Of a stretch of DNA of 64,000 bases, positions 1-64,000 are shown piece after piece (positions within the stretch are counted from its first letter, which is position 1; every line of letters begins with the position of its first letter). Position numbers and translations under genes: made by a program. Under the pieces are notes generated by a model. It searched no databases and was not told where the DNA came from. It saw nothing but the letters and a program-made list of their open reading frames with translations. This DNA comes from Ruminococcaceae bacterium OttesenSCG-928-D13 (GTDB lineage: Bacteria > Bacillota > Clostridia > Oscillospirales > Ruminococcaceae), in assembly GCA_030266915.1 (NCBI GenBank), contig JAJDIZ010000001.1, forward strand, positions 9,793-73,792. Reading direction: 5' to 3'.

Positions 1-1142
1 TCGGCCTGATGACCGTTTCCCTTATCATGATGAGCTACATGGCGCCCACCGCGGTGCTGGCCGACATTGCACAGGCTTTTCCCGCCGCCGATCCCACCCT
101 GGTGCAGATGATCATCTCGATGCCCAGCCTGCTGTCGATAGTGGTGGGGCTGGTGGTGGGCCGGCTGACCCGCTGGGTGTACAAACGGCACCTGCTGCTG
201 CTGGCCGTCCTCATCATGCTCATTGGCGGGCCGCTGCCTTTCTTTGCCAGCAATAGTCTGGGAATCATCCTTTTCAGCACCGCCCTTTTGGGCCTGGGGC
301 TGGGCATCCTGGGCACCTGTGTGCCGGGGCTCATCTGTGACTGTTTTGAAGGACAGGAGCGCAGCTTCCTCATCGGCATCCAGGCGGCCTTCATCAGCGG
401 CGGCAGCACGGTGTTCACCCTGCTGGGCGGCCAGCTGGGCAGGCTGGGCTGGCGGTATTGCTTTTTGGTATATTACCTGGCCGTGCCTATGCTTGCTGTG
501 GCTTTTTTTACACTGCCCAAGGGCCGGCTGGAAAAGCCGGAGCCAAGGCCGCCGGGGACAAAGCGGGCCGGCTGGCTTACCAAACCCCTTGTTTACTTCG
601 CACTGGTGGGCTTTTTGTTCAACGTCTTCGTTATGGTGTTCAGCAGCAACATCGCCATGCTGGTGGAGGGCAGGGCCCTTGGCGGCGCCAACGAGTCCAG
701 CATCGTGGCCATGCTGTTCACCCTGGTGGGCATTCCGGTGGGTTGCCTGGTGCACCTGGTAATCCGGAAGTTTGGCAAACTGGTGCTGCCGCTCACGGCA
801 GTTTTGGGCTGTGTGGGCATGCTGCTGTGCCTGGCAGGCGGGCAGCTGTGGGTGCTGTGGTTGGGTGCGGTGTTCTGCGGCGCAGCCATGCAGCAGTTCG
901 TCCCCTCTGGAAACCTGTTTTCGGCCGAGGCCGCAAGCCCCGAAAACCGCTCGCTCAGCATTGCCACCTTCCAGTCTTTCAGTAATTTGGGGGTGGCTGC
1001 TTCCCCGCTCATCATGGGCACACTTATTCCGGGGCCGGATGTCTCGATGCGTTTTTTGGTGGCGGCCGCCGGCTTTGCGCTGCTGAGCGCAGTGGCCGCC
1101 TTTGCGAGACCGCGGGAGCAGGCCGGGGTGCCGCCGGCATAA
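1..1142 (+). CDS. MFS transporter, probably 5'-truncated by the window edge
   Basis: ORF 9..1142 has no in-frame stop back to the window edge. The protein is a run of hydrophobic helices typical of the major facilitator superfamily, and the first helix appears to be missing. Confidence 0.7.
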   Translation, partial: GLMTVSLIMMSYMAPTAVLADIAQAFPAADPTLVQMIISMPSLLSIVVGLVVGRLTRWVYKRHLLLLAVLIMLIGGPLPFFASNSLGIILFSTALLGLGLGILGTCVPGLICDCFEGQERSFLIGIQAAFISGGSTVFTLLGGQLGRLGWRYCFLVYYLAVPMLAVAFFTLPKGRLEKPEPRPPGTKRAGWLTKPLVYFALVGFLFNVFVMVFSSNIAMLVEGRALGGANESSIVAMLFTLVGIPVGCLVHLVIRKFGKLVLPLTAVLGCVGMLLCLAGGQLWVLWLGAVFCGAAMQQFVPSGNLFSAEAASPENRSLSIATFQSFSNLGVAASPLIMGTLIPGPDVSMRFLVAAAGFALLSAVAAFARPREQAGVPPA

Positions 1143-1232
1143 GCATTTCCCCTGCCGTTTCTGCCGGCAGGATGACAACAATGGAAAAACCATAATCATA
1201 TGTGTGAAATAGGGATGCGAAAGGAGAGCACA

Positions 1233-2081
1233 GTGGACAAACTGAAGATTTTGCTGGTGACAGGCGAGGTGGCCATCGAGCACGACTACCGGGACATCAA
1301 CAAAAACCTGCTCAAGCTCATCGAGTCCACCGGGCGGTTTGACGTTCGGGTGACCGAGGCCTTCAAGGGCAGCACCATCGAAACCCTGCGGGACTATGAC
1401 GCGGTGTTCCTGAACTACGACGGCAAGGAACTGCCCAGCGACAAGGTGTACAAGCGCTGGGGCGAGACAACCGAGGCGGCCTTTTTCCAGTATATCTCCG
1501 AGGGCGGCGGCGTGGCCATCTACCACTCCTCGGTGTGGCTGGATGAAAGCCTGCCCGATATGTTCAAAAAGCTGTGGGGCATCTATCTCACCAACCAGTC
1601 GGGCGCCCGGCGCATGCCCAAGGGTGATTTCATCATGAAGGTGATGGCGGAAAGCCCGATTACCGAAGGGCTGGAGAAGGAGATTTTCATCGTCAACGAC
1701 GACCTGTTCGCCGGGGTATCCCAACATCCCGAGGCCCAGGTGGAGGTGCTGGCCGCGGTGTATGACGAGATCGACAATTACCGGGTGCCCGGTTTCCCGC
1801 CGCCCCACCACCCGGTGGTGATGCCCGGCGGTAAGCTGGAAAACCTGCCCGGTGTGAACACCGACCAGCCGGTGTGCTGGACCAACCGCTATGGCGAGGG
1901 GCGGGTGTTTGCCCACTCGCTGGGGCACGACATGGACACCCTGCGGCGCATCCCCTACATGGTGATGCTGCTGCGCGGCCTGGAGTGGGCGGCCACCGGC
2001 AAGGTGACCCTGGGCCCGCCGGACCGCACCGGCCAGAACCGGCTTAGCAAGTGGCCGTACTACGGGGGTGTTGGCAAATGA
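1233..2081 (+). CDS. ThuA-like domain protein (trehalose-utilisation / class-I glutamine-amidotransferase-like fold)
   Basis: ORF 1200..2081. An AAGGAG RBS lies 6 nt before the GTG at 1233. KILLVTGE...GGGVAIYHSS...GRVFAHSLGH resembles ThuA-family proteins. Its stop overlaps the next start (ATGA). Confidence 0.65.
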   Translation: MDKLKILLVTGEVAIEHDYRDINKNLLKLIESTGRFDVRVTEAFKGSTIETLRDYDAVFLNYDGKELPSDKVYKRWGETTEAAFFQYISEGGGVAIYHSSVWLDESLPDMFKKLWGIYLTNQSGARRMPKGDFIMKVMAESPITEGLEKEIFIVNDDLFAGVSQHPEAQVEVLAAVYDEIDNYRVPGFPPPHHPVVMPGGKLENLPGVNTDQPVCWTNRYGEGRVFAHSLGHDMDTLRRIPYMVMLLRGLEWAATGKVTLGPPDRTGQNRLSKWPYYGGVGK

Positions 2082-3031
2082 AAAAGGTGCTTGGTATTTC
2101 CTTTGGGCGCAAGCTGCAAACAACCGATGTGATGGTGAAGGAGGCCCTGCTCCAGTGCAAGCAGGCGGGCCACGAGATCACCTTCATCCGCGCCCAGGAT
2201 CTGGACATCAAGAACTGTACCGGCTGCATTGCCTGTGTGATTGGGCTGAACAGCGGCCGCACCAAAGGGGAGTGCGTACTCAAGGATGACTTTCACATCC
2301 TGGACGAGGCAATCATGGAGGCGGACGCTGTGATTTACGGCTGCCCCACCTACGAGACCTCACCCACAGGGCTGTTCAAAACGGTGTGTGACCGGATCGG
2401 CCCCTCCCATGACCTCGCTTTCCGCAAGGTGGCCACGGACGAACGCCAGGCGGCGGGCAGGCCCCAGAGCGAGCTGCCCGACCCCCGGGCGCTGAAGCCC
2501 CGGGTGGGCGCATTCTGCTCCTGCGGCGGCGCGCTCACCAAAAACTGGCTGGCGTTTATGTCTCCGGTAATGTACGAATTTTCCTTTCCCCTGGGCATCG
2601 ATATAGTCGATACTTTCGATTATCACGGCGGCATGGCCTATAACCATGTGGTGGGGAATACAAGTGTGATCGAGCGGATGGCCAGGATGGGCCAAAACGT
2701 GGTGGAGGCGCTTGCAGCTACCGATGAGGCTGAGCGCACCCGCTGGCGTGGGGAGCATCAGGGTGTGTGCCCGGTGTGCCATTGCAACCTGCTCACCATA
2801 CCCGAGAGTGGTGAGGCGGGCAAGATAGAGTGCCCCGTCTGCGGCATAGAGGGCAGCGTAACGCTGGAGGACGGCCGGCTGAAAACGGCCTTCAGCGCCG
2901 AACAGCAGGACCGCAGCCGCCTGCGCTACGGCGGCAAGCTGGAGCATTGCATCGAAATAAGGGAAAAAGGAGCACCCCCTGGCCAGATTCCTGATTTGGA
3001 GCAACGGCTGGACCGGTACCGCTGGGAATAG
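2078..3031 (+). CDS. Iron-sulfur flavoprotein-like protein (flavodoxin/NADPH-dependent FMN reductase fold) with a C-terminal double-CxxC zinc-ribbon
   Basis: Starts MKKVLGISFGRK (ATG 2078). It has the compact Cys motif CTGCIACx11C typical of Isf-type flavoproteins. The C-terminus carries CPVCHC...CPVCG. It is a paralog of 6936..7895. Confidence 0.65.
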   Translation: MKKVLGISFGRKLQTTDVMVKEALLQCKQAGHEITFIRAQDLDIKNCTGCIACVIGLNSGRTKGECVLKDDFHILDEAIMEADAVIYGCPTYETSPTGLFKTVCDRIGPSHDLAFRKVATDERQAAGRPQSELPDPRALKPRVGAFCSCGGALTKNWLAFMSPVMYEFSFPLGIDIVDTFDYHGGMAYNHVVGNTSVIERMARMGQNVVEALAATDEAERTRWRGEHQGVCPVCHCNLLTIPESGEAGKIECPVCGIEGSVTLEDGRLKTAFSAEQQDRSRLRYGGKLEHCIEIREKGAPPGQIPDLEQRLDRYRWE

Positions 3032-3047
3032 GATACGATGAGAAAAG

Positions 3048-3080
3048 GCCCCGCTGCGTGCCAGTGTAGCGGGGCTATTT
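3048..3080 (+). terminator. Intrinsic terminator-like hairpin
   Basis: GCCCCGCT-N12-AGCGGGGC followed by TATTT, 17 nt after the stop at 3031. Confidence 0.55.
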
Positions 3081-3174
3081 ATGTATAAAGAGCTGGCCCG
3101 GCGGTCAGTGGTGGTGCTTCTTCCCTTGATACATAGTTTTATAAAAATGATTTATAAAATAGGGGGCTAAAGCA

Positions 3175-3203
3175 TTGACTTTCAGTCTTGACGTGTTGAT
3201 AAT
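3175..3203 (+). promoter_or_regulatory. Sigma-70-type promoter candidate for the ROK regulator gene
   Basis: TTGACT (3175-3180), a 17-nt spacer, then GATAAT (3198-3203), about 80 nt upstream of the ROK start. Confidence 0.5.
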
Positions 3204-3287
3204 AATAGTAAGCAGCCAAGTGGGCATATGCCTTACCGGGCATGTGGGGGTGGGCACAGGCGTGCCTCATAGGAGAGGATGAAACGG

Positions 3288-4418
3288 ATGCCGGAGACGG
3301 GGGAAGAAAGGGCGACCACAAGGTTGGTGCGGCTTTCCAACCAGCGCAGCGTGCTGAACACGCTTTTCTATGACGGGCCACTCACCAGCCAGGAGCTTAC
3401 AAGGCGGTTGAGGCTGAGCCACCCCACCATCTCGACCATCACCAAGGGTCTGATGGAGATGGGGCTGGTTGTGCGTGGGGACACCGTTAAAACGATAGAC
3501 GGCCGCCCCCCCGCTAAGCTGCAAATTGCAGAGAATGCGCGGTTTTCGGTGGGTGCCCATGTGACAGGGGGGCACGTACGCATTGCGGTTGTCAATTTTG
3601 CCGGCAATGTTGTTGAAAAGCGAAAACACCCCTTTGCGATAGAGCAGACCGGCGCCTGTTGGCGCCTGTTCGACAGCCTGCTCGAGTCTTTCATAAAGGA
3701 CACCGTGGCGTCTGAGGCGTCTCTTGTGGGGGTGGGGGGGGCTGTGCAGGCGCCGGTGGAGAATGTGGCGGGTGAGATGCGCCTGCCCGGACTGGTGGGA
3801 GACCCCCAGCCACAGTATGGCCTGATCCAGGCCAGTATCGGACGCAAAGTGGTGATGAACAACGACGCGAAGATGGCGGCCTATGCACAGGTTTTCAGAA
3901 AAAAACGTCATAGAGATGTCGTGTTCTTGCTGCTTGGCCGCGAGATTGGCGGCGCCATCATCAGCGATGGAAAACTGTATAACGAGGGGCGGAAAAATGC
4001 CGAGTTTGGGCATATGACCGTGGAGCTGGATGGCAGGCCATGCGCATGCGGCAAGCGGGGCTGCCTGAGCGGTTACTGCTCTGCGCATGCGCTGCGGGCG
4101 CAGGCAGGGGTGGAGCTGGACGCCTTTTTTGCGGGTGTGGAAGCTGACCGGCCGGACTTCTGTGCCCTGTGGGATGAGTACCTGGACTATTTGGCGGTGG
4201 GGATCAACAACCTCAGGATGATTTTCGATACAGACGTTATCATAGGAGGTGAGATGAGCGGGTATATTCGGAAGTGCCGGGAGCGGCTGGACACAAAGCT
4301 GGCGATGAGAAATTCATTTGGCGAGCCGGCCAACTATATGCGGATAGGGGAATATGGTGAGTTCGACGCGGCAGTCGGCGCGGCCCTGTACCAGTTGGAT
4401 CGATTCCTGGAGACGTGA
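3288..4418 (+). CDS. ROK family transcriptional regulator (NagC/XylR-like)
   Basis: ORF 3279..4418. It has an N-terminal winged HTH (LTSQELTRRLRLSHPTISTITKGL) and a ROK sugar-kinase-like body with the Cys cluster CACGKRGC. GGAGAGG abuts the ATG at 3279, so the ATG at 3288 is the better-spaced start. Confidence 0.8.
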   Translation: MPETGEERATTRLVRLSNQRSVLNTLFYDGPLTSQELTRRLRLSHPTISTITKGLMEMGLVVRGDTVKTIDGRPPAKLQIAENARFSVGAHVTGGHVRIAVVNFAGNVVEKRKHPFAIEQTGACWRLFDSLLESFIKDTVASEASLVGVGGAVQAPVENVAGEMRLPGLVGDPQPQYGLIQASIGRKVVMNNDAKMAAYAQVFRKKRHRDVVFLLLGREIGGAIISDGKLYNEGRKNAEFGHMTVELDGRPCACGKRGCLSGYCSAHALRAQAGVELDAFFAGVEADRPDFCALWDEYLDYLAVGINNLRMIFDTDVIIGGEMSGYIRKCRERLDTKLAMRNSFGEPANYMRIGEYGEFDAAVGAALYQLDRFLET

Positions 4419-4476
4419 ATGTTCGAGGCACAAGGACTGAAAACCATAAACAGACGAGGATGATGGGGGACAGAAC

Positions 4477-5277
4477 ATGCTGATACTCGACGCACTGACT
4501 GAACTATTCAGCTTGCTGAACAACGCCGGCGCCGATTCAACTCAACGGCAGATTGCCCAATCGATGGTGCACAACCTGGATGCAATCTCGGGAAGCAACA
4601 TCAACCAGGCCTCGGAAATATGCCACTTTTCCACGGCCACAATCAGCCGTTTTTGCAGACAGCTGGGGTTCGACTCGTACAGTGAATTCCGCAAGTCGCT
4701 GCGCTCCTCCCTTTCTGGTTTCGAACTGGTGGAGTACATGTTTCCCAACAGTCAGTATTCCACTGAAACGATCGTCGAATCATACAAGCGACAAGTATCC
4801 GAGATGTACAGAAGCCTCTTCGAAGGCGTGGCCCAGCAGGATATCACCCAAATGGCCGAGCATATCCACCAGTGTAAAAATGTGGTGATGTATGTGTCGG
4901 CCTCCCACCTGGTGCACTTTTTTTTGCAGATAGATTTTGCGCTTGACAAGCACATTGTGGCGCTTTGCCGCACCGAGCAGGAACTGATGGACGAGGTGGC
5001 GAAGATGGGGAAGGGCAGCTATCTGCTTGCCCTGAAGCACCAGCTTAAGCTGGAGCGCTATGTGGATGAAGCTGTGGAAGCGGCTAAAAACAGGGGCGCG
5101 ATGGTGGGGGTGATCACAAACTCGGAGCGTTCGCCCCTGCGCAAAAGCGCCGACGATTTCATCTGTTTTCACGGCACGCTCTATTTCAGCGATAATCTGA
5201 TCATGGATACCTGCTGCATGATGCTGTCGGCTACCTTCCGGGAGATGTATTTGTCTGACGGGCATTTTAGCAGATGA
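4477..5277 (+). CDS. MurR/RpiR family transcriptional regulator (HTH_6 + SIS domain)
   Basis: The N-terminal HTH (ASEICHFSTATISRFCRQLGFDSYSEFR) is typical of RpiR regulators. The C-terminal half is SIS-like. Confidence 0.75.
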   Translation: MLILDALTELFSLLNNAGADSTQRQIAQSMVHNLDAISGSNINQASEICHFSTATISRFCRQLGFDSYSEFRKSLRSSLSGFELVEYMFPNSQYSTETIVESYKRQVSEMYRSLFEGVAQQDITQMAEHIHQCKNVVMYVSASHLVHFFLQIDFALDKHIVALCRTEQELMDEVAKMGKGSYLLALKHQLKLERYVDEAVEAAKNRGAMVGVITNSERSPLRKSADDFICFHGTLYFSDNLIMDTCCMMLSATFREMYLSDGHFSR

Positions 5278-5350
5278 TTTTCACGCCATGAAAATCATGG
5301 AAGGAAATGTAAAGCAAAACAAGTGATTTAAAAAAAGAATGATGATTATG

Positions 5351-5386
5351 GAAGCGTGGCGCACCGATAGCCGCGCTTCTTTTTTG
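5351..5386 (+). terminator. Rho-independent terminator
   Basis: GAAGCGTGGC-N9-GCCGCGCTTC followed by TTTTTTG. Confidence 0.7.
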
Positions 5387-5457
5387 TTATTTATGCTACA
5401 ATTTTTCTATAGTTAGAAGCATAATATAGATGAGGTTGCTAAAGGAGGCGTCACAAT

Positions 5458-6912
5458 ATGACCAGCTACAAAACAGATGTGTGTGTTATCGCCGCAGGGC
5501 CGGCCGGTCTTGCAGCCGCCATTGCAGCTGCCGAGGGCGGCGCAGAGGTGCTGGTGTTGGAAAAGGCAATGACAACGGGTGGTGCCGGCAACATGGGCAT
5601 GGGCCCGCTGGCCATTGGAAGCCGTCTGGCCAAAAAGAAGATGGTGGACCTGACCGTTGAAAAGGCCTTCAAGATTTTTATGGATTATACGCATTGGCGT
5701 GTAGATGCGCGGCTGGTGCGGGAGTATCTGTCGAAATCCGCCGATACGATTGAATGGCTGGAGGACATGGGCGTCACCTTCCACGATGTGCAGAAGTACT
5801 TTCCATCCTCGCAGGCCACCTGGCATGTGGTGCAGCCCGACGTGGGCGAGCCCGGCCCGCGGGCTGCCTCCACCATGTACAGGCTGATGACCCAGCGCAT
5901 GACCGAATTGGGCGTGAAGCTGATGCTGGAGAGCCCGGCACAGCGGCTGGTGATGGAGGACGGAAAGCTGACCGGCGTGGTGGCGAAAAAGGATGGCGAG
6001 GAGTTCCTTGTGGAATGCAAGGCGGCGATATTGGCCACCGGCGGCTGCGGTGACAACCCCGAGATGGTGAAGGAGTTCACCGGCTTTACCTGGGGCACGG
6101 ACCTGCACTCCTTCCGTATTCCCGGGATAAGCGGTGACGGTATCCGCATGGCCTGGGAGGCGGGCGCCGCGCACACCGACATCAACATCGAGATGACTTA
6201 CTCCATCCCGGCGCTTCTGGAAACGCCGCTGGGGGACATGCTGTTCCACCAGCCCAAGGCCGTGGTGGTAAACCAGAGTGGCGAGCGCTTCATGAACGAG
6301 GAGCTGCTGGAGAACGTGACCTTCGCCGGCAATGCGGTGGCGCGCCAGCAGGACAGCCGTGGGTATGTCATTGTGGATAGCTCGGTGCTGAAATACTACA
6401 TCCGCAACGGGCTGGACGTGCTGAGCGGGGTACACACCGCCAATGACCTGCGGGGCTTTGAGGAAGAGGCCCTGAGGATGATTCAGGCGGGCGCGAAGGA
6501 CCTTTATGTGGCCGATTCCCTCGAGGAACTGGCAGAGCAGACCGGGATCGACCCGGAGGTTCTGGGCAACACGATAGACGACTATAACTACGGCTGTGAG
6601 GAAAAGGACGATACATTCTTCAAAAACAAAGACAACCTCATCGCGATGGATGGGCCCAAGTATTTTGCGGCCACCATGTACCCGGGCGGCTACGGCACAC
6701 TGGGCGGCATCAAGATCAACTACAAGACCGAGGTTGTGGACCCCGAGTTCCGTCCGCTGAAAGGCCTTTATGCGGCCGGTACGGACGCCTGCACCATCTT
6801 TGGAGACAGCTATGTGTTCGTGCTGCCGGGCAATACCATGGGCTTTGCGCTGAACAGTGGGCGCATGGCTGGGGAGCACGCTGCCGACTACGCGATGGAC
6901 ACTGAGCAGTAA
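5458..6912 (+). CDS. FAD-dependent oxidoreductase (fumarate reductase/succinate dehydrogenase flavoprotein-like, FAD_binding_2 type)
   Basis: AAAGGAGG RBS. The N-terminal dinucleotide fold is DVCVIAAGPAGLAAAIAAAEGGAEVLVLEK. GGLxIN-type C-terminal motifs (GTLGGIKINY, LYAAGTDA) are typical of soluble flavin reductases such as the KsdD and urocanate/fumarate reductase class. Confidence 0.75.
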   Translation: MTSYKTDVCVIAAGPAGLAAAIAAAEGGAEVLVLEKAMTTGGAGNMGMGPLAIGSRLAKKKMVDLTVEKAFKIFMDYTHWRVDARLVREYLSKSADTIEWLEDMGVTFHDVQKYFPSSQATWHVVQPDVGEPGPRAASTMYRLMTQRMTELGVKLMLESPAQRLVMEDGKLTGVVAKKDGEEFLVECKAAILATGGCGDNPEMVKEFTGFTWGTDLHSFRIPGISGDGIRMAWEAGAAHTDINIEMTYSIPALLETPLGDMLFHQPKAVVVNQSGERFMNEELLENVTFAGNAVARQQDSRGYVIVDSSVLKYYIRNGLDVLSGVHTANDLRGFEEEALRMIQAGAKDLYVADSLEELAEQTGIDPEVLGNTIDDYNYGCEEKDDTFFKNKDNLIAMDGPKYFAATMYPGGYGTLGGIKINYKTEVVDPEFRPLKGLYAAGTDACTIFGDSYVFVLPGNTMGFALNSGRMAGEHAADYAMDTEQ

Positions 6913-6935
6913 ACGACACAGGGGAGATAACAACA

Positions 6936-7895
6936 ATGAAAGTGCTTGGCATATCGTTTGGCAAAAAGAACGCGAACACCGACATCGTGGTGAAGGAGGC
7001 GCTGTATGGCGCCAAGGCTGCGGGTGCCGAGGTGGCGTTCGTGAATACTGTGAATCTGAAAATAGGCCGGTGCATCGGGTGCGGCGCATGCAGCCGCATG
7101 TTCGAGGATGAAGGCAAGCCCTGTGAGTGCATCATCAAGGATGACTTCCAGGCGCTTGAAGAAAAAATATGGGATGCAGACGCCGTGGTAGTTGGCGCGC
7201 CGGTGTATGTGCTGCAGCCGGTGGGGCAGTTCAAGGATTTTGTGGATCGGTTCAGCTGCCGGAACGACCAGGCCAAGATAGAGCGCGTGATTGCGCAGCG
7301 CAAGGCCAATGGCGGGCCTGAGGTGGACCCGCGGATGCCCAAACGCCGCTATGTGTCCTATATCTCGGTTGGCGGTGCGTCCACCCAGCACTGGGTGAGC
7401 ATGGGCCTGCCCACCATGCACCTGTTTGGCTTCCCGCCGCTGATGCATGTGGTGGGGGAAATAGACGCCTACAGCATGGGCACGCGGGGCAACCCCGCTT
7501 TGGACGAAGCGCTGATGTCGCGGTGCAATGAACTTGGCCGGCGCACCGCCGAGGCGGTTGGAAAGCCGCCCGAAGAAGTGGAGTGGTTCGGCGCCGAGGG
7601 CACTTGCCCGGTGTGCCACCAGATGCAGGTGACCCTGCGGGGCACCACCACGGTGGAGTGCCCGGTGTGCGGCATCGAGGGCAAGCTGCATGTGGAGGGC
7701 GACAAGGTGTGGGTGGATTTCCCGCCGGAGCAGCGCGCCCGCGCCCGCAGCACCATGCCGGGCCTGGTGGAGCATGACGTTGAGATCAAGGGATTTGGTG
7801 CCATTGCGGGCCCCATTATCCAAGCCAACCAGGACCGCCTGCCCGAGCTGCTCAAACGGTACAAGGAGTTTGAGAGCGAAATTGAAAAGGTGTGA
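6936..7895 (+). CDS. Iron-sulfur flavoprotein-like protein with a C-terminal double-CxxC zinc-ribbon (paralog of 2078..3031)
   Basis: Starts MKVLGISFGKK. It carries CIGCGACx10CEC and a C-terminal CPVCH...CPVCG. It lies 24 nt downstream of the FAD oxidoreductase gene. Confidence 0.65.
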   Translation: MKVLGISFGKKNANTDIVVKEALYGAKAAGAEVAFVNTVNLKIGRCIGCGACSRMFEDEGKPCECIIKDDFQALEEKIWDADAVVVGAPVYVLQPVGQFKDFVDRFSCRNDQAKIERVIAQRKANGGPEVDPRMPKRRYVSYISVGGASTQHWVSMGLPTMHLFGFPPLMHVVGEIDAYSMGTRGNPALDEALMSRCNELGRRTAEAVGKPPEEVEWFGAEGTCPVCHQMQVTLRGTTTVECPVCGIEGKLHVEGDKVWVDFPPEQRARARSTMPGLVEHDVEIKGFGAIAGPIIQANQDRLPELLKRYKEFESEIEKV

Positions 7896-7925
7896 AGCAG
7901 ATAACCGATAAGGAGTTTGACCCAA

Positions 7926-9683
7926 ATGGCTGAGAAGCAGAAAATCACCAGAAAAGTGAACCTGAGCGGGGTGCCGGGCGGTGCGGAAACCGACGTTCGG
8001 ATGATTGAGATGATGCGCCCCGCCACCTTTGAACAGTTGGAGGCCATGAGTGCCGAGGAGCAGGAGACCCACCGGTTCCTCTCCCCCTTCAACCCCCATA
8101 CCTATATCGCCGAGGAGGGCATCCTTTGCGAGCAGGATGTGGGTGTGCGCATGCGCGATGGCGTTACCATCTATGCCGATATCTACCGGCCTGAAAAAAC
8201 GGACGCGCCGGTTCCGGTCATCATCAGCTGGAGCTTTTACGGCAAGCGCCAGAGCGAGGGCCGCGGCGAGTGGGCCATCATGGGGGTGCCGCCCAACACC
8301 GTGAGCAATATGGCCAAATACGAGAGCCCCGACCCCGGCTACTGGTGCCGCCATGGCTATGCCGTGGCCAACGTGGACCCGCGCGGTATTGGTTACAGCG
8401 AGGGCGAGTTTATTCAGTTCAGCAGCCAGGACGGGCGCGACGGCTACGATTTTATCGAGTGGATTGCCGCCCAGGCATGGTGCAACGGCCGGGTGGGCAT
8501 GGCGGGCAACAGCTGTGTGGCCATGAGCCAGTACCGCATTGCGGCCCAGCAGCCCCCGCACCTGTGCGCCATCGCCCCCTGGGAGGGCACCAGCGATATG
8601 TATCGCGAGTCGCTGTACGAGGGGGGCATCCCGGCGGTGAAGTTTGTGGGCATGGTGCTGGCCGAGGCTGTGGGTGAGGGCTTCATCGACGACGCGGCCC
8701 TGAACGCCGAGATCCATCCCTTTGCAGACGACCCCTACTGGCGCGACAAGGAGATCGATTTCTCCAAAATCACCCAGCCCGCCTACCTGACCGCCTGCTG
8801 GAACCATTTCCACCTGCGCGGTTCATTCCAGGCCTTCCGCAAGATCAAATCGAACAAGAAGTGGATGCGTGCCCACCGGGAGTTTGAGTGGCCCGACGCC
8901 TACACCCCCAAGTACCTGCAGGAGCTTGAGCTGTTTTTTGACCGCTACCTGAAGCTGGAGCGCAACGGCTGGGAGCTGACCCCCAAGGTGCGCATTGAGG
9001 TGCAGGACGCATTCGACTGCGATTATCAGATCAACCGGGTGGAGGAAAACTTCCCGCTGAAGCGCACCAAGTATCAGAAGCTGTATCTGGACGCTGCCAA
9101 TCGGAGCATGGCGGCAGCACCGCTGGCGGGCGAGAGCAGTGTGAGCTATGATCCCGAGACCGAAGAGGTGTGCTTTGACTACACCTTTACCGAGGAGACC
9201 GAGCTGACCGGCTACATGTCGCTGCGCCTGTGGGTAGAGGCCGACGGCCACGACGACATGGACATGTTTGTGAACGTGCAGAAGCTGAGCACCACCGGCG
9301 AGTGGCTGCCCGTGCATGTGCTGAAGGAGCCGCATCCCGGCGCCTGGGGCAAGATGCGCGTGTCGCGCCGCAAGCTGGACGAGAAGCTGAGCACCAGCTT
9401 CCAGCCGGTGCAAGCGCATCTCGTCGACGAAAAGCTGAAGCCGGGTGAGATCGTTCCGGTGGACATCGAGATCGTGCCGCACAGCCGCATCTGGCACAAG
9501 GGGCAGAAAATCCGTGTGCAGGTTGCCGGCCGCTACATCCGCGAGGACTGGTTTGAGCCGCTGGTGTGGGACACCGACAACAAGGGCCGCCATGTCATTC
9601 ACACCGGCGGAAAATATGACAGTTGGCTGCAAATTCCGGTGATACCACCGAAATACGCCGATGGGGACTACGTATACCGCTGA
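7926..9683 (+). CDS. CocE/NonD family hydrolase (alpha/beta hydrolase, X-Pro dipeptidyl-peptidase S15-like)
   Basis: ORF 7917..9683, with the ATG at 7926 about 10 nt after AAGGAG. YGKRQ...DPRGIGYSEGEF...GMAGNSCVAMSQ (nucleophile elbow GxSxxA) and a C-terminal jelly-roll region are typical of this family. Confidence 0.75.
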   Translation: MAEKQKITRKVNLSGVPGGAETDVRMIEMMRPATFEQLEAMSAEEQETHRFLSPFNPHTYIAEEGILCEQDVGVRMRDGVTIYADIYRPEKTDAPVPVIISWSFYGKRQSEGRGEWAIMGVPPNTVSNMAKYESPDPGYWCRHGYAVANVDPRGIGYSEGEFIQFSSQDGRDGYDFIEWIAAQAWCNGRVGMAGNSCVAMSQYRIAAQQPPHLCAIAPWEGTSDMYRESLYEGGIPAVKFVGMVLAEAVGEGFIDDAALNAEIHPFADDPYWRDKEIDFSKITQPAYLTACWNHFHLRGSFQAFRKIKSNKKWMRAHREFEWPDAYTPKYLQELELFFDRYLKLERNGWELTPKVRIEVQDAFDCDYQINRVEENFPLKRTKYQKLYLDAANRSMAAAPLAGESSVSYDPETEEVCFDYTFTEETELTGYMSLRLWVEADGHDDMDMFVNVQKLSTTGEWLPVHVLKEPHPGAWGKMRVSRRKLDEKLSTSFQPVQAHLVDEKLKPGEIVPVDIEIVPHSRIWHKGQKIRVQVAGRYIREDWFEPLVWDTDNKGRHVIHTGGKYDSWLQIPVIPPKYADGDYVYR

Positions 9684-9750
9684 CGGACCGGCACGGATCA
9701 GGTAATCAAAGAATCACACAGATACTGAAACAGAGAGAGGAGCACAGCAA

Positions 9751-10230
9751 ATGGAGCCGCAAATCACAAAACTTTTGCAGTTGGGCATCATCGTAGAGGA
9801 CGTGGAGGAGACCATTCGCCATTACGATGAGGACTACGGCATCGGCCCGTGGAAGCGTTCGACCTTTGACAAGGAGAACTTTCCCGACCTGACCATCGAC
9901 GGCAAGCCCTCCGATATGAAGGCGCTGTTCGCCTTCTGCGATGCCTTTGGCATGGAGATCGAGCTGATCCAACCGGTGACCGAAAGTGCGTACAAAACCT
10001 GGCTGGACGAGCACGGCCCCGGCCTGCACCACATCGCCGCAATCACCGAGGGCGGGTTTGACAAGGCTCTGGCCCGGCACAAGCAACTCACCGGCAAGGA
10101 CCCCTGGGTGCGCGGCCAAAGCAGCATCGGAATGGATTTTGCCTACCTGGACCTGAGCAAAGAGCTTGGTCTGTTCATCGAGCTTTACAACGAGGATCGT
10201 TCGGCGCAGCCGGGTCATCCTATCAAGTAG
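9751..10230 (+). CDS. VOC family protein (glyoxalase/bleomycin-resistance/dioxygenase fold)
   Basis: 159 aa. LQLGIIVEDVEETIRHY...GPGLHHIAAIT has the pattern of VOC/methylmalonyl-CoA-epimerase-like proteins. Confidence 0.65.
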   Translation: MEPQITKLLQLGIIVEDVEETIRHYDEDYGIGPWKRSTFDKENFPDLTIDGKPSDMKALFAFCDAFGMEIELIQPVTESAYKTWLDEHGPGLHHIAAITEGGFDKALARHKQLTGKDPWVRGQSSIGMDFAYLDLSKELGLFIELYNEDRSAQPGHPIK

Positions 10231-10439
10231 AATGCCCTGGCCGGCCTTTGCCTGCGCCGGCGCAAACGCGGGGCACAAGTGGAAAGGGTCGACAGCATGG
10301 TCTATGATGTATATCCGGCCGTCGTTTTCAGTGACCTGAGGGTGTATCTGTGCCGGCCGCAATGGGAGCATACCTAGCCCCCGCGGCGGTACGGTGAAAC
10401 ACGCAAATAATGGTTGCCAAACAACGAAAGGAAGTTACA

Positions 10440-11441
10440 ATGGCAGATAAATTCAGATGGGGCATTATAGGCCCCGGAAACATAGCGAAGGCTTTTGCCA
10501 CCGGTCTGACGGTGGTGGAGGGTGCCGAAATCGTGGCGGTGGGCGGCCGCAACATGGACAAGGTGAATGCTTTTGCCGACGAGTTTGGCCCGAATGCCAA
10601 ACGCTACAACAGCTATAAAGAGGTGGCGGAGGACCCCAGTGTGGACGCGGTGTACATCGCGGCGCTCAACCCCTTCCACTTCGAGAACATCATGCTGTGC
10701 ATCGAGAACGGCAAAGCGGTGCTGTGCGAAAAACCGATGTGCCTGAACTACAGCCAGGCCCAAAAGGCGGTGGCAGCGGCCCGCGCCAAGAAGGTGTTCC
10801 TGATGGAGGCCATCTGGAGCCGTTTTCTGCCCATCTACGACACGGTACATGAGTGGATACGGGACGGGAAGATCGGCGAGATCCGCATGGCGCAGGCCAA
10901 CCTTGGCTTCAACGCGCCCTGGAAGGACGGCGACCGCCACATCGCCCCCGAGCTGGGCGGCGGGTCCATCATGGACGTTGGGGTGTACAACCTGGCCTTC
11001 CTGCGTGATGTGATTGGGGCTGAGCCGGTTAAGGTGCAGTCCACGGCAGTGCTGGGCGCAACCGGGGTGGACTACCGCACCTGGGCGACCCTGGAATACC
11101 CCGGCGGGGTGCTGGCCTCGGCCACCACCTCGATCGACACCGACATGCCCCAGGACGGCTGGATTTACGGCTCAAAGGCCACCATCCACCTGAAAAACTA
11201 CTGGCGCACCACCTCCGCCGCGCTGATTCCGCCGTGGCACAGCAAGGAGGAACCCACGGTGGTGGAGGCCGGGTGGCTGAAGAACGGTTACGAGTACGAG
11301 GCCATGGAGGTTCAAAAGCAGGTGCGCGCGGGCAACACCGAAAGCCCCCGCATGCCGCTGGACGAGAGCCTGGCTTTTGCAAAGACGATACAGGAAATGC
11401 GTGATAACTGGGGCGTGAAGTTCCCGGGTGAGGAGGCATAA
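10440..11441 (+). CDS. Gfo/Idh/MocA family oxidoreductase
   Basis: ORF 10410..11441, with the start MADKFRWGIIGPGNIA (Rossmann GxGxxG). The EKP motif (LCEKPM) is characteristic of the family. Confidence 0.85.
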   Translation: MADKFRWGIIGPGNIAKAFATGLTVVEGAEIVAVGGRNMDKVNAFADEFGPNAKRYNSYKEVAEDPSVDAVYIAALNPFHFENIMLCIENGKAVLCEKPMCLNYSQAQKAVAAARAKKVFLMEAIWSRFLPIYDTVHEWIRDGKIGEIRMAQANLGFNAPWKDGDRHIAPELGGGSIMDVGVYNLAFLRDVIGAEPVKVQSTAVLGATGVDYRTWATLEYPGGVLASATTSIDTDMPQDGWIYGSKATIHLKNYWRTTSAALIPPWHSKEEPTVVEAGWLKNGYEYEAMEVQKQVRAGNTESPRMPLDESLAFAKTIQEMRDNWGVKFPGEEA

Positions 11442-11443
11442 AA

Positions 11444-12403
11444 ATGGCAATGGAATTTAGCAGCGAGAAATTCTCGCAGAAGAAGCTTAGCAGGTTGGTC
11501 ATCGGCTCCCTGTTCCGTTTTTACGACAAGGTGGAGGAGCATTGCGAGTTCTTTGATACCGCGTTTGAACTGGGCTACACCACCATCGACACCGCGCGCG
11601 GCTACGGCAGCGAGGACTCGATTGGCGAGTGGATGCGCCGCCGGGGCAACCGCGAAGAGGTGTTCATCATCACCAAGGCGGGCCACCCCAGCCGCAAGCG
11701 GCTGCGCATCACCCCCTACGACATTGAGGCCGACCTGCACGATTCCCTGGCCGAGCTGGGCACTGACTACATCGACCTGTTCCTGCTGCACCGCGACAAC
11801 ACCGACCTGCCGGTGAGCATGACGGTGGACCTGATGAACCGCTTCCTCAAGGAGGGCAAGATCAAGGGCTACGGCGGCAGCAACTGGACGGCAGCGCGTA
11901 TTGCCGAGGCCAATGCCTACGCCGAAAAGCAGGGCCTGGTGGGCTTTGCGGCCAGCAGCCCCAACTACAGCCTGGCCGAGCAGATTGCGGAGCCCTGGGC
12001 CCCCGGCTGTGTCACCGTCAGCGGCCCCACCGAGAAGGAGCAGCGCGACTTTTACGCCAAGACCCAGATGCCGGTTTACGCCTACTCGTCGCTGGCACGC
12101 GGGCTTTTCAGCGGGCGCATCTCCCGGGAGATGTTCGAAAAGACCCCCGAGGAGATCAACGACCAGTGCCGCGTGGCCTACTGCTGCGACGCCAACTTCA
12201 CCCGGCTGGAGCGGGCCGAGGAGCTGGCGAAGAAGTACGGTGCCAGCGTGCCGCAAATTGCCCTGGCGTTCATCCTCTGCTCCGAGTTGAACGTCTACCC
12301 CATCGTGGGCGCCATGAACCGCGAGGAGATGCAGAGCAACATCGACGCACTCTCCATCAAGCTGACCGAAGACGAGCGGAAGTATTTGGATCTGCTGGAC
12401 TAA
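11444..12403 (+). CDS. Aldo/keto reductase
   Basis: GYTTIDTARGYG...IDLFLLHRD...GYGGSNW are AKR signature regions. It starts 2 nt after the upstream stop. Confidence 0.8.
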   Translation: MAMEFSSEKFSQKKLSRLVIGSLFRFYDKVEEHCEFFDTAFELGYTTIDTARGYGSEDSIGEWMRRRGNREEVFIITKAGHPSRKRLRITPYDIEADLHDSLAELGTDYIDLFLLHRDNTDLPVSMTVDLMNRFLKEGKIKGYGGSNWTAARIAEANAYAEKQGLVGFAASSPNYSLAEQIAEPWAPGCVTVSGPTEKEQRDFYAKTQMPVYAYSSLARGLFSGRISREMFEKTPEEINDQCRVAYCCDANFTRLERAEELAKKYGASVPQIALAFILCSELNVYPIVGAMNREEMQSNIDALSIKLTEDERKYLDLLD

Positions 12404-12467
12404 TGGAACAAAGCGGGCTGCCACACCGGAGTGGGGCAGCCCGCCAATAGATATAAAGGAGAACCTC

Positions 12468-13454
12468 ATGAAATACGGTTGCAGCCTAGAGATGGTGAAC
12501 ATGCTCACCAGCAGCCTCAACTTTATCTACAAGCAGTCAAAAAGCTTTTGGGTAGATTACTTTAAGTTCATCGCCGCCGCGGGCTTCAAAGGCATCGAGC
12601 TGCCGTTCAATCCCTTTGGCGGTGACCCCATGGCCTTCGAGACGGGCCGCTGCGGCATACCGCTGTCCGCCGGCGCCATCCAGGCCAAATACGGCTCACC
12701 CGACGAATTTTTGGCCTTCCTGAACGATGTGGGCATTGAAAAAGTGGTCAGCATCCACATGAACGCCAACGACGTCCAGCTGGAGGCGAACGTGCGAGGC
12801 TATTCGCGCAAGCTGTACTTCGAGCTGCTGGAGGAGATGGGTCTGGCCGCCGTGGCACATGCCGCCTCGCTGAAGGCCGAGTGCCTTGTGGTGTCGCCCT
12901 CGCCCGAGCTGGGGTGGCTCAATAAATATGGCATTGCGGAGGACGACGTCGAGTTTGAGGATGCAACCGTGGTTGTGCTGAACACCGTTGCCAAAGCGGC
13001 GAAAGGCGCAGGCATTGCGCTGGCGCTGAAGGCCGAATACTGGAGCTTCTTCCGCGGCAAACGGCTGGCGGGCCTGCAAAACAGCGTGGCCGGCGCACTG
13101 ATGGCCCCCGACCTGGCCCACCTGCAAATTGCGGGCGACCCGGTGACCGCCGTTGTGAAAGCGCACGCGCACGAGACGGCCTGCCTGCACCTGTGCGACA
13201 CCGCCTTCAAGGACACGGTGGGCAACTATGCGCGCATCAATGCGGAAATCCCGGTGGATGGCGCGCAGAAGGTGTTCTGCGATTTGGGCGAGGGCGACGT
13301 GGACCTGCTGGGCGCCATGAAGGCCCTGAAGGATTCGGGCTATGACGGCTGGGTGATTGCCGAGCAGCGCAAGACGCCCGACGTATACCGGGGCCTTCTG
13401 AAGATGCGCTGGTTCATCGACCATGAAATAGAAAAGAAACTGGGGGAGGCGTAA
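12468..13454 (+). CDS. Sugar phosphate isomerase/epimerase family protein (xylose-isomerase-like TIM barrel)
   Basis: AAAGGAG RBS. GFKGIELPF...HLCD...GYDGWVIAEQ is the pattern of the AP_endonuc_2/xylose-isomerase-like fold. Confidence 0.7.
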   Translation: MKYGCSLEMVNMLTSSLNFIYKQSKSFWVDYFKFIAAAGFKGIELPFNPFGGDPMAFETGRCGIPLSAGAIQAKYGSPDEFLAFLNDVGIEKVVSIHMNANDVQLEANVRGYSRKLYFELLEEMGLAAVAHAASLKAECLVVSPSPELGWLNKYGIAEDDVEFEDATVVVLNTVAKAAKGAGIALALKAEYWSFFRGKRLAGLQNSVAGALMAPDLAHLQIAGDPVTAVVKAHAHETACLHLCDTAFKDTVGNYARINAEIPVDGAQKVFCDLGEGDVDLLGAMKALKDSGYDGWVIAEQRKTPDVYRGLLKMRWFIDHEIEKKLGEA

Positions 13455-13458
13455 GCAC

Positions 13459-14391
13459 ATGGGCAACCTGAAATTTAGCTACCAGACCAACATGTGGGGC
13501 CTGAAGGTGCAGTACCCCAAGTTGAGTGATTGGAACGAGTGGTACAAGGGTGATTTTTCCAACTCCGTCTACTACCTGGACTGGGACCAGATTTTGAAAT
13601 ACCATGTGGGCGCGGGGTTCACGGGCATTGAGCTGATGTTCCACATGCAGCCCTACATCGAGCAGTTTTTTGGCGAGCCGCAGGCCTTCACCGCCTTCGC
13701 GCAGGAGCGCGGCATCGAGGCCGTGACCGGCACCTTCGCCATCGCGTTCAACTCGCAGGATAAATCCCGCCGCAAAGAGGCGCTGGACGCTCTGCAGACC
13801 AACATTGACTTTACGGCAGACCTGGGCGGCCATGTCATCAACGTGATGCCCTGCGGCGGCTACTACGGCCTAGGCCCGCTCAGCAAGGAGCAGGTGACCA
13901 ACGCCGCCGAGTTCATGAACGAGTTTGGCCGCCGGTGCAACGAAAAGGGCATCACCCCCTGCGTGCACACCGAGTTTTGGGGCGCCATCAACAAGGCCGA
14001 TCTGTTCCCCTACATTGAGCAGCTGGACCAGAAATATGTGGGCTTCTGCCTCGACACCGCCCAGGTGCTGATCATGGGGTACGACCCGGTCAAATTCTAC
14101 GATGACTACCACGACTTTGTGAAGTTCTTCCACCTGAAGGACACCACCTTTGCCTACACCCCCGACGAGCTGCGCCTGTGCGCGGGGGCTGAATTCCAGG
14201 ACAACGGCGACCGCTGGTTCTGGGAGCTGGGCGCGGGCCAGGTGGACTTCAAGGGCATCTGGAAGCTGCTGAAAAAGTACGGTTATAAGGGCTGGATCGG
14301 CCTGGAGACCGACGGCACACCCGACCCGATGGCCACCATGCTGCTGAGCAAGTACTACATCAACCACGAGCTGCTCCCCATCTACGAGTGA
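13459..14391 (+). CDS. Sugar phosphate isomerase/epimerase family protein (xylose-isomerase-like TIM barrel)
   Basis: Starts 4 nt after the previous stop. GFTGIELMF...FHLKD...GYKGWIGLETD. Confidence 0.7.
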   Translation: MGNLKFSYQTNMWGLKVQYPKLSDWNEWYKGDFSNSVYYLDWDQILKYHVGAGFTGIELMFHMQPYIEQFFGEPQAFTAFAQERGIEAVTGTFAIAFNSQDKSRRKEALDALQTNIDFTADLGGHVINVMPCGGYYGLGPLSKEQVTNAAEFMNEFGRRCNEKGITPCVHTEFWGAINKADLFPYIEQLDQKYVGFCLDTAQVLIMGYDPVKFYDDYHDFVKFFHLKDTTFAYTPDELRLCAGAEFQDNGDRWFWELGAGQVDFKGIWKLLKKYGYKGWIGLETDGTPDPMATMLLSKYYINHELLPIYE

Positions 14392-14480
14392 ACCACGAGC
14401 GGCGCTGAGACAGGTAAAAACAGGTGGCCCGGGCGCCGCCTGGCAGGATAGCATTCAAAAATTGAAGGAGGCAGAAGAGA

Positions 14481-15473
14481 ATGGCACGACTGGTAACACT
14501 GATGACCGCGCAATGGGCGGACCTGACCATTGACGAGCTGGGCGCGAAGGCCAAGCAGATGGGCTATGACGGGCTGGAGCTGGCCTGCTGGGGCAACCAG
14601 TTCAACCCCAAGCAGGGCGCCGAGGATCCCGCCTACTGCCAGCAGGTGAAGGACACCCTGGCCAAGCACGGGCTGGTATGCAAGGCGCTGGCTGCGCATA
14701 TCATCGGCCAGTGCGTGGGCGACTATGACGACCCGCGCCTGGACAACTTCGCCCCCCCGCAGTACGCGGGCAAGAAGGACGAGATTCGCGCCTGGGCCAT
14801 CCAGGAGATGAAGTACGTCATCAAAGCCGCCAAGAACATGGGCATCACGGTGGTGACGGGCTTTGTAGGCTCGCCCATCTGGAAGTATCTCTATTCCTTC
14901 CCGCAGACCACCGAGGAAATGGTGAACGCCGGCTTTGACGAGATTTATCGGCTGTGGGCCCCGCTGATGGACGAGTGCCGCGCGGCCGGCGTGAAATTCG
15001 CGCTGGAGGTGCACCCGGGCGAGATTGCGTTCGACTACTACAGCACCCAGCGCCTGCTGGAGTGCTTCAAGGACTATCCCGAGTTCGGCCTGAATTTCGA
15101 CCCCAGCCACCTGATCTGGCAGGGCATCAAGCCCGAGCTGTTCCTGCGCGATTTTGCCAGCCGTGTGTACCACGTGCACATGAAGGACGCGGCGGTCACC
15201 CTGGACGGCCGCAGCGGCCTGCTGGGCAGCCACATCGATTTTGGCGATTGGCGTCGCGGCTGGAACTTCCGCTCCCTGGGCCACGGCGATGTGAACTTCG
15301 AGGAGATCATCCGCGCGCTGAACGACATGGGCTACGACGGCCCGCTGAGTGTGGAGTGGGAGGACAGCGGCATGGAGCGCGAGTTCGGCGGCGCCGAAGC
15401 AGCGGCGTTCGTGCGCAGTGTGGACTTTGCCCCCTCCGACATCAAATTCGACGATGCGATCGCCTCGAAATAA
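14481..15473 (+). CDS. Sugar phosphate isomerase/epimerase family protein (xylose-isomerase-like TIM barrel)
   Basis: GAAGGAGG RBS. GYDGLELAC...ALEVHPGE...HVHMKD...GYDGPLSVEWED. Confidence 0.75.
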   Translation: MARLVTLMTAQWADLTIDELGAKAKQMGYDGLELACWGNQFNPKQGAEDPAYCQQVKDTLAKHGLVCKALAAHIIGQCVGDYDDPRLDNFAPPQYAGKKDEIRAWAIQEMKYVIKAAKNMGITVVTGFVGSPIWKYLYSFPQTTEEMVNAGFDEIYRLWAPLMDECRAAGVKFALEVHPGEIAFDYYSTQRLLECFKDYPEFGLNFDPSHLIWQGIKPELFLRDFASRVYHVHMKDAAVTLDGRSGLLGSHIDFGDWRRGWNFRSLGHGDVNFEEIIRALNDMGYDGPLSVEWEDSGMEREFGGAEAAAFVRSVDFAPSDIKFDDAIASK

Positions 15474-15489
15474 GGAAGGAGACGGTATC

Positions 15490-16647
15490 ATGGAGAGAAC
15501 AAGACTGCGCTACGGCATGGTGGGCGGCGGCTTGAACGCCTTCATTGGCGGCGTGCACCGTCAGGCCATCAGCTTTGAGGGCACGGCCGACCTGGTGGCC
15601 GGGTGTTTCAGCTCCGACGCGGCCGCCAACAAGGAATGCGGTGCGTTTTACCGCATGGCGGACGACCGCGTCTACGCCAGCTTCGACGAGATGGCTAAAG
15701 CCGAGGGTGCCCGGGAGGATAAAATCGATTTTGTCACGGTGGTGACCCCCAACATCCTGCACTACGCTGCGGCCAAGGCCTTTTTGGAGCAGGGCATCCA
15801 TGTGTTCTGCGAAAAGCCCCTCTGCTTCGAGGTGGACGAGGCCAAGGAACTGAAAAAGCTGGCCGAGGAGAAGGGTCTGCTGTTTGGCGTGGGCTACAGC
15901 TACAGCGGCAACGTGATGGTGAAACAGGCGCGGGAGCTGGTTCAAAAGGGCGTCATTGGCGAGGTGATCAACGTAAACGCCGAGTACCTGCAGGAGTGGC
16001 TCATCGATGACATCGGCGCGGGCGACCAGACGATGAACAAGCTGAGCGTGTGGCGCAAGGACCCGAAGGTGGCCGGCATCTCCAACTGCGTGGGCGACAT
16101 TGGCACCCACATCGAGAACACGGTATCCTACATCACCGGGCTGCGGGTGAAGAGGCTGGCGGCCATGCTGGACTACTACGGCCAGCCACTGGACCTGAAC
16201 GCCAACATTCTGGTGGAGTTCGACAATGGCAGCCACGGCGTTTTCGCCTCGTCACAGGTGTGTGTGGGCCACATGAACGGCCTTGTGGTGCGCATCTTTG
16301 GCACCAAGGGCGCCATCGAGTGGGTTCAGGAGAACCCGAACATCCTGTATGTGACGCTGAAGGGCCAGCCGATGCAGATATACAACCGCGGCATGGCCTA
16401 TGTGGAGGATTACCCCGCAAGCCTCAGCCGCATTCCGTCGGGGCATCCCGAGGGGCTGTATGTGGCGTTTGCCAACATGTACCATGCGTTCATCAACGCG
16501 GTGCTGAACAAGGTCAACGGCAAGCCGCTGGGCAAAGAGGAACTGGATTTCCCCACCGTGGACGACGGGGTGGCCGGCGTGGAGTTTATCCAGGCGGCCG
16601 TGAAGAGCGCCCGCAACGGCGCCACCTGGGTTGACGTGGAAAGCTGA
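15490..16647 (+). CDS. Gfo/Idh/MocA family oxidoreductase
   Basis: The track ORF 15349..16647 overlaps the previous gene. The ATG at 15490 (MERTRLRYGMVGGG) follows AAGGAAGGAG. It has the CEKPL motif. Confidence 0.85.
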   Translation: MERTRLRYGMVGGGLNAFIGGVHRQAISFEGTADLVAGCFSSDAAANKECGAFYRMADDRVYASFDEMAKAEGAREDKIDFVTVVTPNILHYAAAKAFLEQGIHVFCEKPLCFEVDEAKELKKLAEEKGLLFGVGYSYSGNVMVKQARELVQKGVIGEVINVNAEYLQEWLIDDIGAGDQTMNKLSVWRKDPKVAGISNCVGDIGTHIENTVSYITGLRVKRLAAMLDYYGQPLDLNANILVEFDNGSHGVFASSQVCVGHMNGLVVRIFGTKGAIEWVQENPNILYVTLKGQPMQIYNRGMAYVEDYPASLSRIPSGHPEGLYVAFANMYHAFINAVLNKVNGKPLGKEELDFPTVDDGVAGVEFIQAAVKSARNGATWVDVES

Positions 16648-16687
16648 GCAGACGGCAGAAACTGATTTGCGTGTAGAAGATCAGGCG

Positions 16688-16728
16688 CAAAATTGCAGGT
16701 GCTTCTCTGGGTGGCACCTGCAATTTTG
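16688..16728 (+). terminator. Rho-independent terminator
   Basis: ATTGCAGGTGC-N11-GCACCTGCAAT followed by TTT, with an A-tract upstream. Confidence 0.65.
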
Positions 16729-16754
16729 GCTATTTCTTCACACCGGAGACGAAT

Positions 16755-17129
16755 ATGAATAATAAAGAGATTGTCCGGGATTTTATCGAGAAGGTTTTTA
16801 ACAGGCATGACCTGTCGGGGCTGGAGCGTTACATGCACGACGACTATATTCAGCACAACCCCGGCATCGCCGACGGACGAGACGCCTTTAAAGACGCCTT
16901 CGAGAACGGCATGTTCAAGCGGCGCCCAAACTTCCGCCAGGAGATCAAGCACATGTATTGCGATGGAGATATCGTCGTGGTGCATTTGCTGGCAATTGCG
17001 GAAGCAGGCGTGGACGAAAACATTGTCTTTGATGTCTACCGCCTTCGGGATGGCAAGCTGGCAGAGCACTGGGATTGCATCCAGCATCTCACGCCGGCAC
17101 AGCTCCCGAATGCCCAGGGCTTTTTTTGA
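16755..17129 (+). CDS. SnoaL-like / NTF2-fold protein (ester-cyclase-like)
   Basis: 124 aa. The layout (IVRDFIEKVFN...YIQHNPG...DGKLAEHWD) is typical of SnoaL-like polyketide-cyclase-fold proteins. Confidence 0.65.
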   Translation: MNNKEIVRDFIEKVFNRHDLSGLERYMHDDYIQHNPGIADGRDAFKDAFENGMFKRRPNFRQEIKHMYCDGDIVVVHLLAIAEAGVDENIVFDVYRLRDGKLAEHWDCIQHLTPAQLPNAQGFF

Positions 17130-17210
17130 TTCCCGGAAAGCATACCGCGCGAGGGCGGCAATGAGGCGCTGCCATTGGTCGATCCAACTCATAAAATGGA
17201 GGGTAAAGCT

Positions 17211-18098
17211 ATGAAAGATAAGGTCTATACACAGATGTTTTCACTGCTGAAAACATCTCCCGACGGCTTGCTGAATGCGCTCGAGGTGGTGGCGCGCATC
17301 GGCTGGGACGGCATTGAGGCCATGGGGACCAACACAGGCGGCCTGTCCAGGAAGGATTTCAGGAAATATGTGGAGGACCTGGACCTGAAGATCATCTCCT
17401 TTCATTCGCTGCAAGGCGAGGAGGACTATGCCTTTGCCCAGGAGTTTGGCGCAAAGTTCACCGATGTGCGCCTGCCCCATGAGGCGGTGACGCGGGAGGA
17501 CATTGTGGCGGCCTGCGACAAAATGAACCAGCAGGCAAACCTTATCTCCAAATATGGCATGAAGGCTGTCATCCATAACCATGGGAATGAGTTTTTCGAG
17601 CTTACCGACGATATGGGGACCACCTGCGCCTACGACCTGATGCTGGAGAACACCGATCCGGACCTGGTTGGCTTTGAGTTTGACTTGGGCTGGGCGGCCC
17701 GCGCCGGGGTTGACGTGGTGGATTATATCAAGAAGCACGCCGGGCGGTTTCCGCTGCTCCATGTGAAGGAATGCAACAAAGCGGGGGCCAACCATGACGA
17801 AATCGACCACTTCCCGAAGTGGATAATGGAGCTGAACAGTGATAAACTGGTAGATGGCAAGGTGATAAAGGGTGCGCCCGGCTTTACCAGTGAGCAAAAA
17901 CGCCTGCTGGACGAGTCCCGCAGATGGAACGTGGCGCTGGGCGACGGAATGCTGGACTGGGCTGCGATTCGCGACGCGGCCGAAGCGCAGGGCATTGCGG
18001 CGTACATCAACGAGCGTGAGAACTACGATATCCCGGGCGGGGATAACGACCCGGTGAAGTGCAATGAGCTTGATTACAAGTTCCTGCGTGCGCTATGA
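17211..18098 (+). CDS. Sugar phosphate isomerase/epimerase family protein (xylose-isomerase-like TIM barrel)
   Basis: ORF 17175..18098, with the ATG at 17211 7 nt after GGAGGG. GWDGIEA...IHNHGNEF...LHVKE. Confidence 0.7.
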   Translation: MKDKVYTQMFSLLKTSPDGLLNALEVVARIGWDGIEAMGTNTGGLSRKDFRKYVEDLDLKIISFHSLQGEEDYAFAQEFGAKFTDVRLPHEAVTREDIVAACDKMNQQANLISKYGMKAVIHNHGNEFFELTDDMGTTCAYDLMLENTDPDLVGFEFDLGWAARAGVDVVDYIKKHAGRFPLLHVKECNKAGANHDEIDHFPKWIMELNSDKLVDGKVIKGAPGFTSEQKRLLDESRRWNVALGDGMLDWAAIRDAAEAQGIAAYINERENYDIPGGDNDPVKCNELDYKFLRAL

Positions 18099-18170
18099 TG
18101 TTGTTTGCCCCGTTACGGGCCCGTCGCCGGGTTTGGGCGGAACGAAATGGATTGTGGGAGGACTTATGAA

Positions 18171-19391
18171 ATGAGCGGAAAACGGCAGGCTTTTCCGGTT
18201 CGCTGGGTTTATTTGGGCGTGGGCGTGGCAGCCCTGCTGTTTGCCGGGATCATCTATGGGTGGTCCATCCTGAAAGCGCCGTTGGCCGACGCCTTCGGCT
18301 GGACTGCGCCGCAGCTGGCGTTGAACTTTACGCTGACAATGTGGTTCTTTTGTGTTGGAGGTTTTGTGGGGGGAATAGCCATCAAAAGGCTGGGCTCCCG
18401 GGTAATGCTGATTCTGGCAGGCGCTGTTACTTTCCTGGGCTTTTTTCTCATCTCCCGGCTCAACGGCTCCATCATGATGCTCTACATTGGCTACGGCGTT
18501 TTGGCCGGCACCGGCATTGGCATAGCCTATAACGTCATCATTTCCACCGTCAGCGCCTGGTTTCCCGATAAGAAGGGGACCTGCTCCGGGACGCTGATGA
18601 TGGGCTTTGGGGCCTCGGCTTTGGTGGTGGGCAACCTTGCCTCCGCCCTGATCGATGGCCCCGGCTGGAGAACGGCTTATCTGACGTTGGGCGCCTGCCT
18701 TGGGATCATTTTGGTGATAGCCGGCCTTGTTCTCAGGCGGCCGAGTGACGGAACAATACTTCCCGAAGCCCCAAAAAAGGAAATTGCCGCCGGTGGGGAA
18801 GACTTTGAGGCCAGAGACTATACCACCGGCGAGATGATGCGCCGTTTCACCTTCTGGCGGGCGTTCCTCTGCATTGTATGCCTGTCCGCCGTAGGTAACA
18901 CGGTCATTTCCTTTGCCCGCGATCTTGCCCTGTCGGTAGGCGCCTCGGCAGCCTTGGCCACTACCCTGGTTGGCGTTCTATCCATCTGCAACGGCCTGGG
19001 GCGTATCGTCACCGGCGCGCTCTTTGACAAGATGGGCAGAAAAAAAACCATGCTCATCGCCAACGTCCTGGCCATAGCGGCGGCCGCAACTACGCTGTTT
19101 GCGGTGATGATGGGATCTCTGCCCCTGTGTGTCATTGGTTTGGGCATCACCGGTTTTTCCTATGGGGCCAGCCCCACCATCTCGTCTGCGTTCACCTCGG
19201 CTTTTTATGGCGCAAAGCATTTTCCGCTCAATTTTTCGGTTATGAATTTTAACCTTGTTGCCGCTTCTTCCATGGCGACTGCCGCCAGTGGCTTGCTGGT
19301 TTCCACCGGCAGCTATGTGGGTCCGCTTGTTTTCTTGCTGGTACTGGCGGCTATTTCCCTGCTGCTGGATTTGAGCATCAAAAAACCCTAG
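18171..19391 (+). CDS. MFS transporter (oxalate/formate-antiporter-like subfamily)
   Basis: ORF 18105..19391, with the ATG at 18171 after GGGAGGA. It has 12 predicted helices and an OFA-like N-terminus (RWVYLGVGVAALLFAGIIYGWSI). Confidence 0.75.
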   Translation: MSGKRQAFPVRWVYLGVGVAALLFAGIIYGWSILKAPLADAFGWTAPQLALNFTLTMWFFCVGGFVGGIAIKRLGSRVMLILAGAVTFLGFFLISRLNGSIMMLYIGYGVLAGTGIGIAYNVIISTVSAWFPDKKGTCSGTLMMGFGASALVVGNLASALIDGPGWRTAYLTLGACLGIILVIAGLVLRRPSDGTILPEAPKKEIAAGGEDFEARDYTTGEMMRRFTFWRAFLCIVCLSAVGNTVISFARDLALSVGASAALATTLVGVLSICNGLGRIVTGALFDKMGRKKTMLIANVLAIAAAATTLFAVMMGSLPLCVIGLGITGFSYGASPTISSAFTSAFYGAKHFPLNFSVMNFNLVAASSMATAASGLLVSTGSYVGPLVFLLVLAAISLLLDLSIKKP

Positions 19392-19423
19392 TTTTTAAGG
19401 GCGAGGGATGAAGTTTCTACTCC

Positions 19424-19461
19424 GAGGGCTTGCCGTCTGTGAGAACAGACGGCAAGCCCTC
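19424..19461 (+). terminator. Perfect 17-bp stem hairpin, terminator-like but without a U-tract
   Basis: GAGGGCTTGCCGTCTGT-GAGA-ACAGACGGCAAGCCCTC, 33 nt after the MFS stop. No T-run follows it. Confidence 0.45.
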
Positions 19462-19548
19462 GTGCGTTGGCACGGGATGGCTTGGCAGGCACCCCTTTGC
19501 GAGGGCATTTTGCATGAAAATCAGGTGCAGGATTCTCACCCAGAGAAG

Positions 19549-19577
19549 TGGCCAAAGGACGGCCGAAATGGTATAAT
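19549..19577 (+). promoter_or_regulatory. Extended -10 promoter candidate
   Basis: TGgTATAAT (19569-19577) with a weak -35 TGGCCA 17 nt upstream. It precedes a ~150-nt GC-rich leader before the ATG at 19737. Confidence 0.4.
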
Positions 19578-19736
19578 AAAGGGGTCTAAAACCGCGGCTG
19601 GAGCGGGGTGGTGCCATTTTTGGAGCCGCCCGAAAAGCGGTGCCGGCGGCGCCCCGCAAAAGCTGATAGAACGCGCGAACGCCATGCCCCTGTTTTCAGG
19701 GGCATTAATTCAGAAAAACTGCAAAGGAGCGTATTT

Positions 19737-20966
19737 ATGAACAAGGCGATCAAGTGCGGCAAGCTGTTTGACGCGACGGATGGCAGCGTCAGCGAGAACA
19801 AGGTTGTTGTGATAGAGGGCGAGCGGATCAAGGAAGTTGTGGATGCCGCCGGTTTTGTCAATGCCGAGGGCTGCGAAGTGATTGACCTGAGCGACAAGTT
19901 TGTGATGCCCGGACTGGTGGAGTGCCATGTGCATGTGAGCGAAACCGGGGCGCCCGACACCTTCAAGATCAACGCGACCCAGATGATTGGCGATGGCACG
20001 CTGGTTGGCCTGAAAAACGTGCAAACCCAGCTGATGGCTGGCTTTACCACGCTGCGCAACTGCGGGTCGCCGGGCTTTTTGGATGTGTCCCTCAAAAACG
20101 CAATCAACAATGGGCTGGTTGCCGGGCCAAGAATCGTTGCCTCCGGCTCGTGCATCGGCACCACCGGCGGCCATGCCGACTCGCACTTCAACCCCTACAT
20201 CAAAACGGTGTATGACATGATCGACGGCCAGGTTGTGGACGGCCCCGACCAGGCGATGCGGGCGGCGCGTTTTGTGATCAAGTACGGCGCCGACGTGGTG
20301 AAGTTTATGTCCACCGGCGGTGTGACCACCATAGGGACGTCGCTGGGTGCGCAGCAGCTCACCTTCGAGGAGGCGCGCGCACTGGTGGAGGTGGCCGAGA
20401 TGTACGGCGCAACGTCAGCCACCCATGCCCACAGTTCCGCGGGAATCAAAACGGCCGTCAGGGCGGGGGTCACCTCCATCGAGCACGGCACCATCATGGA
20501 CGACGAGTGCGTGGAGCTGATGGTTGAGAAGGGCACCTACCTCTCGCCCACCATCATCGCCTCCAGGCGGATGATAGAGCGCGGCGCCGAGGCCGGTATG
20601 CCGGTTTACGCGCTGGAAAAGGTCAAGCAGATCGGCCAGCACCACCAGAACAGCTTCAGCAAATGCCTCAAGGCCGGGGTGAAGATCGTGTTCGCCACCG
20701 ACGCCGGCTCGCCCTGCAACCCCCACGGCGACCAGTACGACGAGTTCGGCTACCTCTGCGAATTTGGCATGACGCCGGTGCAGGCGCTGACGGCCGCCAC
20801 CCGCACCGGCGCGCAGCTGCTGCAGATGTGGGACGACATCGGGTCTGTTACGGCGGGCAAATATGCCGACATCATCGCCGTGGACGGAAACCCGACCGAG
20901 AACGTGATGGATGTGGCGAAGAACTGCTTTGTGATGAAGGGCGGCGAGGTGTACAAGCAGAACTGA
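19737..20966 (+). CDS. Amidohydrolase family metallo-hydrolase (COG1228-like)
   Basis: Track ORF 19608..20966, with the ATG at 19737 after AAAGGAG. It has the HxH metal motif (VECHVHV), later HAH/H residues, and C-terminal GKYADIIAVDGNP. Confidence 0.8.
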   Translation: MNKAIKCGKLFDATDGSVSENKVVVIEGERIKEVVDAAGFVNAEGCEVIDLSDKFVMPGLVECHVHVSETGAPDTFKINATQMIGDGTLVGLKNVQTQLMAGFTTLRNCGSPGFLDVSLKNAINNGLVAGPRIVASGSCIGTTGGHADSHFNPYIKTVYDMIDGQVVDGPDQAMRAARFVIKYGADVVKFMSTGGVTTIGTSLGAQQLTFEEARALVEVAEMYGATSATHAHSSAGIKTAVRAGVTSIEHGTIMDDECVELMVEKGTYLSPTIIASRRMIERGAEAGMPVYALEKVKQIGQHHQNSFSKCLKAGVKIVFATDAGSPCNPHGDQYDEFGYLCEFGMTPVQALTAATRTGAQLLQMWDDIGSVTAGKYADIIAVDGNPTENVMDVAKNCFVMKGGEVYKQN

Positions 20967-21021
20967 GCGGCGCTTAGGCTGCCGCGACAAGAGACGGCAC
21001 ATTTGATAAGGAGGCTTTTAC

Positions 21022-22185
21022 TTGAAGGCAATTGTAAACGGCAGGCTTGTTACAGTTACGGGCGATACCTATGAAAACGGCGCCGTGCTGATAGAGGACG
21101 GAAAGATCATCGCCGCCGGCAGCGGCATCGAGGTGCCGGCAGACTGCCAGACCATCGACGCGAAGGGCGGGTGGATCACACCCGGGTTTATTGACTGCCA
21201 TTCGCACATTTCCCTGATGGAGATGTACTCATCCATGCCGGGGATGCAGGATTTCAACGAGATGTCCGACCCGGTGACCCCGCAGGTTCGGGCGGAAGAT
21301 GCCTTTAACCCCTTCGACGCGGCCATCGCAGAGGTAATGCGGGCCGGCTTCACCACCTGTTATACGGGGCCCGGCTCCGCCAATGTCATCGGCGGCACCG
21401 GGATGAGCTTCAAGCTGCGCGGGCACACGGTGGAGGAGATGATGATTGCCGGCAGCGAGCAGATGAAGTTCGCGCTGGGCGAAAACCCAAAGCGGGTATA
21501 TGGCACCAAGGAGAAGCCGCCCATCACCCGGATGGGCACTGCCGCGCTGATGCGCGACACGCTGACGCTGGCGCGGGAGTACTCCGACGGGCTGCGGGCC
21601 TGTGAAAAAGGCGAAAAAACAGAAAAACCAAAGCTGGATCCGAAGCTCCAGGCCCTTGTGCCGGTCGTTCGGGGGGAGATGCGCTGCAAGATTCACGCCC
21701 ACCGCGCCGACGACATTGCGACGGCCATCCGTATTGCGGGCGAGTTTGGGCTGGACTATACCATCGAGCACGCAACCGAGGGCTGCAAAATACTGGATAT
21801 CCTGAAGCGGGAAAAGGTCACCTGCATCGTTGGCCCGCTTTTGATGACGCCCGACAAGCGGGAGCTGTGGGACATCCGCCTGGATACGCCGGCGAAGCTT
21901 CATGAGGCCGGCATCGAGCTGTGCCTGACCGAGGACGCCGCCTCCGAAACCATCTACCTGCCCGATCATATCGGCATCATGATAAAGCACGGCCTGCCCG
22001 AACAGGCGGCCTTCGAGGCGATCACCATCAACCCGGCGCGGGCGCTGAAACTGGACGGCCGCCTCGGCTCCATCGAACCCGGCAAGGACGCGGACATCGC
22101 CGTGTTTGATGGCCACCCCTTCAGCAACATGACCAGCTGCGTGCTGACGATGATAGACGGGGAAGTGCATCACAATTGCCTGTAG
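21022..22185 (+). CDS. Amidohydrolase family protein
   Basis: TTG start after AAGGAGG. It has the HxH motif (IDCHSHI) and GKDADIAVFDG. It is a paralog of 35243..36412. Confidence 0.75.
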   Translation: MKAIVNGRLVTVTGDTYENGAVLIEDGKIIAAGSGIEVPADCQTIDAKGGWITPGFIDCHSHISLMEMYSSMPGMQDFNEMSDPVTPQVRAEDAFNPFDAAIAEVMRAGFTTCYTGPGSANVIGGTGMSFKLRGHTVEEMMIAGSEQMKFALGENPKRVYGTKEKPPITRMGTAALMRDTLTLAREYSDGLRACEKGEKTEKPKLDPKLQALVPVVRGEMRCKIHAHRADDIATAIRIAGEFGLDYTIEHATEGCKILDILKREKVTCIVGPLLMTPDKRELWDIRLDTPAKLHEAGIELCLTEDAASETIYLPDHIGIMIKHGLPEQAAFEAITINPARALKLDGRLGSIEPGKDADIAVFDGHPFSNMTSCVLTMIDGEVHHNCL

Positions 22186-22210
22186 CCTTTGAAAACGGGA
22201 GTGTTAACAC

Positions 22211-23659
22211 ATGAGAGAACGTTTGGCCGAGCTGATGGCCTACTGCCTGCGGCTGGGTGCCGACTGTGCGGACATCCGCGTAAAAACCATCGATACCGAG
22301 TCTGTTTCTCTGGAAAACAGTGAAATCAGAGGGATCAACAGCGACCGGAGCGTCGGCTACGGGATACGGGTTTTTCTCGATGGATCGGCTGGCTTTGCCG
22401 CTGCCAGTGATTTTGACAGCATGGAGAAAACTGCCGAAAGGGCGTTTAAAATCGCCAAAGCGAGCGGGATGCTCCAGACGCGGAAGATTGCCCTGACGCC
22501 GAAGCCGGTGGTGGTGGACGACTATGCCACGCCGGTGGAAATCGACCCATTCACGGTTCCGATGAGTGAGAAGATTGCCCTGCTGATGGCCTGCGAGGAG
22601 GCGATGGGCGCGGTGCCCGGGGTGACGCAGACCAGCTCAAGCATGGATTTCCGCCGAGAGGACGTTGTTTACTGCGACTCCGACGGCAGCTACATCACAC
22701 AGAAATTCTGCCAGTCGGGCGGCGGCATCTCGGCCACGGCCGCCGGCGAACATGGCGCCGAGGCCCGCAGCTACCCCTGTGCCAACCGCGGCGCCCACGC
22801 GCGGGCCGGCTATGAGTACCTGCTCTCCCTGCGGCTGAAAGAGCACGCCGAGGAGATTGCCCGGGAGAGCGTTCAGCTGCTGAACGCGCCGGAGTGCCCC
22901 ACCGGGGTCTACGACCTGATTCTCGACCCGGGCCAGATGACGATGCAGATCCATGAAAGCATCGGGCATCCGACTGAGCTGGACCGCGTGCTGGGCTATG
23001 AGGCCGCCTACGCCGGCACCAGCTTTGTGCGTGCCGGGGACCTGCGGGACGGCCTGGCCTACGGCTCGCCGCAGGTGACGGTGGTTGCGGACGCCACCGT
23101 GCCCGGCGGGCTGGGAACCTTTGGCTACGATGACGAGGGCGTCAAGGCTGCGAGCACTCTGCTTCTGGACAAGGGCAGGCTAAAAAATTTCACCACATCG
23201 CGGGATACCGCCGGCCAGATCGGCCTGCTTTCGAACGGCGCCTGCCTGGCGGACGGCTGGCGCCACGCGCCGCTGGTGCGGATGACCAACATCAACCTGC
23301 TGCCCGGCGCGTATGAGCTGGACGAGCTGATTGCCGGCATCGAGGATGGGCTGATGCTCTCCGGCACAAAAAGCTGGAGTATCGATGACAAGCGCATCAA
23401 CTTCCAGTTTGCCTGCGAGATCGCCTGCGAGATCAAGAACGGAAAAAGAACGGGGCGCATCTTTAAAAATGCGATCTACAGCGGGATAACCACCCAGTTT
23501 TGGGCAAACTGCGACGGCGTGGCCAACGAAAAATATTGGAGCATGGGCGGCACGCCTTTCTGCGGCAAGGGCCAGCCGGACCAAACGGCCCGCGTGGGGC
23601 ACGGCTCGTCGCCCACACGGTTTAGAAAAGTGAAAGTGGGCGTGGGCGATGCTGGATAA
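22211..23659 (+). CDS. tldD: TldD-like metalloprotease subunit (TldD/PmbA family)
   Basis: 482 aa. It contains the HExxxH zinc motif (IHESIGHPTE) that distinguishes TldD from PmbA/TldE. Confidence 0.75.
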   Translation: MRERLAELMAYCLRLGADCADIRVKTIDTESVSLENSEIRGINSDRSVGYGIRVFLDGSAGFAAASDFDSMEKTAERAFKIAKASGMLQTRKIALTPKPVVVDDYATPVEIDPFTVPMSEKIALLMACEEAMGAVPGVTQTSSSMDFRREDVVYCDSDGSYITQKFCQSGGGISATAAGEHGAEARSYPCANRGAHARAGYEYLLSLRLKEHAEEIARESVQLLNAPECPTGVYDLILDPGQMTMQIHESIGHPTELDRVLGYEAAYAGTSFVRAGDLRDGLAYGSPQVTVVADATVPGGLGTFGYDDEGVKAASTLLLDKGRLKNFTTSRDTAGQIGLLSNGACLADGWRHAPLVRMTNINLLPGAYELDELIAGIEDGLMLSGTKSWSIDDKRINFQFACEIACEIKNGKRTGRIFKNAIYSGITTQFWANCDGVANEKYWSMGGTPFCGKGQPDQTARVGHGSSPTRFRKVKVGVGDAG

Positions 23660-24998
23660 AAACCGGACCCGGGAGATTGTGGAGAAGCTGGTCTCATACA
23701 CCGGAAATTATGCGGTGGTGAATATTTACGACAACGGCGAGCGGCTTTCGAAGTTCGCCAATTCGCAGATTGTCCACAACGTTGAAACGGAGGACGTTCT
23801 GGTGGTGCTCACCGTTTACAGCGGCAAAAAAGAGGCCACCTGCTCGGCGAACCTCTACGACGACGAGAGCTTAAAGCAGCTTGCGGCCAAGGCTGACGGC
23901 ATTCTCGACCTGATGCCGGAAGGCGCGTGTGAACGGTTCCCGCTGGGGGAGGAGGCGGTGCCCGAAAGCCGAAACGACAGCCGCCTGGCCGAAACCTTCG
24001 ATGTGGAGGGGCGCGTCGGGGCCATCCGGCGCTGTGTGGAAACGCTGGAGGCGGGCTTCAGCGCCGCGGGTATTTTTGCCCTGTACAAAAACATGCATGC
24101 CTTCGGCAACAGCGATGGGGTTTTCCATTACCATTACGCCGACTATGTCCACTTTGACACCACCGTCACCCACGAGAGCGGCGCAACGGGCTATGGCGGC
24201 ATGACCGCGACCCGGCTGGAGGACTGCGACGCCGAGGGGGCCTTCAAGGCGGCCTATGATAAGGCGCGGGCCGCTGTAAACCCGGTTTATGCCGAGGTGG
24301 GCGCCTACACGGTGATTTTGGAGCCGGCCGCCGTGGACGGGCTGCTGAGGTTTGTGGCAACCGGCCTGAACGGGGATAACTTCCTGAGCGGGATGAGCTA
24401 TGCCTCCGGCAGGCTGGGCCAAAAGCTCTTTGGCGAAAACTTCACCCTCCGCGACGATGTGAATAACCCCGAGACCATCCAGTGCTTTTTTGACGCGGAG
24501 GGCCGCCGCCGCACCTCGATCACTCTGATCGAAAACGGTACCCTTGAGCAGGTTGTGCACGACGGCAAAACCGCGTTCAGGGCCGGGGTCAGGCCCACCG
24601 GCCACGCCCTGGGCAGTGCCAGGGGCAGCAGCCACCCCGCGAACATGGTTTTTTACGCCAGCGGTGGCTACCCCATCAATCTGGTGATGGACGGCGGCGA
24701 CAGCACTTTGGAGGAGATGATCGCCTCCACAAAAAAGGGCATTCTGGTCACCCATTTCCACTACATGAACTATGTGGATCCCGTGACGGCGCAGGTTACC
24801 GGACTGACCCGGGACGGCACCTTCCTGATCGAGGACGGCAAAATAAAGGCGCCCATCCACAACATGCGCTTTACCGAGAGCATGCTCGACGCCTTCAGCA
24901 ACATCAGCGCGCTGTCGCGCAGGCGGGAGCGCTTTGGCACCTCGCTGGTGCCAGCCGTAAAAATCGAGAACTTCCATTTCACCAGCGGGCAAAAATAA
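23649..24998 (+). CDS. pmbA: PmbA/TldE-like protein (TldD/PmbA family, non-catalytic partner)
   Basis: 449 aa. It overlaps the tldD-like gene by 11 nt. It looks like the TldD/PmbA family but has no HExxxH motif. Confidence 0.7.
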   Translation: MLDKNRTREIVEKLVSYTGNYAVVNIYDNGERLSKFANSQIVHNVETEDVLVVLTVYSGKKEATCSANLYDDESLKQLAAKADGILDLMPEGACERFPLGEEAVPESRNDSRLAETFDVEGRVGAIRRCVETLEAGFSAAGIFALYKNMHAFGNSDGVFHYHYADYVHFDTTVTHESGATGYGGMTATRLEDCDAEGAFKAAYDKARAAVNPVYAEVGAYTVILEPAAVDGLLRFVATGLNGDNFLSGMSYASGRLGQKLFGENFTLRDDVNNPETIQCFFDAEGRRRTSITLIENGTLEQVVHDGKTAFRAGVRPTGHALGSARGSSHPANMVFYASGGYPINLVMDGGDSTLEEMIASTKKGILVTHFHYMNYVDPVTAQVTGLTRDGTFLIEDGKIKAPIHNMRFTESMLDAFSNISALSRRRERFGTSLVPAVKIENFHFTSGQK

Positions 24999-25030
24999 GG
25001 GCGGGGGAGAGGCCCGCCGCCCTTGACACG

Positions 25031-25069
25031 GAAGGCCCCCCTGTTGCAGGTTGCAACAGGGGGGCCTTC
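25031..25069. terminator. Terminator hairpin between convergent genes
   Basis: GAAGGCCCCCCTGTTGCA-GGT-TGCAACAGGGGGGCCTTC followed by TTT on the + strand. It lies between the stops at 24998 (+) and 25092 (-). Confidence 0.75.
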
Positions 25070-25091
25070 TTTACGTAGGGGGGATGTGATG

Positions 25092-26942
25092 TCAGGACTG
25101 TGAATCGTAGTAGGCCTTGATGTACTCGGCGGCCTTCTCCGGATCGGGGTTCCACTCGTTTCCGGTGGGAATCATGGTCAGGGTGGAGTGGGCGCGCGCC
25201 ACGTTGCCCTCCTTGACCGCAATGAGCTCGTCCTGGTTGATGATGTAGTGAACCGCCTTGCGCAGGTTCAGGTCGGTCATCTTGCTGCCTTCCTTCAGGT
25301 TGAAGAACAGGTTGAACACTGAGGTAGAGTCATTCCGCAGCACCTCAACGTTGGAGGCGTCGTTCAGCGAGCCAAGGTTGCCCTCGGGCATGCAGTCGTC
25401 CACCTCGCCGCTGCGAAGCGCCGAGAAGATGGTGTTCATGTCGGAGATCATCTTCAGGTTCATGTACTTGATTTTGGCGGCCTGCTCGGTGCCCGGCATA
25501 AAGCCCGGGTTGCGCTCGAAGGCCATCTCGTAGTCGTTGATGTAGAGCATCGCGTACGGGCCGCTGAACCAGTTGTTGTTGTTGAAGTTGGAGGAACCCT
25601 CGGTCAGCGTGCTCACATCGCCGTACAGAACGTCGGTGGAGGGGTCGTAGTTGCTGGCGTCAATGCCTTCGTTGGCAGCGGTGACAGCCTGCTTCGACAC
25701 GATGCCCAGCGTGCTGATGGTCAGGAAGTTGATCAGCTGGGGGGGGGGGGGCATGGTGGTGATCTCGACCACCTGATAGACGCCGCCGGCATTGTCCACA
25801 TCGGCGGTGACATCGGTCAGTTCCTTGATCTCGCTCGAGGCGATCTCGTTGAAGTAGTCATACACGCTCTGGGAGCTGCCCGAGACGTTGATATTCTTCA
25901 GCACGTCGAGGTCGGTCACGATGCCGACGGTGTCGACAGACTCCAGGTTGGTGTAGCCGCTGTTCAGCGGAACGGCGTCAACATCCTTGGCGCGCTCCAT
26001 GGTGAAAACAACGTCCTCGGCGCTCACAAGCACGCCGGTGTCCACGGCCTGGTTGTTCTCAACCTTGGCGAAGTTCACGTTGTCGCGCAGCAGGAAGTAG
26101 AAGGAGTCGTTGCCCTCGCCGGTGGCGATGGCCTGGCTCAGGGAGTACTCGGGCACAACCATGTCGTCCTTGTCGCAGGCGGTCAGCGAGATGTAAGCGT
26201 TGGACTTCATGTAGAAGGTGCTGCCCTCTTCGCTGCGCAGCGGGTCGAAGTTCGGGGGGCTGGTCTGCTGCTGGGCAGGCACGAAGGGACGGGTTTCGCT
26301 CTGGCTCATGTCAACGTACTCGGTGGTGCCGTAAAACCGCGGGGTGCCGGCGCCGAGGAAAACGGACTCGGGCACGATCACATCGGTGTTGACGGCAGTG
26401 AGCCTGGTGCGGTTGAACAGCGGGTGCACCCAGCACATCTCGTCCACCAGCCGATTCTCGATCTTGGTGTACAGGGGGATCGACTCTTCGAAGGTCATCT
26501 GGGCGGCCTCGTCGATCATGGCGGAAAGCTCGTCGTCCACGATTGGCCAGCTGTTGTAGGCGCCATCGTTGTGGAACAGCATACGCACGGCAAAGTCAGG
26601 GGCAGAGGCGTCGGTCAGCCAGCTCAAAATCCCCATGTCATACTCGCCGCTGTCCTGCACATGCACGTAGGAGGCGCGGTCGGGCTGCATGTTGACAGTC
26701 ACGTCGAAGCCCGCCTTGGTCAGCTGGTCACGAATGGCGTTGGTCTCGATCTCAAAGACCGGCATGGACAGCAGGGTGACCGGGATGGGCGGGTAGTCGC
26801 CCCCGGCGGCTGCGCCGCCACCACCGCCGCCGCCACCGCCGCCCGCGTTGCCCGAGGCAGCCGGTGTGCCGCCGCTGCAAGCGGTGCAGAACACCAGAAC
26901 AAGACATATTGCTAATGCCAACCATCTTTTTGCAAACTTCAT
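25092..26942 (-). CDS. ABC transporter substrate-binding lipoprotein, family 5 (peptide/nickel, OppA/DppA-like)
   Basis: Track ORF 25092..26984. MKFAKRWLALAICLVLVFCTAC is a signal peptide with a lipobox-like Cys. It is followed by a Gly9-Ala3-Gly2 linker (26807-26833 encodes Gly9) and a large SBP_bac_5-like body. Confidence 0.75.
   Translation of the reverse strand: MKFAKRWLALAICLVLVFCTACSGGTPAASGNAGGGGGGGGGGAAAGGDYPPIPVTLLSMPVFEIETNAIRDQLTKAGFDVTVNMQPDRASYVHVQDSGEYDMGILSWLTDASAPDFAVRMLFHNDGAYNSWPIVDDELSAMIDEAAQMTFEESIPLYTKIENRLVDEMCWVHPLFNRTRLTAVNTDVIVPESVFLGAGTPRFYGTTEYVDMSQSETRPFVPAQQQTSPPNFDPLRSEEGSTFYMKSNAYISLTACDKDDMVVPEYSLSQAIATGEGNDSFYFLLRDNVNFAKVENNQAVDTGVLVSAEDVVFTMERAKDVDAVPLNSGYTNLESVDTVGIVTDLDVLKNINVSGSSQSVYDYFNEIASSEIKELTDVTADVDNAGGVYQVVEITTMPPPPQLINFLTISTLGIVSKQAVTAANEGIDASNYDPSTDVLYGDVSTLTEGSSNFNNNNWFSGPYAMLYINDYEMAFERNPGFMPGTEQAAKIKYMNLKMISDMNTIFSALRSGEVDDCMPEGNLGSLNDASNVEVLRNDSTSVFNLFFNLKEGSKMTDLNLRKAVHYIINQDELIAVKEGNVARAHSTLTMIPTGNEWNPDPEKAAEYIKAYYDSQS
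25739..25751 (-). repeat. 13-nt G/C homopolymer inside the SBP coding sequence
   Basis: G13 on the + strand is C13 on the coding strand. It encodes MPPPPQ and is in frame in this assembly. Confidence 0.95.
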
Positions 26943-27073
26943 TTCATTACTCCCTCTCGTTTTATTGATGTGCATGGCCATCAAAACAATGGGTTTCCAC
27001 TGCTTCTATGGCCCCGTACCAACATAAAGCTGAGAGTGCCCGCCTGCTACTGCCAGGACGGTTTGGCAGGACC

Positions 27074-28039
27074 CTACTCAGCGCCGGTGAATTCCGAAAC
27101 CCGGTGACAGGCGACGAAATGATTCGGCTCGACCTCCTCGAGGGCGGGGTTGATGGAAAAGCAGCGTTCCTGGGCAAAGCTGCACCTTGCACTGAACCGG
27201 CAGCCCGGCTTTGGGTTAACGGGGGAAGTCAGCTCGCCCTTCAGGATGTGCTGCTCGCGCTTTGCATCCGGGTCCAGGGACGGAATGGCGGAGAGCAGGG
27301 CCACCGTGTAGGGGTGCAGGGGGTTTTTGTAAATCGCCCGCTTCGGCGCCATTTCGATCAGCTGGCCAAGGTACATCACGCCCACGTTGGTGGAAATGTG
27401 CTTCACCACACTCAGGTTGTGGGAGATAAAGATATAGGTCAGGTTCAGTTCCTTCTGCAGGTCGATCATCAGGTTCAGTATCTGGGCCTGGATGGACACG
27501 TCGAGGGCCGACACCGGCTCGTCGCAGACGATGAACCGGGGGTTGATGGCCAGCGCCCGCGCCACCACGATGCGCTGGCGGCGGCCGCCGTCGAACTCGT
27601 GGGGGTAGGCGTTGTACATGCGGGTGGACAGGCCAACCATGTCCATCAGCTCTTCCACGCGCGCCCGTATCTGCTTTTCCGAGGGGTAGATCTTGTGCAG
27701 CCGCAGCGGCTCCTCAATGATCTGCGCCACGGTGAAGCGCGGGTTCAGGGAGGCATAGGGGTCCTGGAAGATGATCTGCATGTATTTGCGGATCGAGCGC
27801 AGCTCCTGCTTGTCCATCCGGGTTACGTTCATGCCGTCGAAAAGAACGCTGCCGGCCGTGGCCTCGTGCAAACGCAGGATCACACGGCCCAGGGTGCTTT
27901 TGCCGCAGCCGCTCTCGCCCACAATCCCCAGGGTCTCGCCTTCGTTTATCTTGAAGCTCACGTTGTCAACCGCGTGCAAGTGCCCCTTGGGTACGTCGAA
28001 ATACTTTTTGAGGTTCCTGACCTCCAGTAAAGTCCCCAC
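27074..28039 (-). CDS. ABC transporter ATP-binding protein (OppF/DppF-like)
   Basis: Walker A GESGCGKST, signature SALD, and a C-terminal oligopeptide-type Cys-rich extension. Confidence 0.85.
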   Translation of the reverse strand: MGTLLEVRNLKKYFDVPKGHLHAVDNVSFKINEGETLGIVGESGCGKSTLGRVILRLHEATAGSVLFDGMNVTRMDKQELRSIRKYMQIIFQDPYASLNPRFTVAQIIEEPLRLHKIYPSEKQIRARVEELMDMVGLSTRMYNAYPHEFDGGRRQRIVVARALAINPRFIVCDEPVSALDVSIQAQILNLMIDLQKELNLTYIFISHNLSVVKHISTNVGVMYLGQLIEMAPKRAIYKNPLHPYTVALLSAIPSLDPDAKREQHILKGELTSPVNPKPGCRFSARCSFAQERCFSINPALEEVEPNHFVACHRVSEFTGAE

Positions 28040-29025
28040 TATTCCACACCTCCGGCAAACAGGTCAAAGTGGCATTTGAATGTCTGGCCCGTCTCCGCAT
28101 CCACCTGCTCCGGCGGATCCTCGCTTTTGCAGATGTCCTTGCAGTAGTGGCAGCGGGTGTGGAACTTGCAGCCGGAAGGCAGCGAAGCCGGGTTTGGAAT
28201 CGAGCCCTCAATGGGCGTGAGCCGAACGTCATCGTCATCGTCCAGCCTGGGGATGGACTCGAACAGCCCGCGGGTGTAAGGATGGCGGGGGTTTTTGTAC
28301 ACGGTGCGTACCTTGCCGGACTCGACGATCTCGCCGGCGTACATGATGCAGACCGTGTCGCAGGTTTCGGCCACAACGCCCAGGTCGTGGGTGATCAGGA
28401 TCATCGACATGTTGGACTGGCCGATGAGGTTGCGCATCAGCTCCAGCACCTGGGCCTGAATGGTCACGTCCAGGGCCGTGGTGGGCTCGTCGGCAATCAG
28501 CAGCTCTGGGCTGCACAGCAGCGACATGGCAATGATGACCCGCTGCTTCATCCCGCCGGAGAGCTGGTGGGGGTAGTCGTTAAAGCGGTCGCTGCGGATG
28601 CCGACCGTCTCCAGCAGCGCCTTGCACTTTTCCTCGGCAAGCTTGCGGCTGGTTTTAGTGTGCTGCCGCACCACCTCCACCATCTGCTTGCCAATCTGCA
28701 TGGTGGGGTTCAGGGCGGTCATCGGGTCCTGGAAAATCATCGAGATGCCGTCGCCGCGCATCTTCTGGTTTTCCTTTTCGGTGTTCTCGATAATGTTTTT
28801 GCCCTTGAAGTAGATCTCGCCGCCAACAATGATGCCGGGCGGGTAAGGCACCAGCTGCATGATGGAGAGCGCTATCGTTGTTTTACCCGCCCCTGTTTCG
28901 CCAACAAGCCCCATGGTTTCACCCTTGTCAAGGCTGAACGACGTGCCGCTGACCGCCTTGACTGTGCTTTCCTCGGTGGCATAGTTGACACACAGGTTTT
29001 TTACCTCGAGCAATTTCTCTGCCAT
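28039..29025 (-). CDS. ABC transporter ATP-binding protein (OppD/DppD-like)
   Basis: Walker [10 protein letters not shown], signature LSGGMKQR, Walker [13 protein letters not shown]. Its stop overlaps the next start by 1 nt. Confidence 0.85.
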
Positions 29026-29038
29026 AATTTCGCCTCGC

Positions 29039-30550
29039 TCACTTCATCTTTGGGTCAAGGGCATCGCGCAGGCCATCGCCAAAGAAGTTGAATGCCAGCA
29101 CGATCAGTATAATTGCAAGGCCGGGGAAAATGGCCATGTAGGGGTAGCCTTCCAGGTAGGAGCTGCCCGCCCGGAGAATGTTGCCCCACTCGGGGATGTG
29201 TGACGGGATGCCGATGCCAAGGTAGCTCAGCGAGCTGGTGGAGAGCACGGCGATGCCGATTTCAAGGGTGGCGCGCACAATGACCGGCGCCAGGGAGTTG
29301 GGGATGATGTGCTTGAAGATGATGATTGGGTTGGTGGCGCCGCAGGCCCTTGCGGCCTCGATGTACTCGGAGTGGGATACACTGAGCACCGTGGCCCTCA
29401 CCAGCCGGGCAAAAACGGGTATGTTGTAAACACTGATGGCCATTACAAGGGTGGCCGTGCTGGCGCCGAAGGCCGCTATGATGGCAATGGCCAGCAATAT
29501 GGATGGTATCGCGTAGAAAACGTCCAGCACACGCATGATGACGTTGTCCACAACCTTGGCGTAGTAGCCGGCCAAGGCGCCCAGAAGGCCGCCCAGCACC
29601 AGCGGGATGGCAATGGCCGTCATACCCACCACAAGCGAGATGCGGGCGCCGAAGACGATGCGGGAGAATACGCAGCGGCCGAAGTTGTCGGTGCCGAAGG
29701 GGTAGGCCAGGGATGGGCTCTGGAACAGGGCCTCGTAGTTGTTTTCAACCGAAACGGCATAGTCGAAGGTGAGGTAGCTGCAGATGGAGATGGAAAGCAG
29801 GAAGATAACCACCAGCAGACCGATAACGGCCATGTAGTTGCGGAACAGGCGGCGCATGATCTCTATCCACTCGATCGAAATCTCTTTGTTTTTCTGGTAC
29901 AGCCGCTTGAACATCGTCACCGCGAGGATGAGCGCGAAGAAGTTGCCTGTGAGGGTGGTGATCACCAGCGGAATCAGCAGCACTTTCAGCCTTGGGTCGA
30001 TGTTTTTCTCGTCTGTGTATTTGACCACCATCACGGTGACGACGATGTAGAATACCTCCACCAGCGCCAGAAGGCCCATGCCCAGCCAGAAGTTGCGGGG
30101 AATCTGCGGCTTGAAGATGTTCAGGGCCGACACCAGCATCACCATCATGGTGTTTACCAGCATGAAGATGCACAGCTGGAACTCGATGCATTTCTTCCGG
30201 CCCACCAGAGACAGGCCGCCGATGGTGCCGAAGAAGTTGGTCAGGAAGATGAAGAAGGTCATGGGCCAGCCCATGCGCCGGGTGGTTTCGCCAATGTCCC
30301 CGGTGGTGAGGATCTCGCGCCGGGCGCGGCGAAGCACCAGATACATGTAAAGGGCTGTCAGCAGGTATAGCCCGCCAACCGCAATCATGCCCAGAGAGAC
30401 GGTTTTGGCAATGAAGTCATAGCCGAAAATCAGGAAGATGAAACCCACCATGATGGTTGCACCCATCGAGAAGGTTAGGTTTTTGTACTCCACAAAGCCG
30501 CTCAGCTTGACTTTGTTCATTCGTTTTTGGTATTCGCTTGTTTTCATCAC
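29039..30550 (-). CDS. ABC transporter permease (OppC/DppC-like) with a ~220-aa N-terminal polytopic membrane extension
   Basis: The canonical part begins near RRLFRNYMAVIG...PFGTDNFGRCVFSR. About 220 residues with several hydrophobic helices precede it in the same ORF. Confidence 0.75.
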   Translation of the reverse strand: MMKTSEYQKRMNKVKLSGFVEYKNLTFSMGATIMVGFIFLIFGYDFIAKTVSLGMIAVGGLYLLTALYMYLVLRRARREILTTGDIGETTRRMGWPMTFFIFLTNFFGTIGGLSLVGRKKCIEFQLCIFMLVNTMMVMLVSALNIFKPQIPRNFWLGMGLLALVEVFYIVVTVMVVKYTDEKNIDPRLKVLLIPLVITTLTGNFFALILAVTMFKRLYQKNKEISIEWIEIMRRLFRNYMAVIGLLVVIFLLSISICSYLTFDYAVSVENNYEALFQSPSLAYPFGTDNFGRCVFSRIVFGARISLVVGMTAIAIPLVLGGLLGALAGYYAKVVDNVIMRVLDVFYAIPSILLAIAIIAAFGASTATLVMAISVYNIPVFARLVRATVLSVSHSEYIEAARACGATNPIIIFKHIIPNSLAPVIVRATLEIGIAVLSTSSLSYLGIGIPSHIPEWGNILRAGSSYLEGYPYMAIFPGLAIILIVLAFNFFGDGLRDALDPKMK

Positions 30551-30565
30551 TATCCCCCTCTCTGG

Positions 30566-32005
30566 TTAATAATTCTTGAGGCGGGTCTTTATCCTCGGGT
30601 CAACAAAGGTGTAAAGAATATCCACCAGCAGGTTGGCCAGGCTGATTGTCAGCGAGACATACACCACGCTGGCCACCACGGCGGGCACGTCGGGCAGGAA
30701 CTCCTTGTCCACGATGTAGATGCCGATGCCGCTGATGCTAAAGACTTTCTCGGTGGTGGGCGAGCCACCCATGATGCCGCCGAACTGCATGCCGGCCATG
30801 GTGATGATCGGGATCAGCGCGTTGCTCAGGATGTGGCGGAAGGTGACCGAGCGTTCGCTGAGGCCCTTGGCCTTGGCGGTCATCACATAGTCGGAGGAGC
30901 GAACCTCCAGCATGCTGGAGCGGGTCATTCGGGCAATGCCGGCTGCCATGCCCGTGCCCAGCACAATGGCCGGCATGATCATGGACTGCCAGTTGCCCAC
31001 CTGGTAGATGGAGGGAAGCCACCCCGTCTTGATGGAGAAGTTTAGCACCATCACAAGGCCTAACCAGAAGTTGGGGATGGACAGGGCCACCAGCACCACG
31101 AACATAGAGGTGTAGTCGAAGGCGCTGTACTGCCGGATGGCCGAGATGATGCCCACCAGCAGGCCCACAAACAGGGCCAGGGCCATTGAGACGATGGCCA
31201 GCTGCATGGTGACGGGGAACTTGCGGGCAATGGCCTCGCCGATGTTCTCGTTGCCAACGTAGGAACGGCCGAGGTCGAAGGTGGCGATGCGCTTGACCGT
31301 GTCAAAGGCCTGGGACAGGTAGGGCTTGTCCAGCCCGTAGACCTCGCGGAAGTTGGCCACCTGCTCGGGTGTTGCCTTCTCGCCCAGAATGTTGAGCGCC
31401 GGGTCGGAAGGGGAGATGAAGAGGATTGAGAACACCAGGATGATGACGCCCAGCACCACGAAGACGAGCATGGCCAGGCGGTCGACGGTGTACTTCAGGT
31501 AGGGCATCATGTAGATGAGCACCAGGATGTACATCGGGAAGGACACGATGAGGGAGAAGACGAAGAACGGCGCTTTGCTGAGCAGGGCGATGAAGGTGTC
31601 CTGGAAGCCGCTGGTTTTGCGGGTGTCCACGCCCTCCAGCTCGAGCTGGGCGTTCACCTTGTCCTCCAAAGCCAGCAGCGCGGTTTTTTCCGCCTCGCGG
31701 CGCAGCTCCTCATCTGACATGTGTTTGTTGAAGAACTGGTTTTTGCGGCGCAGGTGCGCCTCGGCCTCGGCCTTCAAAGCCGCCAGCTCACCTTTTTCAA
31801 CAAACGCCTTGTGCAGCTCTTCCCGCCGTGCCTGCGCGGGGTTTGATGCGCTGCCTGCCCTTTGCACCAGCTTGACGATCACCAGGGTGATGCAGCCGAA
31901 AATCAGCGAGAGCACCCGGTAAATGCCGTTTCTCTTCATGCGCTCATAGGTTGAAACAATCCGCACGGCGGGCTTATTCAGCGCAGCGGCTTTGGTGCTT
32001 GTCAT
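30566..32005 (-). CDS. ABC transporter permease (OppB/DppB-like) with a ~165-aa N-terminal extension
   Basis: The canonical start-like sequence MPYLKYTVDRLAMLVFVVLG...SPSDPA lies about 165 residues into the ORF. The extension holds one helix, a charged coiled-coil-like segment and another helix. Confidence 0.75.
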   Translation of the reverse strand: MTSTKAAALNKPAVRIVSTYERMKRNGIYRVLSLIFGCITLVIVKLVQRAGSASNPAQARREELHKAFVEKGELAALKAEAEAHLRRKNQFFNKHMSDEELRREAEKTALLALEDKVNAQLELEGVDTRKTSGFQDTFIALLSKAPFFVFSLIVSFPMYILVLIYMMPYLKYTVDRLAMLVFVVLGVIILVFSILFISPSDPALNILGEKATPEQVANFREVYGLDKPYLSQAFDTVKRIATFDLGRSYVGNENIGEAIARKFPVTMQLAIVSMALALFVGLLVGIISAIRQYSAFDYTSMFVVLVALSIPNFWLGLVMVLNFSIKTGWLPSIYQVGNWQSMIMPAIVLGTGMAAGIARMTRSSMLEVRSSDYVMTAKAKGLSERSVTFRHILSNALIPIITMAGMQFGGIMGGSPTTEKVFSISGIGIYIVDKEFLPDVPAVVASVVYVSLTISLANLLVDILYTFVDPRIKTRLKNY

Positions 32006-32072
32006 GGGTTCCTCCTATTGCTTTCGAGCGGTCATAGGAATGTTTTTGGAAAGTACCTTGTCAATGCGGCCC

Positions 32073-33107
32073 TTAAAATCCAAGCTCCGGGTCAAGCTGG
32101 TTTTCCAGCTCCTCGCCCCTGGGCAGCCTGGCAAGGTTTCTGAAAAAGATATCGATGCAGCGGGGGATGTAGTTGACCTCGTCGTCGCAGCCCATGTGCG
32201 GTGTCAGCACGATGTTTTTGGCCGACCACAGCGGCGAATCGGAGGGGAGCGGCTCCTCCTCGAACACGTCGAGCACCGCGCCCGAAATCTGCCCCGACTC
32301 GAGGGCGGCGAGCAGGGCGTCCGCGTCGAGCACCTTGCCCCGGCAGATGTTGACGAACCCGGCCCCCGGTTTCATTGCTGCGAACTGCGCCGTGCTGTAG
32401 AAGTGGTAGCTGTCTTTGGTGGCAGGCATCGTCAGGAAGACGTAGTCGGCCTCGGGCAGCACCTCAAGCAGCTTGTCCGGATGAACGATCTTCTCGAAGC
32501 CATCCTTCGAGGGGACGTAGGGGTCCACCCCGATGGCCTTGATGCCCAGCCGCTTGGCCGCAAGGGCAACCGCCGAGCCCTGCTTGCCACAACCCACAAC
32601 CAGCGCGGTTTTTCCTTCCACAACGGTTAGAAAGTGGCCGTCCCACCGGTGCTCGTGCTGGGCGGTGACCAGCCTGGGAATGTTGTTGCCCAGCATCAGC
32701 ATCGCCATCATGGCATATTCGCAGGTTTTGGGCGCGTGGGCGCCGCGGCTGTTGGTCAGCTTGGTGTGCTCGGGCAGCCAGGTCAGCGGGAACAGGTGCT
32801 CCACCCCGGCGCCGATGATGTGGACATATTTGACGTGGGGCGCCTTCTCGCGGAAGGTTTCCAGCGGGAACATGTAGCCGATCATGGCGTCCTTGTCGGC
32901 CACGGCGCGGTAAAACATCTCGTAGTCGTTCTCGTTCCAGCCCGGTGTGTTCTCAAAGCTGGTCGAGGTTCGGCAGATTTCAAACTCGGCAAGCTCCCGG
33001 ATCAGCGGGTGCCTTGAGAGCGCGGCCTCGAGGCGCTCACTGTCCATCCGGAACACCGTCTGGCTGTCTTCCGCCGTCAATATCAGCACTTTCATCTTTT
33101 CGGGCAT
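32073..33107 (-). CDS. D-isomer-specific 2-hydroxyacid dehydrogenase family protein
   Basis: The track ORF runs to 33695 but overlaps the upstream gene. The ATG at 33107 (MPEKMKVLIL) lies 3 nt after GGGAGGA. It has an NAD fold (VVGCGKQGSAVA) and the catalytic region VLTPHMG. Confidence 0.8.
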   Translation of the reverse strand: MPEKMKVLILTAEDSQTVFRMDSERLEAALSRHPLIRELAEFEICRTSTSFENTPGWNENDYEMFYRAVADKDAMIGYMFPLETFREKAPHVKYVHIIGAGVEHLFPLTWLPEHTKLTNSRGAHAPKTCEYAMMAMLMLGNNIPRLVTAQHEHRWDGHFLTVVEGKTALVVGCGKQGSAVALAAKRLGIKAIGVDPYVPSKDGFEKIVHPDKLLEVLPEADYVFLTMPATKDSYHFYSTAQFAAMKPGAGFVNICRGKVLDADALLAALESGQISGAVLDVFEEEPLPSDSPLWSAKNIVLTPHMGCDDEVNYIPRCIDIFFRNLARLPRGEELENQLDPELGF

Positions 33108-33121
33108 TGCGGTCCTCCCAG

Positions 33122-34006
33122 TTATCTTCTCACATCTGTTTTGGCAAGATACTCGTAGTAGCGCACCAGCGCGCTGTGGTCTTCCATCTCGTGGCCATTG
33201 GCCTTGAGCCACTGCATCATGCCCATAACGGTGGAGGTGAGCGGCAGGGGAGAGCCGACCTCGTAGCCGGTGTCGATGGCGTTTGCCAGGTCCTTGATGT
33301 GCAGGTTGATCCGGAAGCCGGGCTTGAAATCGCCGTCCATCATCATCGGGGCTTTCGCGTCCAGCACGGTGCTGCCGGCCAGCCCCGAACGGATGGCCTT
33401 GTAGATGGCCTCCGGCTCCACGCCAAGCATTTTGCCCAGGGTGAGCGCCTCGCCCACTGCAGCGATGTTTGAGGCCACGATGATCTGATTGGCAAGCTTG
33501 GTGGTGTTGCCCGAGCCGATATCGCCGCACAGCGTAACCGACGCTCCCAGCACCTGCAGGATGTCGTTGACCTTGTCGAGCACCTCCTGCTTGCCGCCAA
33601 CCATGATGGCCAGCGTGCCGTCGATCGCCTTCGGCTCCCCGCCGGAGACAGGCGCGTCCAGCATGAAGCCGCCGACCTTTTCCACCTCGGCGCACACCTC
33701 TTTGGAGGCCACCGGGTTGATCGAGCTCATGTCTACCAGAATGGTGCCGGGGGCCATGCCCTCAAGCGCGCCGGCCTCGCCCAGCACGGCCGCCTTCACA
33801 TGGGGCGAGTTGGGCAGCATGGTGATGATAACATCACTGCCCCGGGCGGCGTCGGCGTTGCTCTCGGCGCGCTGGGCGCCCGCCTGAACCACCTCGTCCA
33901 CGGCGTCGGTGACAAAATCGTATACCTTGAGTGCGTATCCAGCTTTCAGAAGGTTTTTTGCCATGGGCTTGCCCATGATTCCCAACCCGATAAAACCAAT
34001 TTGCAT
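33122..34006 (-). CDS. NAD(P)-dependent 3-hydroxyacid dehydrogenase (3-hydroxyisobutyrate / 2-hydroxy-3-oxopropionate (tartronate semialdehyde) reductase family)
   Basis: MQIGFIGLGIMGKPMAKNL has the Rossmann motif. SPHV...DAPVSGG are family signatures. The ATG at 34006 is better spaced from the RBS than the GTG at 34015. Confidence 0.8.
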   Translation of the reverse strand: MQIGFIGLGIMGKPMAKNLLKAGYALKVYDFVTDAVDEVVQAGAQRAESNADAARGSDVIITMLPNSPHVKAAVLGEAGALEGMAPGTILVDMSSINPVASKEVCAEVEKVGGFMLDAPVSGGEPKAIDGTLAIMVGGKQEVLDKVNDILQVLGASVTLCGDIGSGNTTKLANQIIVASNIAAVGEALTLGKMLGVEPEAIYKAIRSGLAGSTVLDAKAPMMMDGDFKPGFRINLHIKDLANAIDTGYEVGSPLPLTSTVMGMMQWLKANGHEMEDHSALVRYYEYLAKTDVRR

Positions 34007-34062
34007 GCCGGTCACTTCCTCTTCAATATTTTACATCAAATCGTTATAACGCTGCGGAACAC

Positions 34063-35094
34063 TCAGAACTGGCGGCTCAGGTCGAGCAGGTTGATAAGCG
34101 GCTTGCCCTCCCGCTCGTTGCGCAGGTTCTGAATCATCAGGTCCAGTGTGCGGGGGATGTAGTTGACCAGATCGTCGGAGGAGACATGGGGGGTCATGAT
34201 CAGGTTCGGCGTCTCCCACAGGAAGTGGTCCTGCGGCAGCGGCTCCTTCGAAAACACATCCAGAATGGCGCCGGACAGCTCGCCGGCAACCAGCTTGTCG
34301 TGCAGCGCTTTCTCGTCTATCAGCGCCCCGCGGGAGACGTTGATGATGCCTGCGTGCTTGGGCAGCCAGTCCATGGTCTCCCGGTTCATCATGTTGCGCG
34401 TGTCATCGGTGAGCGGGGCAGTGAGCGCCACCATGTCCGCCCGGCCGAAGGCCTCCTTCATCCGGCTGTTCGGCAGCACTTCGTCAAAGAACTCGGGGTT
34501 CTCGTCGAAGGGGCTGATGCCGATGACATACATCCCAAGCCCCTTGGCCCGGCGGGCCATCTCGCCGCCCTGGTTGCCCACGCCGATGACCACAAGGGTT
34601 TTGCCCTGGCTGATGGAGGTGAAGTGCCGGTCCCATTTCTTGTTGTGCTGGGAGGTGACCAGCCGGGGGATGCCGGCGTTTAGCATGGCCAGGAACATGC
34701 CGAAGGACTCGCCCGACTTCGGCAGGTGAACCCCCCGGTTGTTGACCAGCTGGACCCCTTCCGGAACCCAGGTGAACGGCGCCACATGGTCGACCCCGGA
34801 GCTGATGAAGTGGATTACCTTCAGGTCGGGGGCGTAGCCCCGGATGTTCTCAAGCGGGAACATATAGCCGACGAAGATATCGGTGGTTTTCATCTGGGCG
34901 TAGTATTCTTCAAGATTGATGGCAGACCAGTTCTCGGCCTCGTCCCTGTCGCTGCAGCCGATGGTGATGTGAAGCTCGCCGGCCAGGTCTGGGTTTTTAT
35001 CCAGAAGGGCCTGCACCTGCTGCTCGGTGGCGTTAAAAACCGGGGGAGAGCCATTGCTGTTTTCAATGTGGATATGCGTTTTTCCCTGATACAT
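34063..35094 (-). CDS. D-isomer-specific 2-hydroxyacid dehydrogenase family protein (paralog of 32073..33107)
   Basis: GGAGGA RBS 8 nt upstream. VIGVGNQGGEMA...IMTPHVS. It aligns by eye with the other copy along its whole length. Confidence 0.8.
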   Translation of the reverse strand: MYQGKTHIHIENSNGSPPVFNATEQQVQALLDKNPDLAGELHITIGCSDRDEAENWSAINLEEYYAQMKTTDIFVGYMFPLENIRGYAPDLKVIHFISSGVDHVAPFTWVPEGVQLVNNRGVHLPKSGESFGMFLAMLNAGIPRLVTSQHNKKWDRHFTSISQGKTLVVIGVGNQGGEMARRAKGLGMYVIGISPFDENPEFFDEVLPNSRMKEAFGRADMVALTAPLTDDTRNMMNRETMDWLPKHAGIINVSRGALIDEKALHDKLVAGELSGAILDVFSKEPLPQDHFLWETPNLIMTPHVSSDDLVNYIPRTLDLMIQNLRNEREGKPLINLLDLSRQF

Positions 35095-35242
35095 CTATAT
35101 CATCCTCCGTGTATAAAAATGCGTGTGGCTGATTTCCTATCACAACTGTATGTTATATGATCCGGCGCGTCAATAAGGCGGGAAAGGCCCAAACGCCCAC
35201 AAACCACGGAACATCAAGTGGAACACCAAACAGATAAAATTT

Positions 35243-36412
35243 TCATGCCTTATACACAAGCTGCCCGTCGATGAAGGTGTACAGCACCTGAGAGCCGATG
35301 TCCCTCAGCGGGTTGCCGCTGTGGATCACCAGGTCTGCGTCCTTGCCGGGGGCGATGCTGCCCACCCGGTCGGCCACGCCGATGACCTCGGCAGGGTTGA
35401 TGGTGATGCACTCCCAGGCCGTCTGCTCGTCCACCCCGGCGGTTATGGCGTAGCCCGCGCAAAGGGTCAGCCGCTCGATGGGGATAAAGGGCGCGTCGGT
35501 GATGATCGACACCTTCAGGCCGGCGTCCGTCAGCACCTTCAACGTGTCGAAGGTTTTGTTTTTCATCTCGGGCTTGGTCTTGTCGCCAAAGGTCGGGCCT
35601 ATCAGCACGGGCCAGCCCTCGGCGGCCAGCGCATCGGCTATCAGGTGCCCCTCGGTGCAGTGGTCCAGCGTGATGTCCAGCCCAAACTCCCGCGCAACGC
35701 GGATCGAGGTGAAGATGTCGTCCGCCCGGTGGGCGTGGGACTTCAGGGGCATCTGCTTTCGGATGACCGGCAGCAGGGCCTCCATCTTCATGTCGAAGGG
35801 GGGGCGCTTTTTCTCCGGGTTTTGAGAGCGCTCGTATTCCTCCAGATCATCGGAGTAGCGCTTGGCCTTGAAGAGCGCTTCGCGCAGCAGGGCGGCCACG
35901 GCCATCCGGGTGTAGGGGGATTTGTCTTTCAGCCCATAGCTGCTTTTCGGGTTTTCACCGAAGGCAATCTTCATGGCGCATTCCCGGATCATCACCATAT
36001 CATCCACGCGGCTGCCATGGGTTTTCAGGGCCGTGAAGGTGCCGCCGATGACGTTGCCGCTGCCGGGGCCGGTGCACACGCAGGTAACTCCGCCCTTCTG
36101 CGCGTTCTCAAAGCCTTCGTCCATCGGGTTGACCGAGTCGATGCCGCGCAGCTGGGGAGTGATGGGATCCAGCTCCTCGTTGGCGTCCTCGCTCTCCCAG
36201 CGCAGGGCTGTACCAAAGAGCCCGATGTGGCAGTGGGCGTCCACCAGGCCGGGCGTCACCAGCTTGCCGCCGGCGTCCAGCTCATCGGCGCCGGCCGGCC
36301 GCTCAACGGCCTCGCCCACAGCCTTGATCTTGCCGTCTTCAATCAGGATCTGCCCGTTTTGGTATTCCACACCCGCCATGGTTTTGATCACGGCGTTTTT
36401 GATGTACAGCAT
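35243..36412 (-). CDS. Amidohydrolase family protein (paralog of 21022..22185)
   Basis: HxH motif VDAHCHI and GKDADLVIHSG. It shares CTGPGSGNVIGG and SHAHRADDI blocks with 21022..22185. Confidence 0.75.
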   Translation of the reverse strand: MLYIKNAVIKTMAGVEYQNGQILIEDGKIKAVGEAVERPAGADELDAGGKLVTPGLVDAHCHIGLFGTALRWESEDANEELDPITPQLRGIDSVNPMDEGFENAQKGGVTCVCTGPGSGNVIGGTFTALKTHGSRVDDMVMIRECAMKIAFGENPKSSYGLKDKSPYTRMAVAALLREALFKAKRYSDDLEEYERSQNPEKKRPPFDMKMEALLPVIRKQMPLKSHAHRADDIFTSIRVAREFGLDITLDHCTEGHLIADALAAEGWPVLIGPTFGDKTKPEMKNKTFDTLKVLTDAGLKVSIITDAPFIPIERLTLCAGYAITAGVDEQTAWECITINPAEVIGVADRVGSIAPGKDADLVIHSGNPLRDIGSQVLYTFIDGQLVYKA

Positions 36413-36495
36413 AGTGTCCCTGGTATGATGAACGCACAGCAAAGGCTATGGGATCATACTTTCCTTTCTTTGGTTTGGGGGTCATCTTCAGGGCT

Positions 36496-37632
36496 TTACG
36501 CCAGCAGGGCCTGATGGTAGCGCAGGATATTGTCTACCGTGACCCGCAGGTTTTCGGCGCTGTCCTTCTGGCTTTGCGCCAGGGTTTGGGGCAGGCGGTT
36601 GATGGAAAACACGGCGCTGACCCCAAAATCGTAGATCTCGTCGATGTCCAGCTCGTAGCCGCCCACAATGGCCAAAACGGGAACCTCTGCCCGTTTGGCC
36701 CGCTTGGCAACCCCGGCAATCACTTTGCCCCGAAGGCTCTGGCGGTCTAACCTTCCCTCGCCGGTGATCACCAGGTCGGCGCCGGCGCAAACCTGGTCGA
36801 ACTGCACCATGTCCAGCACCAGGTCGATGCCCATTTTCAGCTGGGTGCCCATGAAGGCGGCCATGCCGGCGCCCATGGCGCCGCCGGCCCCGCCCCCGGG
36901 CAGCTTGGAGACGTCCGTTTTCAGGTCCTGCTTGATCAGTCCCGCAAGGTGGATCAGGCCGTTATCCAGGCTGTGAATCATGGCTTCGTCAGCGCCCTTC
37001 TGGGGGCCGTAGATCCAGGCGGCGCCGTTGCGCCCGTACATTGGGTTGTCGATGTCGCACATGATGACGATCTCGACCTTCCTGAGGGCCGGGTGGAGCC
37101 GGGAGACATCGATTTTCGCGATGCTTTCCAGTGTGCCGCCCACCGGGGTGAACTCCTTGCCACTGCTGTCCAGAAAACGCACCCCACAGGCCGCGGCTGC
37201 GCCGCAGCCGGCATCGTTGGTGCAACTGCCCCCAACCGCCAGCAAAATCTTGTTCACGCCCTTTTTGGCCGCCTCAAGCATCAGTGTGCCTACGCCGAAG
37301 GTGGTGGTGAGCAGCGGGTTTTTGTGCTCGCCCACCAGCGGCAGACCCGCGCAGCTGGCCACTTCGATGATCGCCGTTGCGCCGTTTTCCACCAGGCCGT
37401 AGTATCCCTGCATCTCCTCAAAGTATGGCCCGACGGTGGGGGTGAAAACCTTTTCGCCCCCCATGGCGGCCAAAAAGCAGTCCACACTGCCCTCGCCGCC
37501 GTCGGCCACCGGAAGCAGCACCCGCTCGCAGCTGGGAAAATAAGTGGCAAAGCGCTCGCCAACGATGTCACATATTTCCAAAGAGCTCAGGGTTCCCTTG
37601 TATGAATCGGGGATACAGATTATCTTTTCCAG
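36496..37632 (-). CDS. glxK: Glycerate kinase
   Basis: Family blocks are ADGGEGS, GGSCTNDAG and ITGEGRLDRQS. The conserved N-terminal motif (IICIPDSYKGTLSS) lies upstream of the first ATG/GTG/TTG at 37581. A CTG at 37632, 4 nt after GGGGGGAG, is the best start candidate. Confidence 0.75.
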   Translation of the reverse strand: MEKIICIPDSYKGTLSSLEICDIVGERFATYFPSCERVLLPVADGGEGSVDCFLAAMGGEKVFTPTVGPYFEEMQGYYGLVENGATAIIEVASCAGLPLVGEHKNPLLTTTFGVGTLMLEAAKKGVNKILLAVGGSCTNDAGCGAAAACGVRFLDSSGKEFTPVGGTLESIAKIDVSRLHPALRKVEIVIMCDIDNPMYGRNGAAWIYGPQKGADEAMIHSLDNGLIHLAGLIKQDLKTDVSKLPGGGAGGAMGAGMAAFMGTQLKMGIDLVLDMVQFDQVCAGADLVITGEGRLDRQSLRGKVIAGVAKRAKRAEVPVLAIVGGYELDIDEIYDFGVSAVFSINRLPQTLAQSQKDSAENLRVTVDNILRYHQALLA

Positions 37633-37753
37633 TTTGCTCCCCCCAAACTTTCCACGTTTATTTCAATGTACCGGGGCAGGCGGCAAGCGCCCGGTTTGTT
37701 GTTGGTTTCAGTTGATAGCTTCATTCTAACCAAGGGTACTGGATATATAAATA

Positions 37754-37795
37754 TTACGGAGAACATAATCTCAAATGAAATCATGTTCTCCGTAA
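37754..37795. promoter_or_regulatory. 13-bp perfect inverted repeat between cdaR-like and glycerate kinase genes
   Basis: TTACGGAGAACAT-N16-ATGTTCTCCGTAA in an AT-rich spacer. It could be an operator or the terminator of the upstream regulator gene. Confidence 0.4.
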
Positions 37796-37870
37796 CATAT
37801 CAAGAGGGCGTTTTCTATCCCGCAATAGTAATAAGTTGTGTTAATTTGGTGAAATCGACGAAACGGCCGG

Positions 37871-39013
37871 TCAGGCCATATCGTTTTTGAAGAACTGAAC
37901 CGCCATATACAGGCAGCTGACGCCCGCCGGGTTGCGGGGATCGTAGCCGGTGATCTCCTTCAGCTTGCGCAGCTTGTATTGCAGGGTGTTTTTGTGCATG
38001 AACAGCTGCTCCGCCGTTTGGTTCACCGAACCGCTGCAGCTGAAGTACACCTCCAGCAGATGGATCCATGCTGTCAGTTCCTCGGGGGTGCACCCGGCAA
38101 ACAGTTTGGCCACATACTGGGTTTTCACGTGGCTGGGGATCTCACTCAAAAGCAGCTCCAGCGCGATCTCGTCGTAAAAGCAGAGCGCCTGCTCCCTTTG
38201 CAGCGAGGCGGCCTTGAGGGCCTCCTCGGCGTTACGGCAGGCGGTCCGTGCCTGTCCGCCCTGGGCGGGCCGGCCGTCGGCCCCGGCCACCAGCACCACG
38301 CCGCACTGCTTGAGCGCGTTGCGCTTTACCACGTCGAACATTACCTGCAACCGCTTGTTGCTTTGCTCGCTCACGCCCAGCACAAAACGGTTTCGCCGGG
38401 TCAGCAGCACGGCGTCGGTGTCGGAACGCAAAATGTTCCGGGTGATTTTCTCAACCTCCTCCATCTCCTCCTGCATGCGCAGGGTGTCTTCAGGCGGCTT
38501 GTCGCGGCGGATGGCAAAAGCAATGATCCGCCGGGGACGCTCGATGTCAATGCTCAGCCGCAGCCCTCGGGCGGCAAAGGGCTCGTCAGGCGGCTCCTCG
38601 CCGTACAGCCACTCCTCCAGATACTGGCGGCGGGCCTGCTCGCCGCTGCGCAGCAGGCGCTGATGCTGGTCGTCCCGAAGCACAATCTCCGCCATCTTCT
38701 TGATGATCTGCCCCAGCATCGCCACCTGCTCATACTCCCCGGTGATGCCCACGACGCCGACAATCTCTCCCTCGAACACGATGGGGTAGTTGATACCCTT
38801 TTTCACGCCGGCAAACAGGTTTTCGTCCATGATTATCAGTTCTTCTATCCGCTCGTCTATCACCTTTTTGGCCGCCTCGTGGAAGTACCCCACCCGGTCC
38901 TCGTCGGTGCTGGCGATGATATATCCCTCGTTGTCCATGATGTTTACGTGCTGCTTGATTACACTGCCAAGCTCCCGCACGATCTGCACGGCGCTGTATT
39001 TTGAAAGCTTCAT
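37871..39013 (-). CDS. CdaR/SdaR family transcriptional regulator (sugar-diacid regulator, PucR-type C-terminal HTH)
   Basis: The N-terminal diacid_rec-like region is AQKIVRELGSV-type (AVQIVRELGSVIKQHVNIMD). The C-terminal HTH is AEQLFMHKNTLQYKLRKLKEITGYDP. Confidence 0.8.
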   Translation of the reverse strand: MKLSKYSAVQIVRELGSVIKQHVNIMDNEGYIIASTDEDRVGYFHEAAKKVIDERIEELIIMDENLFAGVKKGINYPIVFEGEIVGVVGITGEYEQVAMLGQIIKKMAEIVLRDDQHQRLLRSGEQARRQYLEEWLYGEEPPDEPFAARGLRLSIDIERPRRIIAFAIRRDKPPEDTLRMQEEMEEVEKITRNILRSDTDAVLLTRRNRFVLGVSEQSNKRLQVMFDVVKRNALKQCGVVLVAGADGRPAQGGQARTACRNAEEALKAASLQREQALCFYDEIALELLLSEIPSHVKTQYVAKLFAGCTPEELTAWIHLLEVYFSCSGSVNQTAEQLFMHKNTLQYKLRKLKEITGYDPRNPAGVSCLYMAVQFFKNDMA

Positions 39014-39403
39014 CCGGCCACCCCTCTATCCATAAAAAAGGCAGTTCAGCTCAAGAATGCCCGGTTCGGCGCGGGCCACTGCCTCTCTAGTCTAAACGGA
39101 TTCTTGCTTTAGAGCAATACCGCACAGAACGGCGTAGTCGGAGCGTCGAGAGATTTTCTTCGGCAGATTGATCAAAAAGCATAGGCAATACTTTGTGTAT
39201 TGCCGAGCATTTTCGGGCAAGATGACGGAGGAAAGATCCGGCGATACGTCTGCGTCCGGGCTGTGCGGTGTTGCCTTGGTGCAAATCCTGCCGGGTTCGC
39301 TTCACCGCCAGGGGGGATTGTGTTATCATATCTTTGGAATATCTGCCCTAAAGGAACGGCCGATCGGCCGACGGCAAACCCAATATGTAATGGAGATGAG
39401 TTT

Positions 39404-39997
39404 ATGGAGTACACACAGATCAGGCAGAGCTTTGAGCGTCATGGATTTACCACACAGCTTTTTTCCACCAAGGAGGAGGCCGCCGCTTACCTTGCCGAAA
39501 CCCTGCAAAACCAAACCATCGGGTTTGGCGGAAGCGAAACCCTGCGGGAGATGGGGCTGTTTGCGCTTCTGCACGAAAAAAACGCAGTGGTGTGGCACAA
39601 CAGGATTCCCGGCATGCAGGTGCGCAAGCTTGCCAACTGCGCAGAGGTCTACATAACCAGCGCCAACGCGGTGACCGAGACCGGGGAGATTCTCAACATA
39701 GACGGGACGGGAAATCGCGTCGCGATGACGGCCTTTGGCCCGGGCTGCTGCTACTATGTTGTTGGGAAAAACAAAATCACGGCGAATATCAACGATGCCT
39801 ACCATCGCTGCAAGAATATCGCGGCGCCCCTGAATGCCCGGCGGGTGGGCGCCAAAACACCCTGCGCGGTCAAGGGGGATAAGTGCTACGACTGCGACAG
39901 CCCCGGCCGGATCTGCCGTGTTATCTCGGTTATCGAGCGGGTGCCGATGGGCATGAAGTGTGAGATGATCTTCGTGGATGAGGATATGGGGTTTTAA
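39404..39997 (+). CDS. LUD-domain (lactate-utilisation LutC/YkgG-like, DUF162) protein
   Basis: Track ORF 39200..39997, with the ATG at 39404 after GGAG. The 197-aa protein has GFGGSETL...ITSANAVTETGEI..D..GNRV and a C-terminal Cys cluster, typical of standalone LUD proteins. Confidence 0.65.
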   Translation: MEYTQIRQSFERHGFTTQLFSTKEEAAAYLAETLQNQTIGFGGSETLREMGLFALLHEKNAVVWHNRIPGMQVRKLANCAEVYITSANAVTETGEILNIDGTGNRVAMTAFGPGCCYYVVGKNKITANINDAYHRCKNIAAPLNARRVGAKTPCAVKGDKCYDCDSPGRICRVISVIERVPMGMKCEMIFVDEDMGF

Positions 39998-40045
39998 TTT
40001 TCCACCGGACAGGCGAGCGAATTCAGCGGTACCCAAAGTACAAAT

Positions 40046-40095
40046 GCGGACGGCCAAGTTACTAAAATTTGGCCGCCCGCTTGCTTTCTTTTTTA
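40046..40095 (+). terminator. Rho-independent terminator
   Basis: GCGGACGGCCAA-N11-TTGGCCGCCCGC followed by a T-rich tail (TTGCTTTCTTTTTT). Confidence 0.7.
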
Positions 40096-40149
40096 CACGC
40101 CGTGCCGGTTCGCCAGCATGCTTTCAACCTGGACGCGCATAAAAGTATA

Positions 40150-40192
40150 TTGACATTCATCTATTTGGTTGATATACTCAGTCATAGATGAA
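40150..40192 (+). promoter_or_regulatory. Promoter with an overlapping inverted repeat (candidate ArsR-family operator)
   Basis: TTGACA (40150-55), 17 nt, TATACT (40173-78). The 9-bp arms TTCATCTAT (40156-64) and ATAGATGAA (40184-92) bracket the -10. Confidence 0.6.
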
Positions 40193-40231
40193 TATCTATA
40201 TTCACAAAAGTCTATGAACGAGGTGCTGACG

Positions 40232-40546
40232 ATGAACTACTCACACGGGGAGTATGCCCTTATGTTCAAAGCGCTGGCCGACGAAACCCGCTTGAAAATT
40301 ATCTGCCAGCTGCGCGGCGGTGAGGAACTTTGCGCCTGCAATATCCTGGAGAACCTGAGCATCACCCAGCCCACCCTTTCGCACCACATGAAAACGCTGA
40401 CCGAGAGCGGCCTTGTGAACTGCCGAAAGGACGCCAACTGGATGCGCTACACCATCAACGGGCAGCGCCTGGATGAAATGCAGCAGTTTTTGGACGGACT
40501 TAAAAACGAAACAGGCGGCGCGCGCAGCACAGGCTGCGAAAGCTGA
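40232..40546 (+). CDS. ArsR/SmtB family transcriptional regulator
   Basis: ALADETRLKIICQL...ELCACNILENL..ITQPTLSHHMKTL is a classic ArsR HTH with a CxC sensing motif. Confidence 0.85.
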   Translation: MNYSHGEYALMFKALADETRLKIICQLRGGEELCACNILENLSITQPTLSHHMKTLTESGLVNCRKDANWMRYTINGQRLDEMQQFLDGLKNETGGARSTGCES

Positions 40547-40566
40547 GGGGAAATGAGGAAACCAAC

Positions 40567-41580
40567 ATGCAAGTAATCAAAACCGCCTGGGATTTTTTTC
40601 AATCGCAAATTCTTGGCATGAAATGGCTGAACGATCTGATCGGCGCGGGTCTGTCGGCGCTGGGGCTGGACACCGGCGATTGGCTTGGCGGCGCCCTCCA
40701 GTTTTTCATCTACGACACCATTAAGATTTTCATTTTGCTCTCGGTGCTGATTTTTGGCATCTCCTACATCCAAAGCTATTTCCCGCCCGAGCGCTCGAAG
40801 CAGCTTTTGGGCCGCTTCAAAGGGATAGGGGCCAACATCATTGCCGCCCTGCTGGGCACAGTGACGCCCTTTTGTTCCTGTTCGTCCATTCCGCTGTTCA
40901 TCGGCTTCACCAGCGCAGGCCTGCCGCTGGGGGTCACCTTTTCCTTCCTCATCTCATCCCCGATGGTGGACCTCGGCTCCCTGGTGCTGCTGATGAGCAT
41001 CTTCGGCGCGCCTGTGGCCGTGGCCTATGTGGTGGTGGGATTGGTGCTGGCCGTTGTGGGTGGCACCCTCATCGAAAAGCTGCACATGGAAAAATATGTG
41101 GAGGAATACATCACGCGGGCGGGAAGTGTGGATATTGAATCGCCGAGCCTGACCCGCCACGACCGCCTGGTGTACGCCAAAGAGCAGATGCTGGAGACCA
41201 TCAAAAAAGTGGGGCCGTATATCTTCGTGGGGGTGGGCATCGGGGCGTTGATCCACAACATCATCCCGGCGAACTTCATTCAAGCCGTGCTTGGGGAGAA
41301 CAACCCCTTCTCGGTCATTATCGCCACGGTAATTGGCATTCCGATGTATGCGGACATCTTCGGCACCATCCCCATTGCCGAAGCCCTGTTTGCCAAGGGC
41401 GTGGGGCTGGGCACGGTGCTGTCCTTCATGATGGGGGTAACCACGCTGTCGCTGCCGTCCATGATCATGCTGCGCAAGGCGGTTAAGCCCAGGCTGCTGG
41501 CTCTTTTCATCGGTATCTGCACCCTGGGCATTATCATCATAGGCTACCTGTTCAACGCATTGCAGTTCCTATTCACATAA
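40567..41580 (+). CDS. Permease (DUF318/ArsP-like family membrane protein)
   Basis: The protein is polytopic with a conserved TPFCSCSSIP motif. It has the typical neighbourhood of an ArsR regulator upstream and a small thioredoxin-like protein downstream. Confidence 0.7.
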   Translation: MQVIKTAWDFFQSQILGMKWLNDLIGAGLSALGLDTGDWLGGALQFFIYDTIKIFILLSVLIFGISYIQSYFPPERSKQLLGRFKGIGANIIAALLGTVTPFCSCSSIPLFIGFTSAGLPLGVTFSFLISSPMVDLGSLVLLMSIFGAPVAVAYVVVGLVLAVVGGTLIEKLHMEKYVEEYITRAGSVDIESPSLTRHDRLVYAKEQMLETIKKVGPYIFVGVGIGALIHNIIPANFIQAVLGENNPFSVIIATVIGIPMYADIFGTIPIAEALFAKGVGLGTVLSFMMGVTTLSLPSMIMLRKAVKPRLLALFIGICTLGIIIIGYLFNALQFLFT

Positions 41581-41595
41581 CAGGAGGTACAGAAA

Positions 41596-41943
41596 ATGGC
41601 ATTGTTTGGAAAGAAAAAAGAGGCTCAAACCGAAAGCTGTTGCTGCGGCAGCGTCGACGCGAAAAGTATGGATGCGGCAGTGACCGCGCAAAAAGAGGGG
41701 GCCTCGGTGAAGGTGCTGGGCAGCGGGTGCAAAAAGTGCAACCAGCTGGAAGAAAACACAAAAGCCGCCCTTGCCCAGCTGGGCATGGACACTGCCGTCG
41801 ACCATGTGACCGACTTTGCCCAAATCGCGGCCATGGGCGTGATGACCACCCCGGCCCTTGTGGTGGACGGCAAGGTGGTGGTGTACGGCAAGGTTGCCAG
41901 GACCGATGAAATCGTGGCGCTGCTGCAAAAAGCGCGGGGGTGA
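41596..41943 (+). CDS. Thioredoxin-fold protein (redox-active disulfide protein 2 / Thioredoxin_3-like)
   Basis: VKVLGSGCKKCNQL has a CxxC motif, and ...TPALVVDGKVV is characteristic of this small family. There is an extra Cys-rich N-terminal tail (ESCCCGS). Confidence 0.7.
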   Translation: MALFGKKKEAQTESCCCGSVDAKSMDAAVTAQKEGASVKVLGSGCKKCNQLEENTKAALAQLGMDTAVDHVTDFAQIAAMGVMTTPALVVDGKVVVYGKVARTDEIVALLQKARG

Positions 41944-42133
41944 TCGAAATCGGGATTGTCCGGTGTTTTTGCATTTAGCTTTGTGTCACGACAACTTTTC
42001 TGTGTTCTTCTCGCTTTTCATGTATGAGTTCAAATGCGCTGTGGGCTTCGCCTGCTCGTTCACGGCTATTTTTTTCATTATAGCTTTTATGCTAAATCGC
42101 TTTCTTATACAAGGAAGAATCAAGGGAGCATGT

Positions 42134-42202
42134 AAGCTGAAACAGAAATAAAAAGGGCGGATGGCTTTTTGCCATCCGCCTTTTTTATTTCTGTTTCAGC
42201 TT
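42134..42202. terminator. Bidirectional terminator embedded in a 69-nt near-perfect palindrome
   Basis: The 32-nt arms AAGCTGAAACAGAAATAAAAAGGGCGGATGGC / GCCATCCGCCTTTTTTATTTCTGTTTCAGCTT have one mismatch and flank a TTTTT loop. It lies between convergent genes. Confidence 0.75.
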
Positions 42203-42235
42203 TGGCGCCATGGCTCCAGGTCACCGAGGATGTGC

Positions 42236-42988
42236 TTACAATCTGATTCGCGCGGCTACCTCCATGCACTGCTCGGCCAGGTACAGGGCGCGGTCGTCGG
42301 TGATGCGCGCCGCAGTGCTGCTAATGCTGAAAGCCGCCCCCATCCCGGCCGCCGAGGGCAGCGCCACCGCCACGCAGCGGATGCCGGGCTCGTTCTCCTC
42401 ATCGTCCAGCGCCCAGCCGCGCCGGCGTACCGTGCTCAGCTGCTTTTCCAGGGCCTCGAAGCTCTGCACCGTAGCCGGGGTACGGTGTGTGTGGTCGCTT
42501 TGCTCCCATATCTGGCGCACCTGGGCGTGGGGCAGGGAGGCAAGGATGGCTTTGCCCACGGCGGTGCAGTACATTGGGATGCGCGCCCCAATGCGGCTGC
42601 CCATCGTCAGGGTGCCCGCCTCCGCCTTGTGCACATAGACCACCTCGGTGCCATCGCGCACCACCATGTGCACCGTTTCGCCCAGCCGGGCCGAAAGCTC
42701 GTCCAGGTAGGGCCGCGCAATCGTCACCACGTCCATCTTTCCCACCAGCCCGCTGCCGATCTCAAACAGCCTGAGGGTTGCCCGGTAGTTGCCGGTGTCC
42801 GGCGCCTGCCCGACGTAGCCCAGCTCTATCAGGTTGGACAAAATTCGGTGCGCGGTGCTTTTGGGCAGGCCGGTGGATTGCGCCAGGGTTTTCAGCTCTG
42901 CCCCCGCGCCGCCGCATTGGGCCAGAGCTTCTAACAGCGCAAAGCACCGCCGTATGCTCTGGATGCTGCCGCCGCTCTCTTTTTCCAT
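42236..42988 (-). CDS. IclR family transcriptional regulator (KdgR-like)
   Basis: Track ORF runs to 43000, with the ATG at 42988 4 nt after GGAGG. It has an N-terminal HTH (LKTLAQSTGLPKSTAHRILSNL) and a C-terminal IclR effector domain. Confidence 0.8.
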   Translation of the reverse strand: MEKESGGSIQSIRRCFALLEALAQCGGAGAELKTLAQSTGLPKSTAHRILSNLIELGYVGQAPDTGNYRATLRLFEIGSGLVGKMDVVTIARPYLDELSARLGETVHMVVRDGTEVVYVHKAEAGTLTMGSRIGARIPMYCTAVGKAILASLPHAQVRQIWEQSDHTHRTPATVQSFEALEKQLSTVRRRGWALDDEENEPGIRCVAVALPSAAGMGAAFSISSTAARITDDRALYLAEQCMEVAARIRL

Positions 42989-43015
42989 GGGTACCTCCAA
43001 AATCTGTTGCTGCTA

Positions 43016-43078
43016 TTGACAATCATAATACGGTCACTATAATGTAGTCAACAATAATGTGGAATAATATTCCACATT
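43016..43078 (+). promoter_or_regulatory. eda-kdgK promoter with a perfect 23-bp palindromic operator
   Basis: TTGACA (43016-21), 16 nt, TATAAT (43038-43). The palindrome AATGTGGAATA-A-TATTCCACATT (43056-78) sits just downstream and is a plausible IclR site. Confidence 0.65.
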
Positions 43079-43127
43079 GTGAAATGGCGTCGATGCCGTT
43101 TCATCACTCTGGAAAGGCGGATTGCCC

Positions 43128-44090
43128 ATGAATCCTGTTCTTGAAAAGCTGGAAAAGATTGGTATTGTTCCTGTCATCGCGATATCCGACGTGGAAAAGG
43201 CGGTTCCCCTGGCAAAGGCGCTGCTGGCCGGCGGCATACCCTGCGCCGAGGTGACCTTCCGCACGGCCGAGGGCGAGCAGGCCATCGCCCGGATTGCCCG
43301 GGAGGTGCCCGACATTCTGGTGGGCGCGGGCACGGTGCTCACTACCGAGCAGGTGGACAGGGCCATCGCGGCAGGCGCCCAATTTGTGGTGAGCCCGGGG
43401 TTTAATCCCACTGTGGTGGACTACTGCATCCAAAAGGGGATGCCGATCACCCCGGGCTGCGCCACCCCCTCCGAAATGGAGATGGCGATGGAACGCGGGC
43501 TGGAGGTGGTGAAGTTCTTTCCCGCCGAACAGGCCGGCGGCCTCGCCTACCTGAAGGCTGTGGCCGGCCCCTACCCCCGGCTGCGGTTCATGCCCACCGG
43601 GGGCGTCAACGCCGAAAACCTGAACGAGTACCTTGCCTTCGAGAAGGTGATTGCCTGCGGCGGAAGCTGGATGGTGAAAAAAGAGTTGATCGAGGCGGGG
43701 TGCTTTGAGGAGATCAGCGCGCTGTGCCGCGGCGCGGTGCAGCGCATGCTGGGGCTGGAGCTGGCCCACCTGGGCATCAATATGGCCTCGGCCCCGCAGG
43801 CTGCCCAGACGGCCAAATGCTTCGAGGACCTTTTCGGCTTCGCCGCCAGGGAGGGCAACTCATCCTGGTTTGCCGGGCGGGGCATCGAGGTGATGAAGAC
43901 CCCCTACCTCGGGGAAAAAGGGCACATCGCCATCGGCACAAGCAGCGTGCTGCGGGCCCAGTATCACCTGGAGCGCAGTGGCGTTGCGTTTGACGAGAGT
44001 ACGGCAAAAACCAATGCAGCCGGACGGAAAACAGCCATCTACCTGCGGAATGAGGTGGCCGGGTTCGCCCTGCACCTGGTGCAAAAATAA
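43128..44090 (+). CDS. eda: 2-dehydro-3-deoxyphosphogluconate / 4-hydroxy-2-oxoglutarate aldolase with a ~110-aa C-terminal VOC-like extension
   Basis: IVPVI...EVTFRT...GAGTVL...VKFFPAE...MPTGGV are canonical Eda blocks. The protein is about 320 aa against about 210 for a typical Eda. The tail has HLGIN...GHIAIG VOC-like strands. Confidence 0.8.
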   Translation: MNPVLEKLEKIGIVPVIAISDVEKAVPLAKALLAGGIPCAEVTFRTAEGEQAIARIAREVPDILVGAGTVLTTEQVDRAIAAGAQFVVSPGFNPTVVDYCIQKGMPITPGCATPSEMEMAMERGLEVVKFFPAEQAGGLAYLKAVAGPYPRLRFMPTGGVNAENLNEYLAFEKVIACGGSWMVKKELIEAGCFEEISALCRGAVQRMLGLELAHLGINMASAPQAAQTAKCFEDLFGFAAREGNSSWFAGRGIEVMKTPYLGEKGHIAIGTSSVLRAQYHLERSGVAFDESTAKTNAAGRKTAIYLRNEVAGFALHLVQK

Positions 44091-44106
44091 GGAAAAGGTG
44101 AGCATT

Positions 44107-45126
44107 ATGAGTGTTGTTACATTTGGAGAGCTGATGCTGCGGCTGGCCCCCGAGGGTTACACCCGTTTTGTGCAGGCCAATAACCTCGTCGTCACCTACG
44201 GCGGCGGCGAGGCCAACGTGGCCGTGAGCCTGGCAAACTTTGGGGTGGACGTGGCCTTTGTAACCAAGCTTCCCCGCAACGACTTTGGCCAATCCGCTGT
44301 AAACAGCCTGCGCCAGTTCGGGGTGGATACCAGCAAAATTGTGCGCGGCGGCGCGCGCATTGGCATCTACTTCCTCGAAAAGGGGGCCTCCCAGCGCCCC
44401 TCCAAGGTTCTTTATGACCGTGCCGGCTCGGCCATTGCCACGGCGCAAAAAGAAGATTTCGACTGGGATAGTATCTTCGACGGCGCGAAATGGTTCCATT
44501 TCACCGGCATCACCCCGGCCCTGGGTGAAAACGTGGCGGCAATCTGTGAGGACGCCTGCAAGGCGGCCAAGGCCAGGGGGCTGACCGTCAGCTGTGATTT
44601 GAACTACCGCAAAAACCTGTGGAGCCGCGAGGAGGCAGGCCGGGTGATGGGCCGGCTGATGGAGTACGTGGACCTGTGCATCGCCAACGAGGAGGACGCC
44701 GCCGACGTGTTTGGCATCCATGCGCCCGACACCGACGTCACCGCCGGTGAGGTGAACCACGAGGGCTACAAGATGGTGGCAAAGCAGCTTGCCGACCGGT
44801 TCGACTTTGGCCGGGTGGCCATCACCCTGCGGGAGAGCCTCTCCGCCAACGACAACAACTGGGCGGCCATGCTATACGAGGGCGGGAACAGCTGGTTCTC
44901 CAAAAAATACCCGGTGCATATTGTGGACCGGGTGGGCGGCGGCGACAGCTTCGGCGCCGGGCTCATCTACGCCGCCTTGAACGGCTACGAGCCCCAGCAG
45001 GCGCTGGACTTCGCGGTGGCGGCCTCCTGCCTCAAGCACTCCATCGAAGGGGACTTCAACCACATGAGCGTGGAGGAAGTGCAGAAGCTGGCCGGCGGCG
45101 ACGGCTCCGGCCGGGTGCAGCGGTAG
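44107..45126 (+). CDS. kdgK: 2-dehydro-3-deoxygluconokinase (PfkB family sugar kinase)
   Basis: Track ORF 43978..45126, starting MSVVTFGELMLRL. It has GGGEANVAVSLA and the PfkB signature GGGDSFGAGLIY. It is adjacent to eda and IclR. Confidence 0.85.
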   Translation: MSVVTFGELMLRLAPEGYTRFVQANNLVVTYGGGEANVAVSLANFGVDVAFVTKLPRNDFGQSAVNSLRQFGVDTSKIVRGGARIGIYFLEKGASQRPSKVLYDRAGSAIATAQKEDFDWDSIFDGAKWFHFTGITPALGENVAAICEDACKAAKARGLTVSCDLNYRKNLWSREEAGRVMGRLMEYVDLCIANEEDAADVFGIHAPDTDVTAGEVNHEGYKMVAKQLADRFDFGRVAITLRESLSANDNNWAAMLYEGGNSWFSKKYPVHIVDRVGGGDSFGAGLIYAALNGYEPQQALDFAVAASCLKHSIEGDFNHMSVEEVQKLAGGDGSGRVQR

Positions 45127-45160
45127 TCAACAGTATGACGCGCCGCGTCTGTCTGATCTA

Positions 45161-45208
45161 AAAACACCTCTGGTGCTCGGTTTGACCGATGCGCCAGGGG
45201 TGTTTTGC
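45161..45208 (+). terminator. Rho-independent terminator
   Basis: AAACACCTCTGGTGC-N14-GCGCCAGGGGTGTTT followed by TG. Confidence 0.6.
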
Positions 45209-45333
45209 TGCTGAACCCGGGCGGGGCAGCCCATGTGGCCTCGTGCCCTTTATTTTTTTGCGTGTCATGTTATACTGAAATGTAGAGCGTTGCCCGCAAT
45301 CACGCGTCATAAGCATTGCCCCATGGAGGTTCC

Positions 45334-45753
45334 ATGTATTATCTGCTCTCCGCCCTCATCGGTATCATCGTTGCGGTGATGATTGCCGTCAACGGGGAAC
45401 TCACCGCCTGGTACGGGGTGTATCCCGCCACCGTCATCATCCATCTGGTGGGCCTTGTGCTGGTGCTGGTGCTGGTGGCAGCGCGCCGCCCGCGCCTGCG
45501 GCCCAGCTGCAAGCTGCCGTTTTACGCCTGGCTGGGCGGCGCCGTGGGGGTGGCCACCACGGTTTTCAACAACGCGGCCTTTGGGCACATCAGCGTGTCG
45601 GCCCTGCTGGCCCTGGGGCTGGTGGGGCAGACCGTCACCGCCCTGGCCTTCGACCACTGGGGCGTGCTGGGCACCCCGCGCCGGGCCTTCAACAAAAAGA
45701 AGCTGATCGGCTTCACCCTGGTTCTGGCCGGGGTGGCCGTGATGCTGTTTTAG
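45334..45753 (+). CDS. DMT-superfamily half-transporter (DUF606/YdcZ-like)
   Basis: ATG at 45334 after GGAGG. The ~140-aa protein has 4-5 helices and is paired with a second DUF606-like gene. Confidence 0.65.
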   Translation: MYYLLSALIGIIVAVMIAVNGELTAWYGVYPATVIIHLVGLVLVLVLVAARRPRLRPSCKLPFYAWLGGAVGVATTVFNNAAFGHISVSALLALGLVGQTVTALAFDHWGVLGTPRRAFNKKKLIGFTLVLAGVAVMLF

Positions 45754-45765
45754 GGGGAAGAAAAT

Positions 45766-46224
45766 ATGCTTGTCGCGATTATCATTTCTCTTTTGGCGGG
45801 CTTCACCAACGTGCTGGGCCGCACCCTGAACGCAAAGCTCACCGCCGCTACCAGCCAGCTTTGCGCCACCCTGATGAACTACGTCACCGGGCTGGTTGTC
45901 TCCGGCTTGATTCTGCTGGGCCTCTGGCAGCAGCTGCCGCCGGCCGCCGCCGAAGGGCTGCCGCCGCTCTGGATTCTGCTGGGCGGCGGGGCGCTGGGGG
46001 TGGCCACCGTCACCCTGCTGAACCTGACCACCCACCGCATCTCGGCCTTCTACCTCACGCTGCTCACCTTCGTGGGGCAGGTGTTCACCGGGGTGATCAT
46101 CGACATCATCCTGACGAAAAGCTTCTCTTGGCAGAACCTGCTGGGAGGTGTGCTGGTGAGTGCCGGCCTTGCCGTGAACCTGGCCATCGACCGGCGGGAC
46201 GGCAAGGGGGAGGTCGGCGCATGA
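45766..46224 (+). CDS. DMT-superfamily half-transporter (DUF606/YdcZ-like)
   Basis: 152 aa and hydrophobic. It is the tandem partner of 45334..45753. Its stop overlaps the next start (ATGA). Confidence 0.65.
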   Translation: MLVAIIISLLAGFTNVLGRTLNAKLTAATSQLCATLMNYVTGLVVSGLILLGLWQQLPPAAAEGLPPLWILLGGGALGVATVTLLNLTTHRISAFYLTLLTFVGQVFTGVIIDIILTKSFSWQNLLGGVLVSAGLAVNLAIDRRDGKGEVGA

Positions 46225-46742
46225 TACTGGAAACGCCACGTCTGCTGCTGCGGGAGGTGACCCCGGATGACCGGGACGACCTGGCCCTGATTTTGCAGGA
46301 CGCCGAGACCATGACATACTACGAGCACCTCTTCACCGACGAAGAGGTGCTCGAATGGCTGGACAGGCAGATTGCCCGCTACGCCGCCGGCTTCGGCCTG
46401 TGGGCCGTGGCGCTGAAGGAGGGCGGCGGGATGATCGGCCAGTGCGGCCTGACCTGGCAGGATTGGGACGGCGATAAGGTGCTTGAGGTGGGCTACCTGC
46501 TGAACCGCGCCCACTGGCACCGGGGCTACGCCGCCGAAGCGGCCCGGGCCTGCCGGGATTACGCCTTTCAAAGCTTGGGAGCCGAGACGGTCTATTCCAT
46601 CATCCGGGTGGGGAACATCGCTTCTATAAAGGTGGCACAGCGGAATGGCATGCGCAGGCTTGGCGGGCTGGTGAAGCATTACTACGGCATCGACATGCCC
46701 CACGAGGTGTGGGGCATCACCCGGCGGGAGGCTGGGTTTTAG
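46221..46742 (+). CDS. GNAT family N-acetyltransferase (RimJ/RimL-like)
   Basis: MILETPRLLLREVTPDD... is the classic start of this subfamily, followed by ...NIASIKVAQRNGM. The track ORF 45861.. is an upstream read-through. Confidence 0.8.
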   Translation: MILETPRLLLREVTPDDRDDLALILQDAETMTYYEHLFTDEEVLEWLDRQIARYAAGFGLWAVALKEGGGMIGQCGLTWQDWDGDKVLEVGYLLNRAHWHRGYAAEAARACRDYAFQSLGAETVYSIIRVGNIASIKVAQRNGMRRLGGLVKHYYGIDMPHEVWGITRREAGF

Positions 46743-47233
46743 TTGCCCGCTTCCTTCGCGGCCCGGCGCCGGTGCGTCCTTCGGGAGACGATCCCCGCCA
46801 GCCACTGCAACAGCAGGCCCAGAGCCATGCCGATGAGCACGCCGCCCATGTCGATGAGCACGTCGGTTACTTCGCCGCTGCGCCCGGCCACATGCAGCTG
46901 GTTGAACTCGTCCAGCACCCCGGTGAGCAGCCCCACCAGCAGCGGCCAGCCCAAAAAGGTGAAGGTGCGCGGGGTGTAGGCCCGCAGGGTCAGCATCAGC
47001 CACAGGCCCAGCAGGGCGTACTCGGCCAGATGGCCAAACTTGCGCACCACAAAGTCCGGGAGAGTGAGGCCAATGCCGGCGAGGAACTCGGTTACCGCGG
47101 CGCTGCGGGCGCCGCTGATGGTGCCGGACTGGCCCGAATTGATGAAGATGAAGATGATGCAGGCCACCGAGATACAGGTGAACAGCGCCCGCTTGACGAG
47201 CACCGACCGTGTGCCCGGTTTTGTCTTAGCCAT
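46739..47233 (-). CDS. VanZ family membrane protein
   Basis: 164 aa with 4-5 helices. KFGHLAEYALLG and DEFNQ..V.GRSG..DV.ID are VanZ-like motifs. Confidence 0.7.
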   Translation of the reverse strand: MAKTKPGTRSVLVKRALFTCISVACIIFIFINSGQSGTISGARSAAVTEFLAGIGLTLPDFVVRKFGHLAEYALLGLWLMLTLRAYTPRTFTFLGWPLLVGLLTGVLDEFNQLHVAGRSGEVTDVLIDMGGVLIGMALGLLLQWLAGIVSRRTHRRRAAKEAGN

Positions 47234-47423
47234 AGAACCTCCGTTTGCCTTGCCCGGCGGGGGATGGGTGTAGATCTTTGTGGAAATCTAAATCATTTGC
47301 GTTTTGCGGAGCATGAGCCATAAGTATAGCACAGGATTGCCGCAAAACAACCGATTGCATTAGATACAACGAGGGTGCCGCGCGGATGCTTTCAGCGGAC
47401 GCCAAAGACAGGAGGCTGGAACC

Positions 47424-48494
47424 ATGGAGGATGTCCGGCGGCTGGTTCGCAGCCATCTTACCAAATATCCCGGCATGGAGGTGGACGATTGCCTCAAGCT
47501 GCTCTATCAGGGCGAGCTGGGCGGCGGCCACCTGATAGAGGACGAGGCCGCCTTTGCCGCGCGCCTTTCGGAGGAGCTGGCGACCCCCGGGCTGTTCACC
47601 GCCGCGCCCCCGGTGCCGGAGCCGGTGGGGGAGGGCCTTTGCCGGGTGCACCTGTCGGCCCTTGAAAGCGGGCCGGGTGTGCCGGTGCTTGCCCGGCTGT
47701 GCGCCCTGAGCGCCGCCCGGGCGAAGGGGCAGGGCAGTCCCGAGCGCCTCGCCGAAAAGCTGCGGGCCTTCGCCGCCATGGACGACGGCAGCCTGCCCTG
47801 GCCACAGGACACGGCCCGCCGCCGGGTGGAGGCCTACCTTGCCGAGGGCTGCCCGGCCCTGCACCACAGCGAGCGCTATCGGCGGCTGTACGCCCCCCAT
47901 TACCGCCTGATGGACGCGGGGCAGGCCCTTTTTCTGTCGGTGTTTGCGGCGGTGGACCGGGCCATGGCCCGGCGGCCCCACGTGCTGGTGGGCATCGACG
48001 GGATGTGCGCCTCGGGCAAGAGCACCCTCGCGGACCTGCTGGCCCGGGTGTACGGCTGCGGGGTGGTGCGGGCCGACGATTTCTTTTTGCAGCCCCACCA
48101 GCGCAGCCCCGAGCGGCTGGCCGCCCCGGGCGGGAACATCGACTACGAGCGCCTTGCCCCGGTGGCCCGGCAGGCCGCCGAGGACCGGCCCTTCCGCTAC
48201 CAGACCTACGACTGCGGCGAGGGGCGGCTGGGGGACTGGCGGGATATTCCGGCCGGGCCGCTCACCCTGCTGGAGGGGGCCTACTGCCTGCATCCGCAGG
48301 TGGCCGCCCCCTGCGACCTGCGAGTGTTCCTCTGGCAGGACGCCGACTGCCAGATGGCCCGGCTGCGCCGCCGCAGCCCCGATCTGGCCGAGCGCTTCCG
48401 GCAGGAGTGGATACCGATGGAGAACCGCTATTTTGCGGCCTTTGGCATCCGGGAGGGCTGTGATTTGGTGCTGGACACCACCGGGCTGGGCTGA
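47424..48494 (+). CDS. Two-domain protein: unknown N-terminal domain fused to a uridine-kinase-like P-loop NTPase
   Basis: The C-terminal half has Walker A (GIDGMCASGKSTLA) and uridine/nucleoside kinase-like blocks. I do not recognise the N-terminal ~190 aa. Confidence 0.55.
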   Translation: MEDVRRLVRSHLTKYPGMEVDDCLKLLYQGELGGGHLIEDEAAFAARLSEELATPGLFTAAPPVPEPVGEGLCRVHLSALESGPGVPVLARLCALSAARAKGQGSPERLAEKLRAFAAMDDGSLPWPQDTARRRVEAYLAEGCPALHHSERYRRLYAPHYRLMDAGQALFLSVFAAVDRAMARRPHVLVGIDGMCASGKSTLADLLARVYGCGVVRADDFFLQPHQRSPERLAAPGGNIDYERLAPVARQAAEDRPFRYQTYDCGEGRLGDWRDIPAGPLTLLEGAYCLHPQVAAPCDLRVFLWQDADCQMARLRRRSPDLAERFRQEWIPMENRYFAAFGIREGCDLVLDTTGLG

Positions 48495-48505
48495 TCGTTT
48501 CCGCA

Positions 48506-48592
48506 CCGCTGCGTGCCGTGGCATTCCAGAGCGAACCTAGGGCTAAGGATATGCGAAGCATGTTCGCGGCGGAATGCCACGGCATGCAGCGG
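48506..48592 (+). repeat. Structured palindromic repeat, copy A (forward core orientation)
   Basis: 22-nt arms CCGCTGCGTGCCGTGGCATTCC / GGAATGCCACGGCATGCAGCGG (1 mismatch) flank the core AGAGCGAACCTAGGGCTAAGGATATGCGAAGCATGTTCGCGGC. Confidence 0.9.
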
Positions 48593-48617
48593 CGCCACAT
48601 TATACGCGCACACCACA

Positions 48618-48645
48618 AACCCGCCACCATGGCGGGTTTTTTGTT
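48618..48645 (+). terminator. Rho-independent terminator
   Basis: AACCCGCC-ACCAT-GGCGGGTT followed by TTTTGTTG, 26 nt after repeat copy A. Confidence 0.8.
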
Positions 48646-48777
48646 GCTTTTGTGGGTGATTCGTGGTATTCTTGGTTTTGGCGGGCAGCATGTTACTGTG
48701 GTAAAGTGATGAAGTGATGCTCGTCAAAAATGCGGCATGGAACTTGAGGAATAAAGTGTAGTGGAGGAATGTACGAT

Positions 48778-50352
48778 ATGGCAAAGAGAATAGCGATAGT
48801 GGGCAGCAGCGGCGGCAACCTGTATGCCCAGGGGGGGAACAACCCGGCCGTGCTGCTGGGGGAGATTTTCACCCAGGCTCAGTCCGCAGGCATCGAGGTG
48901 GCCTTTGTGGAGTTCATCGCGGCAAGCGCGTCGATGGACGGCATCTCGCAGGACGCGCAGGCACGGCTGTACACCCTGCAAAACGGCGCGGCCGCCCCGG
49001 GGCAGGCGGCTACCCTGGCCGAGGTGAACCTGCAGGCCGCTGCGGCTGACGCCCAGCTGGCAGCCAGCATAGCCGCCGGGGAGATTGACGGAATGATCAC
49101 CCTCTCAAGCGACCCGAAAAATGTGAACGCCGAGAGCCTGAAAGCCGCCGCCGAAAAGCAGATTCCGGTGGTGGGCACCGGCGGCACCTCGATGTCGGCC
49201 GCGCAGGCCATGGGGGCGCGGGTGGTGAGCGCCTCGGGCACCACCGGCACCACCAGCCGCACCCGCGCCGTGGCCTTCATCGCCGCGCTGGCCGGGGAGT
49301 TCGGGCTGAAATACACCCCGGTGATCGGCAAGACCGGCGGGTCTGTGGCAGTGGGGGGCGGCCCCTGGAAGCGCATCAACTTTCGGGGCATCATGATGGC
49401 CTCCCTGCCCGGGTTTATCGCCATGGCGCTGATTCTTGCCATCAGCAAGATACCGGGCCTCAGCTTCCTCGAGACCGAGGTGTTCAGCACACTGATCTCG
49501 GTGCTGCCGGCCATCCTTGCGGCCATCGCGGCGAAGCAGATCTCTGGCATGGACGAGATGGGCATCGTGGCCGGCATCGTGGCGGGTATTCTCGCCAAGG
49601 ACGGCGGTATCATCGGGGGCCTGGTGGCCGGTATCCTGGCCGGCGTGCTGGTGTATTACATCGCAACCTTCTGCTTTAAGCGCAAGGTGCCAGGCACCAC
49701 GGTATCCATCGTGGCCGGGGGCCTGTCGGGCCTCGCGGCCGGCCTGGTGGGGATGTACCTTGTGGCGCCGGCGGCCCTCTGGCTGGGCGACGGCATCCGC
49801 TGGATCATCGACAGCGCCATTGCCCTGAGCCCGGCCCTTGCCGGCGCGGTGGCGGGCCTGCTGATCTGGCCGGCCATCATCGGCGGGGTGTACCACGCGG
49901 CCATCCTGCCTATTGTGCTGCTGGAGATGGAGACCGTGGGCCACAGCTTCCTTGGCGCCGTGGACATGACCGGTCTTGTGATGGTCTCGGCCGGCATCAC
50001 GCTGGCCAACATCGTGATGCCCCGCACCTCGGGCGACCGTGCCGCCGCCATCCCGGGCTTTTTGATCAACATGGGCTTCGGCACCTTCGTGGAGGCGGCC
50101 TATCCCTACATGTTCTCCTCGAAGCTAGTGTTTGGCGGGGCGCTGCTGGCCTCCACGGTGTCCGGCGCGCTGGTGGGCATCCTTGGGGTGCGCGGCACGG
50201 CCTACGTGCCCAGCTTTTCGGCCCCGCCCATGGCCAACGAGGGCCACGCCTTCCAGTTTGCGCTGTGCATGTTTGTGGCGCTGGCGCTGGCCTTCCTCGT
50301 CACCTTCTTTGCCAATCTGGCCGCCCGCAAAAAGCAGCCGGAGGAACAGTGA
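48778..50352 (+). CDS. Membrane protein with a PTS EIIC-like (fructose/PTS_EIIC_2-type) C-terminal domain and an unrecognised ~190-aa soluble N-terminal domain
   Basis: ATG at 48778 9 nt after GGAGGA. The C-terminal ~330 aa are polytopic with GGVYHAAILPIVLLEME, reminiscent of EIIC. No EIIA, EIIB, HPr or EI gene is nearby. Confidence 0.5.
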   Translation: MAKRIAIVGSSGGNLYAQGGNNPAVLLGEIFTQAQSAGIEVAFVEFIAASASMDGISQDAQARLYTLQNGAAAPGQAATLAEVNLQAAAADAQLAASIAAGEIDGMITLSSDPKNVNAESLKAAAEKQIPVVGTGGTSMSAAQAMGARVVSASGTTGTTSRTRAVAFIAALAGEFGLKYTPVIGKTGGSVAVGGGPWKRINFRGIMMASLPGFIAMALILAISKIPGLSFLETEVFSTLISVLPAILAAIAAKQISGMDEMGIVAGIVAGILAKDGGIIGGLVAGILAGVLVYYIATFCFKRKVPGTTVSIVAGGLSGLAAGLVGMYLVAPAALWLGDGIRWIIDSAIALSPALAGAVAGLLIWPAIIGGVYHAAILPIVLLEMETVGHSFLGAVDMTGLVMVSAGITLANIVMPRTSGDRAAAIPGFLINMGFGTFVEAAYPYMFSSKLVFGGALLASTVSGALVGILGVRGTAYVPSFSAPPMANEGHAFQFALCMFVALALAFLVTFFANLAARKKQPEEQ

Positions 50353-50391
50353 GGCCATTGCCTCGCATCAGATAAAAGGCCCGCCATCCGT

Positions 50392-51081
50392 TCACAGGGT
50401 GGCGGGTCCTTCTTTGGGTGGGCTGTAGTCCTTCGGTGGATCTGTCTCGTGGTAGATGCGCACCGACAGGGCGGCCGAGGCCGCGTTTGCCAGCAGCAGT
50501 GCCCCGAGGCAGCCGGCCAGCACCGGCAGGGTGTCCACGGACGGGAAGATCCCGGTGAACAGGGCGGGCAAATCCAGAAACAGGGCGATCAATATCAGGG
50601 GAACCAGGCACATCAGAATGGCGGTGAACCGCGCCCGTGCCCGGGTGCCAAAGCCATAGAGAACCGGGCCGAACACCGCGCTGACCACCAGCGGAATCAC
50701 CAGCCCATACCCGGTGGTGAGGAGTGTGCGGTGCAGGTTTATCCCGGCGCCGGTGGCAAGGCCGGTCAGCATCTCAAGCCCGAAGGCGAGCGCCGCCACG
50801 CAGATCAGCAGGGCAAGGTAGACCAGGTGGCGCGCGCCGACGATTGCGCTGCGCCGCACCGGCAGGGCCAGCGTATGGTTTTTCCAGCCGCAGCGGTCAT
50901 CGCTCTCCTGCTGCCCGCAAAACACCCGGAAGGTGTAGACCAGCAGCATCGACGCCCCGAAGGAAAGGCGCCCCGGGCCCATCAGCAGCGCCTGCAGGAA
51001 CAACAGGGCTGCCAGGGCGGGAAACTCCCAAAGGCACCGCCGGACGGTGTAGAACTCTTTCAGCAGCAGGCCCCTCATCAC
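50392..51081 (-). CDS. ABC-2 type transporter permease
   Basis: It starts LLKEFY like its upstream paralog, has 6 helices, and lies downstream of the ATPase in a GntR-controlled operon. Confidence 0.65.
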   Translation of the reverse strand: MMRGLLLKEFYTVRRCLWEFPALAALLFLQALLMGPGRLSFGASMLLVYTFRVFCGQQESDDRCGWKNHTLALPVRRSAIVGARHLVYLALLICVAALAFGLEMLTGLATGAGINLHRTLLTTGYGLVIPLVVSAVFGPVLYGFGTRARARFTAILMCLVPLILIALFLDLPALFTGIFPSVDTLPVLAGCLGALLLANAASAALSVRIYHETDPPKDYSPPKEGPATL

Positions 51082-51099
51082 TATCCCTCCCGCCGCTTT

Positions 51100-51738
51100 T
51101 TAATATTCCCGGGTTTCATAGATGCGGGCAGAGAGGAACATCGACCCAATATACATGGCTACCGCCACCACCCCGGCCACCGCCGCCAGCAAGGGGATGT
51201 TCAGGCCGGAGAAGCGCTCCAGCAGCGCGGTCAGCTGCTTGGAAAACAGCACCGCGCCCAGGACGGGTATCATAGCCACGATCATGATGGCGTAGCGGGC
51301 CTTTTCCGCCCCCAGCTTGTACACGATTGGAGCGATGATGGAGTTGACGATTAAAAACAGCATCGTGCCGACACCGAGGATACCCAAGTTTTCCGGCAGC
51401 CAGCCCTCGGTGCCCCGCACCAGCGCCACAATGGCGGTGAGGCCGAAGGTGAAAGCCATGGTGGCCACCAGCAATAGCAGCAGGAACAGGTACCGCGCCC
51501 CCACAATGGTCACCCGCTTTACCGGTAGGCAGAGGGAGAAGGGCGCCCAGGTGGATTTTTCGTCGATGGAATACTGGCTGATGGAGATGACCAACAGGTA
51601 CATCATCATCATCATCGAGACGTAGGTGGTGCCCAGTTCGGTGAATACGCTGAAAAATATGATAATAACCAGCATGATGGCGAAGTTTTTAAGATAGGCC
51701 CCAGCGGAATAGAACTCTTTCAGCAATAATCCCTTCAT
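51100..51738 (-). CDS. ABC-2 type transporter permease
   Basis: Starts MKGLLLKEFY and has 6 helices. It is a paralog of 50392..51081. Confidence 0.65.
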   Translation of the reverse strand: MKGLLLKEFYSAGAYLKNFAIMLVIIIFFSVFTELGTTYVSMMMMMYLLVISISQYSIDEKSTWAPFSLCLPVKRVTIVGARYLFLLLLLVATMAFTFGLTAIVALVRGTEGWLPENLGILGVGTMLFLIVNSIIAPIVYKLGAEKARYAIMIVAMIPVLGAVLFSKQLTALLERFSGLNIPLLAAVAGVVAVAMYIGSMFLSARIYETREY

Positions 51739-51740
51739 GG

Positions 51741-52601
51741 TTACACCCCCTTGATGGTCAGCAGCATGATGTCATCCACGGTGGCCTTGTCCACCACCAT
51801 ATTTTCGGCGGGGCGGAAGTCCTGCCGGTTGTCGATCAGCGCTTCGATGCCGTAGCCGGTGTCCCGCATGCCCTTCACATGGGCCTTGTCCACCGTCTCC
51901 CAGGTGGCGCGGTCGCAGCGCAGCATCCCGTAGTTGGCCAGCAGCAGGTCCTTCTCGGCGTTCAGCACGATTCTGCCTTGGTGGATGAACACCAGGTAGT
52001 CGGCCGCCTTCTCAATGTCGCTGGTGATGTGGCTGGAGAACAGGATGCTGTTGCCCTCGTCCCCGATGAACTCGAGGAATATGTCCAGAATCTCGTCCCG
52101 CACCACCGGGTCCAGCCCGCTGGTGGCCTCGTCCAGCACCAGCAGCTTCGGGTGGTGGGCCAGGGCGGCGGCCAGGCTCAGCTTCATCTTCATGCCCCGG
52201 GAGAAGGTTTTCAGGGTGCCCTTGCGCACCTTTTCGCTCAGGCCAAAGCGGCCCAGCATCTGGAAGAAATAGGCGCTGTCCCAGTTTTTGTAGATGTTGC
52301 CGAGGATCTTATCTATCTGGGGGGCGCGCAGCCAGTCGTGGAAGCTGATCTCGTCGAACACAACCCCCACGTCCTGGCGGGCGGCGGGGCCGTCGGTGAT
52401 GTTGTCCCGCCCCATCAGGGTGATGGTGCCGGCGTCCCGGCGGGCCACGTCCAGAATGGCCTTGATGGTGGTGGTTTTGCCGGCGCCGTTCTCGCCCACA
52501 AAGCCCACAATGCTGCCGGCCGGCACGTTGAAGCTGACGTTGTCCAGCTTGAAGTTGGGATACTGCTTGCACAGGCCCTTGATCTCGATGTTGTTTGTCA
52601 T
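51741..52601 (-). CDS. ABC transporter ATP-binding protein
   Basis: Walker A GENGAGKTT, signature FSRGMKMKL, Walker B LLVLDEATSGLD. Confidence 0.85.
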   Translation of the reverse strand: MTNNIEIKGLCKQYPNFKLDNVSFNVPAGSIVGFVGENGAGKTTTIKAILDVARRDAGTITLMGRDNITDGPAARQDVGVVFDEISFHDWLRAPQIDKILGNIYKNWDSAYFFQMLGRFGLSEKVRKGTLKTFSRGMKMKLSLAAALAHHPKLLVLDEATSGLDPVVRDEILDIFLEFIGDEGNSILFSSHITSDIEKAADYLVFIHQGRIVLNAEKDLLLANYGMLRCDRATWETVDKAHVKGMRDTGYGIEALIDNRQDFRPAENMVVDKATVDDIMLLTIKGV

Positions 52602-52604
52602 TCC

Positions 52605-52982
52605 TCAGCCCTCGCTTTGGTAAAGTAAAGCCAGCAGCTCGGCCAGCTCATCTTGGGTGATGCCGGACGTTTTTGCCACGTCCACGGCTTTTGCCAGGTG
52701 GCCTTCTGCCACCCGCAGGCGTTCCTCCCGGAGGAATTCCGGGTTTTTGCTGGCCACAAAGCTGCCCTTGCCCGGGATGGTCTCGATGAAACCGTCCCGC
52801 TCCAGGTCTTCGTAGGCGCGCTTGGTGGTGATGACGCTGATGCGCAGGTCCCGGGCCAGCGCCCGGATGCTGGGCAGCGCGTCGCCGGATGCGAGCTGGC
52901 CGCCCAGGATCTGGCTTTTCACCTGCGCGGTGATCTGCTCATAGATGGGCCGGCCGTCGCTGTTGCTGATCAGGATATTCAT
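52605..52982 (-). CDS. GntR family transcriptional regulator (YtrA subfamily)
   Basis: ATG at 52982. The 125-aa protein has PIYEQI...LPSIRALARDLRISVITTKRAYEDLE, and its short C-terminus is typical of YtrA-type regulators of ABC exporters. Confidence 0.85.
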   Translation of the reverse strand: MNILISNSDGRPIYEQITAQVKSQILGGQLASGDALPSIRALARDLRISVITTKRAYEDLERDGFIETIPGKGSFVASKNPEFLREERLRVAEGHLAKAVDVAKTSGITQDELAELLALLYQSEG

Positions 52983-53011
52983 GAGGGCCTCACTGTCAAA
53001 GAGTCGAATAT

Positions 53012-53060
53012 CGTATATATACGCTATGTACAGTATATACACAGTATGCACAGCTGTCAA
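53012..53060 (-). promoter_or_regulatory. GntR-operon promoter with palindromic operator candidates
   Basis: On the minus strand: TTGACA (53060-55), 17 nt, TATACT (53037-32). The palindromes are CGTATATATACG (53012-23) and GTATATAC (53033-40). Confidence 0.55.
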
Positions 53061-53215
53061 TCCCTTTTTTTGAAAAAAGAGGGCATACCCCAAAATATGC
53101 AAAGATATGCCAAGGCAAACCCTGTAAACTGGCAATGGGAAGGCTTATGATAAGGGTGAAAAGCCCTATGCTTCTGGCGGGTATGTTGTGCAGGGTGGCG
53201 GAAGTTAGGCCAGCC

Positions 53216-53298
53216 GGGCAGGCAGCCAGTGTTCAGGAGCGCGGCTAGGGCTTAGGATATGCAGCGCATCCGCGTGGATGAATACTGGCTGACTGCCC
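53216..53298 (+). repeat. Structured palindromic repeat, copy D (forward core orientation)
   Basis: 20-nt arms GGGCAGGCAGCCAGTGTTCA / TGAATACTGGCTGACTGCCC (18/20 paired) flank the core GGAGCGCGGCTAGGGCTTAGGATATGCAGCGCATCCGCGTGGA. Confidence 0.9.
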
Positions 53299-53334
53299 GG
53301 CGGCGCTCCACCATTCTAAAATGAGGTGACTGCG

Positions 53335-55725
53335 ATGCAATACGGCCACTTTGACAACGAAAACCGGGAGTACGTGATCGACCGGGTGGACACCCCCACC
53401 AGCTGGACCAACTACCTTGGCACCGAGGACCTGGTGGCCGTGGTGAACCAGACCGCCGGGGGCTACCTGTTCTACAAATCGGCGGAGTACCACCGCATCA
53501 CCCGTTTCCGGGGCAACGCGGTGCCCAAGGACCGCCCGGGCCACTACATCTACATCCGGGACGACGAGACCGGCGACTACTGGAGCGTGAGCTGGCAGCC
53601 GGTGGCAAAGCCGCTAAAGGCGGCCGACTACCGCTGCCGGCACGGCCTGTCCTACTCGGTGTACAGCTGCGAGTACGGCGGCATCTACGCCGAGCAAACC
53701 CTGTTCATCCCCCGTGGCGAGGCGGTGGAGCTGTGGGATTTGAAGCTCGAGAACCGCAGCGGGCGGCCCCGGAAGCTTAGTGTTTTCTCCTATGCTGAGC
53801 TTAGCTTCCACCACATCGACATGGACAACCGCAACTTCCAGATGAGCCTGTACGCCGCCGGGGGCAGCTACGCCCAGGGGGTGATCCAGCAGGACCTGCA
53901 CTACGAGGAGAACGGCCACCAGTATTTCGCGGCCGATTTTGAGCCCGACGGCTACGACACCGAACGGGACGCCTTCATCGGGGTGTGGAACACCGAGCAA
54001 AACCCCCTCGGGGTGGAGCGGGGCAGCCTTTCCTCCAGCGCCCAGACCGGCGGCAACCAGTGCGCCGCCCTGCACAAGCGCTTCGAGATGGCGGCCGGGG
54101 AAAGCTGTCGGGCCTGCTTTATGCTGGGCGAGGGCGACCGGGCCATCGGCCTGCGGGTGGAGGAGAAATTCGCCGCCCCCGAGGCCCGGGACGCCGCCTT
54201 TGCCGAGCTGGCGGCCTACTGGGCCGAAAAGCTGGCTGCCTTGCAGGTGAAAACCCCGAACGCGGACATGGACACCATGCTCAACTGCTGGAACCTCTAC
54301 CAGAGCGAGGTGAACGTCAAGTTCAGCCGCTTTGCCAGCTTCATCGAGGTGGGCGGCCGCACCGGCCTGGGCTACCGGGACACCGCCCAGGACTCGATGT
54401 GCGTACCCCACTCAAACCCGGTGCGCTGCCGCGAGCGCATTTTGCAGCTGCTCAACGGCCTCACCAGCGAGGGCTACGGCCTGCACCTGTTCCAGCCCGA
54501 ATGGTTCGAGCCGGAGGCCGAGCAGCAGAGCTTCCAAAGCCCCACCGTGATTCCCACGCCGGACCCGGCCTCGATCATCCATGGCCTTGACCATGCTTGC
54601 AGTGACGACGCCCTCTGGCTGATCCCGTCCATCACCGAGTACATCAAGGAGACCGGCGACTTCGACTTTGCAGACAGGCAGGTGAGCTACGCCGATGCCG
54701 GGGTGGACAGTGTCTACGACCACATGAAGACCATCCTTGAGTTCTCGGCCCGGATGGTGGGCATCCACGGCGTCTGCATGGGCCTGCGGGCCGACTGGAA
54801 CGACTGCCTGAACCTGGGCGGCGGCGAGAGCGCCCTGGTGAGCTTTTTGCACCTCTGGGCGCTGAACAACTTCATCGGGCTGGCCCGCCGCCTTGGCCGG
54901 GACGCCGACGTGGAGCATTTCAGCGAGATGGCCCGGACCGTGAAGGACACCTGCAACACCCACCTGTGGGACGGCGAGTGGTTTTTACGGGGCTTCACCC
55001 GCACCGGGCGGCCCATTGGCACAAATGCCGACGCCGAGGGCAAAATCCATCTCGAAAGCAACGTCTGGGCGGTGATCTCCGGCGCGGCCGATGCCGAACA
55101 TGGCGCCCGGGCGATGGACAGCGTGCGCGAGCACCTGGCCACCGAGTGGGGCATCGAGCTGAACGGCCCGGCCTACACCCGCCCCGACGACGACGTGGGC
55201 TTTGTCACCCGGGTGTACCCGGGCCTCAAGGAGAACGCCTCGATTTTCAGCCATCCGAACCCCTGGGCCTGGGCCGCCGAGTGCGCCCTTGGCCGGGGCG
55301 GGCGGGCGATGGAGCTCTACGACAGCCTCTGCCCCGCCGCCCAGAACGACAAGATCGAAACCCGCAAGGCCGAGCCTTACAGCTACTGTCAGTTCATCAC
55401 TGGGCGCAGCCACATCGGCTTTGGCGAGGCTCATCACCCGTTCATGACCGGCAGCGGCGGCTGGAGCTACTTCGCCGCCACCCACAACATGCTGGGCATC
55501 CAGCCTGACTACGACGGCCTGATCGTCGACCCCTGCATCCCGCCCGAGTGGGACGGCTTCTCGGCCACCCGCCGCTTCCGCGGGGCCTTCTATGACATCA
55601 CCGTGCAAAACCCGAACCATGTGAGCCGCGGGGTGAAAGCCCTGACCGTGGACGGCCGGCCCGTGGATGCCATCCCGCTGCTGCCCGAGGGCCAGCGCTG
55701 CGCGGTGGAAGTGGTGCTGGGCTGA
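53335..55725 (+). CDS. GH94 family glycoside phosphorylase (cellobiose/chitobiose/laminaribiose phosphorylase-like)
   Basis: The MQYGHFDNENREYVIDRVDTPTSWTNYLG N-terminus and ~800 aa length are typical of GH94 disaccharide phosphorylases. A phosphoglucomutase gene follows. Confidence 0.8.
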   Translation: MQYGHFDNENREYVIDRVDTPTSWTNYLGTEDLVAVVNQTAGGYLFYKSAEYHRITRFRGNAVPKDRPGHYIYIRDDETGDYWSVSWQPVAKPLKAADYRCRHGLSYSVYSCEYGGIYAEQTLFIPRGEAVELWDLKLENRSGRPRKLSVFSYAELSFHHIDMDNRNFQMSLYAAGGSYAQGVIQQDLHYEENGHQYFAADFEPDGYDTERDAFIGVWNTEQNPLGVERGSLSSSAQTGGNQCAALHKRFEMAAGESCRACFMLGEGDRAIGLRVEEKFAAPEARDAAFAELAAYWAEKLAALQVKTPNADMDTMLNCWNLYQSEVNVKFSRFASFIEVGGRTGLGYRDTAQDSMCVPHSNPVRCRERILQLLNGLTSEGYGLHLFQPEWFEPEAEQQSFQSPTVIPTPDPASIIHGLDHACSDDALWLIPSITEYIKETGDFDFADRQVSYADAGVDSVYDHMKTILEFSARMVGIHGVCMGLRADWNDCLNLGGGESALVSFLHLWALNNFIGLARRLGRDADVEHFSEMARTVKDTCNTHLWDGEWFLRGFTRTGRPIGTNADAEGKIHLESNVWAVISGAADAEHGARAMDSVREHLATEWGIELNGPAYTRPDDDVGFVTRVYPGLKENASIFSHPNPWAWAAECALGRGGRAMELYDSLCPAAQNDKIETRKAEPYSYCQFITGRSHIGFGEAHHPFMTGSGGWSYFAATHNMLGIQPDYDGLIVDPCIPPEWDGFSATRRFRGAFYDITVQNPNHVSRGVKALTVDGRPVDAIPLLPEGQRCAVEVVLG

Positions 55726-55739
55726 AGATGTGCAAGGCT

Positions 55740-55828
55740 GGCGTTCGCACAGCCGGTGTTCCTCCACGCGGATGCGCTGCATATCCTAAGCCCTAGCCGC
55801 GCTCCAGAACACCGCCTGCACGAACGCC
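55740..55828 (-). repeat. Structured palindromic repeat, copy E (reverse core orientation)
   Basis: The reverse complement has a 43-nt core identical to copy D. Arms are GGCGTTCGCACAGCCGGTGTTC / GAACACCGCCTGCACGAACGCC (19/22 paired). Confidence 0.9.
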
Positions 55829-55895
55829 CGGGCAGCCGGTACGCCTCCTTTAAGAAAACACATTAACACCAAAAAACCAAACTAAGAGGTGAATC

Positions 55896-57308
55896 ATGGT
55901 TAAATTTGGCACCGGCGGCTGGCGCGCCATTATTGGCGACGGCTTCACCAAAGCCAACCTGCAGCTGCTCACCACGGCCATCATTCGCAAGCTCAAGGAC
56001 GACGGCCTGGCCGACGCCGGCTTTGTCATCGGCTACGACCGGCGCTTCCTCAGCGAGGAGGCCGCCCGCTGGGCCGCCGAGGTGGTGGCGGGGGAGGGGG
56101 TGCACTGCCGCATCATCAACCGGGCCAGCCCCACTCCGCTGATCATGTATGCCGTGAACCTCTACGGCATCCCCTACGGCATGGCCATCACGGCCAGCCA
56201 CAACCCGGCCATCTACAACGGGGTGAAGGTGTTCATGAGCGGCGGCAGAGACGCCGACGAGGAGCTGACCGCCGAGTTTGAGGGCTACATCGGGGAGCTT
56301 GGCCCCGAGGATGTGCGCCTTGTGCCCTACGAGGATGCCCTTGCCGCCGGCACCATCGAGCTGGTGGACCCGATGAACCAGTACATCGACTCGATTCTTA
56401 AAACGGTGGACACCGAGGCCATCCGAAGCGCCGCGCTCTACGTGGCGATGGACCCGATGTTCGGCGTGTCCAAAACGGCGCTGCAAACCATCCTGCTCAC
56501 CTGCCGCTGCGAGGTGGATATGATCCACGAACGGCGGGACGCCCTGTTCGGCGGGCGGCTGCCGGCCCCCAGCCAGGAGACCCTGGCCCCCCTGATCACC
56601 CACATGCGGGAGAACCACTGCGACATCGGTCTGGCCACCGACGGCGACGCCGACCGCCTTGGGGTGATCGACGACGAGGCCCAGTTCCTGCATCCCAACA
56701 AAATTTTGGTGCTGCTTTACTACTACCTGCTGAAATACAAGGGCTGGCGGGGCGCCGCGGTACGCAACCTGGCAACCACCCACCTGCTGGACAGGATTGC
56801 CGAAGACTTTGGCGAGACCTGCTACGAGGTGCCGGTGGGCTTCAAGTATGTCAGCAGCAAGATGGTGGAGACCGGGGCCATCATTGGAGGCGAGAGCAGC
56901 GGGGGCCTGACGGTGCGCGGCCACATCCAGGGCAAGGACGGCATCTACGCCGGCACTCTGTTGGTGGAGATGCTGGCCAAGAGCGGCCGCAAGCTCAGCG
57001 ACCTGTGGCGGGACATCGAGGAAAAGTACGGCCGCTGCGAAATGGTGGAGCGGGACTACCACTTCACCGAGGAGAAGAAGGCCGAAATGTACCGCACCCT
57101 GCTTGCGGACAAGCTGCTGCCCGAATTCCCCCACGAGGTGGACCATGTGAGCTATCTGGACGGCTGCAAGGTCTACTTCAAAAACGGCGGCTGGGTGATT
57201 GCACGCTTCTCCGGTACCGAGCCGCTGCTGCGCATCTTTGCCGAGATGGACAGCCAATGGGAGGCCAGCCTTGCGGCCGACACGCTGGAGCACTTTCTGG
57301 GGTTATAA
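55896..57308 (+). CDS. Phosphoglucomutase/phosphomannomutase family protein
   Basis: FGTGGWR at the N-terminus, active-site loop TASHNP, and the metal loop DGDADR. Confidence 0.85.
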   Translation: MVKFGTGGWRAIIGDGFTKANLQLLTTAIIRKLKDDGLADAGFVIGYDRRFLSEEAARWAAEVVAGEGVHCRIINRASPTPLIMYAVNLYGIPYGMAITASHNPAIYNGVKVFMSGGRDADEELTAEFEGYIGELGPEDVRLVPYEDALAAGTIELVDPMNQYIDSILKTVDTEAIRSAALYVAMDPMFGVSKTALQTILLTCRCEVDMIHERRDALFGGRLPAPSQETLAPLITHMRENHCDIGLATDGDADRLGVIDDEAQFLHPNKILVLLYYYLLKYKGWRGAAVRNLATTHLLDRIAEDFGETCYEVPVGFKYVSSKMVETGAIIGGESSGGLTVRGHIQGKDGIYAGTLLVEMLAKSGRKLSDLWRDIEEKYGRCEMVERDYHFTEEKKAEMYRTLLADKLLPEFPHEVDHVSYLDGCKVYFKNGGWVIARFSGTEPLLRIFAEMDSQWEASLAADTLEHFLGL

Positions 57309-57335
57309 GCAAAGTGAATAATGGCCGCGCCCCCG

Positions 57336-57414
57336 TGTGCCGTGGCATTCCTCCGCTCACATGCTTCGCATATCCTTAGCCCTAGGTTCGCTCCGGAATG
57401 CCCCGGCCCACGGC
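57336..57414 (-). repeat. Structured palindromic repeat, copy B (reverse core orientation, slightly degenerate)
   Basis: The reverse complement reads GGAGCGAACCTAGGGCTAAGGATATGCGAAGCATGTGAGCGGA. The GCCGTGGCATTCC / GGAATGCC..CACGGC arms are like copy A, with a 7-nt bulge. Confidence 0.85.
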
Positions 57415-57490
57415 GTCGCTACCCTTTGATTACATACCAAGGCGGGCGTCTCAGCGCCCGTCTTTCTGTTTCTCCAGCATTCTACATATT

Positions 57491-59311
57491 ATGGTATACT
57501 TGTGGGGATATAATACGGAAGGAGGCGGCCTTTTGGAGCCTGATAAAATCGGCGCTGAACCGAAAAGCGGCGGCCGTGTTTCCCTGAAATGGAGCCTTGT
57601 GCTGCTGATTCTCATCTGCTGGGTGCTGCCCCTGACCGTGACAGTGGCGGTCAGCGGATACCAGTCGGTGCGCAGCACCCGCGAGCGGGTGGCCGACATC
57701 GTCACCGCCAGCGTGGAGAACACCATGGGCCTGGCCGTGCGGGACTTGAACACCGCCGTCAACGAGGCGCTCAGCGTCAGCTATGTGCCCACGGTGCGGC
57801 AGGCCTACATGAACTACCAATCCACCGGCAACAAGGTGAGCCTGATGACCACCACCCGCACCTTCCTCGGGCAGAAATACTACCGCAGCCAGATGGTCCG
57901 GGCGGCCTATGTGGTCTACCCCGAGCTGGCCGTGGACGACACCATCCTGGCGTACAACCAGGACGCCTACAGCTGGTCCGAGGCGGCCCGGTTCTACGAA
58001 ACCGGCCTGTACGACGAAATCAGCGCGTTGATGGGGGAACTGGATACCGGCATCGCCTTCCGCTACGAGAACGGCCGGCTGTACCTTGCCCGGCTGCTCA
58101 GCCTGCAAGAACGCAGCTTCAGCCCCTACGCGGCCCTGGTGGAGGACATCGACCTGACCCAGCTGTTCGATGGGGTGCATCGCCTGCCCTATGTCACCTT
58201 TGCCTCGGTGACGGTGGGCGGCTGCGAGATTCTCATCGAGGATGAGGGCCAGGCAGCCGGGGCTGATCCGGTTGCCAAAAGCGGCCGGAGCAGCGATATT
58301 GAGGTGATGGAGGGCGTCCTTCCCGGCGAACGGTTCGAGCTTTCCTACCGCCTCACCGCCGACCTGCGGCCCCTGACGGAACAGATGAGCAACCCGCTGG
58401 GGGTGCTGCTGTGGATCGCGCTGTTCAGCCTGGGGCTGATGATGGTGGTGGTGACCTTCTTCATGCGGCGGATCAGCCGGCCCATCAATATTCTCAGCCG
58501 CTTTGCCGGGCAGATCGAGCGGGGTGATTTTGGCGCCCAAACTGATATCGAAAAGCTTGGCAACACCGAGTTTGTCACCCTCGGCCAGCGGATGAATGCC
58601 ATGAGCGCCCGGCTGGAGCACCAGTTCGAGCACATCTACCGGGAGGAGCTGGCCCTGCGGGACGCCCGCATCAAGGCGCTGCAAAGCCAGATTAACCCCC
58701 ACTTCCTCGGCAACACCCTCGAGACCATCAACTGGGAGGCGCGCCTGGCCGGCAACGAAAAGGTGAGCCGGATGCTGGAGGCGCTGTCCACCATGATGGG
58801 CGCCACCCTGGACCGCAGCCACCGCCCGCTGGTGCACCTGTCGGAGGAACTGGCCTACGTGAACGCCTACCTGCTGATCATCGGCGAACGACTGGGCAAG
58901 CGGCTGAGCGTGGTGAAGGAGATTGACGAGAGCCTGCTGGACTGGATGGTGCCGCGCCTGGTGCTGCAGCCCATCGTGGAGAATGCCATCGAGCACGGGG
59001 TGAGCGGCCGCCAAAGTGGGCGCATTGTGATCCGGGTGATCCGCCGGGCCGGGGACTGGATGAGCCTTGAGGTGGAGAACGACGGCCTGATGCCCCCGGA
59101 AAACGAGCGCCGGGTGCGAGAACTGCTGGAGAGTGAGACCGAGCCCGAAGGGGTTAATTCCTACAATATCGGCATCCGCAACGTACACCAGCGGCTGCGC
59201 CTGCTCTACGGCCCGGGGGGCGGCCTTTCCGTCACAAACACCAAAAACGGAACCACCCTTTCGGCAATGTGCATACAGGAGCATCAAATACACCAAATCG
59301 AGTCAAGTTAA
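57491..59311 (+). CDS. Sensor histidine kinase (YesM-like: TM-sensor-TM-HAMP-His_kinase-HATPase_c)
   Basis: HAMP region (ISRPINILSRFAGQIERGDF), QINPHFLGNTLETI H-box and a C-terminal GHKL ATPase. The start is uncertain: ATG at 57491, or TTG at 57533 8 nt after GGAGG. Confidence 0.8.
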   Translation: MVYLWGYNTEGGGLLEPDKIGAEPKSGGRVSLKWSLVLLILICWVLPLTVTVAVSGYQSVRSTRERVADIVTASVENTMGLAVRDLNTAVNEALSVSYVPTVRQAYMNYQSTGNKVSLMTTTRTFLGQKYYRSQMVRAAYVVYPELAVDDTILAYNQDAYSWSEAARFYETGLYDEISALMGELDTGIAFRYENGRLYLARLLSLQERSFSPYAALVEDIDLTQLFDGVHRLPYVTFASVTVGGCEILIEDEGQAAGADPVAKSGRSSDIEVMEGVLPGERFELSYRLTADLRPLTEQMSNPLGVLLWIALFSLGLMMVVVTFFMRRISRPINILSRFAGQIERGDFGAQTDIEKLGNTEFVTLGQRMNAMSARLEHQFEHIYREELALRDARIKALQSQINPHFLGNTLETINWEARLAGNEKVSRMLEALSTMMGATLDRSHRPLVHLSEELAYVNAYLLIIGERLGKRLSVVKEIDESLLDWMVPRLVLQPIVENAIEHGVSGRQSGRIVIRVIRRAGDWMSLEVENDGLMPPENERRVRELLESETEPEGVNSYNIGIRNVHQRLRLLYGPGGGLSVTNTKNGTTLSAMCIQEHQIHQIESS

Positions 59312-59439
59312 GGCAAGTCCGGTCATGGCAAAGGCCGGGTTGTTTTGGGTAAGATGAAGGTACAAACTGGTGCCGCTGTATCCGGGCGCCGGTTAGGATA
59401 CAAACAACACGGAGAAACCATGACAACTGGAGGTAAGAC

Positions 59440-60762
59440 ATGAAAAGGAAATTTGCACTGCTCTTGGCTTTGGTGATGTGTATTGGCTTATTGGCCGCCT
59501 GCGGCGGCGACAGCGGCTCGTCTGCTCCCGCCAGCACCGGGGGAGACAATCCCGCTCCCTCCGATAACCCGGTGGAGCTGACCGTGGTCACCTCCTACGG
59601 CCAGGAGGACGGCAACCGCGGCATCTATGAGGAAAGCTACAAGGCCTGGGAGGCCGCCACCGGCAACACCGTGCACGATTCCTCATCCATGTCCAACGAG
59701 GAGTGGAAGGCCCAGGTGCTGAGTGACTTCGAGGCCGGCAGCGAGCCCGACGTGCTGTTCTACTTTGCCTTTGCCGACGGCGACCCGCTGGTGAACGGCG
59801 GCAAGGTGGTGCCGATCGACGAGATTCGCGCCGAGTTCCCCGACTATGCCTCCAACATGGATGACGCCAGAATCCCGGCCTCCACTGCCGACGGGAAAAA
59901 ATACGTGGTGCCCACCACGGGCATCTGGGAGGGGCTGTTTTGTAACAATGTGGTGCTGGCCGAAGCCGGCGTAACAGCGCCCACCGTGGATACCACCTGG
60001 GATGAGTTTTTGGAGATGTGCCAGAAGGTGAAGGACGCGGGCTATACCCCGATTGCGGTATCCCTGGCCAGCGTTCCCCATTATTGGTTCGAGTTCCTGA
60101 TTATGAACAAGGGCGGCTTTGCTGACCACCTGCAGATGCCCACAGAGTCCGAGGCTGCCCGCACCGCCTGGATAGAGGGTCTGGAAGGGTTCAGGCAGCT
60201 GTATGAGCTGGGCTACCTCCCCGACAACACGCTCACCAACACCGATGATGAGGCCGTTTTGATGATGGCCGAGGATAAGGCTGCCTTCCTGATTGACGGA
60301 AGCTGGAAGGTGGGCTGGTTCAAAAGCAACGCAAACTCTGACAACTATTCGGTCACCTATGTGCCCGGCAACAGCGTGCGTTCGGCGGACGAAATCATCG
60401 GCGGCGCCTCCATGGGCTACATGATTACCCGCAAGGCCTGGGATGACCCCGACAAGCGCGCCGCCGCCGTCAGCTTCATCGAGCATATGACCAGCGACGA
60501 CGTGGTGAGCCGGATGAGCGCCAACAACCTGGGCACCAACGCCCTGAAGAACAGTCCGGCCATTACAGACTTCCCGGACAAGATCAGCGAGACGGCCTAC
60601 CAGATGGCCACCGGCGCTGCAAAGCAGAGTGGTGCTGTGCAGGACTTGGCCGCTGTAGACGCCCGAAACGAGTTGTTCACCAACGACATCCCGCAGATTG
60701 CGGCCGGCCAGATGACCGCCGAGGAAGCCGTGGATAAGTTCATCGCAGCCTACAACGGCTAA
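59440..60762 (+). CDS. Carbohydrate ABC transporter substrate-binding lipoprotein (family 1)
   Basis: GGAGG RBS. The signal peptide has the lipobox LLAAC. The body is SBP_bac_1-like. Confidence 0.8.
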   Translation: MKRKFALLLALVMCIGLLAACGGDSGSSAPASTGGDNPAPSDNPVELTVVTSYGQEDGNRGIYEESYKAWEAATGNTVHDSSSMSNEEWKAQVLSDFEAGSEPDVLFYFAFADGDPLVNGGKVVPIDEIRAEFPDYASNMDDARIPASTADGKKYVVPTTGIWEGLFCNNVVLAEAGVTAPTVDTTWDEFLEMCQKVKDAGYTPIAVSLASVPHYWFEFLIMNKGGFADHLQMPTESEAARTAWIEGLEGFRQLYELGYLPDNTLTNTDDEAVLMMAEDKAAFLIDGSWKVGWFKSNANSDNYSVTYVPGNSVRSADEIIGGASMGYMITRKAWDDPDKRAAAVSFIEHMTSDDVVSRMSANNLGTNALKNSPAITDFPDKISETAYQMATGAAKQSGAVQDLAAVDARNELFTNDIPQIAAGQMTAEEAVDKFIAAYNG

Positions 60763-60879
60763 AACGCAGCCAACGGCCGGGGAGTGAGAGATCGCTCTCC
60801 GGCCATTTTAAAAAAGATGAGGAGTGCCAGCCGGGTTGGACACCCGGCGGTGTCCGGCACCATTTTTGGAGGCGAACCG

Positions 60880-61782
60880 ATGAAAAACCATAACTCGATG
60901 ATCTTCAAAAAGAAGGGGCCGCTGCTGCTGTTCCTGGTGCCGGCCTTCGCCTTCCTGGCGGTGTACCTGTTCTATCCCTTTGTGCTGAACATTTGGAACA
61001 GCTTCCAGGACATCGGGGGCCTGGGCCAGGCTCCCGCCGGCATGAACGACCCCTGGTACAAAAACTACACCGATATGGCCACCGACCCGGTGATGCACAC
61101 CGCCATTTTGAATACACTGCTGATCATGCTGTGCACCATCCTGTTCCAGGTGGGCATCGCGCTGGTTCTGGCCCTGATGGTGGACGGCATCCGCGTGGGC
61201 AACCAGTTTTTCCGCACCGTCTACTTTTTCCCGATCATCATCTCGGCCACCGCCCTTGGGCTGATGTTCAACATGGTGTTCCTGTACGACGGCGGCATGG
61301 TCAATGAGCTGCTGCACAGCATGGGGCTGATCTCGAAAAATATCGACTGGAAGGACCAGAGCCACTGGTTCTTCACGATGACCGCCCCGGTGATGTGGCA
61401 GTACGTGGGCTTCTACTTCGTCATCATCGTCACCGGACTCAACAACATCTCGCCCGACATTTACGAGGCGGCCGAGATTGACGGTGCCTCGGCCATGCAG
61501 CGCATTTTCCGCATCAAGCTGCCGCTGCTGCACAACACCCTGATGACCTGCCTTGTGCTGGCCATCACCGGCGCACTCAAGGTGTTTGACCTGCCCTGGA
61601 CCATGTTCCCCAACGGCATTCCGCTGAACGCCAGCTGGCTGACCGGCACCTACATGTACAAGCAGACCCTGGGCGGCGCCCAGAACGTGGACTATGGCTC
61701 GGCCATTTCAATTCTGATTGTGGTGCTCGGGGTGGTCATCAGCCAGGTGGCCAACGCCATTTTCAAAGAGAAGGATTACTGA
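60880..61782 (+). CDS. Carbohydrate ABC transporter permease (MalF/UgpA-like)
   Basis: Track ORF 60784.., with the ATG at 60880 after GGAGG. It has the EAA loop (YEAAEIDGASAMQRIFRIKLP). Confidence 0.85.
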   Translation: MKNHNSMIFKKKGPLLLFLVPAFAFLAVYLFYPFVLNIWNSFQDIGGLGQAPAGMNDPWYKNYTDMATDPVMHTAILNTLLIMLCTILFQVGIALVLALMVDGIRVGNQFFRTVYFFPIIISATALGLMFNMVFLYDGGMVNELLHSMGLISKNIDWKDQSHWFFTMTAPVMWQYVGFYFVIIVTGLNNISPDIYEAAEIDGASAMQRIFRIKLPLLHNTLMTCLVLAITGALKVFDLPWTMFPNGIPLNASWLTGTYMYKQTLGGAQNVDYGSAISILIVVLGVVISQVANAIFKEKDY

Positions 61783-61797
61783 GGGGAGGCGCGAAAC

Positions 61798-62685
61798 ATG
61801 ACAACCAGCCCGCTGGTGAAAAAACAGCGCAACCCTGTGCGGGCGGCGCTGAGCAAGATAGTCATCTACATTGTTTTGGGGCTGTGGGCCGCCACCACCA
61901 TCTTTCCCTTTTTGTGGGTGCTGGGCAACTCGTTCAAGGAGCGGAAGTTCATTCTGTCTGAGACCTTTGCCATCCCAACCGGGGATATGTTCACCACCAG
62001 CAACTACCAGACAGCCTTCGACCGCATCCCGATTTTCACGGCCTACCGCAACAGCCTTGTTATCTCGGGCGCGGTGACGGTGTTTGTCATCATCATTGCC
62101 GGGCTGTGCGCCTACGGCCTTGCCCGGTACAGCTTCAAGGGGCGCCGCCTGCTGCACTCCATCGTGCTGGCCGCCATGATGTTCCCGGCCTTCGCCACAA
62201 TCATCCCGGTGTACCGCATGGAGTTCCAGTGGGGCATCGCCAACACCCACAGCCTGCCCCTCACCTGGCTTTCAATTATTTTGCCCCAGGTGGCCGGCAA
62301 CATCAGCTTCGCGGTCATTGTGCTGATGGGCTACATTCGCAGCCTGCCCATAGACCTGGAGGAGGCCGCCTTCCTCGAGGGCTATGGGGTCACCCGCATC
62401 TTCTTCCGCATCATCATGCCACTGGCCCGGCCAAGCTTCGCCACGGTGGGTATCTTCACCTTCCTGTGGAGTTACAACGACCTGTTCACCCAGCTGTTCT
62501 TTTTGCGCTACGAGAAGTTCTATTCCATCACCCGCCTGCTGAACATGATTTCCAGCCAGGAGGGCACCAACTACGGCCTGCTGTGCTCGGCCGTGGTGCT
62601 GGTGGTGGTGCCGGTGCTGATTGTCTACATCCTGTTGCAGAAGAACATTGTGAAAGGCCTCACCGCCGGGGCGATAAAGGGCTAG
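61798..62685 (+). CDS. Carbohydrate ABC transporter permease (MalG/UgpE-like)
   Basis: EAA loop LEEAAFLEGYGVTRIFFRIIMP and six helices. Confidence 0.85.
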   Translation: MTTSPLVKKQRNPVRAALSKIVIYIVLGLWAATTIFPFLWVLGNSFKERKFILSETFAIPTGDMFTTSNYQTAFDRIPIFTAYRNSLVISGAVTVFVIIIAGLCAYGLARYSFKGRRLLHSIVLAAMMFPAFATIIPVYRMEFQWGIANTHSLPLTWLSIILPQVAGNISFAVIVLMGYIRSLPIDLEEAAFLEGYGVTRIFFRIIMPLARPSFATVGIFTFLWSYNDLFTQLFFLRYEKFYSITRLLNMISSQEGTNYGLLCSAVVLVVVPVLIVYILLQKNIVKGLTAGAIKG

Positions 62686-62720
62686 TTCTTTTATTGTATC
62701 CGATTCCACAGAGGCAGCAG

Positions 62721-62805
62721 CATCGAGGGGCAGGGCTTTCCAGAGCGAACCTAGGGCTAAGGATGTGCAACGCACGTTCGCGGCGGAAAGACCTGACACT
62801 CGATG
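62721..62805 (+). repeat. Structured palindromic repeat, copy C (forward core orientation)
   Basis: Arms CATCGAGGGGCAGGGCTTTCC / GGAAAGACCTGACACTCGATG (18/21 paired) flank the core AGAGCGAACCTAGGGCTAAGGATGTGCAACGCACGTTCGCGGC. Confidence 0.9.
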
Positions 62806-62824
62806 TTGCGGACCTGGAGCTTTC

Positions 62825-62850
62825 AGCCCTCCTGATGGAGGGCTTTTTTC
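62825..62850 (+). terminator. Rho-independent terminator
   Basis: AGCCCTCC-TGAT-GGAGGGCT followed by TTTTTC, 19 nt after repeat copy C. Confidence 0.8.
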
Positions 62851-62919
62851 TTGACGCATCCCAGCCGGGACAGTACAATTGACTAAGATGTTTTCGCGCA
62901 AGTCCAAGTGGGGTGAAAG

Positions 62920-63732
62920 GTGTACAAAGCGGTCATTGTGGATGACGAGGAGGTCATCGTTGCGGGGCTTTCAAAGCTGCTGCCCTGGGAGAAGTATGGC
63001 TGCCGGGTGGTCGGCACCGCCGGCGGGGGCCTCGAGGCGCTGGCTTTGGTGCGCGAGCAGCACCCCCACATCCTGTTTACCGATATCCGCATGCCCGGCA
63101 TGGACGGCCTGGCCCTGATTGCGGCCTTGCGCAGCGAGTTCCCCGAAATGCAGGTGACCATCCTCTCGGGCTACCCGGAGTTTGACTACGCCCAGCGGGC
63201 CATCCGCCTTGGGGTGACAAGTTACATCCTCAAGCCCAGCAGGATGCAGGAGCTGGAGGAGGCGCTCGCCCAGATGGTGGCCCGGCTGGATGCGGCCGAA
63301 GTGCCGGGGGAGAACGCGCCGGATGAAATGACGCCGCCTGCCGGGGATGCCGAAGGTGCCCCTGCGCCCCTGCCGGCCGGCCCCGCTTCCCCGGAGGACA
63401 CCGCCGGCAATTTCATCATCAAAAACGCCATCCAGTACATTGAGGCCCACTACGCCGAGAAGCTCAGCCTGCCCCAGGTGGCCGAGCAGGTCTATGTCAG
63501 CCAGTGGCACCTCTCGAAGCTGATCGCCCGCAACACCGGGCAGAGCTTCTCCGACCTGCTGAACGGGGTGCGCATCGCCCGGGCCAAGGAGCTGCTCGAA
63601 GACCCGGCCCTGAGAATCTGGGAGATAAGCGAGCAAGTGGGCTTCTCCGATGTGACCCACTTCTCACGCATTTTCAAAAAGCTGGAAAACCAGAGCGCCA
63701 ATGAGTACCGCAACCGCCTTTCGGGCGGATAA
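62920..63732 (+). CDS. Response regulator (YesN-like: CheY receiver + AraC-type HTH)
   Basis: GTG start. The receiver has DDEE...TDIRMPGMDG. A Pro/Ala-rich linker precedes the AraC HTH (ISEQVGFSDVTHFSRIFKK). Confidence 0.85.
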   Translation: MYKAVIVDDEEVIVAGLSKLLPWEKYGCRVVGTAGGGLEALALVREQHPHILFTDIRMPGMDGLALIAALRSEFPEMQVTILSGYPEFDYAQRAIRLGVTSYILKPSRMQELEEALAQMVARLDAAEVPGENAPDEMTPPAGDAEGAPAPLPAGPASPEDTAGNFIIKNAIQYIEAHYAEKLSLPQVAEQVYVSQWHLSKLIARNTGQSFSDLLNGVRIARAKELLEDPALRIWEISEQVGFSDVTHFSRIFKKLENQSANEYRNRLSGG

Positions 63733-63757
63733 GACGGGATGGAAGCAATCACACGGG

Positions 63758-63786
63758 TAGCCGCTTTTTTGGCGGCTGCTTTTTGC
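63758..63786 (+). terminator. Rho-independent terminator
   Basis: AGCCGC-TTTTTT-GGCGGCT followed by GCTTTTTG. Confidence 0.65.
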
Positions 63787-63818
63787 TGTGAAAAAATGTG
63801 AAAGTGCGGTGAAAAAGA

Positions 63819-63864
63819 TTGCATGGTGACAGCCTGTCAGCTATACTTAGTGACAGATTGTCAC
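63819..63864 (+). promoter_or_regulatory. Promoter with two palindromic operator candidates for the downstream TetR-family gene
   Basis: TTGCAT (63819-24), 17 nt, TATACT (63842-47). The palindromes are TGACAG-C-CTGTCA (63827-39, in the spacer) and GTGACA-GAT-TGTCAC (63850-64, at or after +1). Confidence 0.65.
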
Positions 63865-63876
63865 CCGGAGGTAAAC

Positions 63877-64000
63877 ATGCCGACTGAGCGTTTCCTGAAC
63901 CTGCCCGCCGAAAAGCGGGAGCGCGTTTTGCGCGCAGCCGTGGAAGAAATGGCCCGCGTGCCTTTTTCTGAGGTCTCCATCAACCGCATCATCCAGGCCG
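63877..64000 (+). CDS. TetR/AcrR family transcriptional regulator, 3'-truncated by the window edge
   Basis: GGAGG RBS 7 nt before the ATG at 63877. MPTERFLNLPAEKRERVLRAAVEEMARVPFSEVSINRIIQA resembles a TetR N-terminal HTH region. It is open to the end of the window. Confidence 0.6.
   Translation, partial: MPTERFLNLPAEKRERVLRAAVEEMARVPFSEVSINRIIQA

Follow-up and report, generated by a model that had tools for sequence, protein, structure and literature searches.

Proteobacteria and streptococci have small dispersed hairpin repeats that have been studied extensively (REP/REPIN-RAYT in the former, BOX and RUP in the latter), and to our knowledge almost nothing is known about such repeats in gut Clostridia. 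REP/REPIN sequences typically occur in tens to hundreds of copies per genome, and the gene for the cognate RAYT, a Y1 transposase, is typically flanked by REPs. REP/REPIN hairpins are recognised by RAYT transposases, and what HUH nucleases recognise is a conserved loop carried on a variable stem. REPINs are mobile hairpins with a variable part in which compensatory changes are frequent; by definition they have two conserved REP sequences, inverted, at the base of the hairpin and a less conserved spacer (PMC3116915). The window analyzed here, a 64 kb stretch from the termite-gut Oscillospiraceae bacterium D13, contains five copies of a ~90-base hairpin repeat with an invariant 14-base bulge, all of them between genes. 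These five hairpins are a genuine small repeat family that was previously undescribed.

The bulge 14-mer, CTAGGGCTWAGGAT, has five matches in the 64 kb window, all exact, in a search tolerating up to two mismatches; shuffled sequence is expected to give 0.30, and none of 100 shuffles attained five. A covariance model run with filters off recovers exactly the same five copies at 82-99 bits and no sixth in the window, the next matches (29 bits or less) being ordinary hairpins. All five copies stand where a preliminary description had put them, on the same strands. The element is non-coding, about 90-105 nt long, and consists of a variable outer stem of ~22 bp (P1), a purine-rich internal loop, a 6-bp helix (P2), the 14-nt bulge and a 4-bp capped hairpin (P3). 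The bulge is wholly one-sided, with all 14 nt in the 5' strand and 0 nt opposite them in the 3' strand, and it adjoins the capped hairpin.

48506-48592, + strand: copy A (covariance model 98.9 bits)
48506-48527, + strand: copy A, 5' arm of P1
48528-48530, + strand: copy A, loop AGA
48531-48536, + strand: copy A, 5' strand of P2, GCGAAC
48537-48550, + strand: copy A, 14-nt bulge
48551-48561, + strand: copy A, P3, ATGC-GAA-GCAT
48562-48567, + strand: copy A, 3' strand of P2, GTTCGC
48568-48570, + strand: copy A, loop GGC
48571-48592, + strand: copy A, 3' arm of P1
53214-53300, + strand: copy D (covariance model 93.1 bits)
53245-53258, + strand: copy D, bulge, CTAGGGCTTAGGAT
55741-55827, - strand: copy E (covariance model 91.8 bits)
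55783-55796, - strand: copy E, bulge
57330-57416, - strand: copy B (covariance model 81.6 bits)
57372-57385, - strand: copy B, bulge
62720-62806, + strand: copy C (covariance model 90.6 bits)
62751-62764, + strand: copy C, bulge

The evidence for the family comes from seven copies in two genomes, five in the D13 window and two in the termite-gut isolate OttesenSCG-928-O06 (O06). Paired cells amount to 90.2%, compared with 64.5% in shuffles and 30-48% in slid controls. The covariation reported at the outset is genuine, as 27 of 32 pairs in the seven-copy alignment change on both sides and RNAalifold independently recovers 31 of the element's pairs. The individual stem sequences were also quoted correctly: AAC/GTT in the inner helix is replaced by CGG/CCG, a triple compensation (P2 of copy D is GCGCGG/CCGCGT), and the closing pair of the small hairpin switches from A-T to G-C (GTGC-AAC-GCAC in copy C) while its triloop varies (AGC in copy D). 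In copy B the inner helix is GCGAAC/GTGAGC, with a central tandem G·A/A·G instead of Watson-Crick pairs, and this tandem occupies identical helix positions in both O06 copies. Across the two genomes the 14-mer and P3 are invariant while the stems diverge. The 14-mer is fully preserved and other positions differ by ~20-25% between copies, a pattern that would also fit in-place selection on each copy for a host function. The invariant core includes CTAG, a tetranucleotide with 12 occurrences in the genome against an expectation of 229 (~20-fold depletion). Five of the 12 fall inside the element, indicating that the core is either constrained or of foreign origin.

The proposed polarity of the element is borne out by the one-sided bulge together with the mismatches. 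Every one of the 34 non-Watson-Crick oppositions (24 distinct events) is G·T, G·A, G·G or A·A; the complementary types A·C, C·T, C·C and T·T were sought among them and number zero. This 34-to-0 asymmetry indicates that one defined strand folds. Compared with the antisense strand, the sense strand folds better as RNA in five of five copies and as DNA in four of five.

The intergenic placement claimed for all five copies was likewise confirmed. Copies A, B and C are placed alike, with a stop codon on one side and a separate intrinsic terminator on the other: A begins 11 nt past the stop codon (48494) of a P-loop kinase-like ORF, in sense orientation to that upstream gene, with a terminator (48617-48639) starting 24 nt beyond; B lies between the phosphoglucomutase (PGM) stop codon (57308) and a + strand terminator at 57439-57464, antisense to the operon; and C lies between an ABC permease stop codon (62685) and a terminator at 62825-62844, in sense orientation. 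The element itself is not an intrinsic terminator, since no T run follows any copy and the terminators beyond A, B and C stand apart by 18-24 nt. Copy D is flanked by a divergent GntR/ABC operon and the gene for a GH94 chitobiose phosphorylase, whose ATG (53335) is 35 nt from the end of the copy; as D is sense to GH94, it is probably in the 5' UTR. Copy E is in the spacer that separates the stop codon of GH94 (55725) from the start codon of phosphoglucomutase (55896), and it runs antisense to each gene. Copies thus occur in either orientation with respect to transcription, five of the seven being sense to the adjoining gene and two (B and E) antisense to the surrounding operon, and no sigma-70-like promoter was found upstream of copy B on its own strand. 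All copies are probably in transcribed spacers: A, C and the O06 copy R12 would be in 3' UTRs, and D and the other O06 copy, R20, in a 5' UTR or intercistronic. Hairpins of 35-65 kcal/mol stability stand in untranslated regions of the chitobiose-utilisation locus and could affect mRNA processing there.

The five D13 copies span 14.3 kb of the 64 kb window (p ~0.01, our own calculation), and the most closely related ones are nested inverted pairs. A and B form one subfamily (87% identity over 89 nt), as do D and E (91% over 70 nt, with an identical 43-nt core); the core of copy C is 91% identical to that of A over 55 nt and its outer stem is unrelated.

The preliminary description recognised no named family in the element, and our searches agree. 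Rfam 15 gave no match in the whole window at gathering thresholds, and at E<=10 between 48000 and 63500 only matches of 20-24 bits, far under the gathering score (Leu_leader, Hrs1, Hrs10, P9 and Ysr49), most of which overlap the adjoining terminators; plasmid and phage BLAST and a full-text literature search for the 14-mer returned nothing. Among 185,579 species genomes O06 is the only further carrier, with two exact-core copies in the entire assembly, and metagenome and viral scans contained no copy. The O06 copies adjoin unrelated housekeeping genes, murI and smc-ftsY, so that their contexts share nothing with the chitobiose locus and kinase-like gene of D13. In isolate A16 the syntenic GH94-PGM-HK-SBP-permease-permease-RR locus has no copy in any of the four corresponding spacers, and the smc-ftsY spacer is 188 nt with a copy in O06 and 90 nt without one in I18 and an ENA contig. 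On these comparisons the D13 and O06 copies look like insertions, although the relatives are distant (74-85% amino-acid identity) and their spacers are therefore not true empty sites.

The reading that we favor, and hold with roughly even confidence, is that the element is a non-autonomous mobile hairpin repeat whose apical bulge is recognised in single-stranded form. Several observations lead us to prefer the REP/MITE-like half of the earlier proposal to its RNA half: the element is absent from the syntenic loci of relatives; the copies in the second genome adjoin unrelated genes; the copies are locally clustered and the most similar ones are inverted pairs; and two of seven are antisense to their operon, copy B having no detectable promoter of its own. 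The architectures that define REPINs and MITEs do not apply to it. The suggested link to a RAYT or IS200/IS605-type enzyme found no support, as the ~55 ORFs of the 64 kb window encode neither Y1_Tnp nor any other transposase domain, and no domain of an HUH enzyme, an integrase or a reverse transcriptase.

Under the mobile reading, a non-coding hairpin family would have spread through duplicative insertion into transcribed intergenic spacers, its functional form being one strand, always of the same polarity, as ssDNA or as RNA. The folded strand would present a long stem, free to vary in sequence provided that pairing is kept, that bears an apical recognition module composed of the purine-rich internal loop, the 6-bp helix, single-stranded CTAGGGCTWAGGAT and the capped hairpin. 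By analogy with RAYT and HUH enzymes, we infer that this module might be read by an enzyme whose gene lies elsewhere in the genome. New copies would land mostly nearby in either orientation, and would persist only at harmless sites: the gap that separates a stop codon from its terminator, the space between two cistrons, or a 5' UTR. After insertion the copies would be co-transcribed and would probably form stable RNA hairpins that block 3' exonucleases or are cleaved by RNase III. Against mobility stand the low copy number (two exact-core copies genome-wide in O06) and the lack of target-site duplications, conserved termini and a transposase-type gene in the window.

The most plausible of the alternatives, though in our view unlikely, is that the host has selected the element as a structured RNA module. 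In untranslated parts of mRNAs it would act in cis on processing or stability, or offer a platform to which proteins bind. The long dsRNA stem with its internal loop could be an RNase III site comparable to the intercistronic signals of phage T7, or the bulge UAAGGAUGU, which contains GGA, could bind a protein of the CsrA type. Strong covariation, G·U and tandem G·A pairs confined to the sense strand, the recurrence of the tandem in copy B and both O06 copies and the invariance of the 14-mer and P3 despite diverging stems are what such a module would lead one to expect. So is the predominance of sense copies in probably transcribed spacers, and one O06 copy is within the rnc-smc-ftsY operon, which encodes RNase III. 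The antisense copies B and E, the former with no promoter-like site before it, and neighboring genes without a common function weaken the 3'-end stabiliser or processing site that had been suggested; absence from the orthologous operons of relatives indicates that the element is not needed for regulating those operons; the local inverted pairs suggest DNA duplication rather than convergent RNA evolution; and no Rfam family matched.

The mixed orientations could instead reflect a site that works independently of orientation, namely double-stranded or cruciform DNA to which a chromosomal protein binds (nucleoid-associated or a regulator), which we regard as improbable. By analogy with the IHF-binding BIME/RIP center of E. 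coli, the protein would bind the 14-mer while the inverted repeats favor cruciform extrusion; the conserved asymmetric center flanked by inverted repeats resembles the RIP/BIME-1 architecture, and every copy is intergenic. Such a site leaves unexplained both the strand asymmetry of the mismatches and the covariation of P2 and P3, 22 bp stems with G·A mismatches point to intrastrand pairing, and there is no candidate protein. Finally, GH94 has D on one side and E on the other, inverted and identical in their 43-nt cores, and A and B flank a larger segment, nested likewise, so the two pairs might be recombination sites of an invertible segment that switches the GH94 and PGM genes on and off. We consider such an inverton very improbable: crossover in the core would swap arms, and since the arms of D and E differ by ~25% the exchange would destroy self-complementarity, yet each copy is well paired internally. 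Moreover, gene order and orientation are the same as in the repeat-free A16 locus, the window has no recombinase gene, and a partner is lacking for copy C and for those of O06.

It is also conceivable, though we think it rather doubtful, that the element represents a mobile or host-recruited nucleic-acid module of a new class, one that would owe its specificity to the invariant, CTAG-containing, one-sided 14-nt bulge. Carried on the end of a stem that evolves freely, this bulge would be read on one strand only by a putative partner. If true, this would be either a single-strand transposition or retro-transposition system of a new kind in Clostridia or a new protein-binding or catalytic RNA motif kept by selection at each locus. 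The layout is unusual in that the base varies, the asymmetric tip is invariant and the mismatches are strictly strand-biased, and a partner enzyme, if found, would make it a compact system for studying how such elements are recognised and copied. With seven copies from two isolates of uncultivated lineages, its significance at present is mainly as a lead.

Among known systems, integron attC sites carry RYYYAAC/GTTRRRY at the stem base and form same-orientation arrays after cassettes with an adjacent intI. Here AAC/GTT is restricted to the inner helix of A and C and gives way to CGG/CCG in D and E. The copies face both ways, their neighboring genes are in conserved synteny with A16 and the window has no integrase, so the element is not an attC site. 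The phage T7 RNase III signals are likewise multiple intercistronic hairpins of ~20 bp with a conserved internal loop in polycistronic transcripts, and the modeled stem and internal loop would be compatible with such a signal (a dsRNA stem of ~20 bp or more); the T7 signals, however, are all sense and of phage origin, whereas two of seven copies here are antisense.

MITEs such as RUP of S. pneumoniae and the Correia elements share the size, non-coding character, hairpin potential and intergenic location of the element, and its presence also appears to vary between related genomes, those compared being only 74-85% identical at the protein level. MITE termini are the most conserved part because they are matched to a parent IS, and target-site duplications flank them. 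In contrast, we saw no conserved termini across the copies; the distal arms are not the same in A/B, C and D/E, and no columns are less conserved, so that shared terminal inverted repeats are lacking, and no direct repeat is common to both flanks of any copy, a weak result because the exact copy ends are uncertain. BOX elements of Streptococcus pneumoniae are also small interspersed Gram-positive repeats with stable stem-loops in both orientations and no known transposase, and are co-transcribed with their neighbors; unlike the element, to which they have no sequence similarity, they are modular (boxA-boxB(n)-boxC), conserved throughout and without an invariant one-sided bulge on a freely varying stem (PMC3049150). 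HUH nick-site hairpins (rolling-circle origins and IS200/IS605 ends) resemble the element in presenting a conserved single-stranded motif on a variable stem that is read on one strand, a likeness in possible mode of working and not in sequence; they are ~8-12 bp, occur once or twice per replicon or IS, and lie beside the enzyme gene, and the 64 kb window has no HUH gene.

Like the REP/REPIN sequences of Pseudomonas and Enterobacteria (PMC3116915, PMC3337134), the element is a short, non-coding, extragenic hairpin of ~70-110 nt that presumably acts in single-stranded form, is tolerated in transcribed spacers, and has one part that is conserved and another that needs only to pair, with frequent compensatory changes. 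It differs in having no GTAG-type REP motif, in numbering two copies in the O06 assembly and at least five in D13 (64 kb window) instead of hundreds, in having no RAYT gene in that window and in its Gram-positive host of the class Clostridia. It is not a REPIN, as the seven-copy alignment contains one apical module on variable basal arms in place of two inverted basal REPs. Where REPINs have a conserved base and a variable tip, the element has a single asymmetric conserved tip on a variable base, and its layout is therefore inside-out relative to that of a REPIN, as would be a single-strand system of the new kind considered above.

Each of the five intervals marked in the preliminary description as copies of an ~80-90-nt hairpin repeat (A to E) has the same architecture, and that description was confirmed in every detail. 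The window contains the invariant 14-mer CTAGGGCTWAGGAT five times and no more, always on the strand reported, against an expected count of 0.30 from dinucleotide-preserving shuffles. A covariance model built from the five window copies and two relatives, run with filters off, finds all five again, with scores of 82-99 bits, and yields no further window match above 29 bits; its lower-scoring matches are ordinary terminator hairpins, which score on both strands.

Hairpin copies in the window as delimited by the covariance model, with the orientation of the 14-mer strand relative to transcription
48506-48592, + strand: copy A, sense, following a P-loop kinase-like gene (11 nt from its stop codon) and preceding a terminator by 24 nt
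53214-53300, + strand: copy D, sense, ending 35 nt upstream of the GH94 start codon
55741-55827, - strand: copy E, antisense, between GH94 and the phosphoglucomutase (PGM) gene
57330-57416, - strand: copy B, antisense, between the PGM stop codon and a terminator
62720-62806, + strand: copy C, sense, after the stop codon of the final ABC permease gene and ahead of a terminator

A scan upstream of copy B on its own strand found no promoter-like site. The host, D13, is an unclassified member of Oscillospiraceae, and the GH94 adjoining copy D is an N,N'-diacetylchitobiose phosphorylase with just 75% identity to its next relative. Searching 185,579 species-representative genomes for the exact core gave 34 loci, of which 32 proved on inspection of their flanks to be chance matches; the other two, which are real, both belong to the termite-gut isolate O06 (GCA_030265505.1), so that the whole data set comprises seven copies from two genomes. 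Both O06 copies are sense; one occupies the smc-ftsY spacer and the other follows a glutamate racemase gene, and the genes flanking the D13 and O06 copies have no common function. The smc-ftsY copy sits within a conserved rnc-smc-ftsY gene string (L053 5530-10912), so that the operon encoding RNase III contains a long double-stranded RNA hairpin. Matches to the core in metagenomes (14) and viruses (3) were all due to chance and had no hairpin. Rfam 15 gave no relevant match at gathering thresholds or at E<=10, BLASTN of copy A against plasmids and phages gave no match, and a full-text literature search for the 14-mer (either strand, as DNA or RNA) returned one unrelated human-genome paper only. 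These negative results indicate that the hairpin family, which is real, is also not previously described, and its distribution is extremely narrow as far as the searched collections show.

The element consists of an outer stem, P1, of ~22 bp (up to ~30 bp in some copies), an internal loop with RGA opposite GGM, a 6-bp helix, P2, and a capped 4-bp hairpin, P3 (RTGC/GCAY, loop of 3-4 nt). The 14-nt segment is unpaired and on the 5' side only, with the 3' strand of P2 directly abutting P3, zero bases between. Unguided, RNAalifold gives the same structure with 31 pairs. Folding energies of the copies are -42 to -65 kcal/mol as RNA (z-scores -4.8 to -8.0) and -25 to -38 kcal/mol as single-stranded DNA. 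Tandem G·A/A·G oppositions occupy the same two P2 positions in copy B and both O06 copies. A search for a pseudoknot partner of the 14-mer turned up no base that covaries with its one variable position (A/T).

Covariation was evaluated over seven sequences and 32 pairs. Standard pairs fill 90.2% of cells, versus 64.5% in shuffles and 30-48% with the partners slid, and 27 of the 32 pairs have changed on both sides. None of 500 shuffles attains any covariation measure. That test overstates significance when the related sequences are so few; what makes the case for covariation convincing is the slid controls together with the variety of pair types. The stems also contain 34 non-Watson-Crick oppositions arising from 24 distinct column-and-type events: 13 G·T, 16 G·A, 4 G·G and 1 A·A, with the complementary classes A·C, C·T, C·C and T·T unrepresented (sign test on the 24 events, ~1e-7). 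Since copies point either way with respect to both transcription and the chromosome, this bias tracks the polarity of the element itself; strand-biased mutation in the host does not account for it. One defined strand, as RNA or single-stranded DNA, thus is or was the folding species, with which the greater stability of the sense strand over the antisense (five of five copies as RNA, four of five as DNA) is consistent.

The tetranucleotide CTAG is ~20-fold under-represented across the window (12 observed, 229 expected from base composition), and CCTAGG is found 4 times versus 21 expected. Five of the 12 CTAG and all five CTAGG lie within the element's invariant core (cores at 48537, 53245, 55793, 57382 and 62751). 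G+C content is 0.63-0.64 at 44000-60000, a stretch holding four of the five copies, versus 0.57-0.61 over most of the window's first 44 kb; copy C lies just past it, in a 0.59 bin. Two other inverted repeats occur in the window. One, at 42134-42202 (32 bp, 97% perfect, 5-nt loop, A and T runs flanking both sides), separates an ArsP-type permease gene from a convergent IclR regulator gene and resembles a bidirectional terminator. The other, at 37755-37797, is a perfect 13-bp repeat (TTACGGAGAACAT-N16-ATGTTCTCCGTAA) located in the AT-rich spacer that separates a PucR/CdaR-type sugar-diacid regulator gene from a glycerate kinase gene, and may be an operator for this regulator.

Comparison with related genomes suggests that the copies arose by insertion. 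The genome A16 has the same gene order, GH94-PGM-HK-SBP-permease-permease-RR, with no copy in any corresponding spacer. Similarly, the smc-ftsY spacer of O06 measures 188 nt, of which 88 nt are the copy, and the spacer lacks a copy in a related ENA contig (90 nt) and in genome I18 (219 nt). The missing copies in these spacers, in a comparison with distant relatives (74-85% protein identity, no true empty site among them), show an apparently lineage-specific and dispensable element. The A16 locus differs in gene content as well: between PGM and the histidine kinase gene it carries, on the minus strand, an aminoglycoside N-acetyltransferase-like gene (Antibiotic_NAT; L052 14045-14791), and the equivalent D13 position (57308-57500) holds copy B and a terminator only. 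Upstream of GH94, A16 has CorA and an acetyltransferase, whereas D13 has a PmtR/PmtA-like GntR-ABC exporter operon.

All five copies lie in the last 16 kb of the window; we calculate a probability of ~0.01 that five points scattered uniformly over 64 kb would all land in a 14.3-kb span. The copies most alike sit next to each other as inverted pairs: D(+) and E(-) share 91% identity over 70 nt and have the same 43-nt core, and A(+) and B(-), 87% identical over 89 nt, are nested around them, so that 48506-57416 reads A(+) [ D(+) GH94 E(-) PGM ] B(-). Copy C has a core like that of A (91% over 55 nt) and different arms. The clustering and inverted sibling pairs look like local duplicative spread. 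Despite their identical cores, D and E have outer stems that are ~25% different, with compensation, an unevenness that might reflect gene conversion confined to the core.

We favour, with middling confidence, a non-autonomous mobile hairpin repeat whose single-stranded form would be recognised by way of its apical module, since this jointly covers the dispensability, unrelated contexts, clustering, inverted pairs, mixed orientations and strand-specific folding. A Pfam search of ~55 ORFs covering the window for a transposase found only metabolic, transport and regulatory genes. The main rival, that the element is a structured RNA selected by the host, draws on a 14-mer and P3 that are perfectly conserved against a difference of ~20-25% at other positions, on the pattern of G·U and G·A oppositions, and on the location of copies in untranslated regions; we consider it rather unlikely, as two copies are antisense, there is no common regulon and the element is missing from orthologous operons. 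The mobile-repeat and structured-RNA readings are compatible and not exclusive: REP and BOX elements also influence the mRNAs that contain them.

A protein site in double-stranded DNA would leave the strand-asymmetric mismatches unexplained and is improbable. Still less credible is an inverton, because recombination at the core would disrupt the self-complementarity of each copy, which is intact although the arms have diverged. Integron attC sites, intrinsic terminators, group II intron domain V, hammerhead and pistol ribozymes and K-turns were rejected on inspection, their defining motifs being missing; the Rfam models that exist for most of these gave no match.

A weak motif immediately 3' of the hairpin is common to copies A, B and D, with the candidate form CGC..CCA(C)ATT(A/C)T.

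Motif 3' of the hairpin
48593-48608: copy A, CGCCACATTATAC
57314-57329, minus strand: copy B, CGCGGCCATTATTCAC
53301-53320: copy D, CGCTCCACCATTCTAA

By analogy with the 5' tail of the proposed REPIN intermediate, this very short motif may belong to a short single-stranded 3' tail of the element; the common 3' tail and the promoter-like -10 boxes near some copies were set aside as too weak for use. REPINs are the closest precedent for how a mobile hairpin repeat of this kind would work, being mobile hairpins in which one part is conserved and the other needs pairing only, with frequent compensatory changes (PMC3116915). Membership fails on layout: a REPIN has two conserved REPs at its base and a variable tip, whereas in the D13/O06 element the tip carries one asymmetric conserved module. 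Classical MITE membership fails on conserved termini and, less firmly, on target-site duplications. The hairpin family is best filed among the small dispersed hairpin repeats, an already known kind.
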